Origin: Patescibacteria group bacterium | GTDB taxonomy: Bacteria; Patescibacteriota; Minisyncoccia; Phycocordibacterales; DATDWN01 | Length of the DNA stretch: 37,776 nucleotides | Direction of reading: 5' to 3' | Assembly (NCBI GenBank): GCA_030917185.1 | Contig: JAUPVF010000050.1 | Coordinates: forward strand, 1 to 37,776 | Shown here: positions 1 through 37,776 of the stretch, in pieces | Numbering within the stretch: the first letter of the stretch is position 1 | How the letters are laid out: each line of letters opens with the position of its first letter | Notes under the pieces: generated by a model | What the model was told of the DNA's origin: nothing | Seen by the model: only the letters and a program-made list of their open reading frames with translations | Database searches by the model: none | Program-made: the position numbers and the translations under genes

Positions 1-1727
1 GGATGCAGTGCGGTGGCAATTTCAGTCATTTGTTTTTTGACAGTTTGTTTCTCTCCTTCAATGGTTAGTTTGATATATGTTACAAACGGTGGGTAACCAA
101 CCTGTTTTCGTTCATCTATTTCATCACGATAAAAATCTGCCAAGTTTCCACGGAGAGCATAGTCAAATATCTTGGTGTTAACTTGTCGCGTCTGTACAAG
201 CATCTGTTTTTCTGAAACTGATCTGAGATGGAGTAATATATGAAATATTTTTTCATGGATTCTAAAATCGGGAATGGAAAAAAAGGAGTCCAGCGACACA
301 ACTGCAGTGTGTGCGATTTTTTGGTTGAGGTAGGGAAGTGCCATTTCGGTACCGACCATGACACTGCCTGGGTGAGCATAAAAAGTGTCACGAATTTTGA
401 CTGCCTGAGGGTGGGTGGTCACTCGTTCTTTGTCCATTGCGTATATGTGTATCTGTGGGAACAGTGTTTCAATCTCTTTTACTACTGCATCAATACCTAT
501 GCCGAGTGTTTGTAATCTCCATCCGCCACAATGAACACAAAGTTCCTGTGCGTTGCGCCGTTCACCACAATGATGACAAACAAATAAGTTATCCATCACA
601 TCTCCTTTTTTCTTACTATATAACACAACAGGCGCATTACAGTTTTTGCATGTCACAACAGTTCCGCAGTCACTACAGACTGTGTGAGGGTATAACCCTT
701 TGCGACCACAGAAAAGAAAAACATGTTCGTTGTGTTCTTTGGCATGTTCCAGTGTATGCATTAGTTCGGTGCTGAACAAGGCAAATTTTTTCTTGACCTG
801 ATCTTCAGGTTGGCGTAACGGTACGAGTGTGCATGTTGCTGTGGTCAGTGACCGAAATTTGAGGGGGGACAACTCTGCATATGTGCCGTTTTTGTGTTCC
901 CATAGAGTTTCTGTTCGGAGCAGTGTATCGCCAAAAACTAGCCGGCGATTCATTTCCTTGGCGATATACGTGGCAGAAGTACGTATATCAATAAATGGAC
1001 GGACCTGCATTTTATAACTTCGGGAACTTTCTTTTTCAATAATCAGTGTACTGATGTCTGTTCGGGGAATGGACAGGAATGAACTTGTAGCGATGATGTG
1101 TACGGGATGAGGTTCGGTGATGAGTGTGTTCCAGATAGAAATGATTTCTTTTTTTGACAACCGCGCATGAAGCACATATGCGTATTTTTCTATGCCTTTT
1201 TCTAAAACAGCATGAGCATTTTTCAGGTCCTCCGTTGTCGGTAAACAGAAAAAAACACTTTTACCACGGGCAAATTCTTCACGTACCAAACTTTTGTATG
1301 TGGCATAACGTTCTTCGTCGGTGGATTGCAGGAGAACTGTTTCGTAAAAAGAAGGAGGAGTTTCTGTATTAGAGATTTTTTCTAACTGGTCACTTTGTTC
1401 TAGTATTGCATTTGGGATGTACGCGGACAGTGTACTACCAACACTAGAGGCATGGTAGTTAGCGATTTTATGAATTGCTCGAATAAATGAGTCCAACAGA
1501 AATGAGTGGGTGTGGACCGTGCTGATTTTTTTGATGTTGTATGACAGTGTTTTGAGATCAGATTTGATTTCGGTTGCGTCACGTATACCAACAACGAGTC
1601 CATACACGGTTTTTTTGCGTACTGGTATTGTGACAATTGAACCGGGTGTGACCAATTCCTTGCTAAAATATGTGAGTACGTCTTTAGATATGCCCCGAGA
1701 GAGCGGGATGACAGTCACGATATGCAT
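1..1727 (-). CDS. priA: primosomal protein N' (PriA)-like; C-terminal end cut by window start; Walker A/B positions look degenerate
   Basis: The minus-strand frame, read codon by codon from ATG 1727 down to nt 3, has no stop. It is absent from the ORF track only because its stop lies outside the window. Translation begins MHIVTVIPLSRGISKDVLTYFS (PriA N-terminal style). It contains the Cys-rich zinc module CGRKGLYPHTVCSDCGTVVTCKNCNAPVVLY...FVCHHCGERRNAQELCVHCGG and a C-terminal ...DERKQVGYPPF. Confidence 0.8.
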   Translation of the reverse strand, partial: MHIVTVIPLSRGISKDVLTYFSKELVTPGSIVTIPVRKKTVYGLVVGIRDATEIKSDLKTLSYNIKKISTVHTHSFLLDSFIRAIHKIANYHASSVGSTLSAYIPNAILEQSDQLEKISNTETPPSFYETVLLQSTDEERYATYKSLVREEFARGKSVFFCLPTTEDLKNAHAVLEKGIEKYAYVLHARLSKKEIISIWNTLITEPHPVHIIATSSFLSIPRTDISTLIIEKESSRSYKMQVRPFIDIRTSATYIAKEMNRRLVFGDTLLRTETLWEHKNGTYAELSPLKFRSLTTATCTLVPLRQPEDQVKKKFALFSTELMHTLEHAKEHNEHVFLFCGRKGLYPHTVCSDCGTVVTCKNCNAPVVLYSKKKGDVMDNLFVCHHCGERRNAQELCVHCGGWRLQTLGIGIDAVVKEIETLFPQIHIYAMDKERVTTHPQAVKIRDTFYAHPGSVMVGTEMALPYLNQKIAHTAVVSLDSFFSIPDFRIHEKIFHILLHLRSVSEKQMLVQTRQVNTKIFDYALRGNLADFYRDEIDERKQVGYPPFVTYIKLTIEGEKQTVKKQMTEIATALH

Positions 1728-1734
1728 AGAAGCA

Positions 1735-2475
1735 TTATATCACGACCTGCATCAGGGTATCGCCGTCCAAAACATAGAGAGAGTTTTCATCAACGGGGAT
1801 GAATAATGGTGATCCTCCTTTGTATAGTGGCATAAAGTTTTGGATGCTGTCTGTTGATGATTCAATAACATACACACTGTTATATGTTGAAAAAATAATT
1901 GCATCCGAGCGGTTTTTGTAAAAAGTGACATTGCGAACAATTGTATCTGGAGTGATGATTGTGTGGACGGTTGATGTTCCTAATTGTGTAAGAATACTGT
2001 TTTCTTCTACCCAGAGACGGGTGTTATCGGATGCAACAAGCGGATTGTCTTTTGTTGGTAATGTTTTTGTCTGTACAGAATATTTGATGGTCCAATACTC
2101 TGGATCATTTTGTGTAATAATCTGTCCACTCTGATTTTGGCTGACAAAAAAAGGTTTGAGGGAAATGCTCCCATTTTTTGGGACAGTTATATTTTTTGTC
2201 CACGGAAAATATCCTTCACGAGTAACAATAATGTTGTGATATCGGGGCGACAACGGGACAGTGACCGTCTCATTGTCTTTTGTGGTGGTTATTTTTGTGT
2301 TTTGGTCAATGATAACTGTTGTATTTGGTAACGCGAGAGTAATATTAACTTGACCGATTTTACCAATCCAATAATGATCGGTCAGTCTGTATCCTGTGTT
2401 GTATAATATTCCGCCGATAATGAGAATCAGGATACCGATTCCGATCGCCGTGTTCAGTTTTGATTTATTACTCAT
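1735..2475 (-). CDS. membrane-anchored hypothetical protein with PEGA-like beta-sandwich segment (tentative)
   Basis: ORF 1735..2616 trimmed to Met48 (MSNKSKLNTAIGIGILILIIGGILY: short tail plus TM helix). The longer form would run through the mreB start and the shared promoter. REGYFPWTKNITVPKNGSISLKPFF resembles the PEGA motif. The stop lies 7 nt before the priA ATG, so a probable operon. Confidence 0.7.
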   Translation of the reverse strand: MSNKSKLNTAIGIGILILIIGGILYNTGYRLTDHYWIGKIGQVNITLALPNTTVIIDQNTKITTTKDNETVTVPLSPRYHNIIVTREGYFPWTKNITVPKNGSISLKPFFVSQNQSGQIITQNDPEYWTIKYSVQTKTLPTKDNPLVASDNTRLWVEENSILTQLGTSTVHTIITPDTIVRNVTFYKNRSDAIIFSTYNSVYVIESSTDSIQNFMPLYKGGSPLFIPVDENSLYVLDGDTLMQVVI

Positions 2476-2494
2476 GTGGGATATTATAGTGCAT

Positions 2495-3508
2495 ATGAGC
2501 ATTTTTTCCAAAAAATTAGGTATTGACTTGGGCACAGCAAATACGTTGGTTTTTGTGCCTGGTCGCGGTGTGGTGCTCAATGAGCCATCTGTAGTTGCGG
2601 TGTCGGAAGAAGACAATAAAATAATGGCTATTGGAATAGAAGCAAAACAAATGATTGGACGTACTCCAGACAGTATTATTGCCTATCGACCAATGAAAGA
2701 CGGAGTGATTGCTGATTATCGGGTTACAGAGGCAATGCTCCGGTATTACATGGATAAAGCGCTCGGCAAATGGAATTTTGTTAAACCTGAGGTGCTGGTA
2801 TCGGTTCCTGCCGGAGTGACTTCAACAGAACGTCGTGCAGTTATTGAGGCAGCGATACGAGCGGGTGCAAAAAATGCGTATGTGGTTAAGGAACCGATAT
2901 TGGCAGCCATTGGTGCAGGTATTCCGATTCATGAGGCAATGGGTCATATGATTGTTGATATTGGTGGGGGGACGACTGACGTGGCAGTGATTTCTTTGGG
3001 AGGTATTGTTTCGTCAACTTCAGTTAAATGTGCGGGGAATAAAATTGATTACGCAATTGCGGATTATATTAAAAAAACATTCAATTTGGGTATTGGAGAT
3101 AAAACTGCTGAAGACATCAAAATAAAAGTTGGTTCGGCTATTCCTCTTGATGAGGAATTATCAATCACGATTAATGGTCGCGATTTTATTTCAGGACTTC
3201 CTCGAAGTGTGGAAATAAAAACAAATGAAATCGTAAAAGCAATCAGTAAAGATTTGCGAGAAATGATTAAGGCGATTAAGGATGTGTTGCAAGAAACTCC
3301 GCCAGAACTTTCCTCTGATATTATTGACCGAGGTATCATTATGACTGGAGGTACATCACAGTTACGTAATTTCCCTGAACTGGTGTTTCGGCGAACGGGT
3401 GTAAAAGCGGTGTTAGCAAAAGATGCGTTGTATTGTGTGGTTAAGGGAACGGGTATTGCATTGGAACATTTGGATACCTACAAACGGACTATTATTGCAA
3501 AGCGATAG
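2495..3508 (+). CDS. mreB: actin-like rod-shape protein MreB, paralog 1 (not linked to mreCD)
   Basis: ORF 2396..3508 trimmed to Met34: MSIFSKKLGIDLGTANTLVFVPGRGVVLNEPSVVAV. Also has DIGGGTTDVAVISLGG and a typical MreB C-terminus. Confidence 0.9.
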   Translation: MSIFSKKLGIDLGTANTLVFVPGRGVVLNEPSVVAVSEEDNKIMAIGIEAKQMIGRTPDSIIAYRPMKDGVIADYRVTEAMLRYYMDKALGKWNFVKPEVLVSVPAGVTSTERRAVIEAAIRAGAKNAYVVKEPILAAIGAGIPIHEAMGHMIVDIGGGTTDVAVISLGGIVSSTSVKCAGNKIDYAIADYIKKTFNLGIGDKTAEDIKIKVGSAIPLDEELSITINGRDFISGLPRSVEIKTNEIVKAISKDLREMIKAIKDVLQETPPELSSDIIDRGIIMTGGTSQLRNFPELVFRRTGVKAVLAKDALYCVVKGTGIALEHLDTYKRTIIAKR

Positions 3509-3509
3509 T

Positions 3510-4184
3510 ATGAACATATTTGAGGATACATATAAAAAAACCGGAGCATTACACCATGCATATGTTTGTGTTGGGGATGTTGTATCTGCCCGACAAAGTC
3601 TTGATGATTTTTTAGAACATACATTACAGTTTTCTGTTGCGGGAAACCCTGATATGCGAGTTTTTGTGTCAGACACATTTACTAAAGATGATGCTCATGA
3701 ATTATTTATCGCAGAAGAGCGAAAAGGTTTTGCTGGTGGTAGAAAGATTTTTATTATTCAAATTAGTGTGATTACCGAAGAAGCCCAAAACGCATTGCTA
3801 AAGGTTTTTGAAGAGCCGACAGAAGGCACACATTTTTTTGTTCTTATTCCGCAAGACATATTACTCCCTACATTACGTTCTCGTGTTCACATCATTTCGG
3901 ATAGTGCGTGGCATGGGGCATCTGTGCTACCAGGGTCACTACTGAAAAAACCATTAGCAGAAAAAATGGCGCTGGTGAAAGAAATTGTTCAAGGGATTGC
4001 TGATGAAGAAAAAACAAAACAAGATGCAGTTGTGCTGTTAAATCAGATTGAAGCAGAGTTGTATCATAATGGAGTGGAAAAATCTGCCCATGCATTAGAA
4101 ATCTGTGAGCAAGCCCGAGCATCACTCTATGATCGTGGTGCCCCAGTCAAGATGATATTAGAGCAAGTGATGTTATCTGTTTGA
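3510..4184 (+). CDS. holB: DNA polymerase III delta' subunit-like clamp-loader protein
   Basis: ORF 3423..4184 trimmed to MNIFEDTYKK (ATG 1 nt after the mreB stop). Motifs: GRKIFIIQ, AQNALLKVFEEPTEGTHFFVL, TLRSRV (AAA+ clamp-loader style). Confidence 0.75.
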   Translation: MNIFEDTYKKTGALHHAYVCVGDVVSARQSLDDFLEHTLQFSVAGNPDMRVFVSDTFTKDDAHELFIAEERKGFAGGRKIFIIQISVITEEAQNALLKVFEEPTEGTHFFVLIPQDILLPTLRSRVHIISDSAWHGASVLPGSLLKKPLAEKMALVKEIVQGIADEEKTKQDAVVLLNQIEAELYHNGVEKSAHALEICEQARASLYDRGAPVKMILEQVMLSV

Positions 4185-4229
4185 TTGTGGGTTCAATTGG
4201 TGGTATAACAAAGGTGGAAAGGGGTTTGT

Positions 4230-4613
4230 ATGTCTAGTCTCCCTATCGTACAGAGTCTGGATCAATTTGATGAATTGGTCTATAAATATCTGATTGCTAA
4301 TAAGAGAAAGAACGAGGTGAAATTCAGTGTGAACGGGGACAGACCCGTTCTTGCTAGGATTTTTGATACATGTGGGTATCAGTCGATTTTTGATTACCTA
4401 ACTGAACTTGTAACGGATCACCTGATATATTCTGATTTTTCTTTGGACAGTCGGGTGGAAACAATGGAGTTGATCTTGAGAGAGTTATTGCATCATTTCA
4501 AAAACACACGCCGTTCATCCGAGTTTGAACAGGCAGTTGGCAAACTTATCTGTTTGCTAAGCGAAACACATAACATCCGTTTCGTTCGGCACAAAAAGGT
4601 GCCCCACCGGTAG
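4230..4613 (+). CDS. hypothetical protein, 127 aa, no recognisable motif
   Basis: Clean ORF preceded by TGgTATAAC (4201-4209) and a GGAAAGGGG SD-like run, followed by a hairpin terminator. Confidence 0.65.
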   Translation: MSSLPIVQSLDQFDELVYKYLIANKRKNEVKFSVNGDRPVLARIFDTCGYQSIFDYLTELVTDHLIYSDFSLDSRVETMELILRELLHHFKNTRRSSEFEQAVGKLICLLSETHNIRFVRHKKVPHR

Positions 4614-4619
4614 GTTCCG

Positions 4620-4660
4620 TGACCCTAGCAGTTCCATATTGCTGGGGTCATATTATTTTT
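4620..4660 (+). terminator. intrinsic terminator after 4230..4613
   Basis: TGACCCTAGC (4620-4629) pairs with GCTGGGGTCA (4641-4650) with one G-U pair, followed by a T-rich tract. Confidence 0.6.
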
Positions 4661-4669
4661 TATTAGAAA

Positions 4670-4678
4670 TGCTATAAT
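4670..4678 (+). promoter_or_regulatory. extended -10 TGcTATAAT ending 6 nt before the frr ATG (leaderless-type promoter)
   Basis: T4670 G4671 c TATAAT 4673-4678, ATG at 4685, no SD in the 6-nt gap. Confidence 0.5.
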
Positions 4679-4684
4679 GCAGGT

Positions 4685-5236
4685 ATGGCATACAATTTCA
4701 CACCATTTAGACAAAATATAAAAGAATTAGAAGAGTGGCTTAAACGAGAAATGGCTACCATTCGTACTGGTCGTGCAACACCTGCAATTTTGGATGGAAT
4801 AAAAGTTGAGGCATATGGCACCGAGATGCCAATCAATCAAGTTGCAAACATGTCCGTTGAGGACGCGCGAATGATTCGTATTACTCCGTGGGATGCAACA
4901 CAGACAAAAGCAATTGAGAAGGCAATCGTTGCAGGAGACCTCGGTCTTTCAGTTGCGGTTGATGGTGTTGGTTTACGAGTCACATTTCCAGAATTAACAG
5001 GTGAGCGACGTACCGCATTAATCAAAGTTGCGAAACAAAAATTAGAGGATGCTCGGGTGACGTTGCGGAATGAACGGGAGAAAATAATAAAAGATGTAGA
5101 TGCACAGGAAAAAAGTGGCACTATATCAGAAGATGAAAAGTTTCGTGTCAAAACAGAATTGCAGAAAATGGTAGATGAAGCAGGGAAAACATTAGATGAG
5201 GTGTTTGCTAAAAAAGAGAAAGAAATAACTGAGTAA
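4685..5236 (+). CDS. frr: ribosome recycling factor
   Basis: 183 aa. IRTGRATPAILDGIKVEAYG...LGLSVAVDGVGLRVTFPELTGERR...KLEDARVTLRNER is typical Frr. Confidence 0.95.
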   Translation: MAYNFTPFRQNIKELEEWLKREMATIRTGRATPAILDGIKVEAYGTEMPINQVANMSVEDARMIRITPWDATQTKAIEKAIVAGDLGLSVAVDGVGLRVTFPELTGERRTALIKVAKQKLEDARVTLRNEREKIIKDVDAQEKSGTISEDEKFRVKTELQKMVDEAGKTLDEVFAKKEKEITE

Positions 5237-5257
5237 AATAAAAATCTCTTTCTCATC

Positions 5258-5340
5258 ATATCTTTTTGAAACACGCGTTCGCGACGGGCTGTCGCGCCGC
5301 TCGGCTCTCGGCTACCCGCCTGCGACGGTTTCAAAAAGAT
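5258..5340 (+). repeat. GC-rich nested palindromic element, copy A
   Basis: ATATCTTTTTGAAAC ... GTTTCAAAAAGAT terminal inverted repeats enclose a GC-rich core. It differs from copies B/C only at six positions inside hairpin 5280-5296. Lies 21 nt after the frr stop. Confidence 0.85.
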
Positions 5341-5388
5341 GTGATTTCAACCAGATTTTTATACATTTGATCCATATCAATACAACAT

Positions 5389-6492
5389 ATGTCTGTCATC
5401 ATATTTATAATTGCACTTGCTGTTTTAATTCTTGTCCATGAGTTTGGGCATTTTATTGTTGCCAAAAAATCTGGCATTCGTGTTGATGAGTTTGGGTTGG
5501 GGTTACCACCCCGAGCATGGGGTAAAAAGTTTGGCGAAACCCTGTATTCTCTCAACTGGATTCCGTTTGGTGGTTTTGTAAAAATATTTGGTGAGGATAT
5601 TCACGAGGACCCAATTTCTGAACAAGATAAACCTCGTAGTTTTTATTACAAACCAAAATGGATTCAATCAGCGGTGCTCGTTGCCGGAGTAACATTCAAT
5701 GCTCTTTTTGCATGGTTACTTATTTCCGTCGGATTTATGATTGGTTTTCCATCTCCAGTTAATTACGTTAAAGACGTTGCAATCAAAGATCCTCACGTGG
5801 TGATATTGCAAGTGCTTCCAGAATCGCCAGCAGAAAAATCAGGTCTTAAATCAGGGGACACACTATTGTTTGTAGGTGCAGGCAACAATTCTTTACAAGA
5901 CGAGGAATTAACTCCAGAACACATTTCATTATTGATTAAAAATAGTAATGGAGAACAAGTTCAAATGTTATATCGACGAGGGGACACTCCTACCCAGACG
6001 ATTTTTATACAACCAAAAACAGGTTTAGTTTCTGATGGGTTTGGTGTCGGTATTTCTATGGATACAATCGGCACACTAAAACTTCCTGTCTGGCAGGCAC
6101 TGTATGAAGGTGGCAAAACTACAGTTGGTCTTATCAAAACAACAGTAATCGGTCTCGGTACATTTTTATGGAATGCGGTGACATTGAAAGCCGACTTGTC
6201 TCAGGTTGCTGGTCCGGTCGGTATTGCTGGTTCCGTTGGTGAGGCACGACAATTGGGTTTTGTATATCTGCTATCACTGGTTGCTCTTATTTCTATTAAT
6301 CTTGCAGTTATCAACCTTGTGCCATTTCCTGCGCTTGATGGGGGACGACTATTATTTATTTTGATTGAGGTTATTATTCACCGACCAATACCACCGAAAG
6401 TATTTCAGTGGGCTAACGCGGTTGGTTTTGCTTTTCTGTTATTGCTTATGTTTGTCATTACGGGGCACGATATTCTTAAATTATTATTGTAA
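5389..6492 (+). CDS. rseP: RIP zinc metalloprotease RseP (site-2 protease, M50 family)
   Basis: HEFGHFIVAKK zinc motif, PDZ-like middle region, NLVPFPALDGG C-terminal motif, multiple TM segments. Confidence 0.9.
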   Translation: MSVIIFIIALAVLILVHEFGHFIVAKKSGIRVDEFGLGLPPRAWGKKFGETLYSLNWIPFGGFVKIFGEDIHEDPISEQDKPRSFYYKPKWIQSAVLVAGVTFNALFAWLLISVGFMIGFPSPVNYVKDVAIKDPHVVILQVLPESPAEKSGLKSGDTLLFVGAGNNSLQDEELTPEHISLLIKNSNGEQVQMLYRRGDTPTQTIFIQPKTGLVSDGFGVGISMDTIGTLKLPVWQALYEGGKTTVGLIKTTVIGLGTFLWNAVTLKADLSQVAGPVGIAGSVGEARQLGFVYLLSLVALISINLAVINLVPFPALDGGRLLFILIEVIIHRPIPPKVFQWANAVGFAFLLLLMFVITGHDILKLLL

Positions 6493-6616
6493 GAAACTCT
6501 CAAATTTGGCGCATTTCTTTGTCGGAATTCAAAAAATGTTTGTCACCGTACATTAAAGTACGGCTCCAAACTTTTTTCTCTCCCTCCGCGAACTGCATCC
6601 AAATTTGAGGGTTTCT
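6492..6616. repeat. 125-bp element bounded by 18-bp inverted repeats (diverged member of the palindromic element family)
   Basis: AGAAACTCTCAAATTTGG (6492-6509) versus the reverse complement of CCAAATTTGAGGGTTTCT (6599-6616): 17 of 18 match. Inner hairpin CCGTAC/GTACGG (6546-6563). Starts on the last base of the rseP stop codon. Confidence 0.7.
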
Positions 6617-6683
6617 TTGTGGCTATATCTGAGCATGGTTATTAATCCTGATTTCTTATTAATGACCTCTGGCGGGTTTTCTT

Positions 6684-6712
6684 TTGCTCAAAAGTCGTTT
6701 TTCCTATATGAT
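6684..6712 (+). promoter_or_regulatory. putative proS promoter TTGCTC-17-TATGAT; the -10 ends 6 nt before the ATG
   Basis: TTGCTC 6684-6689, TATGAT 6707-6712, ATG 6719. The block is duplicated upstream of mreB2. Confidence 0.45.
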
Positions 6713-6718
6713 AAATAA

Positions 6719-7999
6719 ATGAGACAATCACAACTTTTTACAAAAACACGCAAGGAGGCCCCAAGTGATGAGGCCCGCCCGAACGACGGTTCAGTCGGGC
6801 AGGCCTCAAAAAATGCACAATTACTCATTCGTGCAGGGTACATCCAGAAAGAAATGGCTGGAGTATACGACTATCTGCCACTTGGGCTACGAGTGTTCAA
6901 AAAAATAGAAAACATAATTCGTGAGGAAATGGATGTTATTGGTGGGCAGGAGATTTTCATGTCATCACTCCAAGAAAAGGAAACATGGGAAAAAACAAAT
7001 CGATGGGACGATAGTATGGTAGATATTTGGTTCAAAACTAAATTAAAAAATGACACGGAACTTGGTTTGGCGATTACGCATGAGGAACCAATTACTCGGA
7101 TGATTACAAAACATGTGCAGTCACACAAAGACCTGCCTTTTTCTGTCTACCAATTTCAAACAAAATTCAGAAATGAAATCCGTGCCAAAAGTGGCATTAT
7201 GCGTACTCGTGAATTTATTATGAAAGACCTGTATTCTTTTGATAAAGATCAGGAAGGATTGGATGAGTTTTATGGAAAAGCATCAGATGCATATGTACGG
7301 ATTTTTGATAGAGTTGGTTTGGGTGAAAAAACATACAAAACATTTGCTTCTGGTGGAGTTTTTTCTAAATATAGCCATGAGTTTCAGACTATTTGCGATA
7401 CGGGTGAAGATGTGATTTATGTAAATGAAAATAAAAAAATTGCAATTAATAAAGAAGTAAATACAGACGAGGTGTTATCAGACCTTGGTATTTCACGGGA
7501 TGAATTAGTGGAACGAAAAGCGATCGAAGTTGGAAACATTTTCAAACTTGGCACGCGATTTTCTGATGCGCTTGGTTTATTGTACGTTGATGAAAGCGGA
7601 GAGAAAAAACCTGTGGTCATGGGTAGTTACGGGATTGGTCCTGGTAGACTGATGGGTACAATCGTTGAATTGTATTCGGATGATAAGGGGATTGTGTGGC
7701 CCAAAGAAGTCGCACCATTTGCTGTTCATCTTGTTCGGTTGGGCGATAGTGAAGCGGTAGTAAAATTTGCAGATGATTTGTATACAGATATTCGTAAACA
7801 AGGAGTAGAGGTCCTCTATGATGATCGTCCGCTTCGAGCAGGAGAAAAATTTGCTGATTCTGATTTGATTGGTATTCCTGTGCGTTTTGTGGTGAGTGAA
7901 AAAACAGTGGCAGAAGGCAAGGTGGAGGTAAAATTCCGTACAGACAATGACTCGGAGTTGTTAACTGCTGAACAAGCGATGGACAAACTAAAAAACTAA
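6719..7999 (+). CDS. proS: prolyl-tRNA synthetase (short form, too short to carry the bacterial INS editing domain)
   Basis: MRQSQLFTKTRKEAP...NAQLLIRAGYIQKEMAGVYDYLPLG, class II aaRS motifs, anticodon-binding C-terminus. Confidence 0.9.
   Translation: MRQSQLFTKTRKEAPSDEARPNDGSVGQASKNAQLLIRAGYIQKEMAGVYDYLPLGLRVFKKIENIIREEMDVIGGQEIFMSSLQEKETWEKTNRWDDSMVDIWFKTKLKNDTELGLAITHEEPITRMITKHVQSHKDLPFSVYQFQTKFRNEIRAKSGIMRTREFIMKDLYSFDKDQEGLDEFYGKASDAYVRIFDRVGLGEKTYKTFASGGVFSKYSHEFQTICDTGEDVIYVNENKKIAINKEVNTDEVLSDLGISRDELVERKAIEVGNIFKLGTRFSDALGLLYVDESGEKKPVVMGSYGIGPGRLMGTIVELYSDDKGIVWPKEVAPFAVHLVRLGDSEAVVKFADDLYTDIRKQGVEVLYDDRPLRAGEKFADSDLIGIPVRFVVSEKTVAEGKVEVKFRTDNDSELLTAEQAMDKLKN
6770..6807 (+). repeat. 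38-bp GC-rich palindrome inserted in frame in proS (codons 18-30)
   Basis: GAGGCCCGCCCGA (6770-6782) pairs with TCGGGCAGGCCTC (6795-6807), 12 of 13 positions, loop of 12 nt. Shares GAG(G/C)CCCGCCCGAACG with the element core at 31467-31482. Confidence 0.8.
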
Positions 8000-8025
8000 A
8001 TTACCATTACATTAAAGTTAATAAC

Positions 8026-8054
8026 TTGACAAATATATAATATATGTGTATAAT
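8026..8054 (+). promoter_or_regulatory. consensus sigma70-type promoter TTGACA-17-TATAAT
   Basis: TTGACA 8026-8031, TATAAT 8049-8054. GGAGGG SD at 8104-9 before ATG 8113. Confidence 0.7.
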
Positions 8055-8112
8055 ACATATGTAAAGTTCTTAAAATTGGTGGCACCGGCCATAACGTGGT
8101 GCTGGAGGGTTT

Positions 8113-8412
8113 ATGATTCTGCGTGCTTTTTTTGAGGGTGGAGAGGTGAAGAATTTCCCTTTTCCCGAAGAGACCCCGCTTCAGGAGATATACACCTTTT
8201 TCGAGGAGAACGTTCTCGCTCAGGGGAAGATCATATCTGCGGATGTGATCAGCTCTCCAGTAGATGAGGAGGTGGCGGATTTTTGGGAGGATTGTTTTGT
8301 TCTCTCAAAAGATTCCTATTCCCCTGGTCTTGAAGATCCTGGGGAAGGGAGGGTGTACATGTGTTTCTCCCGGTGGGGGGAATACGATGGACAGATCGGT
8401 TGGTTGGTGTAG
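8113..8412 (+). CDS. hypothetical acidic 99-aa protein (orphan, G+C visibly above flanks)
   Basis: ORF with its own consensus promoter, SD and a strong terminator. No recognisable motif. Confidence 0.65.
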   Translation: MILRAFFEGGEVKNFPFPEETPLQEIYTFFEENVLAQGKIISADVISSPVDEEVADFWEDCFVLSKDSYSPGLEDPGEGRVYMCFSRWGEYDGQIGWLV

Positions 8413-8418
8413 TTTTTC

Positions 8419-8458
8419 CCGCACGGGGCGCCCAATGGCGCGCCCCGTGCGGTTTTTT
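8419..8458 (+). terminator. strong intrinsic terminator
   Basis: CCGCACGGGGCG (8419-8430) pairs perfectly with CGCCCCGTGCGG (8441-8452), followed by TTTTTT. Confidence 0.85.
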
Positions 8459-8491
8459 ATATAACCGAGGATCAATTAATACAAAACATGA

Positions 8492-8519
8492 TTGACAAAT
8501 AAATGCTAATTGTGATAAT
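8492..8519 (+). promoter_or_regulatory. promoter TTGACA-16-TGtGATAAT with no ORF behind it
   Basis: TTGACA 8492-8497, extended -10 TGtGATAAT 8511-8519. Confidence 0.6.
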
Positions 8520-8525
8520 TTATTC

Positions 8526-8668
8526 CCAATGAAGGGGAGGGAGCCTCGGAGTAGCTCAAGACGTTGGAGCGTTCCCCACACACCTCTTAATCTGATTGAG
8601 AAAATTTCCGTAAAAATGGCGATGATCTCCCTTTCACACACCCCGTCCTAAGGCGGGGTTTTCTTTTT
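8526..8668 (+). ncRNA. candidate ~140-nt small RNA or leader/attenuator upstream of the mreB2 operon
   Basis: Lies between a strong promoter (8492-8519) and hairpin CCCCGtCC/GGcGGGG (8641-8658) plus TTTTCTTTTT. G+C visibly higher than the surroundings. Only 8-aa and 11-aa mini-ORFs on the + strand. Confidence 0.35.
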
Positions 8669-8695
8669 GCTCAAAAGGGGTTTTTAGGATAGTAT
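8667..8695 (+). promoter_or_regulatory. putative mreB2 promoter TTGCTC-17-TAGTAT; the -10 ends 5 nt before ATG 8701
   Basis: TTGCTC 8667-8672, TAGTAT 8690-8695. Homologous to the proS upstream block. Confidence 0.45.
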
Positions 8696-8700
8696 GATTG

Positions 8701-9765
8701 ATGATGATAAAGAATCTTGAACAGTTCAAACGGCTTGTTTCAAATGATATTGGTATTGATCTTGGTACTGCCAACACTCTCGTTTATTTGCGTGGGAAAG
8801 GAATTGTACTTAACGAGCCATCGGTTGTAGCGGTCAATCAAAAAACAGGTCAGGTGGTGGCTGTTGGTACAGATGCAAAAATGATGCTTGGCAGAACTCC
8901 GGGGCATATAGTTGCGGTGCGACCGCTTGTTGACGGAGTGATTTCTGATTTTGAAGTGACAGAAGAAATGATTACATACCTCCTTAATAAAGCGCAAAAA
9001 GATAATAAAAAATTACTTGGTCCGCGTGTTGTTGTTGGTGTACCGTCTGGTATCACGAACGTAGAAATACGCGCAGTACGAGACGCGACAAAAAATGCAG
9101 GTGCTTCTGAAGTTCATATCGTAGAGGAACCAATGGCAACGGCAATTGGTATCCGGCTTCCCGTACTAGAACCAGTTGGTAGTATGGTGATTGATATTGG
9201 CGGGGGGACATCTGACATTGCGGTCATTTCTTTGGGGGGAGTTGTTCAGTCAAAAAATTTACGTATTGCTGGTGATAAATTGAATGCAGATATTATTTCA
9301 TATATTAGAAGTGAGTTTAAGATTTTGATTGGAGAAAAAACGGCAGAAAATATAAAAATGGCTATTGGGGCGGTACTTCCATCTGAGGTACCACTGGAAG
9401 CATCTATTAAAGGTCGGGATTTGATTTCTGGTTTACCTCGTGAAGTTGTTGTGACTGATTCTGATATTCGTGAAGCGATTTCACAATCAATTAACACATT
9501 GGTTGAATCAACAAAAGAGGTGCTTGAGATAACTCCTCCCGAAATACTTGCTGATGTGATGCAACGAGGTATTTATATTGCTGGTGGCGGGGCATTAATC
9601 AAAGGATTGGCTGAGTTAATTAGTGAATACACAAAAATCCCCGTGCATATCGCAGCAGAACCATTGACAGCCGTCTGTCGTGGCACAGGTATTATTTTAG
9701 AACATATGGACACATACCACGATGTTCTTATTTCAAACGAAGATGAGTTACCGCCTAAAAAGTAA
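8701..9765 (+). CDS. mreB: MreB, paralog 2 (first gene of the mreBCD-PBP2 operon)
   Basis: IGIDLGTANTLVYLRGKGIVLNEPSVVAV, DIGGGTSDIAVISLGG. The ORF track starts at TTG 8698; ATG 8701 is preferred. Confidence 0.9.
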   Translation: MMIKNLEQFKRLVSNDIGIDLGTANTLVYLRGKGIVLNEPSVVAVNQKTGQVVAVGTDAKMMLGRTPGHIVAVRPLVDGVISDFEVTEEMITYLLNKAQKDNKKLLGPRVVVGVPSGITNVEIRAVRDATKNAGASEVHIVEEPMATAIGIRLPVLEPVGSMVIDIGGGTSDIAVISLGGVVQSKNLRIAGDKLNADIISYIRSEFKILIGEKTAENIKMAIGAVLPSEVPLEASIKGRDLISGLPREVVVTDSDIREAISQSINTLVESTKEVLEITPPEILADVMQRGIYIAGGGALIKGLAELISEYTKIPVHIAAEPLTAVCRGTGIILEHMDTYHDVLISNEDELPPKK

Positions 9766-10537
9766 ACCAGTCTATGCATATCGCAAGACGATTATCGCTA
9801 TTATTGCGGTTGTACTTTTATTTATCGGTATTACAGCAGTGGCTCGTACGGGTGTTCGGACTGTTTCAGTTACAGTTGCTCGACCAGTGTGGCTTGTCCG
9901 TGATTTTGTAGGAAGTATCGGAACAAATATCCGAAGTTATATTGCGTTTCAGTCAACTTTGGTTAAAGAAAATAATACATTGCATACAGAAATAGAAGCA
10001 TTAAAACTAAAAGAAATTGACTACGATATTATCACAAAAGAAAATCAGGAATTAAAAAGTTTGCTCGGTCGTGACCCAAAAAACGAACGTGTGTTTGCTC
10101 GCATTTTATCTAAACCTCCCCGATCACCGTATGACACTATGGTGCTTGATGTGGGGACAGAACAAGGTGTTCAGTTGGGGGATAAGGTGTATCTGTCAGG
10201 TAATGTTATCATCGGACTGGTGACACATGTGACATCTCATACAGCGCTTGTTACTTTGTTTTCAAATGGAGATCAAAAACAAGGAGCGGTTTTGGAGCGA
10301 ACTGGTGCAACCTACGAACTAGTTGGTATGGGTGCAGAAAACATGGTGCTTGAAGTTCCAAAAGATACTGATGTTGTGTGGGGTGATGTGTTTGTCTATC
10401 CTGCTCTTACACCGTCTGTTATCGGTAGCGTACAGTATATTGATACTAATTCGCAGAGTTCGTTCAAAACCATCTACATTCGTTTTCCGGGAAATGTTTT
10501 TTCTGCAAAATGGGTTTTTGTCGAACAGTCATTGTGA
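9743..10537 (+). CDS. mreC: rod shape-determining protein MreC
   Basis: N-terminal TM helix, coiled coil (ENQELKSLLG), then ARILSKPPRSPYDTMVLDVGTEQGVQLGDKVY beta-barrel style. Start ambiguous (ATG 9722 or 9743); both overlap the mreB end. Confidence 0.8.
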   Translation: MSYRLKSKPVYAYRKTIIAIIAVVLLFIGITAVARTGVRTVSVTVARPVWLVRDFVGSIGTNIRSYIAFQSTLVKENNTLHTEIEALKLKEIDYDIITKENQELKSLLGRDPKNERVFARILSKPPRSPYDTMVLDVGTEQGVQLGDKVYLSGNVIIGLVTHVTSHTALVTLFSNGDQKQGAVLERTGATYELVGMGAENMVLEVPKDTDVVWGDVFVYPALTPSVIGSVQYIDTNSQSSFKTIYIRFPGNVFSAKWVFVEQSL

Positions 10538-10552
10538 TATAAGTTTTTGTAT

Positions 10553-10813
10553 ATGAAAACCAATCCATTTTACACACGAATTATTTTGTTTATTGTGGTG
10601 TATATTGTGGTACTTGTGATGCCGTGGTGGTTGTCTGTTGTATTGCTTGCTCTGTTCACTATTTATTTTCCTGTTTATATTGAGGTCTTATTTTTTGGTT
10701 TTATTTTTGATACACTGTATGCGAGCAAGTTTGCTTTTCCGTATGTCGGACTATTATCTAGTCTGGTGTTTCTTGTTGTCGTTTTGCTTGTACGGACTCG
10801 TATACGAACATAA
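10553..10813 (+). CDS. small polytopic membrane protein in the MreD position (MreD-like, tentative)
   Basis: 86 aa, three hydrophobic segments, sits between mreC and PBP2. Shorter than classical MreD. Confidence 0.55.
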   Translation: MKTNPFYTRIILFIVVYIVVLVMPWWLSVVLLALFTIYFPVYIEVLFFGFIFDTLYASKFAFPYVGLLSSLVFLVVVLLVRTRIRT

Positions 10814-10817
10814 CATT

Positions 10818-12521
10818 ATGTTTCATTTTGTAAAAAATTATTTTAGAAAAAAAATCAATGGCAGATATAACCCAATCGATCCCGATGAGATTTTTCTTGA
10901 CTCTAAAAATCTACCAGAATTTGATACACACCAATTTGAGGGCAGAATAGAAAAACCGATTAGTGTGAATGTGTTTAGAATGGTCGCATTATTTATGGTG
11001 TGTGTTGCGGTTATTTTTGTTGGTAAATTGTGGCATTTACAGGTCGTTGATGGGGCAACATTAAAAGCAAAAAGCGAAAACAATCGGTTGCATACTACTG
11101 TTATTTTTGCTGATCGTGGTGCAATAGTAGATCGCAATGGTAAAGAACTTGCGTGGAATACAATTAACACCGCAACCACTTCGGATTTTTCTTTACGGGT
11201 GTATGCAACTTCTACGGGGCTGTCTACTGTTATCGGGTACATTAAATATCCGTCTAAAGATTCATCGGGGGTATATTATCAGACAAAAATTGACCCAAAA
11301 GATGGTCTGGAAAAAATATACGATACGGTTTTGTCTGGTAAAAATGGTATGAAAATTGTGGAGACAGATGTAAAAGGAAAAGTTATGTCTGAAAGTGTTG
11401 TACAGCCACCACAAAATGGTAAAAATCTGGTCCTATCAATTGATGCTCGGGTACAGAAAAAATTGTACGAATCAATGCTAGATTTGGCTCGTCGGGCAGG
11501 ATTCAAAGGTGGCGCCGCTGTTATTATGGATGTACATACGGGCGAAATAATCGCTAATGCTAATTTTCCTGAATACGATTCTCAAACAATGACGAGTGGC
11601 GATAGTACAAGCAAAATCAACGGGTGGTTACAAGATAAAAATAATCCATTTTTGAACCGTACGATTAATGGTTTGTATACTCCTGGGTCTATTATAAAAC
11701 CATTCGTTGCTATGGGCGTGTTGGAGCAGGGGGTTATTGATCCAAAAAAACAGATATTGAGTACCGGTTCTATTTCTATTCCAAATCCATATGATAAAAC
11801 AAAAACATCTACATTTAACGACTGGAAGGCACATGGATATGTTGATTTGCGTCGTGCATTAGCGGTATCGTCAAACGTCTATTTTTATGAGGTAGGGGGT
11901 GGGTATCAGGACCAGAAAGGAATTGGCATCACTAATATAGAAAAATATGTCCGCATGTTTGGGTTTGGCACAACCACCGGAGCAATTTTCCCCGGTGAGA
12001 AAAAAGGTATTATTCCAGATCCAGAATGGAAGAAACAAACATTTGATGGGGAAGCGTGGCGTGTTGGCGATACGTATAACTCAGTCATTGGTCAATATGG
12101 GTTTCAGGTTACTCCGATACAGGTTATCCGTGCGGTAGGGGCTTTAGCAAATGAAGGAACATTATTAACGCCACTGTATATAAAAGACGAAAAACCAAAA
12201 ATCTCCGGTACCATATCGATGGATAAAAAATACTATACGATAGTCAAAGAAGGTATGAGACTTGGTGTGACCGATGGTACATCGGTATCAATCAATGTTC
12301 CGTATGTGGAAGTTGCCTCAAAAACAGGTACTGCTCAGATTGGAGTTAATAAAGATCAGGTAAACTCGTGGGTTATTGGTTTTTGGCCATACAAAAATCC
12401 TCATTATGCGTACGTTGTTGTTATGGAAAAAGCATCAAAAGTCAATCAGTTTGGGGCGGTGGGTGTTATGCGGGGTGTATTTGATTGGATGTCAATATAT
12501 GCTCCAGAATATCTAAAGTAA
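10818..12521 (+). CDS. mrdA: penicillin-binding protein 2 (elongasome transpeptidase)
   Basis: ORF 10638..12521 trimmed to MFHFVKNYF (ATG 4 nt after the upstream stop). Motifs: SIIKP (SxxK), SSNVYF (SxN), KTGTAQ (KTG). Confidence 0.85.
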   Translation: MFHFVKNYFRKKINGRYNPIDPDEIFLDSKNLPEFDTHQFEGRIEKPISVNVFRMVALFMVCVAVIFVGKLWHLQVVDGATLKAKSENNRLHTTVIFADRGAIVDRNGKELAWNTINTATTSDFSLRVYATSTGLSTVIGYIKYPSKDSSGVYYQTKIDPKDGLEKIYDTVLSGKNGMKIVETDVKGKVMSESVVQPPQNGKNLVLSIDARVQKKLYESMLDLARRAGFKGGAAVIMDVHTGEIIANANFPEYDSQTMTSGDSTSKINGWLQDKNNPFLNRTINGLYTPGSIIKPFVAMGVLEQGVIDPKKQILSTGSISIPNPYDKTKTSTFNDWKAHGYVDLRRALAVSSNVYFYEVGGGYQDQKGIGITNIEKYVRMFGFGTTTGAIFPGEKKGIIPDPEWKKQTFDGEAWRVGDTYNSVIGQYGFQVTPIQVIRAVGALANEGTLLTPLYIKDEKPKISGTISMDKKYYTIVKEGMRLGVTDGTSVSINVPYVEVASKTGTAQIGVNKDQVNSWVIGFWPYKNPHYAYVVVMEKASKVNQFGAVGVMRGVFDWMSIYAPEYLK

Positions 12522-12592
12522 AACGATATTTTTGCTAAAATCGCCAAAATCTGATAGTATATCGGTAATTATTTTTATTTTACATTCACACA

Positions 12593-13054
12593 ATGAACGA
12601 AAAAGAATATCTCACTCAAGAAAAATTTGATGAATTTACACAGGAATTAATTGACCTAAAGGGTAAACGACGCAAGGAGGTAGCAGAAAATTTGGAATAT
12701 GCGAAATCTCTCGGTGATTTGTCGGAAAATGCTGAATATCACGAAGCTCGTGATATGCAAGCAACCATTGAAGACCGTATTATAAAACTAGAATCCTTGC
12801 TTAAAAATGCTGTGATTGTTTCTAGCCAGCACGCAACTGGTGCTGTCAATGTGGGTTCAGTAGTTACTGTCAAAAAAGATGGCAAAGAGTTTGTCTATAC
12901 TATTGTAGGTTCAGAAGAGGCAGATGTGACATCAAATAAAATATCTATTCGTTCACCGTTTGGTCAGGCGATATTGGGTAAAAAGAAAGGCGAACATTTT
13001 ATGTATAGCGCTCCCAATGGAGAACTTTCTTACACGGTTGTGGATGTGAAATAA
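12593..13054 (+). CDS. greA: transcription elongation factor GreA
   Basis: 153 aa. AKSLGDLSENAEYHEARDMQ coiled-coil finger and a C-terminal FKBP-like domain. Confidence 0.92.
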   Translation: MNEKEYLTQEKFDEFTQELIDLKGKRRKEVAENLEYAKSLGDLSENAEYHEARDMQATIEDRIIKLESLLKNAVIVSSQHATGAVNVGSVVTVKKDGKEFVYTIVGSEEADVTSNKISIRSPFGQAILGKKKGEHFMYSAPNGELSYTVVDVK

Positions 13055-13080
13055 TATCTCTCTATGGTATAATTGAGTGT

Positions 13081-14277
13081 ATGAAAATCATACACAAATA
13101 TCTTATCGCAGTTGTTTTTGTATTGTGTTTATTAATACCTATATTTACACGTGCAGCAACTGTAGATGAATTGCAGGCAGTTATTAATTCATTGCTTGCT
13201 CAGATACAGAGTCTACAAGTCCAGCTTGCACAAGTTAAAAATGCGACAACAGGAGCAACATCAGGCATTTCTCGACCTGGTTGTTATGTATTTAGTACCA
13301 ATTTCGGTTATGGTAGTTCTGGTCAAAAAGTTGCCGATTTACAGGCGGTACTTGAGAAAGAAGGCTTTACAATAAACAATCAAGAAAAAGACAAAGACGT
13401 CTTTTTGGCATCAACACAGTCTGCTGTTTCTAAATTTCAAGAAAAATATCGTGATGATATTTTGGTACCAACAGGACTTGAGCGACCAAATGGTTTTATT
13501 GGGCGTGTTAGTCGTCTGAAATTGAATGAAATATACGGTTGTGATCAGTCTACAAGTACACCTGTTCAGGTCTCACCAACTAATCCAGTAACAGTTGTTC
13601 CTCCAGTTAATCCCGTGAATCCAATAATGCCTGTGGCATGTACGATGGAGGCAAAACTGTGTCCTGATGGTAAAACATATGTTGGACGAACTGGTCCTCG
13701 ATGTGAATTTTCTGCATGTCCAACAACGACTCCAAAATGTGATACAGGTTTGTTGTATATGCCATCATGTAATGGTGTTCCAGTACAGAATCCAAACACG
13801 TGTGAAATAACATGTTCAAATTCTACAAACCCTCCATTGCCTGCAACAACGACGCCACCGTTTAGTTCAAATCCTACGAATCCTCAATTACCTACAACAA
13901 CACCGCCGTTTAGTGCAAACCCAGTACCTCTTGCATGTACAAACGTAATGAAATTGTGTCCAGATGGCAAAACATTTGTTGGGGCAACCGGTCCACAGTG
14001 TTCATTTGCACCATGTCCAGCTCCGACAACAAAATTCTTTATGGTTTGTGATTACGCTGCACCTCCAGCAGGATGTTCATATGTAGCAGGTCCAAGTTTT
14101 GATCCAGCAAGTCAGTGTGGAATGGTATTATCATGTAGCAGTACAGCGGGCAGTAAAACTAAAGAAATGTGTCCAAAATACATGTGTGCTGCTCCTCCCG
14201 CTGGTTTTCATTACGCGCCAGACCCAAGCAACGTCTGCAGTTGCGGGATTTTGTCTCCAGGAAACGAACTCCAATAG
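13081..14277 (+). CDS. secreted peptidoglycan-binding-domain protein with duplicated four-Cys CPDG modules
   Basis: Signal-like MKIIHKYLIAVVFVLCLLIPIFTRAA. PG-binding-like GSSGQKVADLQAVLEKEGF...SAVSKFQEKY. Two copies of ACTxxxKLCPDGKT(Y/F)VGxTGPxCxFxxCP. Pro/Thr tandem TTTPPFS(S/A)NP. Confidence 0.8.
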   Translation: MKIIHKYLIAVVFVLCLLIPIFTRAATVDELQAVINSLLAQIQSLQVQLAQVKNATTGATSGISRPGCYVFSTNFGYGSSGQKVADLQAVLEKEGFTINNQEKDKDVFLASTQSAVSKFQEKYRDDILVPTGLERPNGFIGRVSRLKLNEIYGCDQSTSTPVQVSPTNPVTVVPPVNPVNPIMPVACTMEAKLCPDGKTYVGRTGPRCEFSACPTTTPKCDTGLLYMPSCNGVPVQNPNTCEITCSNSTNPPLPATTTPPFSSNPTNPQLPTTTPPFSANPVPLACTNVMKLCPDGKTFVGATGPQCSFAPCPAPTTKFFMVCDYAAPPAGCSYVAGPSFDPASQCGMVLSCSSTAGSKTKEMCPKYMCAAPPAGFHYAPDPSNVCSCGILSPGNELQ

Positions 14278-14318
14278 AGTTGGGCATAGGATATATAACA
14301 TGATATAGTAATCCCATT

Positions 14319-15776
14319 ATGACTTCACTAGAAGAAATACGTGCTGTGCGGTTGGAAAAATTAAATATACTCAAACAAAAAGGGATCAATCCATATCCTG
14401 CAAAAGTTCCTCGTGATTTTGACATTGCGGTGTTGAAAGGGGATTTTGATCGGTATGAACGAGAAGCAGTTGCAGTATCAGTTGCCGGACGAGTCATGGT
14501 CATTCGTGGTCAGGGGTCAATCCTATTTGTTGTGTTGTTTGATGGTACCGAACGAATACAGGTTATTATCAAAAAAGATTCTCTGCCTGAAGATGTTTTT
14601 TCACTTTTTGTAGATGCGGTTGATATTGGTGATTTTATTTCTGTGACCGGTGTTCCTATTATGTCTAAGACAGGCGAGCAAAGTGTCATGATGGATAGTT
14701 GGGTTATAGCAACAAAAACTTTATTGCCACTACCCGACAAATGGGCCGGCTTGCAAGATGTAGAGGAACGGTATCGAAAGCGATATCTAGATTTATTAAT
14801 GAATCGGGATTTGCACGACTTGCTAGAAAGAAAGTCAAAGTTTTGGGATGTGACGCGCACCTTTATGAAAGAGCGAGGTTTTCTGGAAGTTGAAACTCCC
14901 ACACTAGAAACAACGACAGGCGGGGCGGAGGCAACTCCATTCAAAACACATCACAACGATTACGATTTAGATGTATACTTGCGTATTTCAGTCGGGGAGT
15001 TATGGCAGAAAAGACTGATGTCTGCTGGTTTTTCTAAAACATTTGAAATTGGTCGTGTCTATCGTAACGAAGGCACCAGCCCGGAACATGCCCAAGAGTT
15101 CACAAATATGGAGTTCTATTGGTCATTCGCAGATTATACCGATGGTATGAAGTTAGTTCGTGATTTATATATCACCATTGCTCGTGATGTTTTTGGGGCA
15201 ACAAAATTCACATCACGTGGACACACATTTGATTTGGCTGACGAATGGCAACAGATTGATTATTGTGAAGAAATATTAAAACAGACGGGCATTGATGTCC
15301 GAGTTGCAAGCGAAACAGACATGGCACATAAGGCAGAGGAACTTGGTATTGCATATGAAGGGAGTAATAAAGAACGATTGACTGATACACTGTGGAAATA
15401 TTGTCGCAAAAATATTTCTGGTCCAGCATTTCTTATCAATCATCCTGTGCTTGTTGCTCCACTCGCAAAAAGTATTTCAGGTACACCAGTCGTGCAAATG
15501 TTTCAGCCGATTATCGCTGGGAGCGAGGTAGGTAGGGGGTATTCAGAGTTAAATGATCCGATTGATCAACGAGAGAGATTTGAGGTACAACAAAAATTAA
15601 TTGATGCAGGGGATACTGAAGCCATGATGGCTGACTACGAGTTTGTTGAAATGCTAGAACATGGTATGCCACCGACATGCGGGTTTGGATTTGGAGAACG
15701 ATTGTTTGCAATTTTGGCAGATAAACCATTACGAGAATTACAGACATTTCCCCTCATGCGTCCAAAGCAAGAATAA
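14319..15776 (+). CDS. lysS: lysyl-tRNA synthetase, class II
   Basis: 485 aa. OB-fold N-terminus, FLEVETPTLE, TGGAEATPF and GMPPTCGFGFGERL motifs. Confidence 0.92.
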   Translation: MTSLEEIRAVRLEKLNILKQKGINPYPAKVPRDFDIAVLKGDFDRYEREAVAVSVAGRVMVIRGQGSILFVVLFDGTERIQVIIKKDSLPEDVFSLFVDAVDIGDFISVTGVPIMSKTGEQSVMMDSWVIATKTLLPLPDKWAGLQDVEERYRKRYLDLLMNRDLHDLLERKSKFWDVTRTFMKERGFLEVETPTLETTTGGAEATPFKTHHNDYDLDVYLRISVGELWQKRLMSAGFSKTFEIGRVYRNEGTSPEHAQEFTNMEFYWSFADYTDGMKLVRDLYITIARDVFGATKFTSRGHTFDLADEWQQIDYCEEILKQTGIDVRVASETDMAHKAEELGIAYEGSNKERLTDTLWKYCRKNISGPAFLINHPVLVAPLAKSISGTPVVQMFQPIIAGSEVGRGYSELNDPIDQRERFEVQQKLIDAGDTEAMMADYEFVEMLEHGMPPTCGFGFGERLFAILADKPLRELQTFPLMRPKQE

Positions 15777-15793
15777 AAAATATTAAATATATA

Positions 15794-15826
15794 AACTCCC
15801 TAAGGTATTGTCCTTAGGGAGTTTTT
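15794..15826. terminator. bidirectional hairpin terminator between lysS and 15846..16064
   Basis: ACTCCCTAAGG pairs with CCTTAGGGAGT, followed by TTTTT on the + strand. Confidence 0.75.
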
Positions 15827-15845
15827 GTAGGGCAGGGAGACATCA

Positions 15846-16064
15846 TTATCGATGGATTCTTCCTCTCAAAGAAGGAATAAGTCCATTGAATAATGGGGGA
15901 ACATTCGGTTTTTCCACCTTCATCTTTGCTATCCTATCATGTATTCTCTGGACAGCCTCCGGTGTGAAGTTCGCAACATTAATCCATGGTCCTTTGGGAG
16001 AAGCAAATCTCCCATCCTTGGTCCGTAGATATTTTACCGGCTCGAACCTTGCGTCCTTACTCAT
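15846..16064 (-). CDS. hypothetical 72-aa basic protein
   Basis: AGGAG about 14 nt upstream of the ATG on the minus strand. Preferred over the overlapping + ORF 15808..16110, which begins inside the terminator hairpin. Confidence 0.5.
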   Translation of the reverse strand: MSKDARFEPVKYLRTKDGRFASPKGPWINVANFTPEAVQRIHDRIAKMKVEKPNVPPLFNGLIPSLRGRIHR

Positions 16065-16143
16065 TTTTTATTTGTACTCCTCTGAAAATAATATCATACT
16101 AGATAGATAGTTTCGACTAAAGCAAGAATGAGAATAAAAAATA

Positions 16144-16173
16144 CGCCACCCGAGCGGTCGGCTCTGGGTGGCG
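16144..16173. terminator. compound hairpin, likely terminator of 16183..16638
   Basis: CGCCACCC (16144-16151) pairs with GGGTGGCG (16166-16173), with an inner GAGC/GCTC. A-run and T-run on either side. Confidence 0.6.
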
Positions 16174-16182
16174 ATTTTCAGT

Positions 16183-16638
16183 CTACAATGTTGGGGATAA
16201 AACGGATACCACAATTTTAATTGCTTCATCTAGGTCAGATACAATAAATCCAGTGACTTCTTGAAGGATGGTGTGTTGATGGATATTATCTTTTTCCATG
16301 ACCACAATGATTGGTTTTCTCCAAGCATCTGCCCAAGCAATTTCCATGACAGTGCCGATAGAAACCTTCTTCGTTCCTAGAAAATTTACTATAATCATGT
16401 CACATCTCATCACATCCATGCGATCACGGCAAGTGATTCCTTTTTTACTGCTCAATGGATATTCTTCATAGGAATGACTAATCGATTTCTCATTTTCGAG
16501 ATATTTTTTTCCTCGCATGGGAGAAACCGCTGTGATGTGTAGTGGGAGTTGGTTTGCAACATATTCTCTCCACGAGGTACATTCTTTGTAGGATGTTCCC
16601 AATATTGGACCAGCGCAATACAACAAAAACTCTTTCAT
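16183..16638 (-). CDS. nucleoside 2-deoxyribosyltransferase-superfamily protein (NDT-like fold; exact activity unknown)
   Basis: N-terminal LYCAGPI glycine-loop style start, and GTVMEIAWA resembling the GTxxExGxA motif of this fold. 151 aa. Confidence 0.65.
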   Translation of the reverse strand: MKEFLLYCAGPILGTSYKECTSWREYVANQLPLHITAVSPMRGKKYLENEKSISHSYEEYPLSSKKGITCRDRMDVMRCDMIIVNFLGTKKVSIGTVMEIAWADAWRKPIIVVMEKDNIHQHTILQEVTGFIVSDLDEAIKIVVSVLSPTL

Positions 16639-16725
16639 AAAGAAATCCTTTCTACTCGATTTGTATCATATTTATAAAAAAATACAAGTACTTATTTTAC
16701 TAATTAAAATAAGTGTTTTATGGCA

Positions 16726-16757
16726 CACCATTATCCACAGAAAAGTGGATAATGGTG
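16726..16757. promoter_or_regulatory. perfect 13-bp inverted repeat containing a consensus DnaA-box sequence
   Basis: CACCATTATCCAC agaaaa GTGGATAATGGTG. TTATCCACA lies at 16731-16739. Located in the divergent region between the NDT-like gene and mraZ. Confidence 0.5.
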
Positions 16758-16810
16758 TTTGCTGGTGGGAAGAAGTGGTATATAATGTTAAGCAAGTGGG
16801 AGATTGTGGG
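16745..16810 (+). promoter_or_regulatory. phased GTGG(G/T/A) repeats (MraZ-box-like) around a TATAAT at 16781-16786
   Basis: GTGGA 16745, GTGGG 16765, GTGGT 16775, GTGGG 16796, GTGGG 16806 (spacings of 10 or about 20 nt). TTTGCT-17-TATAAT promoter candidate. Confidence 0.5.
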
Positions 16811-16930
16811 TGATTGATTTTTAAGGAGCAGTAGCAACTATAAAAATCATCATGACGCTGTATCCAGCGTCACAGAGTAATATTCCATAACCACTTATGT
16901 GAGATACGTTTGTTTTATAAAATCACCCAC

Positions 16931-17365
16931 ATGTTGATTGGAGAATACACACACAGCATTGATGAAAAAAATCGAGTTTCGCTTCCAGCGAAGTTTCGTT
17001 CTGAAATGGGAAAAAAAATTGTGTTAACTCCCGGACTTGATCAGTGTTTGTTCGTATTCACTCAAAAAGAATGGGCAAAGATTGATGAAAAGTTAAATCA
17101 GTCATCACTGTTGCAGGCAGACAATCGAAGTTTTAACCGTTTTATGTTTGGAGGTGCAGTTGAAGTAGAAGTGGATTCCATTGGTCGTATTTTGATTCCC
17201 GATTTCCTTCGCGATCGTGCCAATCTCAAGAACAAAGTTGTTGTGATTGGCGTGTCATCACGAGTTGAGATTTGGAACGAAAAGACATGGTGTGAATACA
17301 AAAAGGTTGTGGAAAAGCAAGCAGACACACTTGCAGAAAAGTTGGGTCAAGTGGGTGTTTTATAA
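16931..17365 (+). CDS. mraZ: transcriptional regulator MraZ
   Basis: ORF trimmed to MLIGEYTHSIDEKNRVSLPAKFR. Second half-repeat DSIGRILIPDFLR. First gene of the dcw block. Confidence 0.9.
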   Translation: MLIGEYTHSIDEKNRVSLPAKFRSEMGKKIVLTPGLDQCLFVFTQKEWAKIDEKLNQSSLLQADNRSFNRFMFGGAVEVEVDSIGRILIPDFLRDRANLKNKVVVIGVSSRVEIWNEKTWCEYKKVVEKQADTLAEKLGQVGVL

Positions 17366-17521
17366 GACTTCCATATTCGGACAATTTCTTTGTTGAAATG
17401 TAATTCATAATTCTCATCGTACCAGTAAGTACGCCTCGAATTTTGAATCACATTTCGCCTCGAACTTGTTCCAAATCTGAAAGTCCAGATATATGGTAGT
17501 AATTCTGAATAAAAAATCCTT

Positions 17522-18409
17522 ATGATCCACAAGACAGTTCTTTTACATGAAGCAATAGACGAACTCAACATCAATGCAGGTGATATTTTTGTTGATGGAA
17601 CGCTTGGTAATGGCGGACATACAGAAGAGGTGTGTAAAAGGTTCGGCAATACCGTTGTCATGATCGGTATTGACCTTGACCCTGATGCAATCGCTCGATC
17701 GCAGGCACGCTTGTCACAGTATGCAGTAACGTATGTGCAGGGTAGTTTCAGACAAATAGATACACTGTTGGATTCAGTCCACGTTCAGAAAGTAAATAAA
17801 ATCCTGCTTGATATTGGTTTGTCATCTAATCAGTTTGAGGAATCTGGTCGGGGGTTTTCGTTTCAAAAAGACGAACCACTGATCATGTCATTCAAACGTG
17901 AGTTAACCGAAGAAGACATCACTGCACGGGAGATTGTTAACATGTGGGATGAAGAAAATATCAGAGCGATTTTGGAAGGATATGGCGAAGAACAGTTTGC
18001 ATACAAAATCGCTAAGGCAATTGTTGCTCGGAGGGATGTTAAACCAATTGAAACAACATTTGATTTGGTTGAGATCATTAAATCAGCAACACCGATGTTC
18101 TACCATCACCGCAAAATCCACCCAGCAACTAAAACTTTTCAGGCATTACGCATTACAGTGAATGATGAAATCCAGAGTTTGAAAGAGGGTTTACAGAAAG
18201 GGTTTGATCGGTTATTGCCGAACGGACGAATAGCGGTCATATCATTTCATAGTTTGGAAGACCGAGTCGTCAAACAATTTTTTAAGGAAAAAGAAGTGGA
18301 AGGTTTGGGTCATCGTACACATAAAAAACCAATCATTCCGACAGATGAAGAGCAAAAAGAGAATCCACGCTCACGAAGTGCAAAATTACGAATTATAGAA
18401 AAAAATTAA
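17522..18409 (+). CDS. rsmH: 16S rRNA (cytosine1402-N4)-methyltransferase RsmH
   Basis: HKTVLLHEAIDEL...DGTLGNGGH...DIGLSSNQ...SFHSLEDRVVK...NPRSRSAKLR. Confidence 0.92.
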   Translation: MIHKTVLLHEAIDELNINAGDIFVDGTLGNGGHTEEVCKRFGNTVVMIGIDLDPDAIARSQARLSQYAVTYVQGSFRQIDTLLDSVHVQKVNKILLDIGLSSNQFEESGRGFSFQKDEPLIMSFKRELTEEDITAREIVNMWDEENIRAILEGYGEEQFAYKIAKAIVARRDVKPIETTFDLVEIIKSATPMFYHHRKIHPATKTFQALRITVNDEIQSLKEGLQKGFDRLLPNGRIAVISFHSLEDRVVKQFFKEKEVEGLGHRTHKKPIIPTDEEQKENPRSRSAKLRIIEKN

Positions 18410-18426
18410 TAATTAAACCAAAACAT

Positions 18427-18744
18427 ATGACAGATATAATACGAGAAATGGATACGAATAAAATACTGTTCTGGACATTGTCCGGTATATTGCTCCTGTG
18501 CATGGGTTTTTATATGTTTTGTATCAATGTCACCATTCGTAATGTAGTTGCACGTGAACAATTAGAAACAAAATCATCAGCACTATTGTTGTCTATCGGG
18601 AACAAAGAATTTCAATATATTACACAGCGAAATGCTGTTACATTGCCTTTGGCATATTCTCTTGGGTTCAAGGAAGTGACATCAAAAACCTATATTTCAA
18701 AAAAATCAGTTAGTTATGTGTCGTACGTCAACAAAGAAATTTAA
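18427..18744 (+). CDS. single-pass membrane protein in the FtsL position
   Basis: 105 aa, one TM helix (FWTLSGILLLCMGFYMFCI), sits between rsmH and ftsI. Confidence 0.6.
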   Translation: MTDIIREMDTNKILFWTLSGILLLCMGFYMFCINVTIRNVVAREQLETKSSALLLSIGNKEFQYITQRNAVTLPLAYSLGFKEVTSKTYISKKSVSYVSYVNKEI

Positions 18745-18777
18745 TTCTTTGGTTGTTTGTGTGTTAATATATTTATA

Positions 18778-20487
18778 ATGAAATCCACTTACACAACGCG
18801 GATACGTCTATTGTCGCTGTTTATTTTTTTGTTTGCTCTTTTGATTATTGGCAAGTTGTACATGTTACAGATTGTTAATAATGAAATGTACACAAATAAA
18901 GCAGATCGACAGTATTCCACAACGGGAACCGGTGTGTTTTCTCGGGGTACGATATTTTTTCAGAATAAAGACGGTAGTTTGGTTTCTGCGGCAACACTCA
19001 AATCTGGTTTTATTATTACCATTAATCCACAGATATTAAAGGATCCAGAAACAGTATATGAAAAAATAAATGCATTGTTACCGCTTGACCGGGATGTGTT
19101 TCTGGCAAAAGCATCAAAAAAGAATGACCCATACGAGGAAATCGCAAAACATGTAGATGAAGCGGTTGGAAAACAGATTAGTGCTCTTTCTATTCCAGGA
19201 TTAAAAGTATACAAAGATAAATGGCGTTTTTATCCTGGGGGAAATGTGGCGGCACATACAATAGGTTTTTTGGGGTTTAAGGGTAACGAATATGCGGGAC
19301 GATATGGGCTAGAAAGTCAGTACGAGTCAGTATTAGCCCGCACTGATACAGCATATGTTAATTTTTTTGCTCAGATATTTTCTAATATCAAACAAACAAC
19401 CGCAGGGGACAGTATTAAACAGGAGGGTGATGTTGTGACAACAATAGAGCCAACCGTTCAATCATTTTTTCAGGAAGTTTTAGCAAGCACAACTGCAAAA
19501 TGGAATGCGGATTATGTGGGGGGAATTATTATAAACCCAACAACAGGAGAGATTTATGCGATGGATACATATCCGACATTTGACCCAAACAACACTCAGG
19601 TAGAAAAAAATATCCAAGTTTTTTCTAATCGGCTTGTGGAGGACACCTACGAAATGGGTTCTATTATTAAACCTCTCACTATTGCTGCGGGTATTGATAA
19701 GGGGCTGATTACTGCTCATTCAACATATGATGATACCGGTTCTATGATGGTAAATGGTAAAAAGATTTCTAATTTTGATGGTAAGGCTCGTGGTGTGGTA
19801 GATATGCAACAGGTGCTTTCACAATCATTGAACTTGGGAGTTGCGCATGTTGTGCGGTTGCTTGGTAATACACAATTTACTGACTATATGTATCGGTTTG
19901 GTTTGAATGAAAAAACTGGTATTGATTTGCCGAATGAAGGACGTAATCAAGTCAAAAACTTGGAGGCACCTCGTGATTTGGAACATGTGACTGCGTCGTT
20001 CGGTCAAGGTATCGCACTTACTCCAATGTCTACGGTTCGTGCATTATCGGCTATTGCAAATGGCGGATTGCTTATACATCCTCATGTGGTTAAAAAAATA
20101 AATTACAAAATTGGTTTAGTTGATGAACCTGCAATAGGTGTAGGTGATCGGGTAATTAAAAAAGAAACTGCCGATGAAGTGTCGCGTATGATGGTGTACA
20201 GTGTTGATCATGTGTTGTCTAATGGTGCAATTAAACTAGAAAATTACAGTGTCGCGGCAAAAACAGGTACTGCACAGATTGCTAAAAGTGGAGGCGGGGG
20301 ATACTATGATGATAGGTTTCTGCACTCGTTTGTAGGTTTTTTCCCTGCCTATAATCCGAAGTTTTTAATTTTCTTTTTTGCCTACAATCCCAAGGGGGCA
20401 AAATACGGTTCAGAAACTTTGACCATGCCGTTTAGTGATACAGTACGATTTCTTATTAATTATTACGAGGTCCCTCCCGACCGATAA
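18778..20487 (+). CDS. ftsI: division-type penicillin-binding protein (FtsI/PBP3-like transpeptidase)
   Basis: Trimmed to MKSTYTTRIRLLSLFIF. Motifs SIIKP and KTGTAQ. dcw-cluster position. Confidence 0.85.
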   Translation: MKSTYTTRIRLLSLFIFLFALLIIGKLYMLQIVNNEMYTNKADRQYSTTGTGVFSRGTIFFQNKDGSLVSAATLKSGFIITINPQILKDPETVYEKINALLPLDRDVFLAKASKKNDPYEEIAKHVDEAVGKQISALSIPGLKVYKDKWRFYPGGNVAAHTIGFLGFKGNEYAGRYGLESQYESVLARTDTAYVNFFAQIFSNIKQTTAGDSIKQEGDVVTTIEPTVQSFFQEVLASTTAKWNADYVGGIIINPTTGEIYAMDTYPTFDPNNTQVEKNIQVFSNRLVEDTYEMGSIIKPLTIAAGIDKGLITAHSTYDDTGSMMVNGKKISNFDGKARGVVDMQQVLSQSLNLGVAHVVRLLGNTQFTDYMYRFGLNEKTGIDLPNEGRNQVKNLEAPRDLEHVTASFGQGIALTPMSTVRALSAIANGGLLIHPHVVKKINYKIGLVDEPAIGVGDRVIKKETADEVSRMMVYSVDHVLSNGAIKLENYSVAAKTGTAQIAKSGGGGYYDDRFLHSFVGFFPAYNPKFLIFFFAYNPKGAKYGSETLTMPFSDTVRFLINYYEVPPDR

Positions 20488-20503
20488 AAAATAGGTACAT
20501 ATA

Positions 20504-21802
20504 ATGAATTTCTTTAAGATTTTGATAAAACGTATATTTCAGTACGAAGCACAACTTGTGCTGAAGCGCTATAAACCAAAAATAATTGCCATTGTTGGTA
20601 GTGTTGGCAAGACGACAACACGAGATGCAATATATCTGCTTCTTTCAAAAAAATATTTTGTACGAAAAAGTGAAAAAAGTTTTACGGCTGAACTCGGTGT
20701 TCCGCTTGCTATTATCGGTTGTGAATACGGTACGGGGTCAGTCAATCAATGGGTTTCAAATTTGCTTGAAGGACTACAGTTGCTTCTTGTGCCAAGACGA
20801 TACCCTGAATGGTTGATTTTGGAAATTGATGGTGATAAGCCGGGGGATATATCTGGCATCAGTAGTTGGTTGTCACCAGATATCGTGGTTGTGACTGCGA
20901 TTGGTGATATTCCTGCACATATTGAATCATTTAGTTCAAAAGAGATATTTATTATTGAAAAAAGACATATTCTTGATGCATTGGGTAGTGATGGATTGGT
21001 AATCTATAACGCAGATGATACGGTCGCTACTCAACTGGTGTCATCTGTTACGTGCCGGAAAATATCTTGCGCGCTTGGCGAAAAGGGTGATGTTAAAGCA
21101 ACAACACCAACTATTCTTTATGCAGGTAAACAAAAAGATATTCCAATTGGACTTACATACGATGTGACGTTGGGTGATAATCATGGTACGTTGACTCACC
21201 TCAATGTACTCGGTATTCATGTGGTGTATGCGTCATTATTGGCAATTGCTATTGGTATTGAAAAAAATATACCATGGCAGGATTGTATTGGACTTGGGTC
21301 AACATTATCTGCATTGCCAGGACGGATGAAAATTATTCAAGGGATTAATGATTCTGTTATTATTGATGATTCATACAACGCATCGCCATTGGCTATGGAT
21401 CAGGCGCTTGATGTGTGTCAGCATATCCAAACAACACATAATAAAATACTAGTTGTGGGGGACATGTTGGAACTAGGCAAATACTCTGCCGATTCACATC
21501 GGCATGTTGCCATACGAGCAAAAGATATTATGCAATATGTTTTTTGTGTTGGTATCCGTGCTCAGAGGGTTTATGAAGAGTTGATTAATCTCGGTTTTGA
21601 TAAGGAACGCACAAAAGTTTTTGATCGTGCCGAGTTGGCTGGTTTGGCGGCCAAAGAGGTTCTTGGGGCAGGGGATATTGTGCTCGTCAAAGGTTCTCAG
21701 GCGATGCGTATGGAGCGGGTTGTTGAACAAATCATGCGTCATCCAGAAGACGCTCCCAAACTGCTTGTTCGCCAAGAACCAGAATGGATTGAAAGAGATT
21801 AG
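20504..21802 (+). CDS. murF: UDP-N-acetylmuramoyl-tripeptide--D-alanyl-D-alanine ligase
   Basis: Mur ligase P-loop IVGSVGKTTT and DDSYNASPLAMDQAL (MurF-type DDxYNAxP). 432 aa. Confidence 0.8.
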   Translation: MNFFKILIKRIFQYEAQLVLKRYKPKIIAIVGSVGKTTTRDAIYLLLSKKYFVRKSEKSFTAELGVPLAIIGCEYGTGSVNQWVSNLLEGLQLLLVPRRYPEWLILEIDGDKPGDISGISSWLSPDIVVVTAIGDIPAHIESFSSKEIFIIEKRHILDALGSDGLVIYNADDTVATQLVSSVTCRKISCALGEKGDVKATTPTILYAGKQKDIPIGLTYDVTLGDNHGTLTHLNVLGIHVVYASLLAIAIGIEKNIPWQDCIGLGSTLSALPGRMKIIQGINDSVIIDDSYNASPLAMDQALDVCQHIQTTHNKILVVGDMLELGKYSADSHRHVAIRAKDIMQYVFCVGIRAQRVYEELINLGFDKERTKVFDRAELAGLAAKEVLGAGDIVLVKGSQAMRMERVVEQIMRHPEDAPKLLVRQEPEWIERD

Positions 21803-21851
21803 AATTGATTATGAATAAAAAATAAGGTATTCTGATTTTGTTATTGTTTTC

Positions 21852-21982
21852 GGCCTTATCGTCTATCGGTGAATTTGGGTTGGGACCCAAGTGAACGGTC
21901 GGAGCACGGCGGTGCGAGACGGGGTCGCGAGCAAAGTCAGCAGACTTTGAATCGTGACTAGGACATTGGGTTAATATAGAAG
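21852..21982 (+). pseudogene. tRNA-Glu-derived fragment interrupted by an 88-nt GC-rich hairpin-rich insert
   Basis: 21852-21870 matches tRNA positions 1-19 at 18 of 19 positions. TAGGACAT (21959-21966) matches the next 8 tRNA bases. The insert spans 21871-21958. No anticodon arm or 3' acceptor strand follows. Confidence 0.5.
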
Positions 21983-22011
21983 ATTAAGTTGTTTTTTTGG
22001 AACCATTTTAC

Positions 22012-22083
22012 GGCCCTATCGTCTATCGGTTAGGACATAGCCTTCTCAAGGCTAGAAGCGCGGTTCGATTCCGCGTAGGGTCA
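22012..22083 (+). tRNA. tRNA-Glu (anticodon CUC), CCA not encoded
   Basis: Manual cloverleaf. Acceptor GGCCCTA/TAGGGTC (one G-U), D stem GTCT/GGAC, anticodon stem TAGCC/GGCTA with loop TTCTCAA (CTC at 22045-22047), T arm CGCGG-TTCGATT-CCGCG, discriminator A. Confidence 0.9.
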
Positions 22084-22087
22084 CAGA

Positions 22088-22116
22088 TTGACTTAATGCA
22101 CATTTTGTGATATAAA
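22088..22116 (+). promoter_or_regulatory. promoter TTGACT-17-(TGa)TATAAA for 22134..22349
   Basis: TTGACT 22088-22093, TATAAA 22111-22116. AGAGGT SD before ATG 22134. Confidence 0.6.
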
Positions 22117-22133
22117 CGTATTAGAGGTAAGCG

Positions 22134-22349
22134 ATGATAAATTACGAAGTTTGGTATGTGGAACTCCGTTATCGGGATGAGTCACGTACATGGATGACTT
22201 CTTCCGATCCCAAATCGATCCCTTTCGAGGAAGCAGATGACCAGAAGGCAGTTACTTTTGCCAAGAAACTTCTGAGCTCTCCGAGCGATGATCCTCTAGT
22301 TACCCGAAGGGTTTTCAATAAACTAGTACGGATCGTCGAAGTCAGTTAA
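22134..22349 (+). CDS. hypothetical 71-aa protein
   Basis: ORF with its own promoter, SD and downstream hairpin. No motif recognised. Confidence 0.6.
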   Translation: MINYEVWYVELRYRDESRTWMTSSDPKSIPFEEADDQKAVTFAKKLLSSPSDDPLVTRRVFNKLVRIVEVS

Positions 22350-22354
22350 TCTAG

Positions 22355-22411
22355 CCCGCCTTTCACGGCGACGGTAGAAAACCTGTCAGTCGTATGGCGG
22401 GTTTTCTTTTT
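22355..22411 (+). terminator. long imperfect hairpin plus T-tract
   Basis: CCCGCC (22355-22360) pairs with GGCGGG (22396-22401), with a 35-nt partly paired interior, followed by TTTTCTTTTT. Confidence 0.45.
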
Positions 22412-22555
22412 ATCCCAACTCCACAAAATATCCATTATTTATAGTAATACCAAGTTCCAATTCTATTTTTTTGAATTACAAAAATCTTCCAAAGGTGAGT
22501 TTTTATATCAAAATTATTTAAATATTGTTACAATTAAACATTAGAGGTGTTCTTT

Positions 22556-22825
22556 ATGTTATCTGAAAAAAAAGTGATGGCAGATGGAAAATTCAAAGTT
22601 GGTGATAGGGTTATTTATATAACTCAAGTCAATAACCCCGGTCATTGTCCTCCAGGTCAAAGATGTTCAGGTACTATTATGAATGTGATTTATCTTCGTA
22701 ATGAATCACCATTATATAGAATTGAACTAGACATGGTTTGGAATGATAAGATGTCAGAGTATAGCCGTGGGAAGAAAATGATTAAAGGGAATATTTTTGA
22801 AAAATTTATTTCTCCATTAACCTGA
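22556..22825 (+). CDS. hypothetical 89-aa protein
   Basis: ATG 22556 preferred over GTG 22547 (AGAGGTG SD 6-7 nt upstream). KVGDRVIY-type small beta domain guess only. Confidence 0.6.
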   Translation: MLSEKKVMADGKFKVGDRVIYITQVNNPGHCPPGQRCSGTIMNVIYLRNESPLYRIELDMVWNDKMSEYSRGKKMIKGNIFEKFISPLT

Positions 22826-22849
22826 CGAGCTTACGAATTTTTCCTAAAA

Positions 22850-22886
22850 ACCCGCCAGTTGTATCGGTGGGTTTTATTTTTTTTTA
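22850..22886 (+). terminator. intrinsic terminator
   Basis: ACCCGCC (22850-22856) pairs with GGTGGGT (22866-22872, one G-U), followed by a long T-run. Confidence 0.7.
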
Positions 22887-22982
22887 TTAAACCATTCCTG
22901 ACCGAAAACGTACTCGTGGTTCCGCGAAAGTGACGGCGAGAATGAGGGACGAGGGGCGAATTTCCGCACGGGAAAGTTTTAC

Positions 22983-23010
22983 TTGACAGACCTATATATT
23001 ATGTTATATA
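22983..23010 (+). promoter_or_regulatory. promoter TTGACA-16-(TGt)TATATA for 23077..23787
   Basis: TTGACA 22983-22988, TATATA 23005-23010. Near-duplicate of the promoter at 24463 (ACTTGACAG ... TATGTTATATA). Confidence 0.6.
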
Positions 23011-23076
23011 GTAGTACACAGCTGTTCTTTCACAGAATAGACTACTACTTATACTTTTGTTGAAAAGGGGTTCATT

Positions 23077-23787
23077 ATGAACATGAAATTGAACGCAATC
23101 CTCAAAGAGGAAGCGAAGTCACAAATCACCGAAGTTAAACGCCCCATTTTTTTGGGTGCACAACAAACTGGGATGCAGACCGATTTGTATATCGGTAAAA
23201 CCCAGGTCACGGTCAGGCAGGGCGTGGTCCAATCTGAATTGCAGGTGGATGGACCTATCTCGAAAGAGATAGAAGATTTGGTTGTGGGTGTCCGTGTCGA
23301 AGTGACCCTCAATGAGAGTGTTCTCGGTATTGTGCGGGCCAGAGGTAAGTATAACTTGCCTGGGGATGCTTTGACTATTGGCACGGTTGAGTTGTACATA
23401 ACAGGTACCGTTGAGATTCGTTGCTACGGCCCCACTCGCGAGAACGCCCTTGCTCTCTATGAGCTTATCCGGAGCGGGAAGATTTGCCCGAGCGATGCTT
23501 GGGACAAGTCCCAGATCGTCGGTGGTCCAGATCGTCTCAAAGAAGTCGAGCATGAACTAAAAGAGACGAAAGCGCGTCTTGAGGGAGCGATGTTGCACAT
23601 CACCGGCCTCAACGCCGAGGCCGATCTTTCAGAAAAAACACTTCGGCAGTTTCAGCAAGATTTCGATGAGAAAAATATTCGTTTGCGTCAATTGGCAAGG
23701 ACGCTCGAGAATACCTCACTACTACCGTGGATTTCTCGCTCGGGGGTTGCTGCACAGATTGATGCAATTCTCGACGACATTAAGTAG
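23077..23787 (+). CDS. hypothetical 236-aa protein: beta-rich N-terminal half plus C-terminal coiled coil
   Basis: AAAAGGGG SD 6 nt upstream. G+C visibly above backbone. C-terminal heptad-like LKEVEHELKETKARLEGA...NIRLRQLARTLE. Confidence 0.7.
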   Translation: MNMKLNAILKEEAKSQITEVKRPIFLGAQQTGMQTDLYIGKTQVTVRQGVVQSELQVDGPISKEIEDLVVGVRVEVTLNESVLGIVRARGKYNLPGDALTIGTVELYITGTVEIRCYGPTRENALALYELIRSGKICPSDAWDKSQIVGGPDRLKEVEHELKETKARLEGAMLHITGLNAEADLSEKTLRQFQQDFDEKNIRLRQLARTLENTSLLPWISRSGVAAQIDAILDDIK

Positions 23788-23796
23788 TTCATTCCG

Positions 23797-23840
23797 CCCC
23801 GTACCAAACAAGCCCCGTGCTTGTCTGGTGCGGGGTTTTG
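23797..23840. terminator. two-tier hairpin between convergent genes
   Basis: CCCCGTACCA (23797-23806) pairs with TGGTGCGGGG (23826-23835). Inner ACAAGC/GCTTGT is perfect. Followed by TTTTGTTTT. Confidence 0.7.
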
Positions 23841-23842
23841 TT

Positions 23843-24412
23843 TTATCTCAACTCCGAGGAGTTACCAATCTGTATCCGTTTATGTTCCAGGTAGTATTTC
23901 ATTTTTAATATAAGATTTCGTAGACGTTTTGTTTCCATTCCATTAGGTGACTGGTCAACGTGTAGTATTTTCATACAGAGCATTGTGTGGATTTTAATGA
24001 TGTGTGAAATATGGGCGATTAATACACGGTTACTGTCTCGGTTTATTTCATATTCATTTTTATATCGGGGAGGGTAGTAGACCATGTCTTTGATAACAAC
24101 CCCAAGTGCAGTGTAGAGTGACTCCAACTCTTCTCCATAGCAGATTTCATTTGAGATACATGATGATAATCTGTCACAGATGGTGTGGAGTGCGTGGATT
24201 TGTTCATAATAGACGTGGGAAGAGAAGTGTTTGGTGTGGTGTCGATATAGTTCCATGACGTATGCATATAGGGCAGATGTTGGGTTATGGGTGTGCCAGA
24301 GGGCATGGAGATGTTTGTCTAATGTGCGGTCAGGGGAATATGTAGGGTAGGTGAAAGAGTACGGAGGGTGGGGGTGTACAGGAATGGGTTGTTGAAATAA
24401 TTCAAAACTCAT
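23843..24412 (-). CDS. hypothetical His/Tyr-rich 189-aa protein
   Basis: ORF 23843..24607 trimmed to MSFELFQQPIPVHPHPP, because the longer form runs through the 24463 promoter and into the start of the 24538 gene. No SD seen; start uncertain. Confidence 0.55.
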   Translation of the reverse strand: MSFELFQQPIPVHPHPPYSFTYPTYSPDRTLDKHLHALWHTHNPTSALYAYVMELYRHHTKHFSSHVYYEQIHALHTICDRLSSCISNEICYGEELESLYTALGVVIKDMVYYPPRYKNEYEINRDSNRVLIAHISHIIKIHTMLCMKILHVDQSPNGMETKRLRNLILKMKYYLEHKRIQIGNSSELR

Positions 24413-24462
24413 ATTGTATGTGCTACTTATAAATATATCATATGTGATATACACCGATATAC

Positions 24463-24492
24463 TTGACAGTATAGATACAAGTATGTTATATA
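24463..24492 (+). promoter_or_regulatory. promoter TTGACA-18-(TGt)TATATA for 24538..24936
   Basis: TTGACA 24463-24468, TATATA 24487-24492. GAGAGGAAAGG SD before ATG 24538. Confidence 0.6.
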
Positions 24493-24537
24493 AATAAGAG
24501 ATAGTTCTGTTACAAAAAAAGAGAGGAAAGGATTCTG

Positions 24538-24936
24538 ATGAAAAGGTTTGAGCGGGCGCAGAGCGCCTTTGGTGTGCTGTTGGTGGCTGTAGTAGCCACT
24601 GTGGCATGCCAGAAGATTCAGATGGCTCTCCCTGGATACCAGGGGGAGCCGATATTCGAGGGGGACCGGTTTTCGGTGCAAGTCACCAAAACTCAGTCTC
24701 GGTGTGAGGTGGATCCTGCTGAGATCGCTTACAAATCTCGGCAAGGAACCTCAAGGGATCTTTCATTAGTGGAGGTGGTCAGTGTCAAAGACACTGTTGC
24801 CACCAAAGTCGTTGTACCCGCTCGTGAGAGCGGTTGCGGTACGGGCGAGTTTATTTTTCTTGGAAAAGAAATTGCTCGGCAGGCAAAGTACATGTACACC
24901 CGTCGTCCGCGAGCGGACAACTGGCCATTGCGCTAA
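24538..24936 (+). CDS. small exported protein, possible lipoprotein (imperfect lipobox ATVAC)
   Basis: MKRFERAQSAFGVLLVAVVATVAC signal-like N-terminus. G+C visibly the highest of the local genes. Confidence 0.7.
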   Translation: MKRFERAQSAFGVLLVAVVATVACQKIQMALPGYQGEPIFEGDRFSVQVTKTQSRCEVDPAEIAYKSRQGTSRDLSLVEVVSVKDTVATKVVVPARESGCGTGEFIFLGKEIARQAKYMYTRRPRADNWPLR

Positions 24937-24957
24937 CTTTCCTTCCGTTCATTTTTT

Positions 24958-24983
24958 GAGACGCCTTCACGGGCGTCTCTTTT
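24958..24983 (+). terminator. intrinsic terminator
   Basis: GAGACGCC (24958-24965) pairs with GGCGTCTC (24972-24979), followed by TTTT. Confidence 0.8.
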
Positions 24984-25080
24984 CATACACGATATATTTT
25001 TTGATATTTTTTGAAAATTAATCAATACATATTCACAGGTATGTATAGTATCAATATTTTTTCTGCGATATACTAGATAC

Positions 25081-27825
25081 ATGGAAAAACATCTTGGTGG
25101 TCTGGGCGAACGTTTCTCATCTCCGGAGGAAGAAATCGCTTTTTTACGTGGACGTATCGCAGATACAGAAAAAGAATTACTTGGTAAAAACTATGAAATC
25201 TCCAAAGAAACAATTGTTGCTGAGGAAATTTCTAAATACAGGGGATTGTTGCCAGAACAGATATTGCACGAGACGGCACAATTGGCTGAACATGATATTG
25301 AATCAATCGTACTCAATCTGACGCCAGAAAAACATGATGCGAAAATAGAACAACTGATTGATCTTGCCCGACGCAAAGGTGTCAAAAATGCTTTATCGGT
25401 ATTATCTGCACTGAAAGACCCTCATCTTGAAGATGATTTCCATAAGTTTTTGGTTCAATATGTTGCCCAAGGGTATGTATTTCCACAGGTTAAGACAAAC
25501 AAACCAGAATACCGTGGGTTAGATATTGTGCTGTATGAAGTTGTACTACTAGAAGAAAAAGACAGACATGGCAGTACCGATGTTAAAAAAAGTTTGAAGG
25601 AATTAATTTCTGGGATGGAACAGTTTTTGGCAGGTATGATGTCGGTTGATCAAAAAAATTCACATGGCAGTTATGTAGTTTTTGAAATCGCTAACCCAAA
25701 TGGCAGTGACCAGTTTATTTTTTATGTCGGGGTACCACGTCAGTATCGTGAATTATTTGAAAAACAAATCATCTCCATTTTGGGTACGGTACGATTAACT
25801 GAGGTGGTGGATGACTACAACATATTTAATGAGGAAGGGGTGTCTGTCGGTTCATATCTCGCATTAAAAGAAAGTCCAGTATATCCATTCAAAACATACG
25901 AGGCGTTTGATGTCGATCCATTAAATGTCATATTGAATAGTTTTTCTAAAATCCAAAAACAGGGTGAGGGAGCGGCGATCCAACTGGTATTTGCTCCACA
26001 CGGAGATTATTTTCATAAAAAATATGAATATGTCATTGAACAATTAGAGAAAGGTGTGCCAACCAAAGAAGCGGTCCATGTTCCAGAAGGGTTTTTGGGC
26101 GGTTTCAAAAAAACACTTTCGGGGCTCTTTTTTGCCTCTGCACCAGAAGGTGAAAAGGAAAAGAAAATTGATACAGAGGCGATTGAAAAAATCAAACGTA
26201 AGATTTCTACACCCATTGTGGCAACCAATGTACGAATGATTGTTTCAGCAAAAAGCCGTCCAGATGCTGAGCGGATTTTAGGTACAATAGAATCTGGTTT
26301 TAATCAATTTACTGATACGACATCTAACACGATAGTTCCACATCGTTTGGAAAAAAACCAGTTAAATAAAATGTTTCGGGATTTTTCTTTCCGTACATAT
26401 AATCCAGATTACATCGTTCCTCTTAATTTGCGAGAAGTTTCAACATTGGTGCATTTCCAGACAAGTTCACTTGCACCAACTCCACAGTTAAAACAGACAC
26501 AAGCAACAACTGCACCAGCCCCATCAACGATGGGTACCACGGGGACGGTTTTGGGCGTAAACACGTATAGAAATGTTGATACCACTATTTACATGCGTGA
26601 TGAGGATCGTCTGCGACACATGTATACTATTGGTCAGACAGGTACTGGTAAGACGACGCTGATGAAAAATATGATTATTCAGGATATAGAGGCAGGTAAC
26701 GGTGTTTGTTTTATTGATCCTCATGGTATGGATATTTTAGACGTGTTAGCCAACATTCCCGTAGAACGATTTTCTGATGTGATTTATTTTGATCCAAGTC
26801 ATACTGAACGACCAATGGCTCTCAATATGTTGGAATACGATCATCGGTATCCAGAGCAGAAAACTTTTGTGGTCAATGAAATGCTCGCGATATTTAATAA
26901 ACTGTTTGATATGAAAGTTGCTGGTGGTCCAATGTTTGAGCAGTATTTCAGAAACGCTACTATGCTTGTTGTAGAGGACCCAGACAGTGGATGTACGTTG
27001 TTGGATGTATCTCGTGTGTTGGCAGACAAAGCCTTTCGGCAAGCAAAATTGGCAAAATGTAAGAATCCAATTGTAGTACAGTTTTGGAATGAAGTTGCAG
27101 AAAAAGCAGGTGGGGAAGCGTCACTTGCCAATATCATTCCATATATCACCAGTAAGTTTGATGTGTTCATGGCAAACGACATCATGCGACCGATTATTGC
27201 GCAGGAACATTCATCGTTTGATTTTCGGGATATCATGGATAACAAAAAAATCCTTTTGGTTAATTTGGCTAAAGGCAGACTGGGTGACATCAACGCCAAC
27301 CTCATCGGACTTATTCTTGTTGGCAAGATTTTGATGGCTGCTTTGTCTCGTGCTGATGCTATTGGTACAGATTTCTCTCCATTCTATTTGTACATTGATG
27401 AGTTCCAAAACATAACGACTGATTCTATTAGTACGATTTTGTCCGAAGCACGCAAATACAAATTATCACTTAGTATTGCTCATCAGTTTATAGCTCAGTT
27501 GGATGATAAAATACGTGATGCGGTGTTTGGTAACGTCGGGTCCATTGTTTCGTTTCGTGTTGGGGCTGAGGACGCAGAGTTTTTGGAAAAACAATTTAGT
27601 CCTGAGTTTAGTGCCAAAGATATAATGAATATAGATAACTATAATGCATATGCCAAAATCCTAGTGGAGGGCAAGCCGGTTAAAGCATTTAATATAAAAA
27701 CATTCCCATCTCCAAAAGGGGAGTCTGTGATTGTGGGAACATTAAAACAACTATCATATTTAACATACGGAGGAGACCGCGACGAGATAGAAGCAGAAAT
27801 CACCCAAAAGTATAAAAAAAATTAG
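25081..27825 (+). CDS. soluble FtsK/HerA-superfamily P-loop ATPase with a TraD/VirD4 (type IV coupling protein)-like C-terminal half and an uncharacterised ~515-aa N-terminal half
   Basis: Walker A GQTGTGKT (nt 26632-26655). hhhhDE YLYIDE (27385-27402) followed by FQN. ARKYKLSLSIAHQFIAQL resembles the TraG/TraD C-terminal signature. No TM helix seen. Confidence 0.85.
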   Translation: MEKHLGGLGERFSSPEEEIAFLRGRIADTEKELLGKNYEISKETIVAEEISKYRGLLPEQILHETAQLAEHDIESIVLNLTPEKHDAKIEQLIDLARRKGVKNALSVLSALKDPHLEDDFHKFLVQYVAQGYVFPQVKTNKPEYRGLDIVLYEVVLLEEKDRHGSTDVKKSLKELISGMEQFLAGMMSVDQKNSHGSYVVFEIANPNGSDQFIFYVGVPRQYRELFEKQIISILGTVRLTEVVDDYNIFNEEGVSVGSYLALKESPVYPFKTYEAFDVDPLNVILNSFSKIQKQGEGAAIQLVFAPHGDYFHKKYEYVIEQLEKGVPTKEAVHVPEGFLGGFKKTLSGLFFASAPEGEKEKKIDTEAIEKIKRKISTPIVATNVRMIVSAKSRPDAERILGTIESGFNQFTDTTSNTIVPHRLEKNQLNKMFRDFSFRTYNPDYIVPLNLREVSTLVHFQTSSLAPTPQLKQTQATTAPAPSTMGTTGTVLGVNTYRNVDTTIYMRDEDRLRHMYTIGQTGTGKTTLMKNMIIQDIEAGNGVCFIDPHGMDILDVLANIPVERFSDVIYFDPSHTERPMALNMLEYDHRYPEQKTFVVNEMLAIFNKLFDMKVAGGPMFEQYFRNATMLVVEDPDSGCTLLDVSRVLADKAFRQAKLAKCKNPIVVQFWNEVAEKAGGEASLANIIPYITSKFDVFMANDIMRPIIAQEHSSFDFRDIMDNKKILLVNLAKGRLGDINANLIGLILVGKILMAALSRADAIGTDFSPFYLYIDEFQNITTDSISTILSEARKYKLSLSIAHQFIAQLDDKIRDAVFGNVGSIVSFRVGAEDAEFLEKQFSPEFSAKDIMNIDNYNAYAKILVEGKPVKAFNIKTFPSPKGESVIVGTLKQLSYLTYGGDRDEIEAEITQKYKKN

Positions 27826-27834
27826 AATGAAAAA

Positions 27835-27862
27835 AGAGCCGGCCATTGGGCGGGCTCTTTCT
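27835..27862 (+). terminator. imperfect hairpin plus T-rich tail
   Basis: AGAGCC (27835-27840) pairs with GGCTCT (27853-27858), with inner GC pairs. Confidence 0.55.
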
Positions 27863-27883
27863 GAATGTGGGTGAGGGGACACG

Positions 27884-28144
27884 CTAGTCGCGGTCCCCGT
27901 TGGGAATACTCATCTCCGAGAATACACGTTTCGGAGAGAATCTAACCCTTTTTGATGTGACAGAGATTACTGTCTTACTTTTGTAATCTCTGATAGCTGC
28001 CGAGACTTGCCCCCACTTATTTTGGGGGACTTCGTGTTTCAGTAAGACCATTTCCATGGCCTCGTGAGTATATCCACCGTTCTTTGTATATTCAGTGTGA
28101 TACTCACGGGCCATTACCCTGATACACTCATCAGTGTAAGGCAT
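27884..28144 (-). CDS. hypothetical 86-aa basic protein
   Basis: ORF 27884..28189 trimmed to MPYTDECIRVMAREYH, because the longer form overlaps its own TTGACT-17-TATAAT promoter. Confidence 0.55.
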   Translation of the reverse strand: MPYTDECIRVMAREYHTEYTKNGGYTHEAMEMVLLKHEVPQNKWGQVSAAIRDYKSKTVISVTSKRVRFSPKRVFSEMSIPNGDRD

Positions 28145-28154
28145 TCTGCACACT

Positions 28155-28183
28155 ATTATATTACAAATAGTGTATAAAGTCAA
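28155..28183 (-). promoter_or_regulatory. promoter TTGACT-17-TATAAT (minus strand), 10 nt from ATG 28144
   Basis: On the minus strand: TTGACT 28183-28178, TATAAT 28160-28155. Confidence 0.6.
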
Positions 28184-28215
28184 GTACACCTGTGGATAAC
28201 ACCAAAACCCTTTAA

Positions 28216-28671
28216 TTATGAGAGTAATTCGTCTACAACTGATTTAACTGTATCACCATCAGCATTACCGCCGAATGATTTCATGAGCATGCCCATAAAT
28301 TTGCCGGCTTGGGATTTATCAGTAATACCTAGTTCTATTTTTTTGGCTTGTGCCACTTTCATTACCTCATCTCGGGACATTTGTGCTGGTAAGTATGTTT
28401 CCAGTATGGCTAATTCCACTTGTTCGCTTTCTGCAAGTTCAGGTCGTCCTCCTTTTGTAAACTGATCAATGGAATCTTTGCGTTGTTTAACTGCACGTCG
28501 GATAACAGCAAGCACTTCCTCATCTTTCAATTCATCCTGAGGCATGCGTTTTTGGGCTACAAGTTCGTTAGTAAAACTAGAAACCAGTCCACGAATAACT
28601 CCAAGGCGAATCTCGTCATGCGCTTTCATTGCTTCTTTTATTTGGTCTTTGATTTGTGAGTGTAGTGACAT
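28216..28671 (-). CDS. yqeY: GatB/YqeY domain protein
   Basis: MSLHSQIKDQIKEAMKAHDEIRLGVIRGL...RKDSIDQFTKGGRPELAESE...YLP is typical YqeY. Confidence 0.9.
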   Translation of the reverse strand: MSLHSQIKDQIKEAMKAHDEIRLGVIRGLVSSFTNELVAQKRMPQDELKDEEVLAVIRRAVKQRKDSIDQFTKGGRPELAESEQVELAILETYLPAQMSRDEVMKVAQAKKIELGITDKSQAGKFMGMLMKSFGGNADGDTVKSVVDELLS

Positions 28672-28711
28672 AAAAATGTAAATAAATTTAATATCTTACA
28701 ATTTCTTTTTC

Positions 28712-28806
28712 CTCATACCTTTTCTGGAAACAGAATAATTTTCTGCTGAAAATTTTCTTCGCGCTCGTGCCCAAGGCACTGCGCGATGTTCCAGAAAAGT
28801 CATGAG
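28712..28806. repeat. 95-bp diverged member of the palindromic element family
   Basis: CTCATACCTTTTCTGGAAACA (28712-28732) versus the reverse complement of 28787-28806 (CTCATGACTTTTCTGGAACA). GC-rich inner hairpin CGCGC..GTGCC caa GGCAC..GCGCG (28760-28785). The termini resemble those of copies A-C. Confidence 0.65.
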
Positions 28807-28871
28807 TCAACGAAATTGTTCAAGTACAATACATGTTACCATAATTCGTCTATTTTTGTTAGAATGGAGGC

Positions 28872-29918
28872 ATGGATATTACAACTATTATTTTTGTGGT
28901 GCTTGCTCTTGGTGTCGGTATGGCTCTTATGTATTTTTTACGTCCGAGTGCTAAACAGGCCGATACTACAGGGCTTAATCTCATCCTACAGCAGATCAAT
29001 GAGTTAAATCGTACGGTGGATAGTAAAATTGGCGAAAGCACACGTCATATGAATGAATCAGTTCGGGTACAATTGGGTGAATCAGCGAATTTGATACGTG
29101 AAGTCACCAAGGGTTTAACACGTCTGGATGAGACAAACCGGCAGGTTGTTTCCTTTGCTGACCAACTCCAAAACCTGCAAGATATTCTAAAAAATCCAAA
29201 ACAACGTGGGGTACTTGGTGAGTATTATTTAGAGACACTTTTGAAAAATGTTTTACCTCCAGGAAACTATCAAATGCAGTACCCGTTCCTTAATGGTGAA
29301 ATTGTGGATGCTGTGGTGTTTGTAAAAGACAAAATCATTCCAATTGACTCCAAATTTTCATTGGAAAATTATAATCGTTTGGTTGAGGCGAATGATCCAG
29401 CCGAGAAAGATCGTTTAGAAAAGTTGTTTGTAAATGACCTGAAACTACGTATTACTGAAACATCAAAATATATTAGACCAGCAGAGGGAACGATGGATTT
29501 TGCTTTTATGTTTATTCCACACGAGGCAATTTATTATGATTTATTGATTAATAAAATTGGTGCAGTTACAGATGATACGGAAAATCTAATCCAGCGTGCA
29601 GCCGGTAAATCTAAAGTTATTATTGTTTCTCCAACTTCATTTTTGGCATATTTGCAGACTGTATTGCAGGGGTTGAAAGCCATGCAGATTGAAGAAACGG
29701 CCAAAGATATTATAAAGCGAGTGGGGGAACTTGGTACTCATCTAAAAAAATATGAGGATTATCATAATAAACTTGGTAATTCTTTGCATACCGTTGTTAA
29801 TCATTTCAATGCGTCAAGTAAAGAGTTCAAAAAAATGGATAAAGACGTGATGCGTATCACTGAGACGGGAGTTGACCTAGATATCCCGTTAATTGAGAAA
29901 CCGGAAGGGGAGGAATAA
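28872..29918 (+). CDS. rmuC: DNA recombination protein RmuC
   Basis: N-terminal TM helix, coiled coil, NPKQRGVLGEYYLETLL and a C-terminal nuclease-like region typical of RmuC. Confidence 0.9.
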   Translation: MDITTIIFVVLALGVGMALMYFLRPSAKQADTTGLNLILQQINELNRTVDSKIGESTRHMNESVRVQLGESANLIREVTKGLTRLDETNRQVVSFADQLQNLQDILKNPKQRGVLGEYYLETLLKNVLPPGNYQMQYPFLNGEIVDAVVFVKDKIIPIDSKFSLENYNRLVEANDPAEKDRLEKLFVNDLKLRITETSKYIRPAEGTMDFAFMFIPHEAIYYDLLINKIGAVTDDTENLIQRAAGKSKVIIVSPTSFLAYLQTVLQGLKAMQIEETAKDIIKRVGELGTHLKKYEDYHNKLGNSLHTVVNHFNASSKEFKKMDKDVMRITETGVDLDIPLIEKPEGEE

Positions 29919-29928
29919 TCGTTAAAAT

Positions 29929-30029
29929 CCCCTCTCATATCTTTTTGAAACACGCGTTCGGGCGGGGCTCGCCCGCCGCTCGGCTCTCGGCTACCCGCCT
30001 GCGACGGTTTCAAAAAGATATAAGAGGGG
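29929..30029 (+). repeat. GC-rich nested palindromic element, copy B (core 29937-30021)
   Basis: The core is identical to the reverse complement of copy C. Extra outer arms CCCCTCTC / AAGAGGGG. Lies 10-18 nt after the rmuC stop. Confidence 0.85.
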
Positions 30030-30088
30030 ATGAATCTAAGTGCTATGGAGTTGCTTTTTTTTGGGTTTTTTTGTATGATACAGGAACT

Positions 30089-30406
30089 ATGGAATTTGCA
30101 GTAATACACACAGGGGGAAAACAATATAAGGTTTCCAAGGGTGAAATCGTTAAAATTGAGAAAATCAAAGGCGATTTCAAGGTAGGGGACAAGGTCTTGT
30201 TTGATAAGGTTATGTTGGTAGACAGTGGAAAAGAAGCCACAATAGGTACTCCATATATAGCAAATGCAAAAGTTGAAGGCACTTTGACCGAAATCGGACG
30301 CAATAAAACAGTGGAGGTTGTCAAATACAAGCAAAAATCTCGATACTACAAGAAAAATGGTCATCGACAGCCATGGTTCAAAGTAACAATTGATTCAATC
30401 AAATAA
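30089..30406 (+). CDS. rplU: 50S ribosomal protein L21
   Basis: ORF 29945..30406 trimmed to MEFAVIHTGGKQYKVSKGEIVKIEK. The upstream part of the ORF is read-through of repeat copy B. Confidence 0.92.
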   Translation: MEFAVIHTGGKQYKVSKGEIVKIEKIKGDFKVGDKVLFDKVMLVDSGKEATIGTPYIANAKVEGTLTEIGRNKTVEVVKYKQKSRYYKKNGHRQPWFKVTIDSIK

Positions 30407-30411
30407 CAAAA

Positions 30412-30440
30412 AACAGTTTCCTCTCCAGGAAACTGTTTTT
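30412..30440. terminator. bidirectional terminator between rplU and 30439..30666
   Basis: AACAGTTTCC (30412-30421) pairs with GGAAACTGTT (30428-30437), with an A-run before and a T-run after. Confidence 0.8.
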
Positions 30441-30666
30441 AATTTTGTGTCAAAAATTTTAATATCAATCTTTTCCGATGGATATGAGTATTGCCTGACT
30501 TTCCTTTCAAAAGTCTAAAGATCATTCTTGCCTGTTCATTAGGGCTTAGATTAACAAACATCAAGACAAAAGCTTCTTCTTCCTCTTTGTCTCTCTGCCT
30601 ACTCATCTCCTCTTCCTTCTTGAGGGCGTCAATTTCCGCCTGCGTGTATGTTCTGTTAAGTGCCAT
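30439..30666 (-). CDS. hypothetical 75-aa charged protein
   Basis: ATG 30666 with GGAGG 6 nt upstream (the track starts at an upstream GTG). Confidence 0.6.
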   Translation of the reverse strand: MALNRTYTQAEIDALKKEEEMSRQRDKEEEEAFVLMFVNLSPNEQARMIFRLLKGKSGNTHIHRKRLILKFLTQN

Positions 30667-30738
30667 AAAAACCTCCACTGTTAAGATTACTCATTTTCTA
30701 TGTTTTGCCAAGGGCTGCCCTTGGATTGTTTGTGTCTA

Positions 30739-31356
30739 TTATTGTCTATTTTTTAGGGCATTTTTGATTGTATCTGTATCAGAGTATTCAAGTTCTGTAC
30801 CAGTTGAAAGTCCTCTGCCGAGAGTTGATAGTTTGATTTTTGCTGGTGCGGTTATTGGCTCTAGAATGTGTTGGAGATATGACAAGGTGTTTTCACCTTC
30901 AGGGTTATAATTGAGTGCGATGATGATTTCTTTTAGTCCAGATTGGATTTTTGTTTGTAAGACTGCAATGAGTTCTTTTTGGCGGATTTTATATTCTGGA
31001 TTTTTTTCTAAAATAGGGATTGTGCCACCAAGAATAAAATAATAGCCGTTGTATAGTTTTGTTTTTTCTATGTTTTCAAAATCAACGTCGTGGGAGACGA
31101 GCATGAGAGTTTCTTTATCCCTGTGTTCATTGCGACAGATAGGGCAGTGAGTATTTTCTGTATTATCTTTTTGGAAAAACCGATAGCATGATTCACATGA
31201 ATATACTTCAGATCTGATACTGGCTATTAATTTAGCAAGTTCATTGGCGTACCCATTTTTACGTGTCAGTAAAAAATAGACAAAACGCTTGGCCTGTCGA
31301 GGGCCAATTCCTGGGAATTCTTTAAATAATTCGATCAGTTTCTGGGTGTTATCCAT
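30739..31356 (-). CDS. recR: recombination protein RecR
   Basis: FPGIGPRQAKRFVYFLL HhH motif, CxxC zinc finger (CESCYRF...CPICRN), Toprim region. Confidence 0.92.
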   Translation of the reverse strand: MDNTQKLIELFKEFPGIGPRQAKRFVYFLLTRKNGYANELAKLIASIRSEVYSCESCYRFFQKDNTENTHCPICRNEHRDKETLMLVSHDVDFENIEKTKLYNGYYFILGGTIPILEKNPEYKIRQKELIAVLQTKIQSGLKEIIIALNYNPEGENTLSYLQHILEPITAPAKIKLSTLGRGLSTGTELEYSDTDTIKNALKNRQ

Positions 31357-31400
31357 ATATAAAATTTGAAAAATTAAAATGTTCGTTGAGGTATGTTGTT

Positions 31401-31515
31401 TTTTGAGGTTTGATCATATCTTTTTGAAACCGTCGCAGGCGGGTAGCCGAGAGCCGAGCGGCGGGCGAGCCCCGCCCGAACGCGTGTTTCAAAAAGATAT
31501 GTCAAACCCTCAAAA
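31401..31515 (-). repeat. GC-rich nested palindromic element, copy C (core 31416-31500), inverted relative to A and B
   Basis: The core is the exact reverse complement of copy B. Outer arms TTTTGAGGTTTGATC / GTCAAACCCTCAAAA. Lies 16 nt after the dnaB stop (minus-strand operon). Confidence 0.85.
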
Positions 31516-31531
31516 CAAAGTTAAACCACTA

Positions 31532-32923
31532 TTAGAAATCACTAAACTCTTTTTCTGCACCACGGAACTCTGCTTTTTCCATGCTTTGGAACGTGGCTTT
31601 TTTATCATTAAAGAACAATTCAACTTTACCCGTCTCGCCATTTCGGTGTTTCTCTATCAAAATCTCAGCGATATTGGTACGTTCTGCTTCATCTTTGTAT
31701 TTATCTTCACGATGAATAAACATAACCACATCAGCATCTTGTTCAATAGAGCCGGAATCTCGCAAGTCGGACAAACGTGGACGTCCTCCACGTTGTTCAA
31801 CTGCTCGGGAAAGTTGTGAGAGAGCAAGTACCGGAACATCTAATTCACGAGCAAGATTTTTGAGGGATCGTGATATTTCTGTTACTTGTTGCACAACATT
31901 ATCATTTTTTGTTTGTGTTGGTACCATGAGTTGCAAGTAATCAACAACAATCAAACCCAATCCGTGTTCGCTTTTCAGTCGGCGGGCGATTGAACGCATT
32001 TTTAAGATATTGTTTCCTGGTTGATCATCAATGAAAATCGGTGCTTTGTTTAACTTGTCTAATGACTCGCGGATTGCTTCAAAATCGTCTTGGCGGGATA
32101 GTTTACCTGTACGGAGTTTCCATGCATCCACGTTTGCCTGGGCGGCTAGCATACGGTCAACAAGTTGCTGGGAACTCATTTCCAATGAGAAAATACCAAC
32201 TGGTGTGTTGTGGTTAACCGCTGTTTGTCGGGCAATGTCTAGTGCAAGTGATGTTTTACCCATACTTGGTCGGGCCGCAAGAATGACAAGGTCTGATTTT
32301 TGTAGACCGGCAAGTTTATTGTCTATTTCTGTAAATCCTGTTGGGATACCTCGCATACTTTGTCCTTCGGTGTGTAGTCTGTCTAAACGCTCCCATGCTT
32401 CTGCAAGTTCATCCCGCAAAGGAACGAATTTATGTGCGGTGTTAAAATTGGTAACTTCAAATAATTTCTTTTCAGCATTATCCAGCATTTCCTCTAATTC
32501 TTTGTTTTCATCGTAGCCGATTTGAGAAATATGATCTGATGCTTCTATCAGTCTTCTCATCATGTATTTTTTCTGTACTAACTGTCCGTAATATACGACG
32601 TTTGCCGAAGATGGAACGATATTTACGATTTCTGTGAGGTAGGTGTTGCCACCGATTTGATCAAGCCATCCTTTTTCTTTGAGTCGTGCAGATACGGATA
32701 ATAAATCAATTGGTTGACGTTTGCCAAACAATTCCATCATTGTTTCAAAAATAATACGATGTTTGTCTGAATAGAATGAGTCCAGTGTGACAATGTCGCT
32801 AATATCATGGAGTGCTTCTGGTCGAAGCATAATAGAACCAAGGAGAGCCATTTCCGCCTCGAGGTTTTGAGGTGGGATACGGAGTCTGTTAGGAAATGTT
32901 TGGGCTATAACGGTCTGGGTCAT
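31532..32923 (-). CDS. dnaB: replicative DNA helicase DnaB
   Basis: PPQNLEAEMALLGSIM N-terminal domain, Walker A ARPSMGKTS, Walker B LIVVDYLQLM, LSQLSR motif. Confidence 0.95.
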   Translation of the reverse strand: MTQTVIAQTFPNRLRIPPQNLEAEMALLGSIMLRPEALHDISDIVTLDSFYSDKHRIIFETMMELFGKRQPIDLLSVSARLKEKGWLDQIGGNTYLTEIVNIVPSSANVVYYGQLVQKKYMMRRLIEASDHISQIGYDENKELEEMLDNAEKKLFEVTNFNTAHKFVPLRDELAEAWERLDRLHTEGQSMRGIPTGFTEIDNKLAGLQKSDLVILAARPSMGKTSLALDIARQTAVNHNTPVGIFSLEMSSQQLVDRMLAAQANVDAWKLRTGKLSRQDDFEAIRESLDKLNKAPIFIDDQPGNNILKMRSIARRLKSEHGLGLIVVDYLQLMVPTQTKNDNVVQQVTEISRSLKNLARELDVPVLALSQLSRAVEQRGGRPRLSDLRDSGSIEQDADVVMFIHREDKYKDEAERTNIAEILIEKHRNGETGKVELFFNDKKATFQSMEKAEFRGAEKEFSDF

Positions 32924-33009
32924 GTAGACATTCTACCATGCAGAAGTTTTTTTATGCCACTAGACAAAAGTGTAGAACCTGTGGGTATGGTGGGGAGAAA
33001 TAACGGTTT

Positions 33010-34788
33010 TTATAAGTCGTTTTTCTCAATATGCTTGATTCGTTTTGTCAGGTATTCCTCTGCCTTTTCTGAGTATTCGTTGAAATGATCAATAATGGTA
33101 TTTTCCTCGTTGGTTAATTGACGCTTGCTTTTTGTTTTTTCAAGAAGTCTTAAATGTACTTCAATATCTTTTCGTAACTCACTGAGGATTGCGTGTAATT
33201 CCAAATCAGTTTCGTTTAGATCATCAACAATTTGTCTTCGGATCTTCCTTATTCGTAGGATAATATAATATGCCAACAATACAAGTCCGAGTAACACCGC
33301 GACGATTGGGATGAGGAGGGAAAGAATATGTAACGCATTTGCGCTTAATTTAGTAAATGGTGTTGGCTTGACCATAACGAAAGCTTTTTCAGAAGGGATA
33401 CTCAAAACCCCATTATTGGTCATGGCTTGAGTCCAAATTGCTACTTGTTTTGTATTTGAATTGGTAACAAGGGCTTGTGACCAAATACTAATTAACCCTT
33501 CTGATTTGATGTAATTTGTGGTAAAGGCAAAAATACCACGTTCATCAGCCGATACTTGGTATCGTACAGGTTCTTTGTCTGCTTCTTGTACCCAAATCAC
33601 CACTTCAGATTTAGGATACGGAGTGACTCCTTTAATTGAAATTCGTTCACCACTGGTGATTGATTCAGGGAATTCAATAATTTTCGGAGTCTTGATTTCT
33701 GGGGCATTAACAGTAGTGTTTTCTTCGATACTGTTATTTGCTGCATCAAATGCTCGAACAGTTATTTTCCTTTTACCGGGTTGCAGTGCGGGCAACAAAA
33801 TGGATTCACTTGATTCATTACCTGTTGTTGGGTAATCCATTATTTTTTCGTCATCAACAAAAACTACGTATTTTACAACCCCTGATGTGCTATCTGTTGC
33901 AGTTACGTTTAATGAAATAAGGTCATTATTTTTTATTTCAGAATTAAGAGTTAGGTTTTTTGGTGCCGTATTATCAATTTTTATTTTGTAGTGTGATGTG
34001 TTACTCCATCCTGCTCCATTTTTGAATCGAGCATGTATGTACCATACTCCGTCAGGCAAATCGTCTATCGTTTTTTGGGCTATAGCAGGTGAATATGAAA
34101 TAGTCGGTATCGAGTTTGGAAATTTACCCAATAACACCTGCACAGTATCTACATTTTTTGGCAGATTCCATTTGAAAGTAGCTGATGTCTGTGAATACCA
34201 GGTATCGGATGTAGGTATTTGCGCTGATGTTATGACTGGGGGGAGGGGGATGTCCTCTGTAAGAGTTGTTGGGGCTGAGTTTGTTGTCCCTGTGTAGTCC
34301 TGTATCGTTATGGTGGCAGGTGATTTTGTTGAGGTGACGTCTGTTCCCATCCCATCATTTGCTCTTACCGTTCCGGAATTAAAACTGATTGTTGCTGAGC
34401 CAGCACGTTTTGCTTTGAATACAATTGTAAGAATTTTCCCGCTTGATCCGTTATATCCAGGGTTTGGAACTCCACCATTAAAATTAATAATTCCATCGGT
34501 GTTTGAAAACGAAGGGTTTTCTACCCATAAGGGCAACACAGAGCCAGCCGTGCTGACCGACTGGACACTTAATAAATCAGAGGGGAATGATACTACGCCC
34601 TCGGTGTTGTTGATGGATACATTTTCACTGTTTACAAAGATGGATGTTGTAACGGTATCATTTTCAGAAATAGTTGATTTGCTATTTTGTATAAATAAAG
34701 TAGCGGCTTCTGTGTAGTATGGCACGCATAAAAACACTATAAGACCTAGAAAAACATATTTATATTGAATCAAACGTCCTTGGTTCAT
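33010..34788 (-). CDS. surface protein: signal peptide, cohesin-like module, Ig-like region, C-terminal TM helix and cytoplasmic coiled-coil tail
   Basis: MNQGRLIQYKYVFLGLIVFLCVPYYTEA signal. GVVSFPSDLLSVQSVSTAGSVLPLWVENPSFSNTDGIINFNGGVPNPGYNGSSGKILTIVFKAKRAGSATISF (cohesin style). TM helix ILSLLIPIVAVLLGLVLLAYYIIL, then an 81-aa charged tail. Confidence 0.8.
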   Translation of the reverse strand: MNQGRLIQYKYVFLGLIVFLCVPYYTEAATLFIQNSKSTISENDTVTTSIFVNSENVSINNTEGVVSFPSDLLSVQSVSTAGSVLPLWVENPSFSNTDGIINFNGGVPNPGYNGSSGKILTIVFKAKRAGSATISFNSGTVRANDGMGTDVTSTKSPATITIQDYTGTTNSAPTTLTEDIPLPPVITSAQIPTSDTWYSQTSATFKWNLPKNVDTVQVLLGKFPNSIPTISYSPAIAQKTIDDLPDGVWYIHARFKNGAGWSNTSHYKIKIDNTAPKNLTLNSEIKNNDLISLNVTATDSTSGVVKYVVFVDDEKIMDYPTTGNESSESILLPALQPGKRKITVRAFDAANNSIEENTTVNAPEIKTPKIIEFPESITSGERISIKGVTPYPKSEVVIWVQEADKEPVRYQVSADERGIFAFTTNYIKSEGLISIWSQALVTNSNTKQVAIWTQAMTNNGVLSIPSEKAFVMVKPTPFTKLSANALHILSLLIPIVAVLLGLVLLAYYIILRIRKIRRQIVDDLNETDLELHAILSELRKDIEVHLRLLEKTKSKRQLTNEENTIIDHFNEYSEKAEEYLTKRIKHIEKNDL

Positions 34789-35575
34789 GTGATGTTTTGT
34801 TGCGAATTAATTTTCTTATTATAAAAAATACGATTACTATTGCGACAACTCCGGCAATCCATGGTGTATATGAGGGTGTTGGTACGGTGTATGTTTCTAC
34901 GCGGTCATTTCCTGCGTTATCAATTGCATGGACTTCAATAGATCCTTTTAGTGTTTGATCTTTCAATACATACGTTGAACCACTTCGCACAAAAGGTCCT
35001 CCATTTTCTCTAACTTCATATCGGTTTATGCCAGATTGATTGTCTTGTGCTAAAAAAGAGACGAAATATTTTCCATCAAATGTTGCGGGGTCTTTGCCAA
35101 GTTCAATCACAAATGGTTCTGGTGGAGTTGTGTCGGTGCTTAAAAATGTTGAAAATTCATTTGTGACGGTTTTGCCTTGTTTTGCCACGGCTATTTTAGA
35201 ACCGACTCCAGTTACAGCAACTTCTGTCCCACTACCATCATTTATATATGCATGAGTATCGGTAAATGTAACAGAAATGTTTCCTGTTTTTTTAGGTTTT
35301 ATGTACATTGAAAAAACATGTAGAGCGTCACTTTGGATCCCTTGAGGAATACCGCCAGTGAAAGAAATTTGATTTTTTTCGTATGATGGTTTATTTGGCC
35401 ACAGGGAAAGTGGAGATCCTGTTGTGGTGATGTATACCATGTCATAATCACCAGAAACCTTAACTGCACCTTCAATGACGTTTATGTTTTTATTACCGGT
35501 GTTTAGATACACATCAATTCGTGTTGTGTCTCCGACCTTCAGTATGGGTGTACTTGGTTGTATTGATATTTCCAT
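34760..35575 (-). CDS. cohesin-like module protein with a C-terminal TM anchor and no N-terminal signal peptide
   Basis: MEISIQPSTPILKVGDTTRIDVYL...IEGAVKVSGDYDMVYITTTGSPLSLWPNKPSYEKNQISFTGGIPQGIQSDALHVFSMYIKPKKTGNISVTF. TM helix WIAGVVAIVIVFFII. 2-nt gap from the upstream gene and 29-nt overlap with the downstream gene. Confidence 0.75.
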   Translation of the reverse strand: MEISIQPSTPILKVGDTTRIDVYLNTGNKNINVIEGAVKVSGDYDMVYITTTGSPLSLWPNKPSYEKNQISFTGGIPQGIQSDALHVFSMYIKPKKTGNISVTFTDTHAYINDGSGTEVAVTGVGSKIAVAKQGKTVTNEFSTFLSTDTTPPEPFVIELGKDPATFDGKYFVSFLAQDNQSGINRYEVRENGGPFVRSGSTYVLKDQTLKGSIEVHAIDNAGNDRVETYTVPTPSYTPWIAGVVAIVIVFFIIRKLIRNKTSHEPRTFDSI

Positions 35576-35577
35576 AA

Positions 35578-37776
35578 TTATTTTTTAGTAAAAGGGATAC
35601 CTTTTGAGCCCCACTGTGAGAGCATGATTGAAAAGTCTACAGAATCAACTTTATTATCTTTGTTTATATCAGCACATGAATTTCTGAATGGAGGTTTTGT
35701 TTTCCAGTATGAAAGCAAGATAGAAAAATCTACAGAGTTTACTTTGCTGTCTTTATTTAAGTCAGCACCATTACATGTTCCTGTCGATACTGGTTGTTCA
35801 GTAACTGGAGGGATGGTTGGTGCAATACCTGCACCGCCACCACTACCGCCAGCCCCACCACCACCTGACGGAGGTGTCGTTCCTCCACTTGTTGTGATTG
35901 TAAATGATCGGGATGCTCGAGATGATTCCGTTCCGAAAAATGCAGCCAATTTGAAGTAATAGGTGCCAGCGGTTGGAACTGTTGCACTTAGGTTGGTGTT
36001 AAAGTCTTCTCCAGGGTTAATGTATTTTGCAGCTGTCCCGTGGAAGATATCATCTCCACCACCACAGGTGTTGTTTATATTTGAAACAACACACCATTCA
36101 TATTGGTATTCATATCCTGCCATACCTTCGTTTGTGATTGTTACGTTGGCGCTTGCGGTTGGAGTTGTACCAGTGACACTATTTATAATAACCTGAGGAG
36201 GAGAAGTTGTGACGTTCCAATAGTCATTACCGGGTAGTGTTTTCCCACTTTCAACGGTTGCAGATATAACACTTTCCCACACGCCACCGGTAGCACTGCC
36301 ACTTGTTGTGTATGAATATCCATATGTTCCTATACTTGTTCGTGTCATAGGTGCAGCGTTGACTATCACATTTCTATTTGGGTCGTATATTGTGATTGTT
36401 GGGGTATTTGCTGAATCAGTTACTGTGCCATTGTATAAGGTATTTACGGTTGCTAAATATGTACTACCGGCAGAGATTGTTCCAAAGTCAGACATGGTGA
36501 CTGTCCATGGTGATTGAGATGACAGAGTGAGAGAGGTTAGTGTTCGTGTTGCTGAATTCCACACATCAGCTGCTAAGGTACCAAATGATGTTAATGTTCT
36601 ACCAGAATATGCCCAGACATTAGCAGGCAGTGAGGTAATCATGCTACCAATGGATGTTGATGCATTACTAATCGCTGTGTTGGTGTTTCCGTTAATGACC
36701 GCTGCCAAACTTGATGATGCAGTACCAACCGTACTATTCGTGTTTGCATTGATTGTCGCTGTCTCTCCGGTTACATCAGACTGTGTTGCCAAGTTGCCTG
36801 TTAGCAAGTTTGCACCAGTGAGTGTTCGGGTACTGTTATTCCATACATCAGCCGCGAGTGTTCCAAATGTTGACAGACTTCTACTACCATATGCCCACAC
36901 AGTTGCTGGGAGTGATGCAATCATTGAACCGATTGATGTTGAGGCATTACTGATTGCGCTGTTTGTATTTGCATTGATTACACTTGCAAGTGATGATGAT
37001 GCGGTACCAATTTTACTATCCGTGTTGGCATTAACAGTGGTTGCGATACTTTCTGTTTGTGTATTTGTATTTGAATTAACCTGTGAGGTGATTGAGGTTG
37101 ATGCATTTTGTACATCGGTTAAGGTTGCCAGACTACCTGAAGACAAACCAGCGCTGGTTAGTGTACGTGTTCCGTTGTTCCATACATCAGCAACAAGTGT
37201 TCCGAATGTTGTCATACTTCGTGATCCGTATGCCCATATTGTTGCTGGTAGGGAAGTGATCATTGAACCGATTGATGTTGATGCGGTGTTTGTATTTGCA
37301 TTCACTAATGTGACGATTGAACTTGAAGCATTCGCTACTGTACTGTTCGTATTTGCATTGACTGCTGATGTAATGCCACTTGTATTTGAAACGATTGAAG
37401 TGTTAAGAGATGTTGATGCGGTTTGTATGTCAGATAATGTTGCAAGTGATCCAGTAGTGAGCCCACTTCCAGTTAGTGTTCGTGCTGTGTAATTCCAAAT
37501 ATCAGATGCGGTCAATGATCCTCCTGCGACGCTTCCTACTGCAGCATTAAGATTGTCTACAACTTGTTTTCCGACACTTCCACTTGTATTGAGTGTTGAA
37601 GTTGCTGTATTCCACACATCAGCCGCGAGTGTTCCGAATGTTGACAATGATCTCGTTGGATTTGTCCACACATCAGCTGCCAAGGTACCAAATGACGTTA
37701 ATGTCCTACCAGAATATGCCCAGACATTAGCAGGCAGTGAGGTAATCATGCTACCAATGGATGTTGATGCATTACT
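35578..37776 (-). CDS. large repeat (adhesin-like) protein ending in a type I dockerin; N-terminus outside the window
   Basis: The frame stays open upstream of Met 37749 to the window edge (SNASTSIGS continues the repeat). Repeats of SIGSMITSLPAxVWAYxxRxLxxFGTLAADVWN, then a Gly-rich linker. The C-terminal dockerin pair is DLNKDSKVNSVDFSILL / DINKDNKVDSVDFSIML. Confidence 0.85.
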   Translation of the reverse strand, partial: SNASTSIGSMITSLPANVWAYSGRTLTSFGTLAADVWTNPTRSLSTFGTLAADVWNTATSTLNTSGSVGKQVVDNLNAAVGSVAGGSLTASDIWNYTARTLTGSGLTTGSLATLSDIQTASTSLNTSIVSNTSGITSAVNANTNSTVANASSSIVTLVNANTNTASTSIGSMITSLPATIWAYGSRSMTTFGTLVADVWNNGTRTLTSAGLSSGSLATLTDVQNASTSITSQVNSNTNTQTESIATTVNANTDSKIGTASSSLASVINANTNSAISNASTSIGSMIASLPATVWAYGSRSLSTFGTLAADVWNNSTRTLTGANLLTGNLATQSDVTGETATINANTNSTVGTASSSLAAVINGNTNTAISNASTSIGSMITSLPANVWAYSGRTLTSFGTLAADVWNSATRTLTSLTLSSQSPWTVTMSDFGTISAGSTYLATVNTLYNGTVTDSANTPTITIYDPNRNVIVNAAPMTRTSIGTYGYSYTTSGSATGGVWESVISATVESGKTLPGNDYWNVTTSPPQVIINSVTGTTPTASANVTITNEGMAGYEYQYEWCVVSNINNTCGGGDDIFHGTAAKYINPGEDFNTNLSATVPTAGTYYFKLAAFFGTESSRASRSFTITTSGGTTPPSGGGGAGGSGGGAGIAPTIPPVTEQPVSTGTCNGADLNKDSKVNSVDFSILLSYWKTKPPFRNSCADINKDNKVDSVDFSIMLSQWGSKGIPFTKK
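36530..37776 (-). repeat. long in-frame tandem repeats inside the dockerin gene
   Basis: Repeat heads (MIT/ASLPA) at nt 37749, 37263, 36927 and 36642. Segments 36561-36669 and 37668-37776 differ at only about 3 of about 110 positions. Confidence 0.8.

What the first reader, a model, noticed from the sequence alone, without database searches (positions are those of the whole stretch)
5258..5340. Copy A of the element differs from B and C only by three fully compensated base-pair swaps
Across the 83 aligned bases, copy A differs from copies B and C at exactly six positions. All six lie in one hairpin. In A it reads CGCGAC-GGGCT-GTCGCG (5280-5296). In B it reads CGGGCG-GGGCT-CGCCCG (29959-29975). 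The loop GGGCT is unchanged and three stem pairs are exchanged (C-G to G-C, A-T to C-G, C-G to G-C). There are no uncompensated changes anywhere else. This is the signature of selection on a folded structure (RNA, or a DNA cruciform recognised by a protein).
Basis: seen in the sequence. Interest (0 to 1): 0.6.

Follow-up and report, generated by a model that had tools for sequence, protein, structure and literature searches.

The report
Mobile hairpin repeat family in Paceibacteria
The three "compensated" base-pair swaps are real, and they mark one conserved hairpin of an 87-125-nt palindromic repeat that is scattered through the tiny genomes of one family of candidate-phyla-radiation bacteria and behaves like small mobile DNA, not like a host RNA gene.

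Summary
Copy A (5256-5340) differs from B and C at six positions, which are three exchanged pairs of hairpin H1 (5280-5296).

Within this genome that is a single dimorphism, not three independent events.
- Six GC-type copies exist. Two carry the A stem and four the B stem, with no intermediates.
- Stem type is shuffled against other markers, which indicates conversion between two sub-lineages or precise insert gain/loss.

The hairpin itself is strongly supported across the family.
- A covariance model finds the 87-nt element in 60 of 61 genomes of the family (506 copies, 0-37 per genome).
- In 102 copies all eight H1 pairs covary and 98.4% of cells are paired. H1 has no G·T wobble (0 of 815 cells).
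- The closing stem shows wobble on one strand only (40 versus 8).

The element is an insertion.
- At the frr-rseP junction, 12 of 30 relatives have a spacer of 15 nt or less. Six carry the element in either orientation.
- It occurs in every kind of intergenic region.

Two copies in this genome also carry a 72-nt three-hairpin element in the loop of the second hairpin.

No Rfam family, no E. coli or phage similarity, and no cognate transposase was found. RNA data were unavailable.

The parts
5238..5362 (+). Copy A, whole palindromic element (about 125 nt). Outer stem S0 is 5240-5247 / 5353-5360. An asymmetric internal loop follows (CTTTCTCAT on the left, ATTTCAACC on the right). The closing stem S1 is 5257-5272 / 5328-5343.
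   Evidence: Inverted repeat I3. CM R1 hit 5257-5344, 60.7 bits. The same S0/loop/S1 layout occurs in most family members.
5280..5296 (+). Hairpin H1 of copy A (A-type stem CGCGAC / GTCGCG, loop GGGCT). It is preceded by the family-conserved CACG (5274-5277).
   Evidence: Family covariation. GCGACGG (5281-5287) is also a direct repeat of 5322-5328, and GTCGC (5291-5295) is complementary to GCGAC (5322-5326), read.
5297..5327 (+). Second inner arm (H2 region, ...CTCGGCT|ACCCGCC...). The bond between 5313 and 5314 is the exact site where the 72-nt three-hairpin element sits in the long copies on contigs C27 and C4.
   Evidence: In the family consensus fold this is the apical loop CTAC of hairpin CGG-CTAC-CCG.
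29927..30031 (+). Copy B. It is the 86-nt unit with a B-type H1 (29959-29975), extended by a copy-specific, complementary outer stem ATCCCCTCT / AGAGGGGAT.
   Evidence: (I5). The outer stem is unique in the genome.
31401..31515 (-). Copy C. It is identical to B over 86 nt, with H1 at 31462-31478 and a different copy-specific outer stem (TTTTGAGGGTTTGA / TCAAACCTCAAAA).
   Evidence: (I1, I4).
28698..28819 (+). S0 is ACAATTTC / GAAATTGT. H1 is the AT-rich AATTTTC-TGCT-GAAAATT (28737-28754). The inner arm is GC-rich.
   Evidence: CM R1 hit 28715-28804, 32 bits, E about 6e-5. Sequence read.

Best explanation
The 85-nt repeat is the core of a non-autonomous, mobile palindromic DNA element. I call it PE; it is 87 nt without and about 125 nt with its outer stem.

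Architecture:
- A long closing stem encloses a three-way junction.
- The first arm is hairpin H1, preceded by a conserved CACG.
- The second arm is H2, whose apical loop can itself carry a nested 72-nt three-hairpin element.

Mechanism (inferred):
- The element spreads through a single-stranded intermediate in which the closing stem and H1 must be base-paired.
- Lineages of the element that keep these helices go on making copies, so changes in the stems are seen only as compensated pairs.

The A and B stems of this genome are two such sub-lineages. Their stems have since been exchanged among copies by conversion or recombination.

Shown:
- family membership, covariation and strand asymmetry
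- insertion polymorphism
- the nested insert

Inferred:
- the single-stranded transposition intermediate
- the level at which selection acts

Unknown: the enzyme that moves the element.
For: Family and covariation:
- CM R1 finds full-length matches in 60/61 genomes of the family, 0-37 per genome, 506 in all, but in only 10 of 120 other genomes of the class.
- In 102 copies, 96.4% of cells are paired vs 68.8% in shuffles. 20 of 21 pairs show changes on both sides. H1 is 8/8 and 98.4% paired.
- Wobble is one-sided: A.C 40 vs G.T 8. This is the same strand on which the nested element shows G.U 71 vs A.C 10.

Mobility:
- B and C are 100% identical at two loci.
- At the frr-rseP junction of 30 genomes (the window's own plus 29 family relatives), 12 have a spacer of 15 nt or less and 2 have a short non-PE spacer. 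This group includes the closest relative by frr identity (G013, 80%, 30-nt spacer). Six genomes, counting this one, carry a PE (4 forward, 1 reverse, 1 with both). Ten carry unrelated palindromes.
- The element occurs in all classes of intergenic region, with only a 42:22 orientation bias.
- Coreless and insert-bearing forms are homologous, and the insert sits at one fixed loop position.

Other:
- H1 is in the minimum-energy fold with DNA parameters.
Against: - No transposase has been tied to the element. Copy number does not correlate with Y1/HUH genes (rho 0.10, p 0.46).
- The genome's IS200 and RAYT-like genes carry other hairpins at their ends.
- No target-site duplication was recognised.
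- The distal stems differ from copy to copy yet stay complementary, which ordinary cut-and-paste does not explain.
- The orientation bias is opposite to what an IS608-type lagging-strand mechanism would predict if the reverse strand is the active one.
- No same-genus genome was available, so no insertion event is dated.
Confidence: 0.6

Rival explanations
1. The compensated changes are produced by mutation, not selection. In quasi-palindromes, replication template switching copies one arm from the other (Ripley-type templated mutation; from my own knowledge, not checked here). A change in one arm is then converted into a perfect pair, and clustered changes arise in one step. Under this view the A stem arose by copying GCGACGG from 5322-5328 into the 5' arm, followed by arm-to-arm correction.
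For: - H1 has 0 G.T and 1 A.C among 815 cells, yet 41 distinct stem sequences. Intermediates expected under stepwise compensatory evolution are therefore missing.
- The A-type 5' arm plus loop start (GCGACGG, 5281-5287) is identical to 5322-5328.
- Three of six pairs differ while 71 other positions show no change.
- Many copies carry copy-specific but perfectly complementary distal stems, with no leftover loop bases.
Against: - Template switching alone does not explain why the loop motif, the CACG and the helix positions are conserved across genera.
- It also does not explain the one-sided wobble in the closing stem.
- The two explanations are not exclusive: correction could act on an element that is also under selection for propagation.
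Confidence: 0.2
2. The element is a host-functional structured RNA, for example a 3'-UTR stabiliser, a terminator or a small RNA. The covariation would then reflect selection on RNA folding.
For: - Strong covariation.
- Strand-asymmetric wobble.
- A three-way-junction fold with z-scores of -6 to -8.5.
- The element has been retained in 60/61 genomes of very small size.
- There is a modest orientation bias relative to genes (42:22, p=0.017).
Against: - The strand that tolerates wobble is antisense to the flanking genes in two thirds of co-directional cases.
- 13 of 94 copies lie between divergent genes.
- The element is present, absent or inverted at the same junction in relatives, and the ancestral spacer is 2-15 nt.
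- Copy number ranges from 0 to 37.
- H1 has no G.U pairs.
- No promoter-like or terminator-like feature common to the copies was recognised on reading them.
- There is no Rfam match.
- With RNA parameters, H1 is not in the best fold of the window copies.
Confidence: 0.15
3. The three swaps are a chance outcome of neutral divergence between copies.
For: Only one independent A/B contrast exists in this genome.
Against: - P = 2.4e-6 for six differences all falling in the stem, before requiring complementarity.
- The family-wide covariation also argues against chance.
Confidence: 0.01

Closest known systems
REP / REPIN elements with RAYT (REP-associated Y1 tyrosine transposases) of Proteobacteria
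   Same: - Both are extragenic, multi-copy and hairpin-forming.
- A short conserved unpaired motif lies next to a palindrome whose stem sequence varies between families (GTAG or CGTC tags in REPs, PMC3733652; CACG 3 nt before H1 here).
- Folding is strand-specific.
- The genome encodes Y1/HUH proteins.
   Different: - The unit is an asymmetric 87-125-nt three-way junction with a 13-16-bp closing stem, not a 20-40-bp palindrome or an inverted doublet of one.
- There is no GTAG/CGTC tag.
- The RAYT-like gene is flanked by a different hairpin (TTGACC-CGTC-GGGTCAA) that occurs only there.
- There is no correlation with Y1 gene content.
Bacterial MITE-like palindromic repeats (Correia/NEMIS, ERIC/IRU, YPAL, RUP, Rickettsia RPE)
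   Same: - They are about 100-170 nt, with terminal inverted repeats that fold into a long hairpin.
- They are intergenic, occur in either orientation, and vary in presence or absence between relatives.
- They are occasionally found inside ORFs (5 of 102 copies here).
   Different: - No sequence similarity to anything in 5,426 E. coli genomes (which hold ERIC and REP) or in phage records.
- No TA or other target duplication was seen, and no parent IS with matching ends.
- The distal stem is hypervariable but compensated.
- The element carries a second mobile element nested in a hairpin loop.
IS200/IS605-derived non-autonomous elements (PATEs) moving as ssDNA
   Same: - Activity appears confined to one strand, and hairpins are the conserved features.
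- For the nested 72-nt element, the 5' junction is fixed: NGT|GAG in about 109 of 124 copies. Its insertions are discrete, including one inside another copy.
   Different: - PE has true terminal inverted repeats, which IS200/IS605 ends lack.
- The ends of the resident IS200 show no similarity to PE or to the nested element.
- The orientation bias is weak.

Membership tests
REP/REPIN (RAYT-mobilised) | A 20-40-bp imperfect palindrome with an unpaired GTAG or CGTC tag at one end (PMC3733652) | tested here: not met
   The consensus from 102 copies has CACG 3 nt 5' of H1. The unit is 87-125 nt and asymmetric.
REP/REPIN (RAYT-mobilised) | A cognate RAYT gene flanked by the repeats | tested here: not met
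   The RAYT-like ORF on C45 (NF047646, 40.8 bits, below the cut-off of 80) is flanked by TTGACCCGTC(A/G)GGTCAA hairpins that occur nowhere else. The correlation of Y1 gene counts with PE copy number is rho 0.10.
MITE | Terminal inverted repeats | tested here: met
   The closing stem has 13 modelled pairs and is 95.2% paired in 102 copies.
MITE | Target-site duplication and a parent IS with the same ends | tested here: inconclusive
   No direct repeat was evident at the frr-rseP insertions. No second pair of S1-like ends enclosing an ORF was found in the 88.8%-complete genome.
Structured non-coding RNA (Rfam family) | Match to a curated covariance model | tested here: not met
   Nothing relevant was found in the window, the long copies, or canonical relatives.
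Structured non-coding RNA (generic) | Covariation supporting a fold, with G.U pairs tolerated on the transcribed strand | tested here: inconclusive
   Covariation is strong. Wobble is one-sided in S1 (40 vs 8) but absent in H1 (0 of 815).
Structured non-coding RNA (generic) | Expression as a discrete transcript | not testable with these tools
Intrinsic terminator | Lies downstream of genes, in the orientation of transcription, with a stem followed by a U-tract | tested here: not met
   13 of 94 copies lie between divergent genes and 22 of 64 co-directional cases are in reverse orientation. The element is absent from the same junction in most relatives.
ERIC/IRU, REP/BIME of enterobacteria | Sequence similarity to the repeats | tested here: not met
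   blastn (word 11) of copy B against all complete E. coli genomes gave no match.

The most novel reading that the evidence does not exclude
PE and its 72-nt passenger may form a two-tier system of hairpin elements that insert into the single-stranded loops of other hairpins.

- The passenger sits 3' of GGT in the apical loop of H2 of PE, and in one case inside the P2 loop region of another passenger.
- Both elements fold on the same strand.
- They persist in 0.5-0.9-Mb CPR genomes without a recognisable cognate transposase.

This would imply a so far undescribed loop-targeting mobilisation mechanism, ssDNA- or RNA-based, possibly supplied in trans by a host or phage enzyme.
Probability: 0.2. 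Interest if true: 0.7.

Novelty: new member of a known kind. Interest (0 to 1): 0.4.

Why it matters
Candidate-phyla-radiation genomes are regarded as streamlined and poor in mobile DNA. Yet one family of Paceibacteria carries a median of 7 and up to 37 copies of this element per 0.5-0.9 Mb, often with a second element nested inside.

The case is also a caution for covariation-based RNA discovery. Textbook compensatory changes can belong to a selfish palindromic DNA element, or can be helped along by templated hairpin correction. Three controls separated the readings here:
- the frequency of G·U pairs
- strand asymmetry of mismatches
- presence or absence at orthologous junctions

These repeats also break short-read assemblies. 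The Logan contigs that encode the flanking genes all end inside the elements. That matters for the quality of CPR metagenome-assembled genomes.

Tried and rejected
- **Long form as ancestor.** I first took the 161-nt long form to be ancestral and the 85-nt form to be a deletion derivative. I rejected this once the CM showed that the 87-nt form is the canonical one in 60/61 genomes, and that coreless copies in other genera have an intact H2 loop.
- **Insertion into existing terminator hairpins.** This was not supported at the frr-rseP junction, where empty sites have only 2-15 nt and no hairpin. The outer stems of B and C are unique in the genome.
- **Ribozyme, tRNA-like or guide-RNA readings of the 72-nt core.** There is no Rfam hit, ARAGORN finds only neighbouring true tRNAs, and no protein gene recurs next to it.
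- **Parent IS.** The IS200 ends show no similarity.
- **Close-strain comparison.** The look-up of encoding contigs returned only short Logan contigs that break inside the repeats.
- **Literature.** Searches found no description of such elements in CPR bacteria.

Full report
**1. The observation**

Copies A (5256-5340, +), B (29935-30019, +) and C (31417-31501, -) are as described.
- A and B are 79/85 identical. The six differences are three exchanged pairs of CGCGAC-GGGCT-GTCGCG versus CGGGCG-GGGCT-CGCCCG.
- B and C are identical over 86 nt (I1).
- The probability that six differences all fall in the 12 stem positions is 2.4e-6.
- Each copy's flanks beyond the shared 86 nt are again inverted repeats, but they differ from copy to copy (I3-I5).

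**2. Other copies in this genome**

The assembly is 568 kb in 60 contigs and 88.8% complete. It holds six GC-type copies.
- C46 carries a B stem and other inner differences.
- C27 carries a B stem and C4 an A stem. Both are 161-nt long forms that equal the short form plus exactly 72 nt inserted between ...CTCGGCT and ACCCGCC....
- Every copy has a perfectly paired stem of type A (2 copies) or type B (4 copies). There are no intermediates.
- All four combinations of stem type and insert presence exist. So either stems have been exchanged among copies, or the insert has been gained or lost precisely.
- The three swaps are therefore one dimorphism between two sub-lineages.
- In the A type, GCGACGG (5281-5287) repeats 5322-5328, which could be a template for a one-step origin.

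**3. The family**

I collected homologues through the 72-nt insert. I then aligned 21 insert-free equivalents (A1) and built covariance model R1 with the closing stem S1 and H1.
- R1 finds full-length 86-89-nt matches in 60 of 61 genomes of the window's family, 0-37 per genome, 506 in all, with a median of 7.
- It matches only 10 of 120 other genomes of the class.
- Public titles of matching contigs name Parcubacteria/Paceibacteria MAGs: Zambryski-, Nomura-, Kaiser-, Taylor- and Yonathbacteria.
- The consensus is ATAACTTTTTTGGAG-CACGGAT-[ATTTTTC TGCT GAAAAAT]-TCCTCAAGTCTCGGCTACCCGCCTTGCGAAGT-CTCCAAAAAAGTTAT.
- Most copies continue outwards into a conserved asymmetric internal loop (CTTTCTCNNC on the left, NNTCAACGA on the right) and an 8-bp outer stem, about 125 nt in total. 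Copy A has this layout.
- The consensus folds into a three-way junction of S1, H1 and H2, with either RNA or DNA parameters.
- A fourth, diverged member lies in the window at 28698-28819.
- The genome holds at least two more members of an AT-type sub-family (C26, C39).
- The window's GC-rich H1 stems are a lineage-specific variant of a normally AT-rich hairpin.

**4. Covariation**

On 102 copies aligned to R1 (A3):
- 96.4% of 2,137 cells are paired. The comparison values are 68.8 ± 0.7% in shuffles (0 of 500 shuffles reach the observed value) and at most 63% with slid partners.
- 20 of 21 pairs show changes on both sides.
- H1 is 8/8, 98.4% paired, with 41 distinct sequences.
- The alignment is fitted to the model, which favours the structure. 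However, the hairpins are also plain in the raw sequences.

Two features go beyond 'a conserved helix'.
- H1 has 0 G.T, 1 A.C and 12 other mismatches in 815 cells. The G.U intermediates expected for an evolving RNA helix are missing.
These lie almost entirely in S1 and are spread over copies from many genomes. So wobble pairs are tolerated only when the opposite strand is folded.
- The nested 72-nt element shows the same polarity (G.U 71 vs A.C 10 on that strand).
- This asymmetry argues against a duplex or cruciform target and for one folded single strand.

**5. Insertion or host RNA?**

I located frr in 30 genomes (the window's own plus 29 family relatives) and read its junction with rseP.
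- 12 have a spacer of 15 nt or less.
- 2 have a 30-50-nt spacer without an element. One of them is the closest relative by frr identity (G013, 80%).
- 6, counting this genome, carry a PE: own, G031, G030 and G018 forward; G080 reverse; G034 one of each.
- 10 carry unrelated palindromes.

The whole 125-nt palindrome is therefore inserted DNA, and the site is a hotspot.

Across 102 copies the element lies between:
- co-directional genes (42 forward, 22 reverse, p=0.017)
- convergent genes (17)
- divergent genes (13)
- within ORFs (5)

This is close to what I would expect for randomly placed intergenic DNA (my own estimate, not computed here). The wobble-tolerant strand is antisense to the neighbouring genes in two thirds of the co-directional cases. 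Nothing here suggests a terminator or a 3'-UTR element.

No Rfam family matches. There is no similarity in E. coli genomes or in phage records.

**6. The nested element**

The 72-nt insert is itself a widespread three-hairpin element.
- Read on its folding strand it is GUGAG-[P2]-CGCAAGACCUUGA-[P3 with tandem G.A and a conserved G.U]-GYGAAAGGUGUAC-[P4, loop UGUAAG].
- It occurs in 47 of 61 relatives and in more than 119 public contigs.
- In PE it always sits in the apical loop of H2.
- In one locus a copy sits inside the P2 loop region of another (L187).
- Its 5' junction is NGT|GAG in about 109 of 124 copies.
- Elsewhere it abuts 23-29-nt duplicates of tRNA-Asn or 5S rRNA.
- It has no orientation bias to genes and no recurrent neighbouring gene.

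**7. Candidate enzymes**

The genome encodes two candidates.
- An IS200 TnpA on C22 (NF033573, 131 bits).
- A RAYT-like Y1 protein on C45, flanked by its own hairpins.

Neither has ends resembling PE or the insert. Y1 gene content does not track PE copy number. The mobilising activity is unknown.

**8. Reading**

The best-supported reading (about 0.6) is that PE is a non-autonomous mobile palindromic element whose S1 and H1 helices must form in a single-stranded intermediate. Compensated substitutions then mark successful sub-lineages, so selection acts at the level of the element.

Templated quasi-palindrome correction (about 0.2, and not exclusive) may account for three things:
- the lack of wobble in H1
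- the clustered A/B change
- the copy-specific, perfectly complementary distal stems

A host RNA function (about 0.15) is not excluded, because expression could not be examined.

**9. Comparison with known kinds and with earlier notes**

The element works like REP/REPIN, MITE or IS200-type palindromic repeats, but it fails the defining tests of each. There is no GTAG/CGTC tag or cognate RAYT, no target duplication or parent IS, and no sequence similarity.

I found no published description.

Earlier notes of this scan had independently flagged copy B as a mobile palindromic repeat, and the 72-nt unit as an undescribed three-hairpin repeat. My tests agree on mobility and on the folding strand. 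I could not confirm the proposed kinship with Yersinia YPAL.

Noticed in passing
G000 contigs C27:11781-11941 and C4:14229-14389; loci L025-L192: A 72-95-nt three-hairpin element is nested in the H2 loop of two PE copies. It has conserved CGCAAGACCUUGA and GAAAGGUGUAC linkers, tandem G.A pairs and a conserved G.U. It is found in 47/61 relatives and in more than 119 public Paceibacteria contigs. One copy is inserted inside another (L187). There is no Rfam match.
   Followed up: partly
L039, L054, L062, L160 (tRNA-Asn); L142, L038 (5S rRNA): The three-hairpin element abuts 23-29-nt duplicates of the 5' part of a neighbouring tRNA-Asn, or of an internal part of 5S rRNA. In L054, L147 and L037 a large serine recombinase gene lies nearby. 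In L039 the tRNA carries a group I intron (Rfam RF00028, 68.5 bits).
   Followed up: partly
window 28698-28819: A fourth, diverged member of the palindromic family with an AT-rich H1, lying between divergent genes.
   Followed up: yes
window 6770-6807: A GC-rich 38-bp palindrome (GAGGCCCGCCCGA ... TCGGGCAGGCCTC) inside the 5' part of the prolyl-tRNA synthetase ORF. Its left arm resembles the reverse complement of the B-type H1 region (CCCGCCCGAACG).
   Followed up: no
frr-rseP junction in relatives (L417, L418, L422, L431, L434, L436, L437, L440, L443, L444): The same 2-15-nt gene junction has been hit independently by at least three other kinds of palindromic or AT-rich inserts in different genera. 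It is a hotspot for hairpin-forming insertions.
   Followed up: partly
G000 C22:1823-2182 and C45:505-819: An intact IS200-type TnpA with hairpin-bearing ends. Separately, a 225-aa RAYT-like Y1 protein bracketed by two copies of the hairpin TTGACC-CGTC-GGGTCAA, which occurs nowhere else in the genome.
   Followed up: partly
G000 C26:10567 and C39:16984 (also C13, C47, C53): A second sub-family of the palindromic element in this genome. It has an AT-rich H1 (AAATCGT-TGGT-ACGATTT) and an extra inner stem (CAAGAAAACAAT ... GTTGTTTTCTAA), about 185 nt in total.
   Followed up: no
window 29903-29918 vs 30020-30037: The right outer arm of copy B (AAGAGGGGATGAATCTAA) resembles the 3' end of the upstream gene including its stop (GAAGGGGAGGAATAA). 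This could be a diverged flank duplication created at insertion, or chance.
   Followed up: no
Logan contigs L193-L195, L316-L320: Short-read assemblies from several runs of one study all break inside copies A, B and C. These repeats therefore fragment CPR MAGs.
   Followed up: no

What the first reader, a model, noticed from the sequence alone, without database searches (positions are those of the whole stretch)
6770..6807. In-frame insertion of an element-related GC-rich palindrome into prolyl-tRNA synthetase
Seen in sequence:
- ProS reads ...KEAPSDE-ARPNDGSVGQ-ASKNAQLLIRAG.
- The extra ~10 residues coincide with a 38-bp palindrome: 13-bp arms matching at 12 of 13 positions, and a 12-nt loop.
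- The left arm plus the start of the loop, GAGGCCCGCCCGAACG (6770-6785), matches the element core GAGCCCCGCCCGAACG (31467-31482) at 15 of 16 positions.
Established (from memory): bacterial ProS N-termini normally read about ...P-x-D-x-x-(V/I)-S-x-x-x-Q-L-(L/M)-x-R-A-G without this segment. Rickettsia palindromic elements are a precedent for repeat insertion in frame into essential genes.
Inference: a fragment of the same repeat family has been domesticated or tolerated inside an essential aaRS.
Basis: partly seen in the sequence, partly recalled or inferred. Interest (0 to 1): 0.6.

Follow-up and report, generated by a model that had tools for sequence, protein, structure and literature searches.

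The report
Tiny mobile hairpin inside proS
The only prolyl-tRNA synthetase gene of this ultra-small (CPR) bacterium carries, in frame, one copy of a 27-30-base GC-rich hairpin repeat that is scattered through several bacterial phyla; in-frame hairpin repeats in genes are a known kind of event, but this repeat family turned up in none of the papers I could search.

Summary
Window 6770-6807 is a 38-nt palindrome (13-nt arms, 12/13 paired). It coincides with 10 extra residues (ARPNDGSVGQ, residues 19-28) in ProRS.

About 240 ProRS homologues lack the segment, including a 94%-identical strain whose empty site reads GAG|GCA. The true insert is exactly 30 nt (6773-6802), between codons Glu18 and Ala19.

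It is not a fragment of the window's 86-nt repeat.

The insert is a complete copy of a separate element, GCCCGCCYGAAYGAC-loop-GTCGGGCAG(G):
- It was found in more than 240 loci of Bacteroidota, Planctomycetota, Chlorobiota/Ignavibacteria, Elusimicrobia and CPR.
- Carrier genomes have 1-14 copies, with loop variants specific to each genome.
- About a fifth of copies sit in frame in genes and read A-R-L/P-N-D-x-V-G-Q.
- CPR copies lie in ProRS, LeuRS, DnaE, S5, S11 and TsaD.
- A different variant hit the same ProRS codon boundary in a distant lineage.

The mobilising enzyme is unknown; the RAYT/REPtron and GIY-YIG tests were negative. This is a new member of a known kind (intragenic REP- or RPE-like repeats).

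The parts
6773..6802 (+). The 30-nt insert GCCCGCCCGAACGACGGTTCAGTCGGGCAG. It is one complete copy of the dispersed mini-palindromic element (CC variant, 6-nt loop) and encodes ARPNDGSVGQ, ProRS residues 19-28.
   Evidence: Filled versus empty alleles were aligned at DNA level. The sequence matches the family pattern found in more than 240 loci elsewhere. It is single-copy in this genome.
6770..6807 (+). It is the element's own 9-10-bp imperfect stem, lengthened by the host bases GAG (6770-6772) and CCTC (6804-6807).
   Evidence: The empty allele shows that GAGGC and TC are host sequence.
6719..7999 (+). proS, the only prolyl-tRNA synthetase gene of the genome. It is a bacterial-type enzyme without an INS editing domain (426 aa) and is intact, with all conserved motifs.
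   Evidence: (one match in G000). The AF2 model has mean pLDDT 90.3, and only residues 19-28 fall below 50.
31416..31501 (-). Other copies are at 5256-5340 (+) and 29936-30021 (+). It belongs to a different repeat family that is specific to this CPR family, and it is not the source of the proS insert.

Best explanation
SHOWN. Bases 6773-6802 are one full copy of a very small (27-30 nt) GC-rich imperfect-palindrome repeat, GCCCGCCYGAAYGAC-(2-12 nt loop)-GTCGGGCAG, which is almost always followed by G. The copy sits seamlessly between codons Glu18 and Ala19 of the sole proS gene, with no target duplication beyond 1-4 ambiguous bases and no scar in the empty allele. It keeps the reading frame.

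The site is polymorphic among close strains. Two lineages (91.5% identical to each other in nucleotides) carry an identical insert, and a third, 94.2% identical to the window, has the empty site. The same family is dispersed at 1-14 strict copies per carrier genome, with genome-specific loop variants, which indicates amplification within genomes. It occurs in Bacteroidota, Planctomycetota, Chlorobiota/Ignavibacteria, Elusimicrobia and CPR. A different variant (27 nt, TT type) occupies the identical codon boundary of ProRS in a distant CPR lineage, so that site was hit at least twice.

INFERRED.
- The copy is translated into a 10-residue hydrophilic surface loop, A-R-P-N-D-G-S-V-G-Q, in the linker before helix alpha-1, and the enzyme tolerates it.
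- The element moves as DNA, by precise insertion and excision at N|G sites.
- The most likely agent is an enzyme that recognises a single-stranded hairpin, such as a HUH/Y1 REP- or IS200-type enzyme acting in trans. The responsible enzyme is not identified.
- In streamlined CPR genomes the few surviving copies sit in essential genes. A plausible reason is that only exact excision is viable there, while intergenic copies are deleted.
For: Insertion and its boundaries:
- empty allele GATGAG|GCATCA; filled allele GATGAG|30 nt|GCCTCA.
- Three independent assemblies carry the second filled haplotype and four carry the empty one.
- The window's own protein is recorded on 7 contigs.

Family:
My chance estimate is below 1 hit.
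- The reversed control pattern gave 0 hits in about 570 genomes.
- Flanks of the copies are unrelated to each other, and the element boundaries are sharp.
- Loop variants are genome-specific: TCA in 12 of 14 copies in G444 and TTTA in 8 of 12 in G439.

Translation-level selection:
- 69 of 72 copies inside long ORFs have a length that is a multiple of 3, against 84% overall.
- 47 of the 72 are in sense frame 0.
- Host genes were confirmed by Pfam: S5, DnaE, LeuRS (twice), S11, TsaD, GH2, fucosidase and others.
- All 7 CPR intragenic copies are in the sense orientation.

Recurrent hit in ProRS:
- P0025 (68% identical) carries the 27-nt variant at the same boundary.
- It lies in a separate well-supported clade.
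- Its nearest relatives (79% identical) lack the insert.

Loop location: residues 19-28 have pLDDT below 50 and form a coil between helices H16-19 and H31-38.

Hints of single-strand or replication-linked mobility:
- The top strand lies on the G-rich strand in 58% of loci (p = 0.004).
- The element is co-oriented with neighbouring ORFs in 61% of loci (p = 0.0017).
- Both junctions are seamless.
- G000 encodes an intact IS200-type Y1 transposase.
Against: - No enzyme is linked to the element. No protein family is enriched near the copies.
- None of 16 Y1-transposase genes in 8 carrier genomes has an element-like hairpin within 2 kb.
- Three carriers (G256, G217, G442) have no PF01797 gene at all.
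- Small GIY-YIG genes are never adjacent to copies.
- The termini carry no GTAG or CGTC tag, and no clear 4-5-nt target motif was found. The flanks show only a weak bias: A at -2, G at +1, A at +3.
- The copy is the only one in this 89%-complete genome, so no donor copy is visible.
- The direction of change at proS is not resolved. It could be one gain plus one exact loss, or two gains.
- Translation of the insert and activity of the enzyme are inferred, not observed.
Confidence: 0.78

Rival explanations
1. One reading: the insert is a fragment of the window's 86-nt repeat family (5256-5340, 29936-30021, 31416-31501), captured or domesticated in proS.
For: The 16-mer matches at 15/16. A 12-nt exact match, CCCGCCCGAACG, is reached by only 0.18% of composition-preserving shuffles of the insert. 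In this genome that 11-12-mer occurs only in the 86-nt copies and in proS.
Against: - Five of the 16 bases are host sequence.
- The insert lacks the AT-rich terminal repeats (ATCTTTTTGAAAC) of the 86-nt family and its conserved core, CTCGGCTACCCGCCTGCGA.
- The same 12-mer is present in all 18 distinct CC-variant copies from unrelated genomes.
- The matching hairpin of the 86-nt element is AT-rich in related genomes.
- The two families have different taxonomic ranges.
Confidence: 0.05
2. An ancient ProRS loop inherited vertically and lost many times. On this view the palindromic DNA is incidental.
For: Two distant ProRS lineages carry a related segment at the same position.
Against: - 238 of 241 homologues lack it, including the nearest relatives of both carriers. 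The tree needs at least 2 events and would need many exact losses.
- The two inserts belong to different subfamilies of the element, each of which also circulates in unrelated genes and intergenic DNA.
- A 94%-identical strain has the empty site.
Confidence: 0.03
3. A local mutational origin: a quasi-palindrome created by template switching or snap-back synthesis at the small host palindrome GATGAGGCATC, with no mobile element involved.
For: The empty site contains a 4-bp mini-hairpin, GATG-AGG-CATC, and the insertion point lies in its loop. Host flanks extend the palindrome.
Against: None of the 30 inserted bases can be templated from the local sequence. The 30 nt match the family pattern found in more than 240 loci in other genomes. 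The closest copy differs at 1 base and lies in the LeuRS gene of another CPR genome.
Confidence: 0.02
4. The element was acquired by homologous recombination. Foreign proS DNA already carrying the insert would have replaced the N-terminal segment, so that the element spreads between CPR lineages through conserved genes rather than by transposition.
For: - CPR copies sit only in highly conserved essential genes, where recombination with foreign homologues is feasible.
- The inserts in the two filled haplotypes are 30/30 identical while the gene differs by 8.5%. The chance of this is about 0.07 if the insert diverged at the same rate as the gene.
- The two variable sites just downstream of the insert (alignment positions 86 and 98) group the two filled haplotypes together.
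Against: Site patterns across the gene fit a simple ((W,E),F) tree with no clear recombination block. The distant ProRS carrier has a different variant and diverged flanks. Recombination cannot explain the dispersed copies with unrelated flanks in Bacteroidota.
Confidence: 0.1

Closest known systems
Intragenic REPs: repetitive extragenic palindromes of 20-40 nt found in frame inside ORFs, including aminoacyl-tRNA synthetase, DnaE and repair genes (Di Nocera, De Gregorio & Rocco 2013, PMC3733652; in-frame REPs inside RAYT genes, PMC6006769).
   Same: Both are short GC-rich imperfect hairpins, dispersed and mostly non-coding, with a minority in frame in genes. Both favour replication and translation genes, show presence/absence differences between strains, and occur in clusters, tandems and nested arrangements.
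   Different: This element has no GTAG, GTGG or CGTC terminal tag. No cognate RAYT gene flanked by copies was found. Almost the same 27-mer occurs in at least five phyla, whereas REP families are normally lineage-specific and co-evolve with their RAYT. Copy numbers are low, and the element is single-copy here.
Rickettsia palindromic elements (RPE-1 to RPE-8).
   Same: Palindromic repeats inserted in frame into essential genes of a reduced genome. They are translated as extra surface peptides and tolerated.
   Different: RPEs are about 100-150 bp and restricted to Rickettsia. This element is 27-30 bp and cross-phylum. I recall no sequence similarity, but I did not align them here.
Mobile G+C clusters of yeast mitochondrial genomes (for example Wu & Hao 2015, PMC4478555, cited from an earlier scan note; I did not read the paper).
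   Same: Very short GC-rich palindromic units in an AT-rich genome that insert into genes and into each other.
   Different: The host is an organelle of a different domain of life. There is no sequence relation, and the mobilisation mechanism is also unsettled.
IS200/IS605-family single-strand 'peel and paste' transposition, and its non-autonomous derivatives (PATEs, REPINs).
   Same: Hairpin-based recognition, no target-site duplication, seamless excision, and a strand and orientation bias relative to replication. An IS200-type TnpA is present in this genome (C22:1823-2182).
   Different: Those elements need two subterminal hairpins and a defined 4-5-nt target. Here there is a single hairpin and only a weak flank bias. 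No linkage to a Y1 gene was found.
The 86-nt 'YPAL-like' repeat of this same window
   Same: GC-rich, hairpin-forming and mobile in close strains. It shares the 12-mer CCCGCCCGAACG in this genome.
   Different: It has AT-rich terminal inverted repeats and a conserved core, CTCGGCTACCCGCCTGCGA. It is confined to one CPR family and is never found in coding sequence here.

Membership tests
REP / REPIN-RAYT system | A short (20-40 nt) GC-rich imperfect palindrome, dispersed in multiple copies and mainly extragenic. | tested here: met
   Copies are 26-36 nt long. There are 2-14 strict copies in each of 11 listed Bacteroidota carrier genomes, and about 70-80% of 249 contexts lie outside long ORFs. 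The element is single-copy in G000.
REP / REPIN-RAYT system | A conserved GTAG/GTGG (or CGTC) tetranucleotide at the foot of the hairpin. | tested here: not met
   The termini are GCCCGCC... and ...GGGCAG(G). CGTC arises only when the variable loop begins with G.
REP / REPIN-RAYT system | A cognate Y1 (RAYT) gene flanked by copies of the repeat (a REPtron). | tested here: not met
   None of 16 PF01797 genes in 8 carrier genomes has an element-like hairpin within about 2 kb. Three carriers have no PF01797 gene.
Rickettsia palindromic elements (RPE) | A palindromic repeat of about 100-150 bp, in Rickettsia, inserted in frame into ORFs. | tested here: not met
   In-frame insertion is met, but size (27-30 nt) and host range are not. 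Sequence relatedness was not tested.
86-nt repeat family of this window | Terminal inverted repeats ATCTTTTTGAAAC / GTTTCAAAAAGAT and the conserved core CTCGGCTACCCGCCTGCGA. | tested here: not met
   The insert has neither feature. It shares only a 12-mer that lies in the variable hairpin of that family.
IS200/IS605-derived non-autonomous elements (PATE-like) | No target duplication and seamless excision. | tested here: met
   The filled allele equals the empty allele plus exactly 30 nt, with no scar and only 1-4 nt of positional ambiguity.
IS200/IS605-derived non-autonomous elements (PATE-like) | Left- and right-end hairpins plus a fixed 4-5-nt target 5' of the element. | tested here: not met
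   There is a single hairpin. Flank frequencies show only A at -2 (54-81%), G at +1 (97-100%) and A at +3 (51-59%).
tRNA-lodged GIY-YIG mini-nuclease cassettes (earlier scan notes) | Hairpin copies adjacent to small GIY-YIG genes and to tRNA genes. | tested here: not met
   No GIY-YIG gene lies within 5 kb of any strict copy in 11 genomes. Only 6 of 240 loci have a tRNA within 400 nt, against roughly 2-4 expected by my estimate.

The most novel reading that the evidence does not exclude
The 27-30-nt element is a self-contained micro-transposon of a class not yet characterised. A single imperfect hairpin would be inserted and excised exactly at N|G sites by an enzyme that is not RAYT-linked. 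It would be able to cross phylum boundaries and would be specific enough to hit the same ProRS codon boundary twice. In reduced CPR genomes it would persist by lodging in essential genes, where only exact excision is survivable.
Probability: 0.12. Interest if true: 0.8.

Novelty: new member of a known kind. Interest (0 to 1): 0.48.

Why it matters
In-frame hairpin repeats inside essential genes show how selfish DNA can lengthen proteins without killing them. Here this happens in the sole ProRS of an organism with one of the smallest known genomes.

Three features go beyond the textbook REP picture:
- Essentially the same 27-mer occurs patchily in at least five phyla: about 2% of sampled Bacteroidota species and about 0.5% of Patescibacteria.
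- Two variants hit the same codon boundary of ProRS independently.
- Every CPR copy found inside a gene lies in a core information-processing gene.

If the mobilising activity can be found, cultured carriers such as Maribacter, Pinibacter, Terrimonas and Mesonia would give a tractable system for one of the smallest mobile DNAs.

On the practical side, such inserts create spurious 'lineage-specific loops' in alignments of marker proteins used for CPR phylogeny.

Tried and rejected
- Looked for other copies of the 30-mer or its halves in the own genome, allowing up to 10 mismatches. None were found.
- Rfam scans of the window and of 10 element-rich loci showed nothing over the element.
- Clustered all ORFs of 90 aa or more from 244 loci to find a linked protein family. 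Only common families (ABC-F, sensor kinases, ECF sigma factors) recur; a Y1-like ORF appears in 3 loci and is not adjacent to the element.
- REPtron test around 16 Y1 genes. My first regular expression was faulty and could not match the element itself. I repeated the test with corrected patterns, and it was still negative apart from an unrelated CCTGCCTGCCGGCAGG pair in G447.
- GIY-YIG and tRNA association, suggested by earlier scan notes, was not supported for this family.
- Phage carriage: 1 hit in 2.9 million viral contigs.
- Literature: the 15-mers and the peptide ARLNDKVGQ occur in none of about 8.4 million full texts, and the hits to the 10-mers are unrelated. They are also absent from the supplements of the two REP surveys.
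- A first regex-based fuzzy search timed out and was replaced by a Hamming-distance scan.
- Searching earlier scan notes by sequence returned nothing.
Full report
**1. The observation**

Window 6770-6807 reads GAGGCCCGCCCGA-ACGACGGTTCAG-TCGGGCAGGCCTC. It has 13-nt arms complementary at 12 of 13 positions and a 12-nt loop. As a single strand it folds much better than dinucleotide shuffles: DNA -14.8 kcal/mol (z = -5.4) and RNA -26.4 kcal/mol (z = -5.2), with 0 of 200 shuffles as good.

The palindrome lies in codons 18-30 of an intact 426-aa prolyl-tRNA synthetase gene (6719-7999). This is the only proS match in the 568-kb, 60-contig genome. That genome belongs to a Patescibacteria/CPR bacterium; its homologues are annotated Zambryskibacteria, Paceibacterota and Parcubacteria.

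The 16-mer match to 31467-31482 is 15/16. With up to 2 mismatches the 16-mer occurs genome-wide only in four copies of an 86-nt repeat and in proS.

**2. It is an insertion, with known boundaries**

- All 29 ProRS sequences from the same family and order have ...DE-(V/T/A)SKNA... with a 10-residue gap opposite ARPNDGSVGQ.
- Of 241 database homologues, 238 have the standard spacing.
- The 90%-identity cluster of the window's protein contains a 416-aa member, P0122, that reads KEAPSDEASKNAQ.
- At DNA level the empty allele, seen in four independent assemblies (L032-L035), is GATGAG|GCATCAAAAAAT. The filled alleles are GATGAG|GCCCGCCCGAACGACGGTTCAGTCGGGCAG|GCCTCAAAAAAT; these are the window and three independent assemblies of a second haplotype, L036-L038.

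So exactly 30 nt (6773-6802) lie between codons Glu18 and Ala19. There is no scar, and nothing more than 1-4 nt of positional ambiguity.

The host bases GAG...CCTC merely lengthen the element's own stem.

**3. The dynamics at proS**

- The three haplotypes are 94.2% (window versus empty), 91.5% (window versus second filled) and 91.5% (empty versus second filled) identical in nucleotides.
- Site patterns (68, 32 and 34) fit the tree ((window, empty), second filled). The protein tree gives the same topology.
- This means either one gain followed by one exact loss, or two exact gains of an identical 30-mer. The direction cannot be told.
- The two filled alleles carry 30/30 identical inserts although the gene differs by 8.5%. 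The chance of this is about 0.07 if the insert diverged at the same rate as the gene.

**4. What the insert is**

A second ProRS, P0025, is only 68% identical and carries ADE-ARLNDKVGQ-VSKNA. Its DNA is GAA|GCCCGCCTGAATGACAAAGTCGGGCAG|GTT.

From the two copies I wrote the pattern GCCCGCCYGAAYGACN{0,12}GTCGGGCAG and scanned the public collections.
My rough expectation by chance is below one hit.
- The reversed control pattern gave 0 hits in about 570 genomes.

The 249 distinct contexts have unrelated flanks and sharp element boundaries.
- Lengths are 27 nt in about three quarters, with smaller numbers at 26, 28, 30 and 36 nt.
- The loop is usually NNA.
- The next base is G in 97-100% of copies.

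Among the 80 genome records listed with titles, my count of hosts by title is roughly as follows.

| Host group | Records |
|---|---|
| Bacteroidota (including cultured Pinibacter, Terrimonas, Arenibacter, Zeaxanthinibacter, Mesonia, Maribacter, Zunongwangia) | about 58 |
| Planctomycetota (Scalindua, Brocadiaceae) | 9 |
| CPR | 6 |
| Chlorobiota / Ignavibacteria | 3 |
| Elusimicrobia | 2 |

Prevalence is low and patchy.
- 3 of 150 randomly drawn Bacteroidota genomes carry the element.
- 3 of 401 Patescibacteria genomes carry it, counting the window's own genome.
- Only 1 hit was found in 2.9 million viral contigs.

Carriers have 1-14 strict copies, and the loop variant is genome-specific: TCA in 12 of 14 copies in G444, TTTA in 8 of 12 in G439, ACA in 6 of 6 in G447. 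This points to amplification within genomes.

Copies also occur in tandem (3 x 28 nt in L107, 2 x 36 nt in L171). Many are nested in the loops of other GC-rich hairpin repeats.

No Rfam family covers the element. Neither the 15-mers nor the peptide occur in about 8.4 million full texts.

**5. Behaviour inside genes**

72 of 249 contexts lie in open frames of at least 450 nt.
- 69 of these 72 have a length that is a multiple of three, against 84% overall.
- 47 are in one sense frame and read A-R-(L/P)-N-D-x-V-G-Q.

In the common TT variant the other two sense frames contain TGA. All three antisense frames are open, yet antisense copies are fewer (23, some probably in spurious ORFs).

The coding copies typically sit at ...(D/N/K/E)|G-K..., which looks like a beta-turn context. 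Non-coding copies share only A at -2, G at +1 and A at +3. The G-K bias is therefore probably selection for tolerated sites rather than a DNA target.

Pfam confirms the host genes.
- In CPR genomes: ribosomal proteins S5 and S11, DnaE, LeuRS and TsaD, besides ProRS in two lineages.
- Elsewhere: GH2, alpha-L-fucosidase, a DAO-type oxidoreductase, a BNR protein and another LeuRS.

All seven CPR intragenic copies are in sense orientation and in core information-processing genes.

**6. Effect on ProRS**

An AlphaFold2 model built from a 63-sequence alignment has mean pLDDT 90.3. Residues 19-28 are the only segment below 50, and they form a coil between a short helix (16-19) and helix 31-38.

The gene is under purifying selection: 96-98% amino-acid identity at 91.5-94.2% nucleotide identity. 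It is also the only proS gene, so the enzyme with the insert must work. Translation of the insert is inferred and has not been observed.

**7. Relation to the 86-nt repeat**

That repeat has six copies in the genome, three of them in the window. It has AT-rich terminal inverted repeats and a GC-rich core, with a compensated hairpin variant in two copies.

The insert's longest exact match to it is 12 nt. Only 0.18% of composition shuffles reach that length. However, every one of the 18 distinct CC-variant copies from unrelated genomes has the same 12-mer.

Related copies of the 86-nt family occur in 12 of 24 genomes of the same CPR family and in none of 16 genomes from other families of the order. 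In those relatives the conserved part is CTCGGCTACCCGCCTGCGA, while the hairpin that holds the 12-mer is AT-rich.

The similarity therefore reflects GC-rich stems of the CCCGCC/GGGCGG type, not derivation.

**8. Mechanism**

Shown:
- seamless filled and empty alleles;
- amplification within genomes;
- a recurrent hit at one codon boundary by two variants, which sit in separate well-supported clades;
- a modest strand bias. The top strand lies on the G-rich strand in 58% of loci (p = 0.004), and the element is co-oriented with flanking ORFs in 61% (p = 0.0017). In the window the + strand has positive GC skew.

These features resemble single-strand, hairpin-guided HUH/Y1 transposition (REP/RAYT or IS200/IS605). 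G000 does encode an intact IS200-type TnpA with its own GC hairpins at C22:1823-2182.

The membership tests fail, however:
- there is no GTAG or CGTC tag;
- there is no fixed target motif;
- no copy lies within 2 kb of any of 16 Y1 genes;
- three carriers have no Y1 gene at all.

The GIY-YIG and tRNA link proposed in earlier scan notes for other mini-hairpins is not seen for this family either. The enzyme is therefore unknown.

I put 'mobile REP-like element, translated and tolerated' at about 0.78. The specific HUH route is perhaps 0.3-0.4 within that.

The bias of CPR copies toward essential genes may be survivorship: only exact excision is viable there, while intergenic copies are purged. 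This is inference.

**9. Novelty**

In-frame REPs in ORFs are in print, including in aminoacyl-tRNA synthetase and DnaE genes (PMC3733652; PMC6006769), and so are RPEs. Earlier notes of this scan describe other 20-21-nt cross-phylum hairpin families, and a later check judged that kind already published.

I therefore file this as a new member of a known kind. Three features deserve follow-up: the cross-phylum near-identity of a 27-mer, the repeated hit at one ProRS codon boundary, and the restriction of CPR copies to essential genes.

**10. Limits**

- The census used an exact pattern, so diverged copies and true copy numbers are underestimated.
- ORF calls are mechanical.
- MAG binning errors could misassign some hosts, although the CPR copies sit in CPR-type genes.

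Noticed in passing
window 6530-6695: Compared with both close haplotypes (61-nt rseP-proS spacer), the window has about 165 extra bases upstream of proS. The extra stretch partly duplicates the promoter-like segment CTCAAATTTGG...TTTCCTATATGATAAATAA.
   Followed up: partly
window 5256-5340, 29936-30021, 31416-31501; L309-L313: The 86-nt repeat has relatives in 12 of 24 genomes of the same CPR family. They share the outer AT-rich stem and the core CTCGGCTACCCGCCTGCGA, but the inner hairpin differs (AT-rich in relatives, GC-rich here, with a compensated variant in 2 copies). Two copies in this genome (C27, C4) carry a 72-nt internal extra segment.
   Followed up: partly
genome contig C22:1823-2182 (outside the window): An intact IS200-type Y1 transposase (154-aa ORF, PF01797, E = 1e-35) with GC-rich hairpins on both sides. 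This is notable in a 568-kb genome.
   Followed up: partly
window 8415-8455: A strong GC-rich hairpin, CCCGCACGGGGCGC-CCAATG-GCGCCCCGTGCGG, inside a roughly 600-bp stretch of raised G+C (about 50% against 39%) between proS and mreB.
   Followed up: no
genome contigs C34:123-168 and C34:9433-9478; C32:42-73 and C58:21277-21308: Two pairs of GC-rich 32-46-nt sequences that are exact reverse complements of each other. One pair is 9.3 kb apart on one contig, which could mark the ends of a mobile element. The other pair lies near contig ends.
   Followed up: no
L302 (G447:C9) about 1598-2617: A Y1 transposase with a YIMNQEEHH motif (subclass 1.2-like) is flanked by inverted copies of a 16-nt palindrome, CCTGCCTGCCGGCAGG, inside roughly 33-nt inverted repeats, in a Rikenellaceae MAG that also carries the mini-element.
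   Followed up: partly
L041, L044, L071, L073, L102, L165, L182, L212, L222 and others: Many copies of the mini-element sit at the apex of other widespread hairpin repeats, for example ...GTCATTCCGAGC[element]G.AGTCGAAG...GAATGAC, or between CCCGCCTGACC and GGACGGGCAGG. This indicates nested insertion among several small GC-hairpin families.
   Followed up: no
L018 (G020:C7) ProRS, alignment block 3: Another CPR ProRS has an unrelated insertion of about 15 residues (DDYGKGLEMNPHHSAISCKT region) at a different site, in the loop where other lineages have a Cys-rich insert.
   Followed up: no
L107 2892-2975 and 3040-3124: Three head-to-tail 28-nt copies of the mini-element lie 65 nt from a tRNA-Leu gene.
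   Followed up: partly
G256 and G217 (CPR genomes carrying the element): These 0.6-1.0-Mb genomes hold 6-9 small free-standing GIY-YIG nuclease genes each, whereas G000 has only a UvrC-like one. None is adjacent to the mini-element.
   Followed up: partly

What the first reader, a model, noticed from the sequence alone, without database searches (positions are those of the whole stretch)
22084..28200. tRNA-Glu-flanked stretch of compositionally deviant, individually promoted orphan genes
Seen in sequence:
- Directly downstream of tRNA-Glu lie seven genes: 71, 89, 236, 189, 132 (exported), 914 (ATPase) and 86 aa.
- Most have their own TTGACA/TTGACT-N16-18-TATAAT-like promoter, an SD and a hairpin terminator.
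- Several (23077.., 24538.., 22134..) look clearly more G+C-rich than the backbone (by eye, not computed).
- Two promoters (22981-23010 and 24461-24492) are near duplicates (ACTTGACAG...TATGTTATATA).
- The stretch replaces what normally follows murF in a dcw cluster.
Inference: an accessory island, possibly of foreign origin, encoding an unknown function around an exported small protein and a DNA-translocase-like ATPase. No integrase, relaxase or att duplication of the tRNA 3' end is visible, so mobility is not supported.
Basis: partly seen in the sequence, partly recalled or inferred. Interest (0 to 1): 0.6.

Follow-up and report, generated by a model that had tools for sequence, protein, structure and literature searches.

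The report
Variable gene slot beside tRNA-Glu
Between a tRNA-Glu gene and a conserved ATPase gene of a tiny-genome (CPR/Patescibacteria) bacterium lies a 3-kb slot that each related lineage fills with different small, self-contained genes. It is a recombination hot spot, not one imported island, and the ATPase itself is a core gene.

Summary
tRNA-Glu(CTC), the seven genes (71, 89, 236, 189, 132, 914, 86 aa), their promoters and terminators, and the duplicated promoter all check out. Only two genes (236 aa, 132 aa) are significantly G+C-rich.

The stretch is not one island. tRNA-Glu and the 914-aa VirD4/TraD-like ATPase hold this position, between murF and yqeY, across the family. The ATPase occurs in 41 of 41 relatives and has genome-typical G+C.

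What varies is the 3-kb slot between them. Every genus fills it differently. In a roughly 90 %-identical sister genome the content is swapped from 4 nt after the tRNA 3' end up to the 236-aa gene's promoter.

The sister and four other genera carry a structured module after tRNA-Glu that ends in an 18-nt copy of the tRNA 3' end. The window keeps only a 33-nt remnant, just past the 71- and 89-aa genes. So an att-like footprint does exist, although no integrase is present.

This scan noted the same trailing-module family earlier in other CPR genomes.

The small genes have no known relatives. The 236-aa gene belongs to a real family with a conserved leader. Its G+C excess persists across hosts, which argues against recent foreign import.

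The parts
21852..21982 (+). Leading pseudo-tRNA: a copy of tRNA-Glu positions 1-19 (17 of 18 match), an 88-nt G+C-rich insert, then decay
   Evidence: One search found the 5' copy at -160. The same feature lies at -159 to -172 in L038, G002 and G020. It was noted earlier as e1-3312269.
22012..22084 (+). tRNA-Glu (anticodon CTC), a conserved resident of the murF-to-ATPase interval
   Evidence: ARAGORN and Rfam. Present in that interval in all 11 relatives whose locus holds both murF and the ATPase, on either strand.
22089..22117 (+). Promoter-like site TTGACT-17-TATAAA, starting 5 nt after the tRNA end ('empty site' junction)
   Evidence: Read from the sequence. The same junction (tRNA end or its copy, 3-6 nt, then TTGAC) is seen in G012, G009 and after the module copies in L038, G013, G002 and G020.
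22134..22349 (+). 71-aa gene; small soluble protein with patchy distribution
   Evidence: Homologues of 44-49 % identity in 3 of 62 family genomes, at other loci. No family or structure match.
22351..22421 (+). Terminator plus 'tail block', shared at 93 % with the sister genome behind a different gene
   Evidence: blastn of L038 3719-3789; terminator scan at 22376-22407. A 24-nt block recurs after the 236-aa gene of L038.
22556..22825 (+). 89-aa strict ORFan (A+T-rich, G+C 0.326)
   Evidence: Only itself among 5.8 billion proteins and 0 of 62 family genomes. Present on 9 contigs of the same population.
22894..22982 (+). Debris of a tRNA-trailing module. The first 33 nt equal the 3' end of the intact module of the sister genome. 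A decayed tRNA 3'-end copy lies at 22917-22934, followed by a G+C-rich block with a GAGYGAYGRCGA-like motif.
   Evidence: Not a member of the YPAL-like repeat family of this genome.
22980..23012 (+). Promoter of the 236-aa gene (TTGACA...TATAGT, 11 of 12), a paralogue of the promoter at 24460
23020..23076 (+). 5' leader conserved at nucleotide level in all five loci of the 236-aa gene family (AGCTGTTCTTTCACAGAATAGACTACTAC...GAAAGGAG)
   Evidence: No covariation-supported structure was found.
23077..23787 (+). 236-aa gene: N-terminal beta domain, long coiled-coil helix and short C-terminal helix; G+C-rich
   Evidence: 12 homologues of 41-91 % identity; 81 cluster representatives by profile search; dN/dS 0.17 against the sister; AlphaFold2 pLDDT 83.5; no fold match.
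23810..23838 (.). Bidirectional terminator between the convergent 236-aa and 189-aa genes
   Evidence: 12-bp stem.
23843..24412 (-). 189-aa gene: His-rich helical bundle with a disordered N-terminus
   Evidence: Homologues in L038 (85 %) and at the same position in G012 (37 %). AlphaFold2 pLDDT 63, pTM 0.64. Only non-significant Dps/ferritin-like matches.
24460..24492 (+). Promoter of the 132-aa gene (TTGACA-18-TATATA with TGT upstream), a paralogue of the promoter at 22980
24538..24936 (+). 132-aa predicted lipoprotein (K2/R3, hydrophobic core, ..ATVAC24); the most G+C-rich gene of the stretch
   Evidence: Hydrophobic segment 6-32. The lipobox was read from the sequence against the PROSITE PS51257 rule. 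Homologue directly upstream of the ATPase in G012 (41-45 %) and three close homologues.
24958..24979 (+). Terminator after the 132-aa gene
25081..27825 (+). 914-aa core ATPase: VirD4/TraD-like (T4CP-type) C-terminal half and an N-terminal half of unknown function (DUF8128). This is backbone, not island.
   Evidence: PMC12102498.
27884..28144 (-). 86-aa gene in a second small variable gap (ATPase to yqeY)
   Evidence: Homologue of 47 % identity at the same place in G012 only. Promoter at 28183-28155.

Best explanation
The stretch is a conserved backbone interrupted by two variable slots.

Shown:
- The order murF, tRNA-Glu(CTC), VirD4/TraD-like ATPase, yqeY is the ancestral arrangement of this CPR family.
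- The 3.0-kb interval between the tRNA and the ATPase (22085-25080) holds different genes in every genus. So does the 0.4-kb interval after the ATPase.
- In the window the fill is five plus one single-gene units, each with its own promoter, ribosome-binding site and terminator.

Inferred mechanism:
- Turnover is driven by recombination at the 3' end of tRNA-Glu and at reusable junction sequences (terminator blocks, duplicated promoters).
- In a sister genome of about 90 % identity, homology stops 4 nt after the tRNA and resumes at the promoter of the 236-aa gene. In between, the window has the 71- and 89-aa genes. The sister has a 200-nt structured trailing module ending in an 18-nt copy of the tRNA 3' end, followed by two unrelated genes.
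- The window keeps the last 33 nt of that module beyond the 89-aa gene. The 71- and 89-aa genes therefore sit between the tRNA (attL-like) and a decayed attR-like copy.
- The recombinase acts in trans or has been lost.

Gene products:
- The products are lineage-specific proteins of unknown function: one lipoprotein, one coiled-coil protein with a conserved leader, one His-rich helical bundle, and three very small proteins.
- Most probably they are dispensable, fast-evolving surface or accessory factors of an epibiotic cell. This last point is a guess.
- Their raised G+C is a lasting trait of these gene families, not a mark of recent import.
For: Backbone:
- The ATPase is found in 41 of 41 relatives and at 60-72 % identity in all 24 family genomes, full length in nearly all.
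- The order mraZ-rsmH-ftsL-pbp-murF-[gap]-ATPase-[gap]-yqeY-rmuC-rplU-recR-dnaB is kept in the family.
- tRNA-Glu lies in the gap in all 11 relatives whose locus holds both murF and the ATPase, on either strand.
- ATPase G+C equals the genome's.

Variability:
- The gap is 2.0-8.7 kb long. Its contents are unrelated between genera: AlkD-like, DgkA-like, NUDIX, GDSL, pilin, Fic/Doc with HTH, and GIY-YIG genes.
- The window's small genes are patchy or unique.

Breakpoints:
- blastn of window against L038 is collinear over 19115-22088 (90.8 %) and 22989-24429 (88.8 %). The interior is 900 bp in the window and 1678 bp of unrelated sequence in L038.

tRNA-end repeats:
- 3' copies (15-18 of 18 nt) lie 105-278 nt downstream of tRNA-Glu in L038, G002 (two copies), G013 and G020.
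- In the window, G012 and G009 the tRNA abuts a TTGAC promoter directly, which is the empty-site state.
- Window 22894-22926 is 100 % identical to L038 3133-3165.
- The same module type follows at least 9 of 32 tRNA genes in this genome, with covarying hairpin stems.

Real genes:
- The 236-aa family is real: and dN/dS 0.17.
- The same gene order occurs in 9 independent contigs.

Persistent G+C:
-.
Against: - No integrase, excisionase or transposase lies in the window's slot. The only recombinase-like trace in a relative's slot is sub-threshold (Zn_ribbon_recom, E 0.048).
- The attR-like copy in the window is badly decayed. It matches for 9-10 nt and about 6 of the next 9, so the bracketing of the 71- and 89-aa genes rests mainly on the 33-nt identity with the sister's module.
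- The 189-, 132- and 86-aa genes are syntenic with G012. They may be vertically inherited and simply fast-evolving, with no insertion involved.
- The functions of all six small proteins are untested.
Confidence: 0.6

Rival explanations
1. There is no mobile mechanism. The slot genes are vertically inherited, lineage-specific genes that evolve very fast or arise and die in place. The differences between genera are divergence and loss, and the tRNA-end copies are unrelated decoration of the tRNA operon.
For: - The 189-, 132- and 86-aa genes keep their positions in the nearest genus G012 at only 37-47 % identity, while core proteins are 65-88 % identical.
- G+C excess is retained in both genera.
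- No recombinase lies in the slot.
Against: - The sister genome at about 90 % DNA identity has completely unrelated DNA and genes between sharp breakpoints. This cannot be divergence.
- Homologues of the 71- and 236-aa genes lie at other loci in other genera.
- The trailing module is present or absent at the same tRNA between sister genomes.
Confidence: 0.22
2. The small genes, at least the 132-aa lipoprotein and the 86-aa protein, form a functional module with the ATPase. They could be substrates, adaptors or a membrane anchor for a soluble coupling-protein-like motor.
For: - The order 132-aa gene, ATPase, 86-aa gene is conserved in two genera.
- The ATPase lacks a membrane anchor of its own.
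- The ATPase lies far from virB4, which is on contig C19.
Against: - In the other 12 or more genera the gene upstream of the ATPase is AlkD-like, DgkA-like, GDSL or another unrelated gene, and the downstream gap holds no homologue.
- Each gene has its own promoter and terminator.
- The ATPase is universal while the small genes are nearly unique.
Confidence: 0.1
3. The whole stretch from tRNA-Glu to yqeY, ATPase included, is one foreign integrated island.
For: - It lies next to a tRNA.
- Two genes are G+C-rich.
- The ATPase is of a conjugation-type family and matches a phage-derived family of unknown function (phrog_5156).
Against: - The ATPase is core and syntenic in 24 of 24 family genomes and occurs in 41 of 41 relatives.
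- Its composition is genome-typical.
- VirD4-like genes are near-universal in Patescibacteria at about two per genome (PMC12102498), and this genome also has two.
Confidence: 0.03
4. The G+C-rich genes are an assembly or binning artefact, with foreign reads joined into the contig.
For: This is a fragmented metagenome-assembled genome (60 contigs, 1.6 % contamination).
Against: - The same gene order is found on 9 contigs from several sequencing runs and, for the 236- and 189-aa genes, in the sister genome from other samples.
- Homologues are G+C-rich inside low-G+C CPR contigs elsewhere.
Confidence: 0.02

Closest known systems
tRNA-linked genomic islets and islands (integrase-mediated insertion at the T-loop-to-3'-end of a tRNA gene) and their integrase-less derivatives (CIMEs)
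   Same: - Variable DNA starts within a few nucleotides of the tRNA 3' end.
- Direct repeats of the last 16-18 nt of the tRNA occur in sister and related genomes.
- Content is patchy and lineage-specific, and some genes have atypical composition.
   Different: - No integrase lies in or near the slot.
- The repeat in the window is decayed.
- The units are tiny single genes with their own promoters, not a multi-gene element.
- The atypical G+C persists over long divergence.
- The repeat belongs to a structured roughly 200-nt module that also carries an inverted copy of the tRNA end.
Structured modules trailing tRNA genes in CPR genomes
   Same: Same order of parts in the sister genome's tRNA-Glu and at 9 or more other tRNA genes of this genome: terminator hairpin, inverted copy of the tRNA 3' end, hairpins, then a direct copy of the tRNA 3' end.
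   Different: At the window's own tRNA-Glu the module is missing except for a displaced 33-nt remnant. That makes this locus an empty-versus-filled comparison rather than another copy.
Type IV coupling proteins (VirD4/TraD/TraG) of Patescibacteria, as surveyed in PMC12102498
   Same: - Walker A and B motifs and a TraG-D_C domain.
- Two homologues per genome.
- Encoded far from virB4, with no relaxase.
   Different: - No N-terminal membrane anchor.
- A roughly 490-aa N-terminal half (DUF8128) of unknown function.
- Scores far below every curated T4CP model cut-off.
Integron gene-cassette arrays
   Same: A row of small, unrelated, single-gene units at one recombination-prone site.
   Different: - Each unit here has its own promoter and terminator.
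- No attC-type sites were seen between units, and no intI lies in the stretch. IntI was not searched for in the rest of the genome.
- The anchor is a tRNA gene.

Membership tests
tRNA-linked integrative genomic island | Variable DNA begins at or within the 3' end of a tRNA gene | tested here: met
   Homology with the sister genome stops at 22088, 4 nt after tRNA-Glu.
tRNA-linked integrative genomic island | Direct repeat of the tRNA 3' end at the distal border | tested here: inconclusive
   In the window only a decayed copy at 22917-22934. Intact copies of 15-18 of 18 nt occur in L038, G002, G013 and G020.
tRNA-linked integrative genomic island | Integrase or recombinase gene inside the element | tested here: not met
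   No recombinase domain in any slot gene. One serine recombinase lies elsewhere in the genome, at C20.
tRNA-linked integrative genomic island | Composition different from the host genome | tested here: inconclusive
   Two of six small genes are significant (z 2.9 and 3.4). The slot as a whole has G+C 0.426, z 1.6. The excess persists in homologues across hosts.
tRNA-linked integrative genomic island | Present or absent among close relatives | tested here: met
   Met for the small genes. Not met for the ATPase or the tRNA.
Type IV coupling protein (VirD4/TraD/TraG) | P-loop NTPase with Walker A and B motifs and a TraG-D_C domain | tested here: met
   GQTGTGKT at 518 and YLYIDE at 769. PF12696 scores 27.3 bits against a cut-off of 22.
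Type IV coupling protein (VirD4/TraD/TraG) | N-terminal transmembrane anchor | tested here: not met
   No hydrophobic 19-mer before residue 737.
Type IV coupling protein (VirD4/TraD/TraG) | Score above a curated T4CP model cut-off | tested here: not met
   The best NCBIfam match is TIGR03743 at 50.6 bits against a cut-off of 366.
Type IV coupling protein (VirD4/TraD/TraG) | Encoded with a relaxase or other T4SS genes | tested here: not met
   None in the window. A VirB4-like gene lies on contig C19.
tRNA-trailing structured module (scan family e1-1220165) | Terminator hairpin, inverted copy and direct copy of the cognate tRNA 3' end, directly after the tRNA | tested here: not met
   Absent after the window's tRNA-Glu, where only a 33-nt remnant lies 0.8 kb away. 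Met in L038, G013, G002 and G020 and at 9 or more other tRNAs of this genome.
tRNA-trailing structured module (scan family e1-1220165) | Hairpin with conserved loop GAGYGAYGRCGA and covarying stem | tested here: met
   10 copies with 6-12-bp stems of different sequence. A loop-like motif also occurs in the window's debris at 22927-22945, by eye.

The most novel reading that the evidence does not exclude
The structured modules that trail tRNA genes in CPR genomes may act as landing pads. By renewing a copy of the tRNA 3' end next to a promoter-ready junction, they would let promoter-bearing single-gene cassettes be captured, swapped and lost at tRNA genes. This would be a tRNA-anchored gene-capture system without a resident integrase, and it would feed these minimal genomes with fast-evolving, persistently G+C-rich accessory genes.
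Probability: 0.12. Interest if true: 0.8.

Novelty: new member of a known kind. Interest (0 to 1): 0.4.

Why it matters
CPR bacteria have tiny genomes that seem to leave little room for accessory DNA. Pinpointing where and how lineage-specific genes turn over shows how these cells diversify.

This locus gives a clean comparison. The backbone is fixed across a family. The slot changes between sister genomes exactly at a tRNA 3' end. And there is an empty-versus-filled state for a tRNA-trailing module that this scan had seen only as copies.

The analysis also removes a false lead. The conjugation-type ATPase is a core gene of the lineage, not cargo of an island.

The persistent G+C excess of the orphan families warns against reading deviant composition as recent import.

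Tried and rejected
- G+C-rich genes cluster near tRNA genes: rejected. 28 of 544 ORFs of 100 aa or more are G+C-rich, and they are not enriched within 1-3 kb of tRNAs (Fisher p 0.11-0.18).
- The G+C-rich non-coding blocks (21871-21958, 22895-22978) belong to the genome's YPAL-like palindromic repeat family: rejected, no similarity.
- Known RNA families for the tRNA-flanking modules or the leader: none in Rfam at gathering threshold (window) or at E up to 1 (four loci).
- Phage or defence origin of the small genes: no PHROG or PADLOC match.
- Sequence or fold relatives with solved structures: none for the 236-, 189-, 132- and 71-aa proteins. The profile of the 236-aa family gives only coiled-coil noise. 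Foldseek against PDB and BFVD gives nothing with E at or below 0.001.
- A recombinase remnant beside tRNA-Glu in G016: only Zn_ribbon_recom at E 0.048, so not counted.
- Secondary structure in the conserved leader: a 7-bp hairpin without compensatory changes.
- More copies of the leader: one exact match in the metagenome collection, already known, and none in 40 relatives.
- Promoters abut tRNA ends as a general rule: only 2 of 32 tRNAs (p 0.026), which is weak.
- Paralogues of the six small genes in the same genome: none.

Full report
**Anatomy**

The window is contig C49 of a 568-kb, 60-contig genome that is 88.8 % complete. Its relatives have genomes of 0.5-0.9 Mb, so this is a CPR/Patescibacteria organism. 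One family member is deposited as 'uncultured Candidatus Saccharibacteria bacterium'; I did not verify that label.

- tRNA-Glu(CTC) lies at 22012-22084.
- Downstream lie genes of 71 aa (22134-22349), 89 aa (22556-22825) and 236 aa (23077-23787).
- Then come 189 aa on the minus strand (23843-24412), 132 aa (24538-24936) and 914 aa (25081-27825).
- Last is 86 aa on the minus strand (27884-28144).
- Independent gene calls on nine other contigs of the same population give the same sizes and order.
- Strong terminator hairpins follow the 71-, 236- and 132-aa genes and the 89-aa gene (by eye).
- The two best promoter matches of the region (11 of 12) sit in front of the 236-aa and 86-aa genes.
- The overall counts of promoter-like and terminator-like sites do not exceed those in shuffled sequence. 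The evidence is their placement, not their number.

**Composition**

The genome has G+C 0.393. All comparisons below are with genome windows of the same length.

| Feature | G+C | Standing |
|---|---|---|
| 236-aa gene | 0.495 | z 2.9, top 1.5 % |
| 132-aa gene | 0.536 | z 3.4, top 0.7 % |
| 71-aa gene | 0.444 | not significant |
| 89-aa gene | 0.326 | low |
| ATPase | 0.391 | typical |

- GC3 is 0.54 and 0.56 for the 236- and 132-aa genes. It is 0.30-0.33 for murF, yqeY and the ATPase.
- The two deviant genes belong to a minority of 28 G+C-rich ORFs among 544 ORFs of 100 aa or more.

**What is core and what is variable**

- The ATPase is found in 41 of 41 relatives, and at 60-72 % identity in all 24 family genomes, nearly always at full length. 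Nearly every genome also has a second paralogue of about 600 aa.
- tblastn of the window's proteins on 20 fetched loci shows one conserved order in the family: mraZ, rsmH, ftsL, pbp, murF, [gap], ATPase, [gap], yqeY(-), rmuC, rplU, recR(-), dnaB(-).
- tRNA-Glu(CTC) lies in the first gap in all 11 relatives whose locus holds both murF and the ATPase, on either strand.
- The dcw cluster therefore stops after murF throughout the family. mraY is on contig C27. Nothing has been 'replaced' in this genome.
- The first gap is 2.0-8.7 kb long. Its content differs by genus: AlkD-like, DgkA-like, NUDIX, GDSL, a pilin, a Fic/Doc gene with an HTH gene, and a GIY-YIG gene.

Distribution of the window's own slot genes:

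| Gene | Found in |
|---|---|
| 236 aa | 3 of 40 relatives, at other loci |
| 132 aa | 1 of 62 other family genomes |
| 189 aa | 1-2 of 62 |
| 71 aa | 3 of 62, at other loci |
| 89 aa | 0 of 62, and only itself among 5.8 billion proteins |

The nearest genus (G012) shares the 189-, 132- and 86-aa genes at the same positions, at 37-47 % identity.

**The sister genome gives the breakpoints**

Contig L038 carries a 91 %-identical copy of the 236-aa protein. blastn against the window shows three things:

- The two are collinear over 19115-22088 (90.8 %) and 22989-24429 (88.8 %).
- Between these blocks the window has 900 bp holding the 71- and 89-aa genes.
- L038 instead has 1678 bp holding a non-coding module and genes of 152 and 209 aa, with a doubtful 44-aa gene call between them.

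The left breakpoint is 4 nt after the tRNA 3' end. The right one is at the promoter of the 236-aa gene. Short shared pieces appear in a different order. One is a 71-nt terminator block (22351-22421). Another is a 33-nt block (22894-22926), 100 % identical to L038 3133-3165.

**tRNA-end copies**

In L038 the 33-nt block is the end of a roughly 200-nt module that directly follows tRNA-Glu. The module has these parts:

- a terminator hairpin;
- an inverted copy of the tRNA 3' end;
- hairpins;
- conserved single-stranded blocks;
- a direct copy of the last 18 nt of the tRNA (17 of 18), followed 6 nt later by TTGACA.

Distribution of the module and related copies:

- The same module type follows tRNA-Glu in G013, G002 (two in tandem) and G020, each ending in 15-18 of 18 nt of that genome's own tRNA.
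- The hairpin stems differ in sequence between L038 and G013 while keeping their pairing.
- In the window, G012 and G009 the tRNA itself abuts TTGAC. This is the empty state of the same junction.
- An 18-nt copy of the tRNA 5' end lies 159-172 nt upstream in the window, L038, G002 and G020.

In the window the direct copy is decayed after GGTTCCGCG (22917-22934). The 71- and 89-aa genes thus lie between the intact tRNA and a relic of such a copy.

The module type is genome-wide:

- At least 9 of 32 tRNA genes carry one: Cys, Lys, Ile, Met, Asp (two), two Ser and Ala, and probably Leu and Gly.
- Ten copies of the loop GAGYGAYGRCGA are closed by 6-12-bp stems of differing sequence.
- Rfam has no match.
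- Earlier notes of this scan describe the same family in other CPR genomes. What I add is the empty-versus-filled comparison at one tRNA.

**The genes**

*236-aa protein.*
- It heads a real family: 12 full-length homologues of 41-91 % identity and 81 cluster representatives by profile search.
- dN/dS against the sister is 0.17.
- The AlphaFold2 model has pLDDT 83.5. It shows a beta-rich domain (residues 1-133), a 60-residue helix and a short C-terminal helix.
- No PDB or viral fold match reaches significance.

Its homologues sit in core chromosomal contexts:

| Locus | Context |
|---|---|
| L037 | after the dcw genes and tRNA-Glu, and before macB |
| L041 | before ybeY-ftsA-ftsZ |
| L043 | between an Asn/Asp-type tRNA synthetase gene and macB |

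All five loci share a leader of about 55 nt that is conserved at nucleotide level (AGCTGTTCTTTCACAGAATAGACTACTAC...GAAAGGAG). The proteins themselves are only 47-55 % identical. The leader shows no supported secondary structure.

*132-aa protein.* It has a lipoprotein-type signal (K2, R3, hydrophobic core, ATVAC24; plus the PROSITE lipobox rule).

*189-aa protein.* It models as a His-rich helical bundle (pLDDT 63, pTM 0.64). Only non-significant ferritin/Dps-like matches were found.

*All six small proteins.* None matches Pfam, NCBIfam, PHROGs or PADLOC.

**Duplicated promoter**

The promoters of the 236- and 132-aa genes share two blocks, TACTTGACAG and TATGTTATATA. Each block occurs only at these two places in the genome. 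The sister genome's promoter for the 236-aa gene is different. The duplicate therefore arose, or was copied, within this lineage.

**G+C excess is a family trait**

- Homologues of the 236-aa gene have G+C 0.47-0.52 in hosts whose flanks are 0.38-0.42.
- G012's copies of the 132- and 86-aa genes have 0.49 against 0.415-0.416 in the rest of the locus.
- These copies are 35-55 % identical in protein, and some are syntenic.
- The excess has therefore lasted a long time. Recent import from one G+C-rich donor is unlikely.
- Two readings remain open and untested: repeated exchange within a G+C-richer gene pool, or GC-biased gene conversion at a recombination hot spot.

**The ATPase**

- Walker A (GQTGTGKT, 518), Walker B (YLYIDE, 769) and a TraG-D_C domain place the C-terminal half with VirD4/TraD-type coupling proteins.
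- Scores are far below the curated model cut-offs.
- It has no membrane anchor and no sequence relative with a solved structure.
- The N-terminal half is tagged DUF8128 in precomputed annotations.
- A VirB4-like gene lies on another contig.
- This fits the survey in PMC12102498. That paper found 5,713 VirD4-like genes in 2,918 of 3,035 Patescibacteria genomes, only 148 of them near virB4. The homologue was not essential in Southlakia epibionticum, and the authors suggest it may have been co-opted for another role.

**Verdict**

The 'one accessory island' reading is not.
- The best account is a fixed backbone with a hypervariable slot at the 3' flank of tRNA-Glu. Its turnover uses the tRNA end and reusable junction sequences.
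- Shown: the backbone, the variability, the breakpoints and the repeats.
- Inferred: the recombination mechanism, the enzyme and the roles of the proteins.

Noticed in passing
G000 contigs C29:1729-1871, C32:14620-14800, C59:440-621, C18:12575-12772, C18:13156-13512, C13:10335-10560, C32:4052-4237, C8:5244-5420: At least nine of the genome's 32 tRNA genes are followed by a 140-200-nt structured module: terminator hairpin, inverted copy and direct copy of that tRNA's own 3' end, and a hairpin with loop GAGYGAYGRCGA. Module cores are nearly identical between different tRNAs and between genera.
   Followed up: partly
window 23020-23076; L038 4687-4743; L037 9944-10000; L041 1953-2007; L043 5946-6000: A leader of about 55 nt in front of every member of the 236-aa gene family is conserved at nucleotide level, although the proteins are only 47-55 % identical. 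It has no Rfam match and no supported structure. It may be an operator or a protein-binding site.
   Followed up: partly
window 21852-21982: A copy of the first 18-19 nt of tRNA-Glu lies 160 nt upstream of the tRNA, with an 88-nt G+C-rich insert. The same feature sits at -159 to -172 in three other genomes. Similar 5' copies lie upstream of tRNA-Gly(CCC), tRNA-Ser(ACT) and tRNA-Asn in this genome.
   Followed up: partly
L013 (G012:C6) 2319-8365: In the nearest genus the same slot holds two large secreted proteins (392 and 1620 aa, minus strand), inserted between the homologues of the 189-aa and 132-aa genes.
   Followed up: no
L014 (G002:C7) 6209-6927: The slot of another genus holds a Fic/Doc gene next to an HTH_17 (excisionase-type) gene, a probable toxin-antitoxin pair.
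   Followed up: no
G000:C37:4873-6099: A second, shorter VirD4/TraD-like paralogue (43-45 % identity to residues 497-908) is present in this genome and in nearly every relative. A G+C-rich 260-aa ORF lies 2.8 kb away at C37:8901-9683.
   Followed up: no
window 25040-25080: No Shine-Dalgarno-like sequence precedes the ATPase start codon. TATACT lies 6 nt upstream of the ATG, so the mRNA might be leaderless.
   Followed up: no

What the first reader, a model, noticed from the sequence alone, without database searches (positions are those of the whole stretch)
29929..30029. GC-rich nested palindromic element family: identical cores after rmuC and dnaB, same orientation relative to transcription
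Seen in sequence:
- The 85-bp cores 29937-30021 and 31416-31500 are exact reverse complements. A third copy lies at 5258-5340.
- Each core has the 15-bp terminal inverted repeat ATATCTTTTTGAAAC / GTTTCAAAAAGATAT around about 55 bp of very G+C-rich sequence in an AT-rich genome.
- Each core is nested in further, copy-specific outer inverted repeats.
- All three begin 10-22 nt after a stop codon (frr, rmuC, dnaB) and precede a co-directional gene (rseP, rplU, recR).
- All three would be transcribed in the same sense, which has a 1 in 4 chance if orientation were random.
Inference: an RNA-level role analogous to REP/BIME-type intercistronic elements (mRNA 3'-end protection, a processing site or a protein-binding site), rather than a neutral MITE. 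None is followed by a U-tract, so they are not classical terminators.
Basis: partly seen in the sequence, partly recalled or inferred. Interest (0 to 1): 0.65.

Follow-up and report, generated by a model that had tools for sequence, protein, structure and literature searches.

The report
YPAL-like mobile palindromic repeat family
Three copies of an ~86-bp G+C-rich hairpin-forming repeat sit just after genes in this candidate-phyla-radiation bacterium; they are small mobile DNA elements distantly related to the Yersinia YPAL repeats, and they are present, absent or flipped in close strains, so a fixed, orientation-dependent RNA role is not supported.

Summary
There are three copies (5258-5342 +, 29937-30021 +, 31416-31500 -) of an 85-89-bp unit with a 15-17-bp terminal inverted repeat around a 55-nt, ~70% G+C core. 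Two copies are identical. Each lies inside further copy-specific inverted repeats just after frr, rmuC and dnaB. The genome is a Parcubacteria (CPR) bacterium.

The unit behaves as a small mobile element, not a fixed RNA gene:
- A strain with 98%-identical RmuC has an empty rmuC-rplU site that lacks the whole ~121 nt, both outer arms included.
- The filled site carries an 11-nt direct repeat, and the left arm is an inverted copy of that duplicated target.
- At the frr site a sister strain has the element inverted.
- Hairpin-1 alleles are shuffled among loci, one strain has a 72-nt insertion in hairpin 2, and short-read assemblies break inside the element.

The closing stem and junction (UUGAAAC-ACGC...GCUCG...ACGG-UUUCAA) recur in Gammaproteobacteria as a strongly covarying three-way junction. 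There the core equals the centre of the Yersinia YPAL/RU-2 repeat.

No Rfam family matches and there is no terminator signature. An RNA-level effect on flanking mRNAs remains possible, but an orientation-dependent function is not supported.

The parts
5238..5362 (+). Copy W1 with its outer arms, between frr (4685-5236) and rseP (5389-6492). Arms are 5238-5272 / 5328-5362. The outermost pair is ATAAAAATCT/AGATTTTTAT, separated from the TIR by a 7-nt mismatch.
   Evidence: (I3, D6). The orthologous copy is inverted in L033 and in the same orientation in L032.
5258..5342 (+). W1 repeat unit: TIR 5258-5272 and 5328-5342 (one mismatch), 55-nt G+C-rich core 5273-5327.
5280..5296 (+). W1 hairpin 1, allele B (CGCGAC-GGGCT-GTCGCG). 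It differs from allele A by three compensatory pairs.
   Evidence: The same allele B is found at the rmuC site of strain L046.
29927..30031 (+). Copy W2 (the finding) with its outer arms, between rmuC (28872-29918) and rplU (30089-30406). Arms are 29927-29951 / 30007-30031.
   Evidence: (I5, I1).
29937..30021 (+). W2 repeat unit: TIR 29937-29951 / 30007-30021, core 29952-30006, hairpin 1 allele A at 29959-29975.
29915..30035 (+). Segment present in the window but absent from the empty rmuC-rplU site of strain L047 (~121 nt; the limits depend on how the duplicated target is assigned). It supplies the TAA stop of rmuC.
   Evidence: Global alignment. Sequences.
29906..29916 (+). Left copy of the duplicated target, AGGGGAGGAAT (the end of rmuC).
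   Evidence: left versus right, direct: 10/11 identical.
30025..30035 (+). Right copy of the duplicated target, AGGGGATGAAT. It forms most of the right outer arm. The left arm ATCCCCTCT (29927-29935) is its inverted complement.
   Evidence: (I5).
31401..31515 (-). Copy W3 with its outer arms, between dnaB (31532-32923, -) and recR (30739-31356, -). Arms are 31401-31430 / 31486-31515.
   Evidence: (I4, I1).
31416..31500 (-). W3 repeat unit, the exact reverse complement of W2. Core 31431-31485, hairpin 1 allele A at 31462-31478.
   Evidence: (I1).

Best explanation
The three copies belong to a family of small non-autonomous mobile palindromic elements (MITE/REP-like).

Structure:
- The unit is 85-89 bp: a 15-17-bp terminal inverted repeat around a 55-nt asymmetric G+C-rich core.
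- As a single strand it folds into a three-way junction: a closing stem UUGAAAC/GUUUCAA plus CG/CG, hairpin 1, GCUCG, and hairpin 2.

Behaviour:
- New copies land in, or a few bases after, the 3' end of an ORF.
- At the one insertion that can be reconstructed, about 11 nt of target (up to about 20) is duplicated directly, and about 9-12 nt of it is also laid down in inverted orientation on the other side of the unit. This lengthens the element's stem with copy-specific sequence.
- Once in place, a copy can flip by exchange between its arms, can swap hairpin-1 alleles with other copies, and can itself be hit by other small insertions in a hairpin loop.

Relationship: the closing stem and junction are shared with elements of several Gammaproteobacteria, whose core is the centre of the Yersinia YPAL/RU-2 repeat.

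Shown: mobility (filled and empty sites), target duplication, inversion, allele shuffling, the structure and its covariation, the relationship to YPAL-type cores.

Inferred:
- The mobilising activity is unknown. I favour a replication-linked fold-back or template-switch step, or an unidentified enzyme acting in trans on the hairpin form.
- When transcribed, the very stable hairpin may affect mRNA 3' ends. I treat this as a by-product, not as the reason for the element.
For: Repeat and structure:
-.
- Short-read contigs carrying frr, dnaB or recR all end inside the element.

Mobility and rearrangement:
- Empty rmuC-rplU site in L047, where RmuC is 98% identical. The window has 121 extra nt that include both outer arms, with the direct repeat AGGGGAGGAAT/AGGGGATGAAT.
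- The frr-rseP spacer is 30 nt in relatives with 80% Frr identity. The dnaB-recR spacer is 47 nt in relatives with 74% RecR identity. The window has 152 and 175 nt.
- Inversion: the inner 105 nt of W1 are 92.4% identical to the reverse complement of L033 against 68.8% forward (sequences).
- Hairpin-1 alleles A and B are distributed patchily: W1 is B; L032 and L033 are A at the same site; W2 is A; L046 is B at the same site.
- L046 has a 72-nt insertion in the hairpin-2 loop.

Family:
- A genome scan with the TIR pair found 4 of 11 hits that also carry NCGC, GCTCG, ACGG, two hairpins and copy-specific arms. A metagenome scan found 4 more.
- Covariation: 90.7% of cells paired, 28 pairs with changes on both sides, 0/500 shuffles as good.
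- Arms are 32-38 nt, 97-100% complementary, with exactly 52 nt between them.
- Model R1 scores the Yersinia elements at 60.2 bits. They equal the printed RU-2 sequence (PMC2759123).
- The core-only model R2 ranks W1-W3 as the top three hits in the window (22.5-22.8 bits, E about 3e-4), on the sense strand.

Negative results that fit:
- No Rfam family and no terminator-like site.
- No protein gene shared among the loci and no transposase-like gene in the window.
Against: - Only one insertion (W2) has a close empty site. The other two empty sites come from relatives too diverged to align the spacers, so the arrangement 'direct plus inverted target copy' rests on one case.
- L047 could in principle be a precise excision rather than a never-occupied site. 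Either way the site is polymorphic.
- The dnaB-recR empty site of relatives contains a weak dyad (TATTTTTGGAG-A-CTCAGAAAAATA) resembling the outermost W3 arms. Some arm sequence may therefore pre-exist, as reported for YPAL targets (PMC2229807).
- Similarity of the window copies to the YPAL-type core is confined to the 21-nt closing stem and junction plus the architecture. The relatives were found with a pattern taken from that stem.
- No mobilising enzyme was found.
- Singleton copies are mostly sense to the genes, which a purely neutral element need not be.
Confidence: 0.65

Rival explanations
1. The element is kept for an RNA-level job in the mRNA: a 3'-end-protecting hairpin, an RNase processing site or a protein-binding site between cistrons, acting in one orientation as REP/BIME and ERIC elements do.
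For: - All three window copies are sense and start 1-16 nt (outer arms) after a stop codon, ahead of a co-directional gene.
- Singleton relatives and the first copy after a stop codon are sense in 9 of 10 cases. Some lie inside operons: ccmF-ccmG, hisH-hisA, dut-algC.
- Stability is extreme.
- The internal helices covary and tolerate G.U.
- YPAL elements are reported to be co-transcribed with upstream genes and possibly to influence their mRNA stability (PMC2229807).
Against: - The rmuC-rplU copy is dispensable in a 98%-identical strain.
- The frr copy is antisense in a sister strain.
- The second copies of pairs are antisense to the operon.
- G.U pairs sit on the element's own strand in the antisense copies too. 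In those mRNAs they would be A.C mismatches.
- The outer arms are almost purely Watson-Crick, as expected for DNA-templated palindromes.
- The hairpin loops are not conserved between the window subfamily (GGGCU, UACCC) and the relatives (UCCA).
Confidence: 0.2
2. The unit inserts into the loop of pre-existing hairpins (terminators or other dyads). On this view the copy-specific outer inverted repeats are simply the old target stems.
For: - YPAL targets span or adjoin dyad symmetry (PMC2229807).
- In Yersinia the duplicated target is a terminator-like or small hairpin.
- A weak dyad exists at the dnaB-recR empty site.
- L046 shows an insertion into a hairpin loop of the element itself.
Against: - The close empty site for W2 has neither arm.
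- The arms are not followed by U-tracts (sequences).
- The arms of relatives are 32-38 bp and perfect, far longer than normal terminator stems. Two such arms lie within the hisH-hisA spacer.
Confidence: 0.1
3. The element works at the DNA level for the cell: a cruciform or hairpin site for recombination, inversion or replication-linked processes. The pair W2/W3 would be a switch that can invert the 1.4-kb rplU-recR segment.
For: - W2 and W3 are perfect 86-bp inverted repeats flanking rplU, a 79-aa ORF and recR (I1).
- Inversion between short arms did occur at the frr copy.
- L034 joins the frr flank to the dnaB flank through the element.
Against: - Each of W2 and W3 still has matching left and right outer arms. 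The segment between them has therefore not been inverted since the arms formed.
- L034 is a 2.3x-coverage contig and may be a chimeric join at the repeat.
- The sites are dispensable.
Confidence: 0.05

Closest known systems
YPAL / RU-2 (Yersinia palindromic sequences, ~168 bp; De Gregorio et al. 2006, Delihas 2007)
   Same: - The ~60-nt centre of YPAL (UAAAG-ACGCC-hairpin-GGCUCG-hairpin-ACG-CUUUA) is the same three-way junction as in the Gammaproteobacterial relatives (82% identity; 60.2 bits; fold).
- It shares with the window copies the ACGC / GCUCG / ACG(G) junction motifs, two hairpins and a closing stem.
- The target duplications are long and of variable length: 14-15 and 20-21 nt in L040 and L039, 11 to about 20 nt at W2, and 3-26 bp in the literature.
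- It sits in spacers next to ORF 3' ends.
- No transposase is known.
   Different: - The window unit is half the size.
- Its hairpin sequences and loops are unrelated to those of YPAL.
- YPAL carries about 55-nt imperfect arms that are the same in every copy. In the window only 15-17 bp are shared and the rest of the stem is specific to each copy.
- The host is a CPR bacterium, not an enterobacterium.
- Core-only model similarity is limited to the closing stem and junction.
REP / BIME / REPIN elements (RAYT-associated)
   Same: - G+C-rich palindromes in spacers close to the 3' ends of upstream ORFs.
- They are often in clusters of alternating orientation.
- G.T pairs occur in the stems (PMC3733652).
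- The relatives here occur as inverted pairs.
   Different: - There is no GTAG head.
- The unit is a branched 55-nt core inside a long stem, not a 20-40-nt simple hairpin.
- Target duplication is present.
- No RAYT gene could be looked for.
Classical bacterial MITEs transcribed into mRNA (Correia/NEMIS, ERIC/RU-1)
   Same: - Terminal inverted repeats and insertion polymorphism.
- A long stable stem-loop when transcribed.
- Location between co-transcribed genes.
   Different: - Those elements are A+T-rich, end in TA and duplicate TA.
- Here the core is G+C-rich, the duplication is long, and an inverted copy of the target is added.
Coxiella QMITE2 (Wachter et al. 2018)
   Same: - Found mostly in 3' UTRs or overlapping ORF ends by a few bases.
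- The direct repeats are unique to each copy.
- It folds into a very stable hairpin.
- Relatives exist in other classes.
   Different: - QMITE2 is 150-190 bp and contains a GTAG REP that is an IS1111 target.
- No sequence was available for comparison.

Membership tests
YPAL / RU-2 | Sequence and structure similarity to the YPAL core | tested here: inconclusive
   - Model R2, built from YPAL plus 13 Gammaproteobacterial cores, ranks W1-W3 first in the window (22.5-22.8 bits, E about 3e-4; the next hit is 11.7 bits).
- The alignment uses only UUGAAACACGC...ACGGUUUCAA and skips the hairpins.
- The Gammaproteobacterial relatives pass clearly.
YPAL / RU-2 | A unit of about 168 bp with conserved internal inverted repeats shared by all copies | tested here: not met
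   The shared unit in the window is 85-89 bp. Sequence outside it differs between copies.
YPAL / RU-2 | Target-site duplication of variable, often long, size (3-26 bp) | tested here: met
   - At W2: AGGGGAGGAAT / AGGGGATGAAT, with both flanks collinear with the empty site for about 20 nt.
- Only one copy was testable.
YPAL / RU-2 | Targets span or adjoin dyad symmetry | tested here: inconclusive
   - No dyad at the close W2 empty site.
- A weak dyad at the diverged dnaB-recR empty site.
REP / REPIN | A 20-40-nt imperfect palindrome with a conserved GTAG or CGTC head | tested here: not met
   - No GTAG.
- GACGG (CCGTC on the other strand) lies at the 3' junction in 7 of 12 copies, but the unit is a branched 55-nt core.
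REP / REPIN | A cognate RAYT (TnpA-REP) gene flanked by the repeats | not testable with these tools
   - The whole genome is not available.
- No such gene in the window or in the fetched loci.
Classical MITE | Terminal inverted repeats, target duplication and filled/empty polymorphism | tested here: met
Classical MITE | A parent insertion sequence with the same ends | not tested
   - No IS with these ends was seen in the window or the fetched loci.
Intrinsic terminator | A G+C-rich stem followed directly by a U-tract | tested here: not met
   No terminator-like site at any copy. The only strong one in 29700-31700 is at 30409-30440.
Any Rfam family | A match at the gathering score | tested here: not met
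   - Only a tRNA in the window.
- Nothing in 8 relatives' loci.
- Sub-threshold hits are generic long hairpins such as miRNA precursors and STnc400.
Integron attC | R''/R' boxes RYYYAAC / GTTRRRY at the outer ends of a variable palindrome, in cassette arrays | tested here: not met
   - The stem is TTGAAAC / GTTTCAA and lies at the inner end of the stem.
- The flanking genes are housekeeping genes.

The most novel reading that the evidence does not exclude
One family of structured mobile elements is shared between CPR bacteria and Gammaproteobacteria and spreads without a conventional transposase. The conserved three-way-junction core would be copied into a new site by a hairpin fold-back or template-switch process, or by an unknown enzyme that recognises the junction. 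That process would write an inverted copy of the target next to the core, so that every copy builds its own long perfect stem. This would explain the variable target duplications of YPAL, the perfect 32-38-bp copy-specific arms, the flip-flop orientation and the inverted pairs.
Probability: 0.25. Interest if true: 0.75.

Novelty: new variant of a known kind. Interest (0 to 1): 0.5.

Why it matters
- How YPAL-type repeats move has never been established. This material offers a reconstructable insertion, because a filled and an empty site exist in near-identical strains. That insertion shows a direct and an inverted copy of the target.
- The material also includes an inversion polymorphism, and relatives in two very distant bacterial groups. 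Together these make the mobilisation mechanism testable.
- Practically, the element breaks short-read assemblies of these CPR genomes.
- It also supplies a stop codon to rmuC and a spurious upstream start for rplU, so it matters for annotation.

Tried and rejected
- Rfam, at gathering and permissive thresholds, on the window and on relatives: nothing specific.
- Literature search by sequence strings: nothing. The original YPAL paper (PMC1636318) is not held, so YPAL properties are cited from reviews.
- Viral contigs, phage records and E. coli genomes: no copies. The window copy against plasmids gave only chance G+C-rich matches.
- A shared neighbouring gene that could encode a mobilising enzyme: none. 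No transposase-like gene in the window.
- CsrA-type GGA hairpins. The antisense strand of the Gammaproteobacterial copies reads UACAUGGAUGUA. I dropped this because the window subfamily has different loops.
- A short ORF starting at the TTG of TTGAAAC. Its length and stop are inconsistent, and the variation fits base-pairing rather than codons.
- Ribozyme, attC and terminator readings: the defining motifs are absent.
- The replication-strand orientation rule of IS200/IS605-type elements: GC skew is positive across the whole window while copies lie on both strands.
- Aligning the diverged empty sites for W1 and W3 to find their duplications: unreliable.

Full report
**1. The observation**

- Arms 29936-30021 and 31416-31501 are perfect reverse complements over 86 nt. 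5256-5340 is 93% identical to 29935-30019.
- The 15-nt terminal repeat ATATCTTTTTGAAAC occurs six times at the three copies. With up to two mismatches the window has 8 matches against 0.36 expected.
- In each copy 55 nt separate the arms. This core is 0.67-0.70 G+C in a window of about 0.40 G+C.
- Each unit lies inside further inverted repeats that differ between copies. With the TIR included, the arms are 25 nt at 96%, 30 nt at 87% and 35 nt at 83% (I5, I4, I3).
- The RNA folds are -54 to -64 kcal/mol with z-scores of -8 to -10.
- NCBIfam confirms frr, rseP, rplU, recR and dnaB, and weakly RmuC.
- All three cores are in the sense of the flanking genes.
- The cores start 21, 18 and 31 nt after the stop codons, and the outer arms 1, 8 and 16 nt after them.
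- There is no terminator-like site at any copy.
- The six differences between copy 1 and copy 2 are three compensatory pairs in one hairpin: CGGGCG-GGGCU-CGCCCG against CGCGAC-GGGCU-GUCGCG.

**2. The organism**

The closest Frr, RecR and RmuC homologues are named Parcubacteria, Zambryskibacteria, Paceibacterota or Patescibacteria by their sources. The window therefore comes from a CPR bacterium. Short-read (Logan) contigs that carry its frr, dnaB or recR all end inside the element, as expected for a multi-copy repeat.

**3. Relatives elsewhere, and the structure**

- A scan of one genome per species with only the two terminal repeats gave 11 hits. Four of them (Lysobacterales, Legionellaceae, two Halieaceae) also have NCGC after GAAAC, GCTCG in the middle, ACGG before GTTTC, two internal hairpins and their own copy-specific flanking inverted repeats.
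- A metagenome scan with those motifs found four more.
- The alignment supports a three-way junction: a long stem ending in UUGAAAC/GUUUCAA plus CG/CG, hairpin 1 (CGUGAA-stem-UCCA-stem-GGCUCG) and hairpin 2 (8 bp, UCCA loop).
- Covariation is strong: 90.7% of cells are paired, 28 pairs have changes on both sides, and no shuffle of 500 is as good.
- A covariance model built from these found second copies, in the opposite orientation and 50-170 nt away, in five of the eight loci.
- Their arms are 32-38 nt, 97-100% complementary, with exactly 52 nt between them.
- No Rfam family matches.

**4. The closest known family**

- The core of one relative matches Yersinia plasmids at 82% identity, and the model scores them at 60.2 bits.
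- That Yersinia element is the reverse complement of the 168-nt RU-2 of Y. pestis CO92 printed by Delihas (PMC2759123). RU-2 is YPAL.
- The two Yersinia copies are flanked by direct repeats of 20-21 and 14-15 nt that are themselves small hairpins.
- This fits the published description: duplications of 3-26 bp, targets at dyad symmetry, internal inverted repeats, co-transcription with upstream genes (PMC2229807).
- A core-only model that includes YPAL ranks the three window copies first in the window (22.5-22.8 bits, E about 3e-4, sense strand). It does so only through the closing stem and junction.
- I therefore regard the window subfamily as a distant relative of YPAL-type cores, not as YPAL.
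- Caveat: the relatives were found with a pattern taken from the window's stem. The independent evidence is the junction motifs, the architecture, the spacer length and the arms.

**5. Mobility**

- Strain L047, whose RmuC is 98% identical, has an rmuC-rplU spacer with no element. The window has 121 extra nt that include both outer arms.
- The insertion lies in the last codons of rmuC and supplies its TAA.
- It is bounded by AGGGGAGGAAT and AGGGGATGAAT, and both flanks stay collinear with the empty site for about 20 nt.
- The right outer arm is therefore the duplicated target, and the left arm ATCCCCTCT is an inverted copy of it.
- Strain L046 (RmuC 96% identical) has the site filled, with hairpin-1 allele B and a 72-nt insertion in the hairpin-2 loop.
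- Relatives at 74-80% protein identity have 30-nt frr-rseP and 47-nt dnaB-recR spacers. Those spacers are too diverged to reconstruct the junctions.
- The dnaB-recR empty site does contain a weak dyad resembling the outermost W3 arms. Part of an arm may therefore pre-exist in some cases.

**6. Flipping and exchange**

- In L033 (Frr 95% identical) the frr copy is inverted together with about 20 nt on each side. The inner 105 nt match the window at 92.4% as reverse complement against 68.8% forward, with breakpoints in AAAAATCT/AGATTTTT.
- L032 has the window's orientation but hairpin-1 allele A.
- Alleles A and B are thus shuffled among loci and strains, which points to exchange between copies rather than repeated compensatory mutation.
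- L034 joins the frr flank to the dnaB flank through the element. This could be a recombinant or a chimeric low-coverage contig.

**7. RNA role**

For:
- the position in transcribed spacers;
- sense orientation of singletons and of the first copy after a stop codon in 9 of 10 cases;
- the stability of the fold;
- G.U pairs in the internal helices.

Against:
- the empty and inverted alleles;
- the antisense second copies;
- G.U pairs that stay on the element's own strand in the antisense copies;
- outer arms that are almost purely Watson-Crick;
- loops that are not conserved between subfamilies.

I conclude that an incidental effect on mRNA ends is plausible, but an orientation-specific function is not supported.

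**8. Mechanism**

- Shown: insertion with a direct and an inverted target copy (one case), inversion, and allele exchange.
- Inferred: a step in which the single-stranded unit folds on its terminal repeat and the adjacent target is copied back. Alternatively, an unknown enzyme acts on the junction.
- No candidate gene is shared by the loci and none lies in the window.
- Other Parcubacteria carry other subfamilies with 32-42-nt arms, again as inverted pairs. This style of element is therefore common in the group.

**9. Verdict**

This is a real repeat family: a new, distant variant of the YPAL/REP/MITE kind in a CPR genome. The functional inference from orientation is not. Interest is moderate. 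The main value lies in the reconstructable insertion and in the cross-phylum core.

Noticed in passing
window 35578-37749 (-): A 723-aa ORF built of five or six internal repeats of about 282-339 nt (D1-D5). It has a C-terminal dockerin type I domain and no NCBIfam match. The neighbouring 592-aa and 271-aa ORFs have no family match at all.
   Followed up: partly
window 29945-30406 (+): An ORF starts at the TTG inside the element (TTGAAAC) and reads in frame into rplU (true start 30089). The exact 105-aa RplU is not on record in the gene collection, so gene callers probably extend rplU into the repeat. The same reading frame exists at the dnaB copy (31349-31492, -).
   Followed up: partly
L046 2500-2571: A 72-nt insertion (TCCTTACAGG...CGCTTCTC) lies exactly in the hairpin-2 loop of the rmuC copy in a sister strain. 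It is itself hairpin-forming and may be another small mobile element.
   Followed up: no
L034 1300-1470: The frr-side flank is joined through the element to the dnaB-side flank of the window. This is either recombination between two copies or a chimeric join in a 2.3x-coverage assembly.
   Followed up: no
L032 1-9900: A sister strain has about 10 kb of phage-like genes (NinG, DNA methylase, DUF2828) directly upstream of frr. Its Frr has a different, longer N-terminus (217 aa).
   Followed up: no
L035 14974-18300 (also L036-L038): A 487-aa gene with a weak Transposase_20 (IS110-family) hit is flanked by about 250-nt repeats. It lies about 730 nt from a palindromic element with 32-nt perfect arms. 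IS1111-type elements are known to target REP-like hairpins.
   Followed up: partly
L048 4053-4423: In an 86%-RmuC relative, downstream of rmuC, there are two larger elements of another subfamily. Their arms are 42 nt at 90% and 32 nt at 94%, around cores of about 100 nt, and the two cores are reverse complements of each other (an inverted pair).
   Followed up: partly
window 30409-30440: A 14-bp bidirectional terminator-like hairpin with A and T tracts lies between convergent rplU and a 79-aa ORF. It is the only strong terminator signature in 29700-31700.
   Followed up: no

What the first reader, a model, noticed from the sequence alone, without database searches (positions are those of the whole stretch)
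33010..37776. Self-contained dockerin/cohesin surface-docking module (three co-directional genes) with no carbohydrate-active enzymes
Seen in sequence:
- Three minus-strand genes are packed with a 2-nt gap and a 29-nt overlap.
- Gene 1 (35578 to the window end) ends with a Gly-rich linker and two canonical Ca-binding dockerin repeats (DLNKDSKVNSVDFSILL, DINKDNKVDSVDFSIML).
- Genes 2 and 3 each open with a cohesin-style module of about 135 aa, followed by an Ig-like region and one C-terminal TM helix. Gene 3 adds an 81-aa cytoplasmic coiled-coil tail.
Established: cohesin-dockerin pairs assemble cellulosomes, and isolated pairs occur widely with largely unknown roles.
Inference: the membrane-anchored cohesins display the dockerin-tagged repeat protein on the cell surface. 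That would be a minimal adhesin-display system, which in an episymbiotic CPR-like organism could mediate host attachment. Two different cohesins for one visible dockerin suggests alternative anchoring states.
Basis: partly seen in the sequence, partly recalled or inferred. Interest (0 to 1): 0.75.

Follow-up and report, generated by a model that had tools for sequence, protein, structure and literature searches.

The report
Membrane-anchored cohesin-dockerin surface display cassette
Three adjacent genes in this ultra-small (Patescibacteria/CPR) bacterium encode a secreted fibre-like protein ending in a dockerin "plug" and two membrane proteins carrying cohesin "sockets"; the trio recurs in many related genomes and most likely tethers a variable surface fibre to the cell, not a cellulose-degrading machine.

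Summary
Three co-directional minus-strand genes have a 2-nt gap and a 29-nt overlap.

- **Dockerin:** gene 1 ends in a real type I dockerin (Pfam 36.6 bits against a 22.9 cut-off).
- **Cohesins:** genes 2 and 3 give no Pfam Cohesin hit themselves. Their N-terminal modules are paralogous. 48 of 130 orthologous modules hit Cohesin. The AlphaFold model (pLDDT 96) matches only cohesins among its top 50 PDB hits.
- **Synteny:** the order dockerin protein, short cohesin anchor, long cohesin anchor is found in 66 of 81 related loci, all apparently Patescibacteria. Most exceptions are contig edges.
- **Cargo:** only Ig, FN3 or MG2 domains and repeats, never enzymes.
- **Co-variation:** dockerins form two subtypes. 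The positions that track subtype concentrate in the gene 3 cohesin (6/43 against 0/72 elsewhere, p=0.002).

Best reading is a non-cellulosomal tether for a variable surface fibre. Binding and host attachment remain untested.

One oddity: gene 2 here lacks the signal peptide that 63 of 66 orthologues have, yet it is under purifying selection (dN/dS 0.07).

I found no paper describing this cassette. I rate it a new variant of a known kind.

The parts
35578..37776 (-). Gene 1 (partial; N-terminus lies beyond the window end): a secreted, dockerin-tagged cargo protein with 732 codons visible. Full-length relatives are about 800-1100 aa.
   Evidence: The frame is open to base 37776. 481 homologues of its non-dockerin part were found. 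Nearly all carry PF00404, and the named ones are Patescibacteria. Complete relatives start with a signal peptide.
36487..37776 (-). Thr/Ser/Ala/Asn-rich repeat region of gene 1 (aa 1-430). It has four units of 59-162 aa, each starting ASTSIGSMI(T/A)SLPA, and nine copies of the motif (V/I)W....R(T/S)(L/M)(T/S).
   Evidence: Regex and unit listing. TRF finds no DNA-level tandem array. There is no Pfam or PHROGs match.
35887..36486 (-). Non-repetitive region of gene 1 (aa 431-630), probably two beta-sandwich domains.
   Evidence: Relatives hit Pfam MG2 (PF01835). The window protein itself gives no hit here, so the fold assignment is inferred.
35773..35886 (-). Gly/Pro/Thr-rich flexible linker of gene 1 (aa 631-668).
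   Evidence: Sequence and composition.
35581..35772 (-). Type I dockerin (subtype A) at the extreme C-terminus of gene 1. The two Ca-binding loops are at 35728-35763 and 35635-35670.
   Evidence: Pfam Dockerin_1 at E=5.3e-9, 36.6 bits against a 22.9 cut-off. PDB 2mte/1daq CelS dockerin at E about 1e-6. Conserved at the C-terminus of the upstream gene in 66 related loci.
34760..35575 (-). Gene 2 (G2): the short cohesin anchor, 271 aa. It consists of a cohesin module, one Ig-like domain, a TM helix and an 18-aa basic tail. It has no signal peptide in this genome.
   Evidence: ORF list. 78 homologues were found. 63 of 66 orthologues have a signal peptide. dN/dS is 0.07 against a strain with dS of 0.34.
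35174..35575 (-). G2 cohesin-like module (aa 1-134).
   Evidence: 31% identical to the gene 3 module, E=6e-15. It matches the cassette cohesin HMM at E=2e-39. Some G2-family members carry PF00963.
34817..34861 (-). G2 transmembrane helix (aa 239-253), followed by RKLIRNK.
   Evidence: Sequence. A C-terminal hydrophobic segment is conserved across orthologues.
33010..34788 (-). Gene 3 (G3): the long cohesin anchor, 592 aa. It consists of a signal peptide, a cohesin module, three beta-sandwich stalk domains, a TM helix and an 81-aa helical cytoplasmic tail.
   Evidence: ORF list. AlphaFold2 model with pLDDT 85. 65 homologues were found. dN/dS is 0.05.
34705..34788 (-). G3 signal peptide (aa 1-28, ...PYYTEA|AT).
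   Evidence: Sequence. Predicted helix at aa 3-20. The cleavage site is inferred.
34288..34704 (-). G3 cohesin module (aa 29-167).
   Evidence: Domain model with pLDDT 96.4 and pTM 0.89. The top 50 Foldseek PDB hits are all cohesins, with E down to 2e-9 and TM-scores of 0.63-0.77. The family profile hits R. flavefaciens ScaB cohesin 5m2o at E=3e-4, and 48 of 130 orthologous modules hit PF00963. Positions that track dockerin subtype are concentrated here.
33358..34242 (-). G3 stalk (aa 183-477): three Ig-like beta-sandwich domains.
   Evidence: Strand pattern of the AlphaFold2 model. Among relatives, 27 of 36 hit Big_13 and 12 of 36 hit DUF7743. The family profile (A1) matches Ig-domain adhesins 2yn3 and 7dm0.
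33256..33327 (-). G3 transmembrane helix (aa 488-511).
   Evidence: Sequence. It lies within predicted helix 477-555.
33013..33255 (-). G3 cytoplasmic helical tail (aa 512-592). It starts RIRKIRR, and the family consensus holds R.LT.EE.
   Evidence: Predicted helices 477-555 and 560-591. Consensus of alignment A1. No known family matches it.

Best explanation
This is a non-cellulosomal cohesin-dockerin tethering cassette that is conserved across Patescibacteria.

**Proposed mechanism.**
1. Gene 1 encodes a Sec-exported, non-enzymatic, fibre-like protein. It has a variable head and repeats, then beta-sandwich domains and a flexible Gly-rich linker. Its extreme C-terminus is a type I dockerin.
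2. Gene 3 encodes a type I membrane protein. It holds one cohesin module about three Ig domains above the membrane and has a conserved helical tail in the cytoplasm.
3. Gene 2 encodes a shorter anchor with a paralogous cohesin.
4. After export, the Ca-loaded dockerin plugs into the cohesin. The partner is gene 3 with the better support, and possibly gene 2 too. The fibre is then held non-covalently on the cell surface.

In effect the cohesin-dockerin pair does the job that sortase/LPXTG or SLH anchoring does for the fibrillar adhesins and anchoring scaffoldins of Firmicutes. The likely biological role is attachment (to a host cell, a surface or a partner) or a structural part of the envelope.

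**Shown:** the module identities, the topology signals, the conserved synteny, the non-enzymatic cargo, purifying selection, and co-variation between dockerin subtype and cohesin.

**Inferred:** the physical binding, which cohesin is used, Ca dependence, and the biological role.
For: **Module identity**
- Dockerin: Pfam 36.6 bits against a 22.9 cut-off. The best PDB matches are type I dockerins.
- Cohesin: the gene 3 N-domain model has pLDDT 96.4. Its 50 best PDB matches are all cohesins, and they include single-cohesin anchoring proteins OlpA (3ul4) and OlpC (4dh2) and non-cellulosomal cohesins (2xdh, 2vo8).
- 48 of 130 orthologous modules hit PF00963. The profile hits 5m2o at E=3e-4.
- The gene 2 module is paralogous to the gene 3 module.

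**Synteny**
- 66 of 81 non-duplicate related loci show dockerin protein, then G2, then G3 on one strand. The median gap between the dockerin gene and G2 is 7 nt. Most exceptions are contig edges.
- The dockerin is always the last module of the upstream gene.
- No other dockerin occurs in 937 kb of flanks.

**Cargo**
- Complete cargo proteins begin with signal peptides.
- They contain only Ig-like domains: Big_6, MG2 and FN3. Some exceed 2650 aa with 13-16 FN3 domains.
- Homologues of the non-dockerin part of gene 1 almost all carry a dockerin.

**Co-variation**
- Dockerins form two subtypes, A and B. One contig carries one cassette of each.
- Among columns conserved within both subtypes, the ones that discriminate subtype are 6/43 in the G3 cohesin against 0/72 elsewhere (p=0.002). 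At a looser cut-off they are 15/60 against 5/118 (p=8e-5).
- 8 of the 15 lie on predicted strands 3, 5, 6 and 8, in an i, i+2 pattern (59/61/63 and 104/106).
- The homologous Gly-to-Ile change is seen in both G3 (position 106) and G2 (position 75).
- Dockerin distances track cohesin-module distances (r=0.62 and 0.66) more closely than they track the rest of the same proteins (r=0.30 and 0.49).

**Selection and expression**
- dN/dS is 0.04-0.07 for all three genes against a strain with dS of 0.3-0.6.
- Cohesin- and dockerin-domain proteins of a CPR bacterium were detected by metaproteomics (bioRxiv 10.1101/2021.08.21.457207).
- A dockerin-cohesin pair is known to anchor an adhesin under load in R. 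flavefaciens: CttA bound to ScaE (PMC4266597).
Against: - No interface was predicted or measured.
- The two window proteins give no Pfam Cohesin hit themselves and no direct PDB sequence hit.
- Gene 2 lacks a signal peptide in this genome. Its cohesin may not be outside the cell, which does not fit a simple two-socket model.
- Co-variation with dockerin subtype is partly confounded by ancestry. For 59 of 67 loci the nearest neighbour by stalk identity has the same subtype.
- I assigned the strands to the canonical 8-3-6-5 face by reading strand order in the model. No structural superposition was done.
- The role in host attachment has no direct evidence. Paceibacteria-type organisms are uncultured.
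Confidence: 0.72

Rival explanations
1. The molecular mechanism is the same (cohesin-dockerin tether), but the role is structural. The complex would be a constitutive part of the envelope, such as an S-layer-like coat, a spacer or a cell-wall-spanning strut, and not an adhesin for host attachment.
For: The cassette is widespread and sits among housekeeping genes here: DnaB, MreB, PBP2 and MraZ/MraW. All three genes are under strong purifying selection between strains. G3 has a conserved cytoplasmic tail, which suggests a link to internal components.
Against: The cargo varies greatly between genomes, from 314 to over 2660 aa and across different domain classes. That is more typical of surface proteins facing hosts or phages than of a fixed structural layer. 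Strings of FN3 or Ig domains with a distinct head are the usual fibrillar-adhesin design (my own knowledge).
Confidence: 0.18
2. The cohesin-like modules of genes 2 and 3 do not bind the neighbouring dockerin. They would be generic beta-sandwich modules binding glycans or other ligands, and the dockerin would have a partner elsewhere or a different role. The three genes would be linked only by co-expression.
For: The window proteins give no direct Pfam Cohesin hit. 8 of 130 modules also touch the BatD/DUF11-like family. No interface was tested.
Against: The top 50 structural matches are all cohesins. The one-dockerin, two-cohesin gene order is kept in 66 of 81 loci. Subtype-discriminating positions are concentrated in the G3 cohesin and absent from its stalk. 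Only one other cohesin-like ORF was found in 937 kb of flanks.
Confidence: 0.07
3. It is a minimal cellulosome or polysaccharide-degrading complex. A metaproteomic study read cohesin and dockerin proteins of a CPR bacterium this way.
For: Cohesin and dockerin are the hallmark cellulosome modules. Bell et al. interpreted expressed cohesin and dockerin proteins of Ca. Shapirobacterales as a cellulosome.
Against: No glycoside hydrolase, lyase, esterase or CBM was found in the cassette. None was found in 42 complete and 3 giant orthologous cargo proteins either, nor among the 29 other window ORFs scanned. Each anchor has one cohesin and no CBM.
Confidence: 0.02
4. This is an add-on for this genome only. 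Gene 2 would be made partly as a fusion to gene 1 through a -1 ribosomal slip on ACT AAA AAA TAA. That would give cargo-dockerin-KKII-cohesin-Ig-TM, exported by gene 1's signal peptide, and would explain the missing signal peptide.
For: Gene 2 is in the -1 frame, 2 nt after the gene 1 stop. A P-site Lys-tRNA slip from AAA to the overlapping AAA pairs perfectly. The junction is identical in strains that differ at nearby synonymous sites. Gene 2 is under purifying selection despite having no signal peptide. Other orthologues without a signal peptide also abut the dockerin gene's stop (L012 and L047).
Against: There is no stimulatory RNA structure downstream (z=+0.57). The run is only six A's. 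L012 and L047 are in frame behind a TAA, so they would need read-through, a different mechanism. L075 has a 221-nt gap. A gap of a few nucleotides is the norm for the whole family.
Confidence: 0.08

Closest known systems
Single-cohesin anchoring proteins of Clostridium thermocellum (OlpA, OlpC) bound to type I dockerins (PDB 3ul4, 4dh2)
   Same: One type I-like cohesin per cell-bound protein captures a type I dockerin at the C-terminus of a secreted protein. These are among the closest structural matches, with TM-scores of 0.72-0.77.
   Different: Olp proteins are held on the wall by SLH domains and capture enzymes. This SLH anchoring is from my own knowledge. Here the anchor is a C-terminal TM helix, plus a cytoplasmic coiled-coil tail in G3. 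The cargo is non-enzymatic, and the three genes form one fixed cassette.
Ruminococcus flavefaciens CttA XDoc bound to the ScaE cohesin
   Same: A non-enzymatic adhesion protein is tethered to the cell through its C-terminal dockerin. The receptor is a single-cohesin anchoring protein, and the link bears mechanical load (PMC4266597).
   Different: ScaE is sortase-anchored to peptidoglycan. The dockerin is type III and has an X-module. The head domains of CttA are cellulose-binding modules, and the pair belongs to a large cellulosome. Here there is no X-module (a Gly-rich linker instead), a TM anchor, two paralogous cohesin anchors, and no cellulosome.
Non-cellulosomal cohesin-dockerin pairs (Archaeoglobus fulgidus 2xdh; Clostridium perfringens glycosidase/toxin complexes 2vo8, 2jh2, 2w1n)
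   Same: Cohesin and dockerin modules are used outside plant cell-wall degradation. They are structural matches, with TM-scores of 0.70-0.76. 2w1n also has a cohesin followed by an FN3 domain.
   Different: Those modules sit in enzymes or soluble multi-modular proteins. They are not in dedicated membrane anchors and not in a conserved three-gene cassette.
Sortase/LPXTG-anchored fibrillar adhesins of Gram-positive bacteria (a comparison of how it works, not membership)
   Same: They share the design of signal peptide, variable head, stalk of repeated Ig or FN3 domains, and C-terminal cell-anchoring signal. The cargo here has 13-16 FN3 domains in some genomes.
   Different: Anchoring here would be non-covalent and protein to protein (dockerin into a membrane-bound cohesin), not covalent to peptidoglycan. 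No LPXTG motif is visible at the C-terminus of gene 1.

Membership tests
Dockerin type I (Pfam PF00404) | Profile match above the curated threshold | tested here: met
   36.6 bits against a gathering cut-off of 22.9, E=5.3e-9, aa 672-718 of gene 1. 38 of 42 orthologous cargo proteins also match.
Dockerin type I (Pfam PF00404) | Two tandem segments of about 22 residues, each an EF-hand-like 12-residue Ca loop (D/N at positions 1, 3, 5, 9 and 12) followed by a helix | tested here: met
   DLNKDSKVNSVD+FSILLSYW and DINKDNKVDSVD+FSIMLSQW, with 16 of 20 positions identical between the repeats. Both repeats align to the solved CelS dockerin 2mte. The helices are inferred from the alignment, not modelled.
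Dockerin type I (Pfam PF00404) | Ca-dependent folding and binding to a cohesin | not testable with these tools
   Needs biochemistry or multimer prediction.
Cohesin (Pfam PF00963) | Profile match of the window proteins themselves | tested here: not met
   Gene 2 and gene 3 give no Cohesin hit even at E up to 1. They give no PDB cohesin by single-sequence search either. This is a sensitivity limit and not an exclusion; see the next rows.
Cohesin (Pfam PF00963) | Homology to sequences that do match the family profile | tested here: met
   48 of 130 orthologous N-modules hit PF00963, best E=1.2e-10. Among full-length G3 relatives, 6 of 36 hit it. Some G2 relatives carry PF00963. The module profile hits R. 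flavefaciens ScaB cohesin 5m2o at E=3.2e-4. NCBI names some relatives 'cohesin domain-containing protein'.
Cohesin (Pfam PF00963) | Nine-stranded flattened beta-sandwich (jelly-roll) fold like solved cohesins | tested here: met
   The model has pLDDT 96.4 and pTM 0.89. All 50 best Foldseek PDB matches are cohesins of types I, II and III and non-cellulosomal ones, with E from 2e-9 to 7e-7 and TM-scores of 0.63-0.77. Only the G3 module was modelled. The G2 module is assigned by paralogy.
Cohesin (Pfam PF00963) | Binds a dockerin on the face formed by strands 8, 3, 6 and 5 | tested here: inconclusive
   The evidence is indirect only. Positions that track dockerin subtype concentrate in the G3 cohesin (6/43 against 0/72, p=0.002). 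8 of 15 lie on predicted strands 3, 5, 6 and 8. No interface model or binding assay was possible.
Cellulosome | Dockerin-bearing carbohydrate-active enzymes | tested here: not met
   No enzyme domain was found in gene 1, in 42 complete cargo orthologues or in 3 giant ones. No CAZyme family turned up among the 29 other window ORFs scanned. Whole genomes were not examined.
Cellulosome | Scaffoldin with several cohesins and a carbohydrate-binding module | tested here: not met
   G2 and G3 each have one cohesin and no CBM. The only two-cohesin ORFs are G2-G3 read-through fusions in L037 and L070.
Anchoring scaffoldins (Olp/SdbA/ScaE type) | Cell-wall anchoring through SLH repeats or a sortase LPXTG signal | tested here: not met
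   Pfam finds no SLH domain, and the C-termini show a TM helix plus basic residues with no LPXTG motif. The cassette works like an anchoring scaffoldin but uses a different anchor.

The most novel reading that the evidence does not exclude
Patescibacteria carry a phylum-wide, modular plug-and-socket system in at least two orthogonal, co-evolving specificity lineages. Dockerin subtypes A and B each have a matched G3 cohesin, and the two can sit together in one genome. This would let these tiny cells exchange highly variable attachment fibres on a constant membrane socket. The conserved cytoplasmic coiled-coil of G3 would couple fibre engagement or load to the cell interior. In lineages such as this one, the second cohesin (G2) has lost its signal peptide and would act in a different way, for example fused to the cargo by recoding or acting before export.
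Probability: 0.2. Interest if true: 0.85.

Novelty: new variant of a known kind. Interest (0 to 1): 0.62.

Why it matters
How ultra-small CPR/Patescibacteria cells attach to hosts or surfaces is a central open question, and most lineages outside Saccharibacteria cannot be cultured.

This cassette gives a concrete, widespread and testable candidate:
- a constant membrane socket (G3, perhaps G2)
- a dockerin plug
- a cargo that varies from about 300 aa to over 2600 aa between genomes

Every part can be expressed recombinantly, so binding, Ca dependence and A/B specificity can be measured without culturing the organism.

The result also warns against annotating cohesin and dockerin hits in CPR genomes as cellulosomes. 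For protein engineers, it offers small TM-anchored cohesins and two possibly orthogonal dockerin types.

Tried and rejected
1. **Direct Pfam, NCBIfam and PHROGs scans of genes 2 and 3.** No cohesin hit. The only sub-threshold matches were OmpL47-type, Ig_RIMBP2 and DUF6795.
2. **Single-sequence PDB searches of genes 2 and 3.** Nothing meaningful.
3. **Foldseek with the whole 592-aa G3 model.** The list was dominated by multi-Ig and FN3 proteins and was not diagnostic. A cohesin-FN3 construct (2w1n) came only at rank 24. A domain-only model solved this.
4. **Tandem Repeats Finder on gene 1 DNA.** No array was found. The repeats are visible only at protein level.
5. **Programmed -1 frameshift joining gene 1 to gene 2.** The slip is mechanically possible. 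There is no downstream RNA structure (z=+0.57) and no shared recoding signal among the other orthologues that lack a signal peptide. I kept it only as a low-probability rival.
6. **Promoter and terminator scan of the cassette.** Counts were at or below the shuffle expectation, so this was uninformative.
7. **Link to the essential dockerin-domain protein SEML1_0315 of Southlakia epibionticum (PMC10633639).** That gene stands alone between an alpha/beta hydrolase gene and a tRNA gene, with no cohesin neighbours. It is not the same cassette.
8. **Phage tail-fibre origin of the (V/I)W....RTLT repeats.** No PHROGs hit. All named homologues are dockerin-tagged Patescibacteria proteins.
9. **A conserved fourth gene.** The best candidate, an upstream secreted protein of about 311 aa, occurs in only 18 of 66 loci.

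Full report
**1. The observation**

The ORF list shows three minus-strand ORFs:
- gene 3 at 33010..34788 (592 aa)
- gene 2 at 34760..35575 (271 aa)
- gene 1 from 35578 upward

Translation of 35578-37776 is open for all 732 codons, so gene 1 runs off the window. The 2-nt gap and the 29-nt overlap are exact.

The C-terminus of gene 1 reads GGTTPPSGGGGAGGSGGGAGIAPTIPPVTEQPVSTGTC, then NGA-DLNKDSKVNSVD-FSILLSYWKTKPPFRNSCA-DINKDNKVDSVD-FSIMLSQWGSKGIPFTKK. Gene 3 has a hydrophobic span at aa 488-511, followed by RIRKIRR and an 81-aa tail. Gene 2 has WIAGVVAIVIVFFII followed by RKLIRNK. All the descriptive claims hold.

**2. The dockerin**

- Pfam Dockerin_1 matches gene 1 aa 672-718 at E=5.3e-9, 36.6 bits against a cut-off of 22.9.
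- The last 73 residues match solved type I dockerins. The best is C. thermocellum CelS (2mte, 1daq) at E about 1e-6. Others are Cel9, CelD and the C. cellulolyticum CelA dockerin of the dual-binding-mode study (2vn5, 2vn6).
- Both 12-residue loops have D/N at positions 1, 3, 5, 9 and 12.
- The two repeats are identical at 16 of 20 positions. That internal symmetry goes with dual binding modes in known dockerins (my own knowledge; the title of 2vn5 says the same).
- No X-module precedes the dockerin. A Gly-rich linker does.

**3. The cohesins**

Neither gene 2 nor gene 3 gives a Pfam Cohesin hit or a PDB hit by single sequence. Four lines of evidence still place their N-terminal modules in the cohesin family.
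- The two modules are paralogous: 31% identity, E=6e-15.
- Gene 3 has 65 and gene 2 has 78 database homologues. Some carry precomputed PF00963, and NCBI names some of them 'cohesin domain-containing protein'. I cut 130 orthologous modules out of related loci; 48 hit PF00963 on their own, best E=1.2e-10. The only other recurrent family is BatD, with 8 hits.
- A profile of those modules hits R. flavefaciens ScaB cohesin 3 (5m2o at E=3.2e-4; 5aoz at E=4.5e-4).
- An AlphaFold2 model of G3 aa 26-170 has pLDDT 96.4 and pTM 0.89. Its 50 best Foldseek matches in the PDB are all cohesins, with E from 2e-9 to 7e-7 and TM-scores of 0.63-0.77. They include type I, II and III cohesins, the single-cohesin anchors OlpA and OlpC, and the non-cellulosomal cohesins of A. 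fulgidus and C. perfringens.

The full-length G3 model (pLDDT 85) adds three beta-sandwich domains, a TM helix and a helical hairpin tail. Relatives hit Big_13 (27 of 36) and DUF7743 (12 of 36) in the stalk.

**4. Synteny**

Of these, 566 were confirmed by tblastn, and 80 loci were fetched. Some genomes may contribute more than one stretch.

Record titles name Paceibacteria/Parcubacteria lineages (Adler-, Wolfe-, Jorgensen-, Colwell-, Portnoy-, Sung-bacteria) and Magasanik-, Komeili- and Doudna-bacteria. Many are generic 'Saccharibacteria' bin labels. A few titles name other phyla, and I take these to be bin mislabels; I did not check this.

I called ORFs and scored them with HMMs for G3, G2 and the dockerin. 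Of 81 non-duplicate loci, 66 have the full ordered triplet on one strand. The median gap between the dockerin gene and G2 is 7 nt. The 15 exceptions break down as follows:
- Most are cut by a contig end.
- L012 is an artefact of overlapping ORF calls.
- L037 and L070 have G2 and G3 fused into one ORF.
- L038 has two G3 copies.
- L055 and L080 are real exceptions.

Other points from the survey:
- The dockerin is always the last module of the upstream protein.
- There is no second dockerin and only one extra cohesin-like ORF in 937 kb of flanks, and none elsewhere in the window.
- No fourth gene is universally linked. The best candidate is present in 18 of 66 loci.
- Neighbouring genes differ between genomes. 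Here they are housekeeping genes.

**5. The cargo**

- Complete cargo proteins range from 314 to 1454 aa, and partial ones exceed 2660 aa.
- They start with signal peptides.
- In 42 of them Pfam finds only Dockerin_1 (38), Big_6 (23), MG2 (9), FN3 and similar Ig-like families.
- Three giants have 13-16 FN3 domains.
- No enzyme domain was found.

The visible part of gene 1 has four repeat units and nine (V/I)W....R(T/S)(L/M)(T/S) motifs in a region rich in Thr, Ser, Ala and Asn. A search with its non-dockerin part found 481 homologues. Nearly all of those listed carry PF00404 and many carry MG2. The named ones are Patescibacteria, and full lengths are about 800-1100 aa. A 60%-identical full-length relative (L006, 831 aa) shows the full order: signal peptide, a small head domain, repeats, two sandwich domains, Gly linker, dockerin. 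Assemblies often break or carry N runs inside these repeats. That explains why the window ends there.

**6. Evidence bearing on binding**

Dockerins fall into two sequence subtypes.
- Subtype A reads ...KVNS.DFSILL.FWK..PPF..VDIN.D.KV.SVDFSILLY.WG. The window belongs to it, and it has 36 members.
- Subtype B reads ...RVNLVDFSI.AYWYKR...P..DLNGDGKV.L.DFSIMA.YWTG and ends the protein. It has 31 members.

The differences fall at loop positions 10-11 and helix positions 16-18. In known type I dockerins these are the specificity determinants (my own knowledge). One contig (JBDKKJ010000011.1) carries an A cassette (L009) and a B cassette (L024).

I then took the alignment columns that are at least 75% conserved within both subtypes and asked where the consensus differs between subtypes:

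| Region | Conserved columns | Discriminating columns |
|---|---|---|
| G3 cohesin | 43 | 6 |
| G3 stalk | 35 | 0 |
| G3 TM and tail | 5 | 0 |
| G2 cohesin | 15 | 0 |
| G2 rest | 17 | 0 |

Fisher's exact test for the G3 cohesin against all other regions gives p=0.002. At a 60% cut-off the counts are 15/60 against 5/118 (p=8e-5), with 3/21 in the G2 cohesin.

Eight of the 15 G3 positions lie on predicted strands 3 (59, 61, 63), 5 (90), 6 (101, 104, 106) and 8 (142). Their i, i+2 spacing suggests one face of the sheet. The homologous Gly-to-Ile change occurs in both G3 (position 106) and G2 (position 75). In canonical cohesins, strands 8, 3, 6 and 5 form the dockerin-binding face (my own knowledge). 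I mapped the strands by order in the model, not by superposition.

A mirror-tree test points the same way. Dockerin distances correlate with cohesin-module distances (r=0.62 for G2, 0.66 for G3) more than with the rest of the same proteins (0.49 and 0.30). The partial correlations are 0.48 and 0.54, with permutation p below 0.001.

Caveats:
- The subtypes are partly phylogenetic (59 of 67 nearest neighbours share the subtype).
- The sample has 67 cassettes.
- Poorer alignment of the variable regions lowers their correlations.

The G3 cohesin and the dockerin are the most conserved modules. The G2 cohesin is much more variable.

**7. Selection**

A related strain (L087) has the same gene order. 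dN/dS is 0.07 for gene 2 (dS 0.34), 0.05 for gene 3 (dS 0.57) and 0.04 for the last 387 codons of gene 1 (dS 0.29). All three genes are maintained by selection.

**8. An unexplained feature of this window**

Gene 2 starts at the first residue of its mature cohesin module (MEISIQP...). A TAA lies 12 nt upstream in its frame, so it has no signal peptide. By contrast, 63 of 66 orthologues have a typical one.

The same state occurs in strains L086 and L087, in L047, L075 and L012, and in database proteins P0107, P0134, P0140 and P0141. It therefore probably arose more than once.

The junction here is ACT AAA AAA TAA TT ATG, and gene 2 is in the -1 frame. L047 and L012 are in frame, one codon after a TAA. 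L075 has a 221-nt gap. There is no stimulatory RNA structure downstream.

I cannot say how this cohesin would reach the outside. Three options are a low-level recoding fusion to gene 1, unusual N-tail translocation driven by the C-terminal TM helix, or a cytoplasmic role. The basic residues after that helix favour the C-terminus being inside. In the fused G2-G3 ORFs of L037 and L070, the G2 TM helix and the G3 signal peptide sit back to back. That arrangement is topologically consistent with both cohesins being outside.

**9. Mechanism**

The best-supported reading is a non-covalent surface tether.
1. The cargo is exported by Sec.
2. Its dockerin folds with Ca.
3. The dockerin plugs into the G3 cohesin, which is held on a three-domain stalk above the membrane.
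4. G2 offers a second, lower and more variable socket in most genomes.

Module identities, topology signals, synteny, cargo content, selection and co-variation are shown. Binding, stoichiometry, Ca dependence and the biological role are inferred. The cargo design (variable head, long Ig, FN3 or repeat stalk, C-terminal anchor signal) is that of fibrillar adhesins. I therefore favour attachment, with a structural envelope role as the main rival.

**10. Comparison with known systems**

- It is not a cellulosome. It has no enzymes, no CBM and no multi-cohesin scaffoldin.
- It works like the single-cohesin anchoring proteins OlpA and OlpC of C. thermocellum.
- It works even more like R. flavefaciens ScaE-CttA, where a dockerin-cohesin pair ties a non-enzymatic adhesion protein to the cell and resists high force (PMC4266597).
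- It differs from both in four ways: a TM anchor instead of SLH or sortase, a conserved cytoplasmic tail, two paralogous anchors, and a fixed three-gene cassette in a phylum of ultra-small bacteria.

**11. Prior knowledge**

Searches of the paper library combined dockerin or cohesin with Patescibacteria, Candidate Phyla Radiation, Parcubacteria, CPR bacteria, Paceibacteria, DPANN and episymbiont. None turned up a description of this cassette. Two passing mentions exist:
- An essential dockerin-domain envelope protein in Southlakia (PMC10633639). It is a stand-alone gene and not this cassette.
- Expressed cohesin and dockerin proteins in Ca. Shapirobacterales, read as a cellulosome (10.1101/2021.08.21.457207).

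The library lacks most subscription journals, so a prior description cannot be excluded.

**12. Verdict**

I rate it a new variant of a known kind, with interest 0.62. Confidence that this is a cohesin-dockerin surface tether is 0.72. Confidence that its role is host attachment is clearly lower and I do not put a number on it.

Noticed in passing
window 34760-35592 (gene 1 stop / gene 2 start): Gene 2 has no signal peptide, although 63 of 66 orthologues do. Its ATG lies 2 nt after the gene 1 stop in the -1 frame (ACT AAA AAA TAA TT ATG). The junction is identical in two diverged strains, and gene 2 has dN/dS of 0.07. Other lineages that lack the signal peptide (L012, L047) sit in frame one codon after a TAA.
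   Followed up: partly
window 36527-37492 (+ strand): A 321-aa ORF runs antisense through the gene 1 repeat region. A gene caller annotated the equivalent antisense ORF in relative L086 (228-1193) and truncated the dockerin gene to 303 aa. It is most likely a spurious ORF produced by the repeat composition.
   Followed up: partly
L009 and L024 (both on contig JBDKKJ010000011.1): One Parcubacteria contig carries two complete cassettes. One has a subtype A dockerin and the other a subtype B dockerin. Their modules are only 24-43% identical, which suggests two paralogous and possibly orthogonal systems in one cell.
   Followed up: partly
L037 6871-9471; L070 6790-9387: G2 and G3 are read as one ORF of about 866 aa. 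The G2 TM helix is directly followed by the G3 signal peptide, forming a helical hairpin. The topology is consistent, and signal peptidase could cut the product back into two proteins.
   Followed up: partly
L022 1-7956, L051 2-7996, L082 3-7991: These are giant cassette cargo proteins, over 2650 aa and still incomplete. They have 13-16 FN3 domains before the dockerin.
   Followed up: yes
upstream of the dockerin gene in 18 of 66 related loci (e.g. L067 5272-6207): A secreted protein of about 311 aa on the same strand recurs upstream of the cassette in a subset of genomes. A second secreted family of about 351 aa occurs upstream in 10 loci, often in two copies. Neither could be seen here because the window ends inside gene 1.
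   Followed up: no
window 2396-3508 and 8698-9765: The window holds two MreB/Mbl paralogues about 45% identical to each other, and two PBP transpeptidase genes. MreC, MraZ, MraW and a Mur ligase are also present. That is a full rod-shape and cell-wall gene set in a CPR-type genome.
   Followed up: no
window 37776 (end) and N runs in L006, L031, L049, L050, L059: Assemblies repeatedly break or contain gaps inside the repeat region of this cargo family. Database lengths and start sites for these proteins are therefore often wrong.
   Followed up: partly
L002 18159-21710: About 6 kb downstream of one related cassette lies a 2165-aa protein with a Peptidase_S74 domain, the tail-fibre-type intramolecular chaperone. 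It may be another fibrous surface protein.
   Followed up: no
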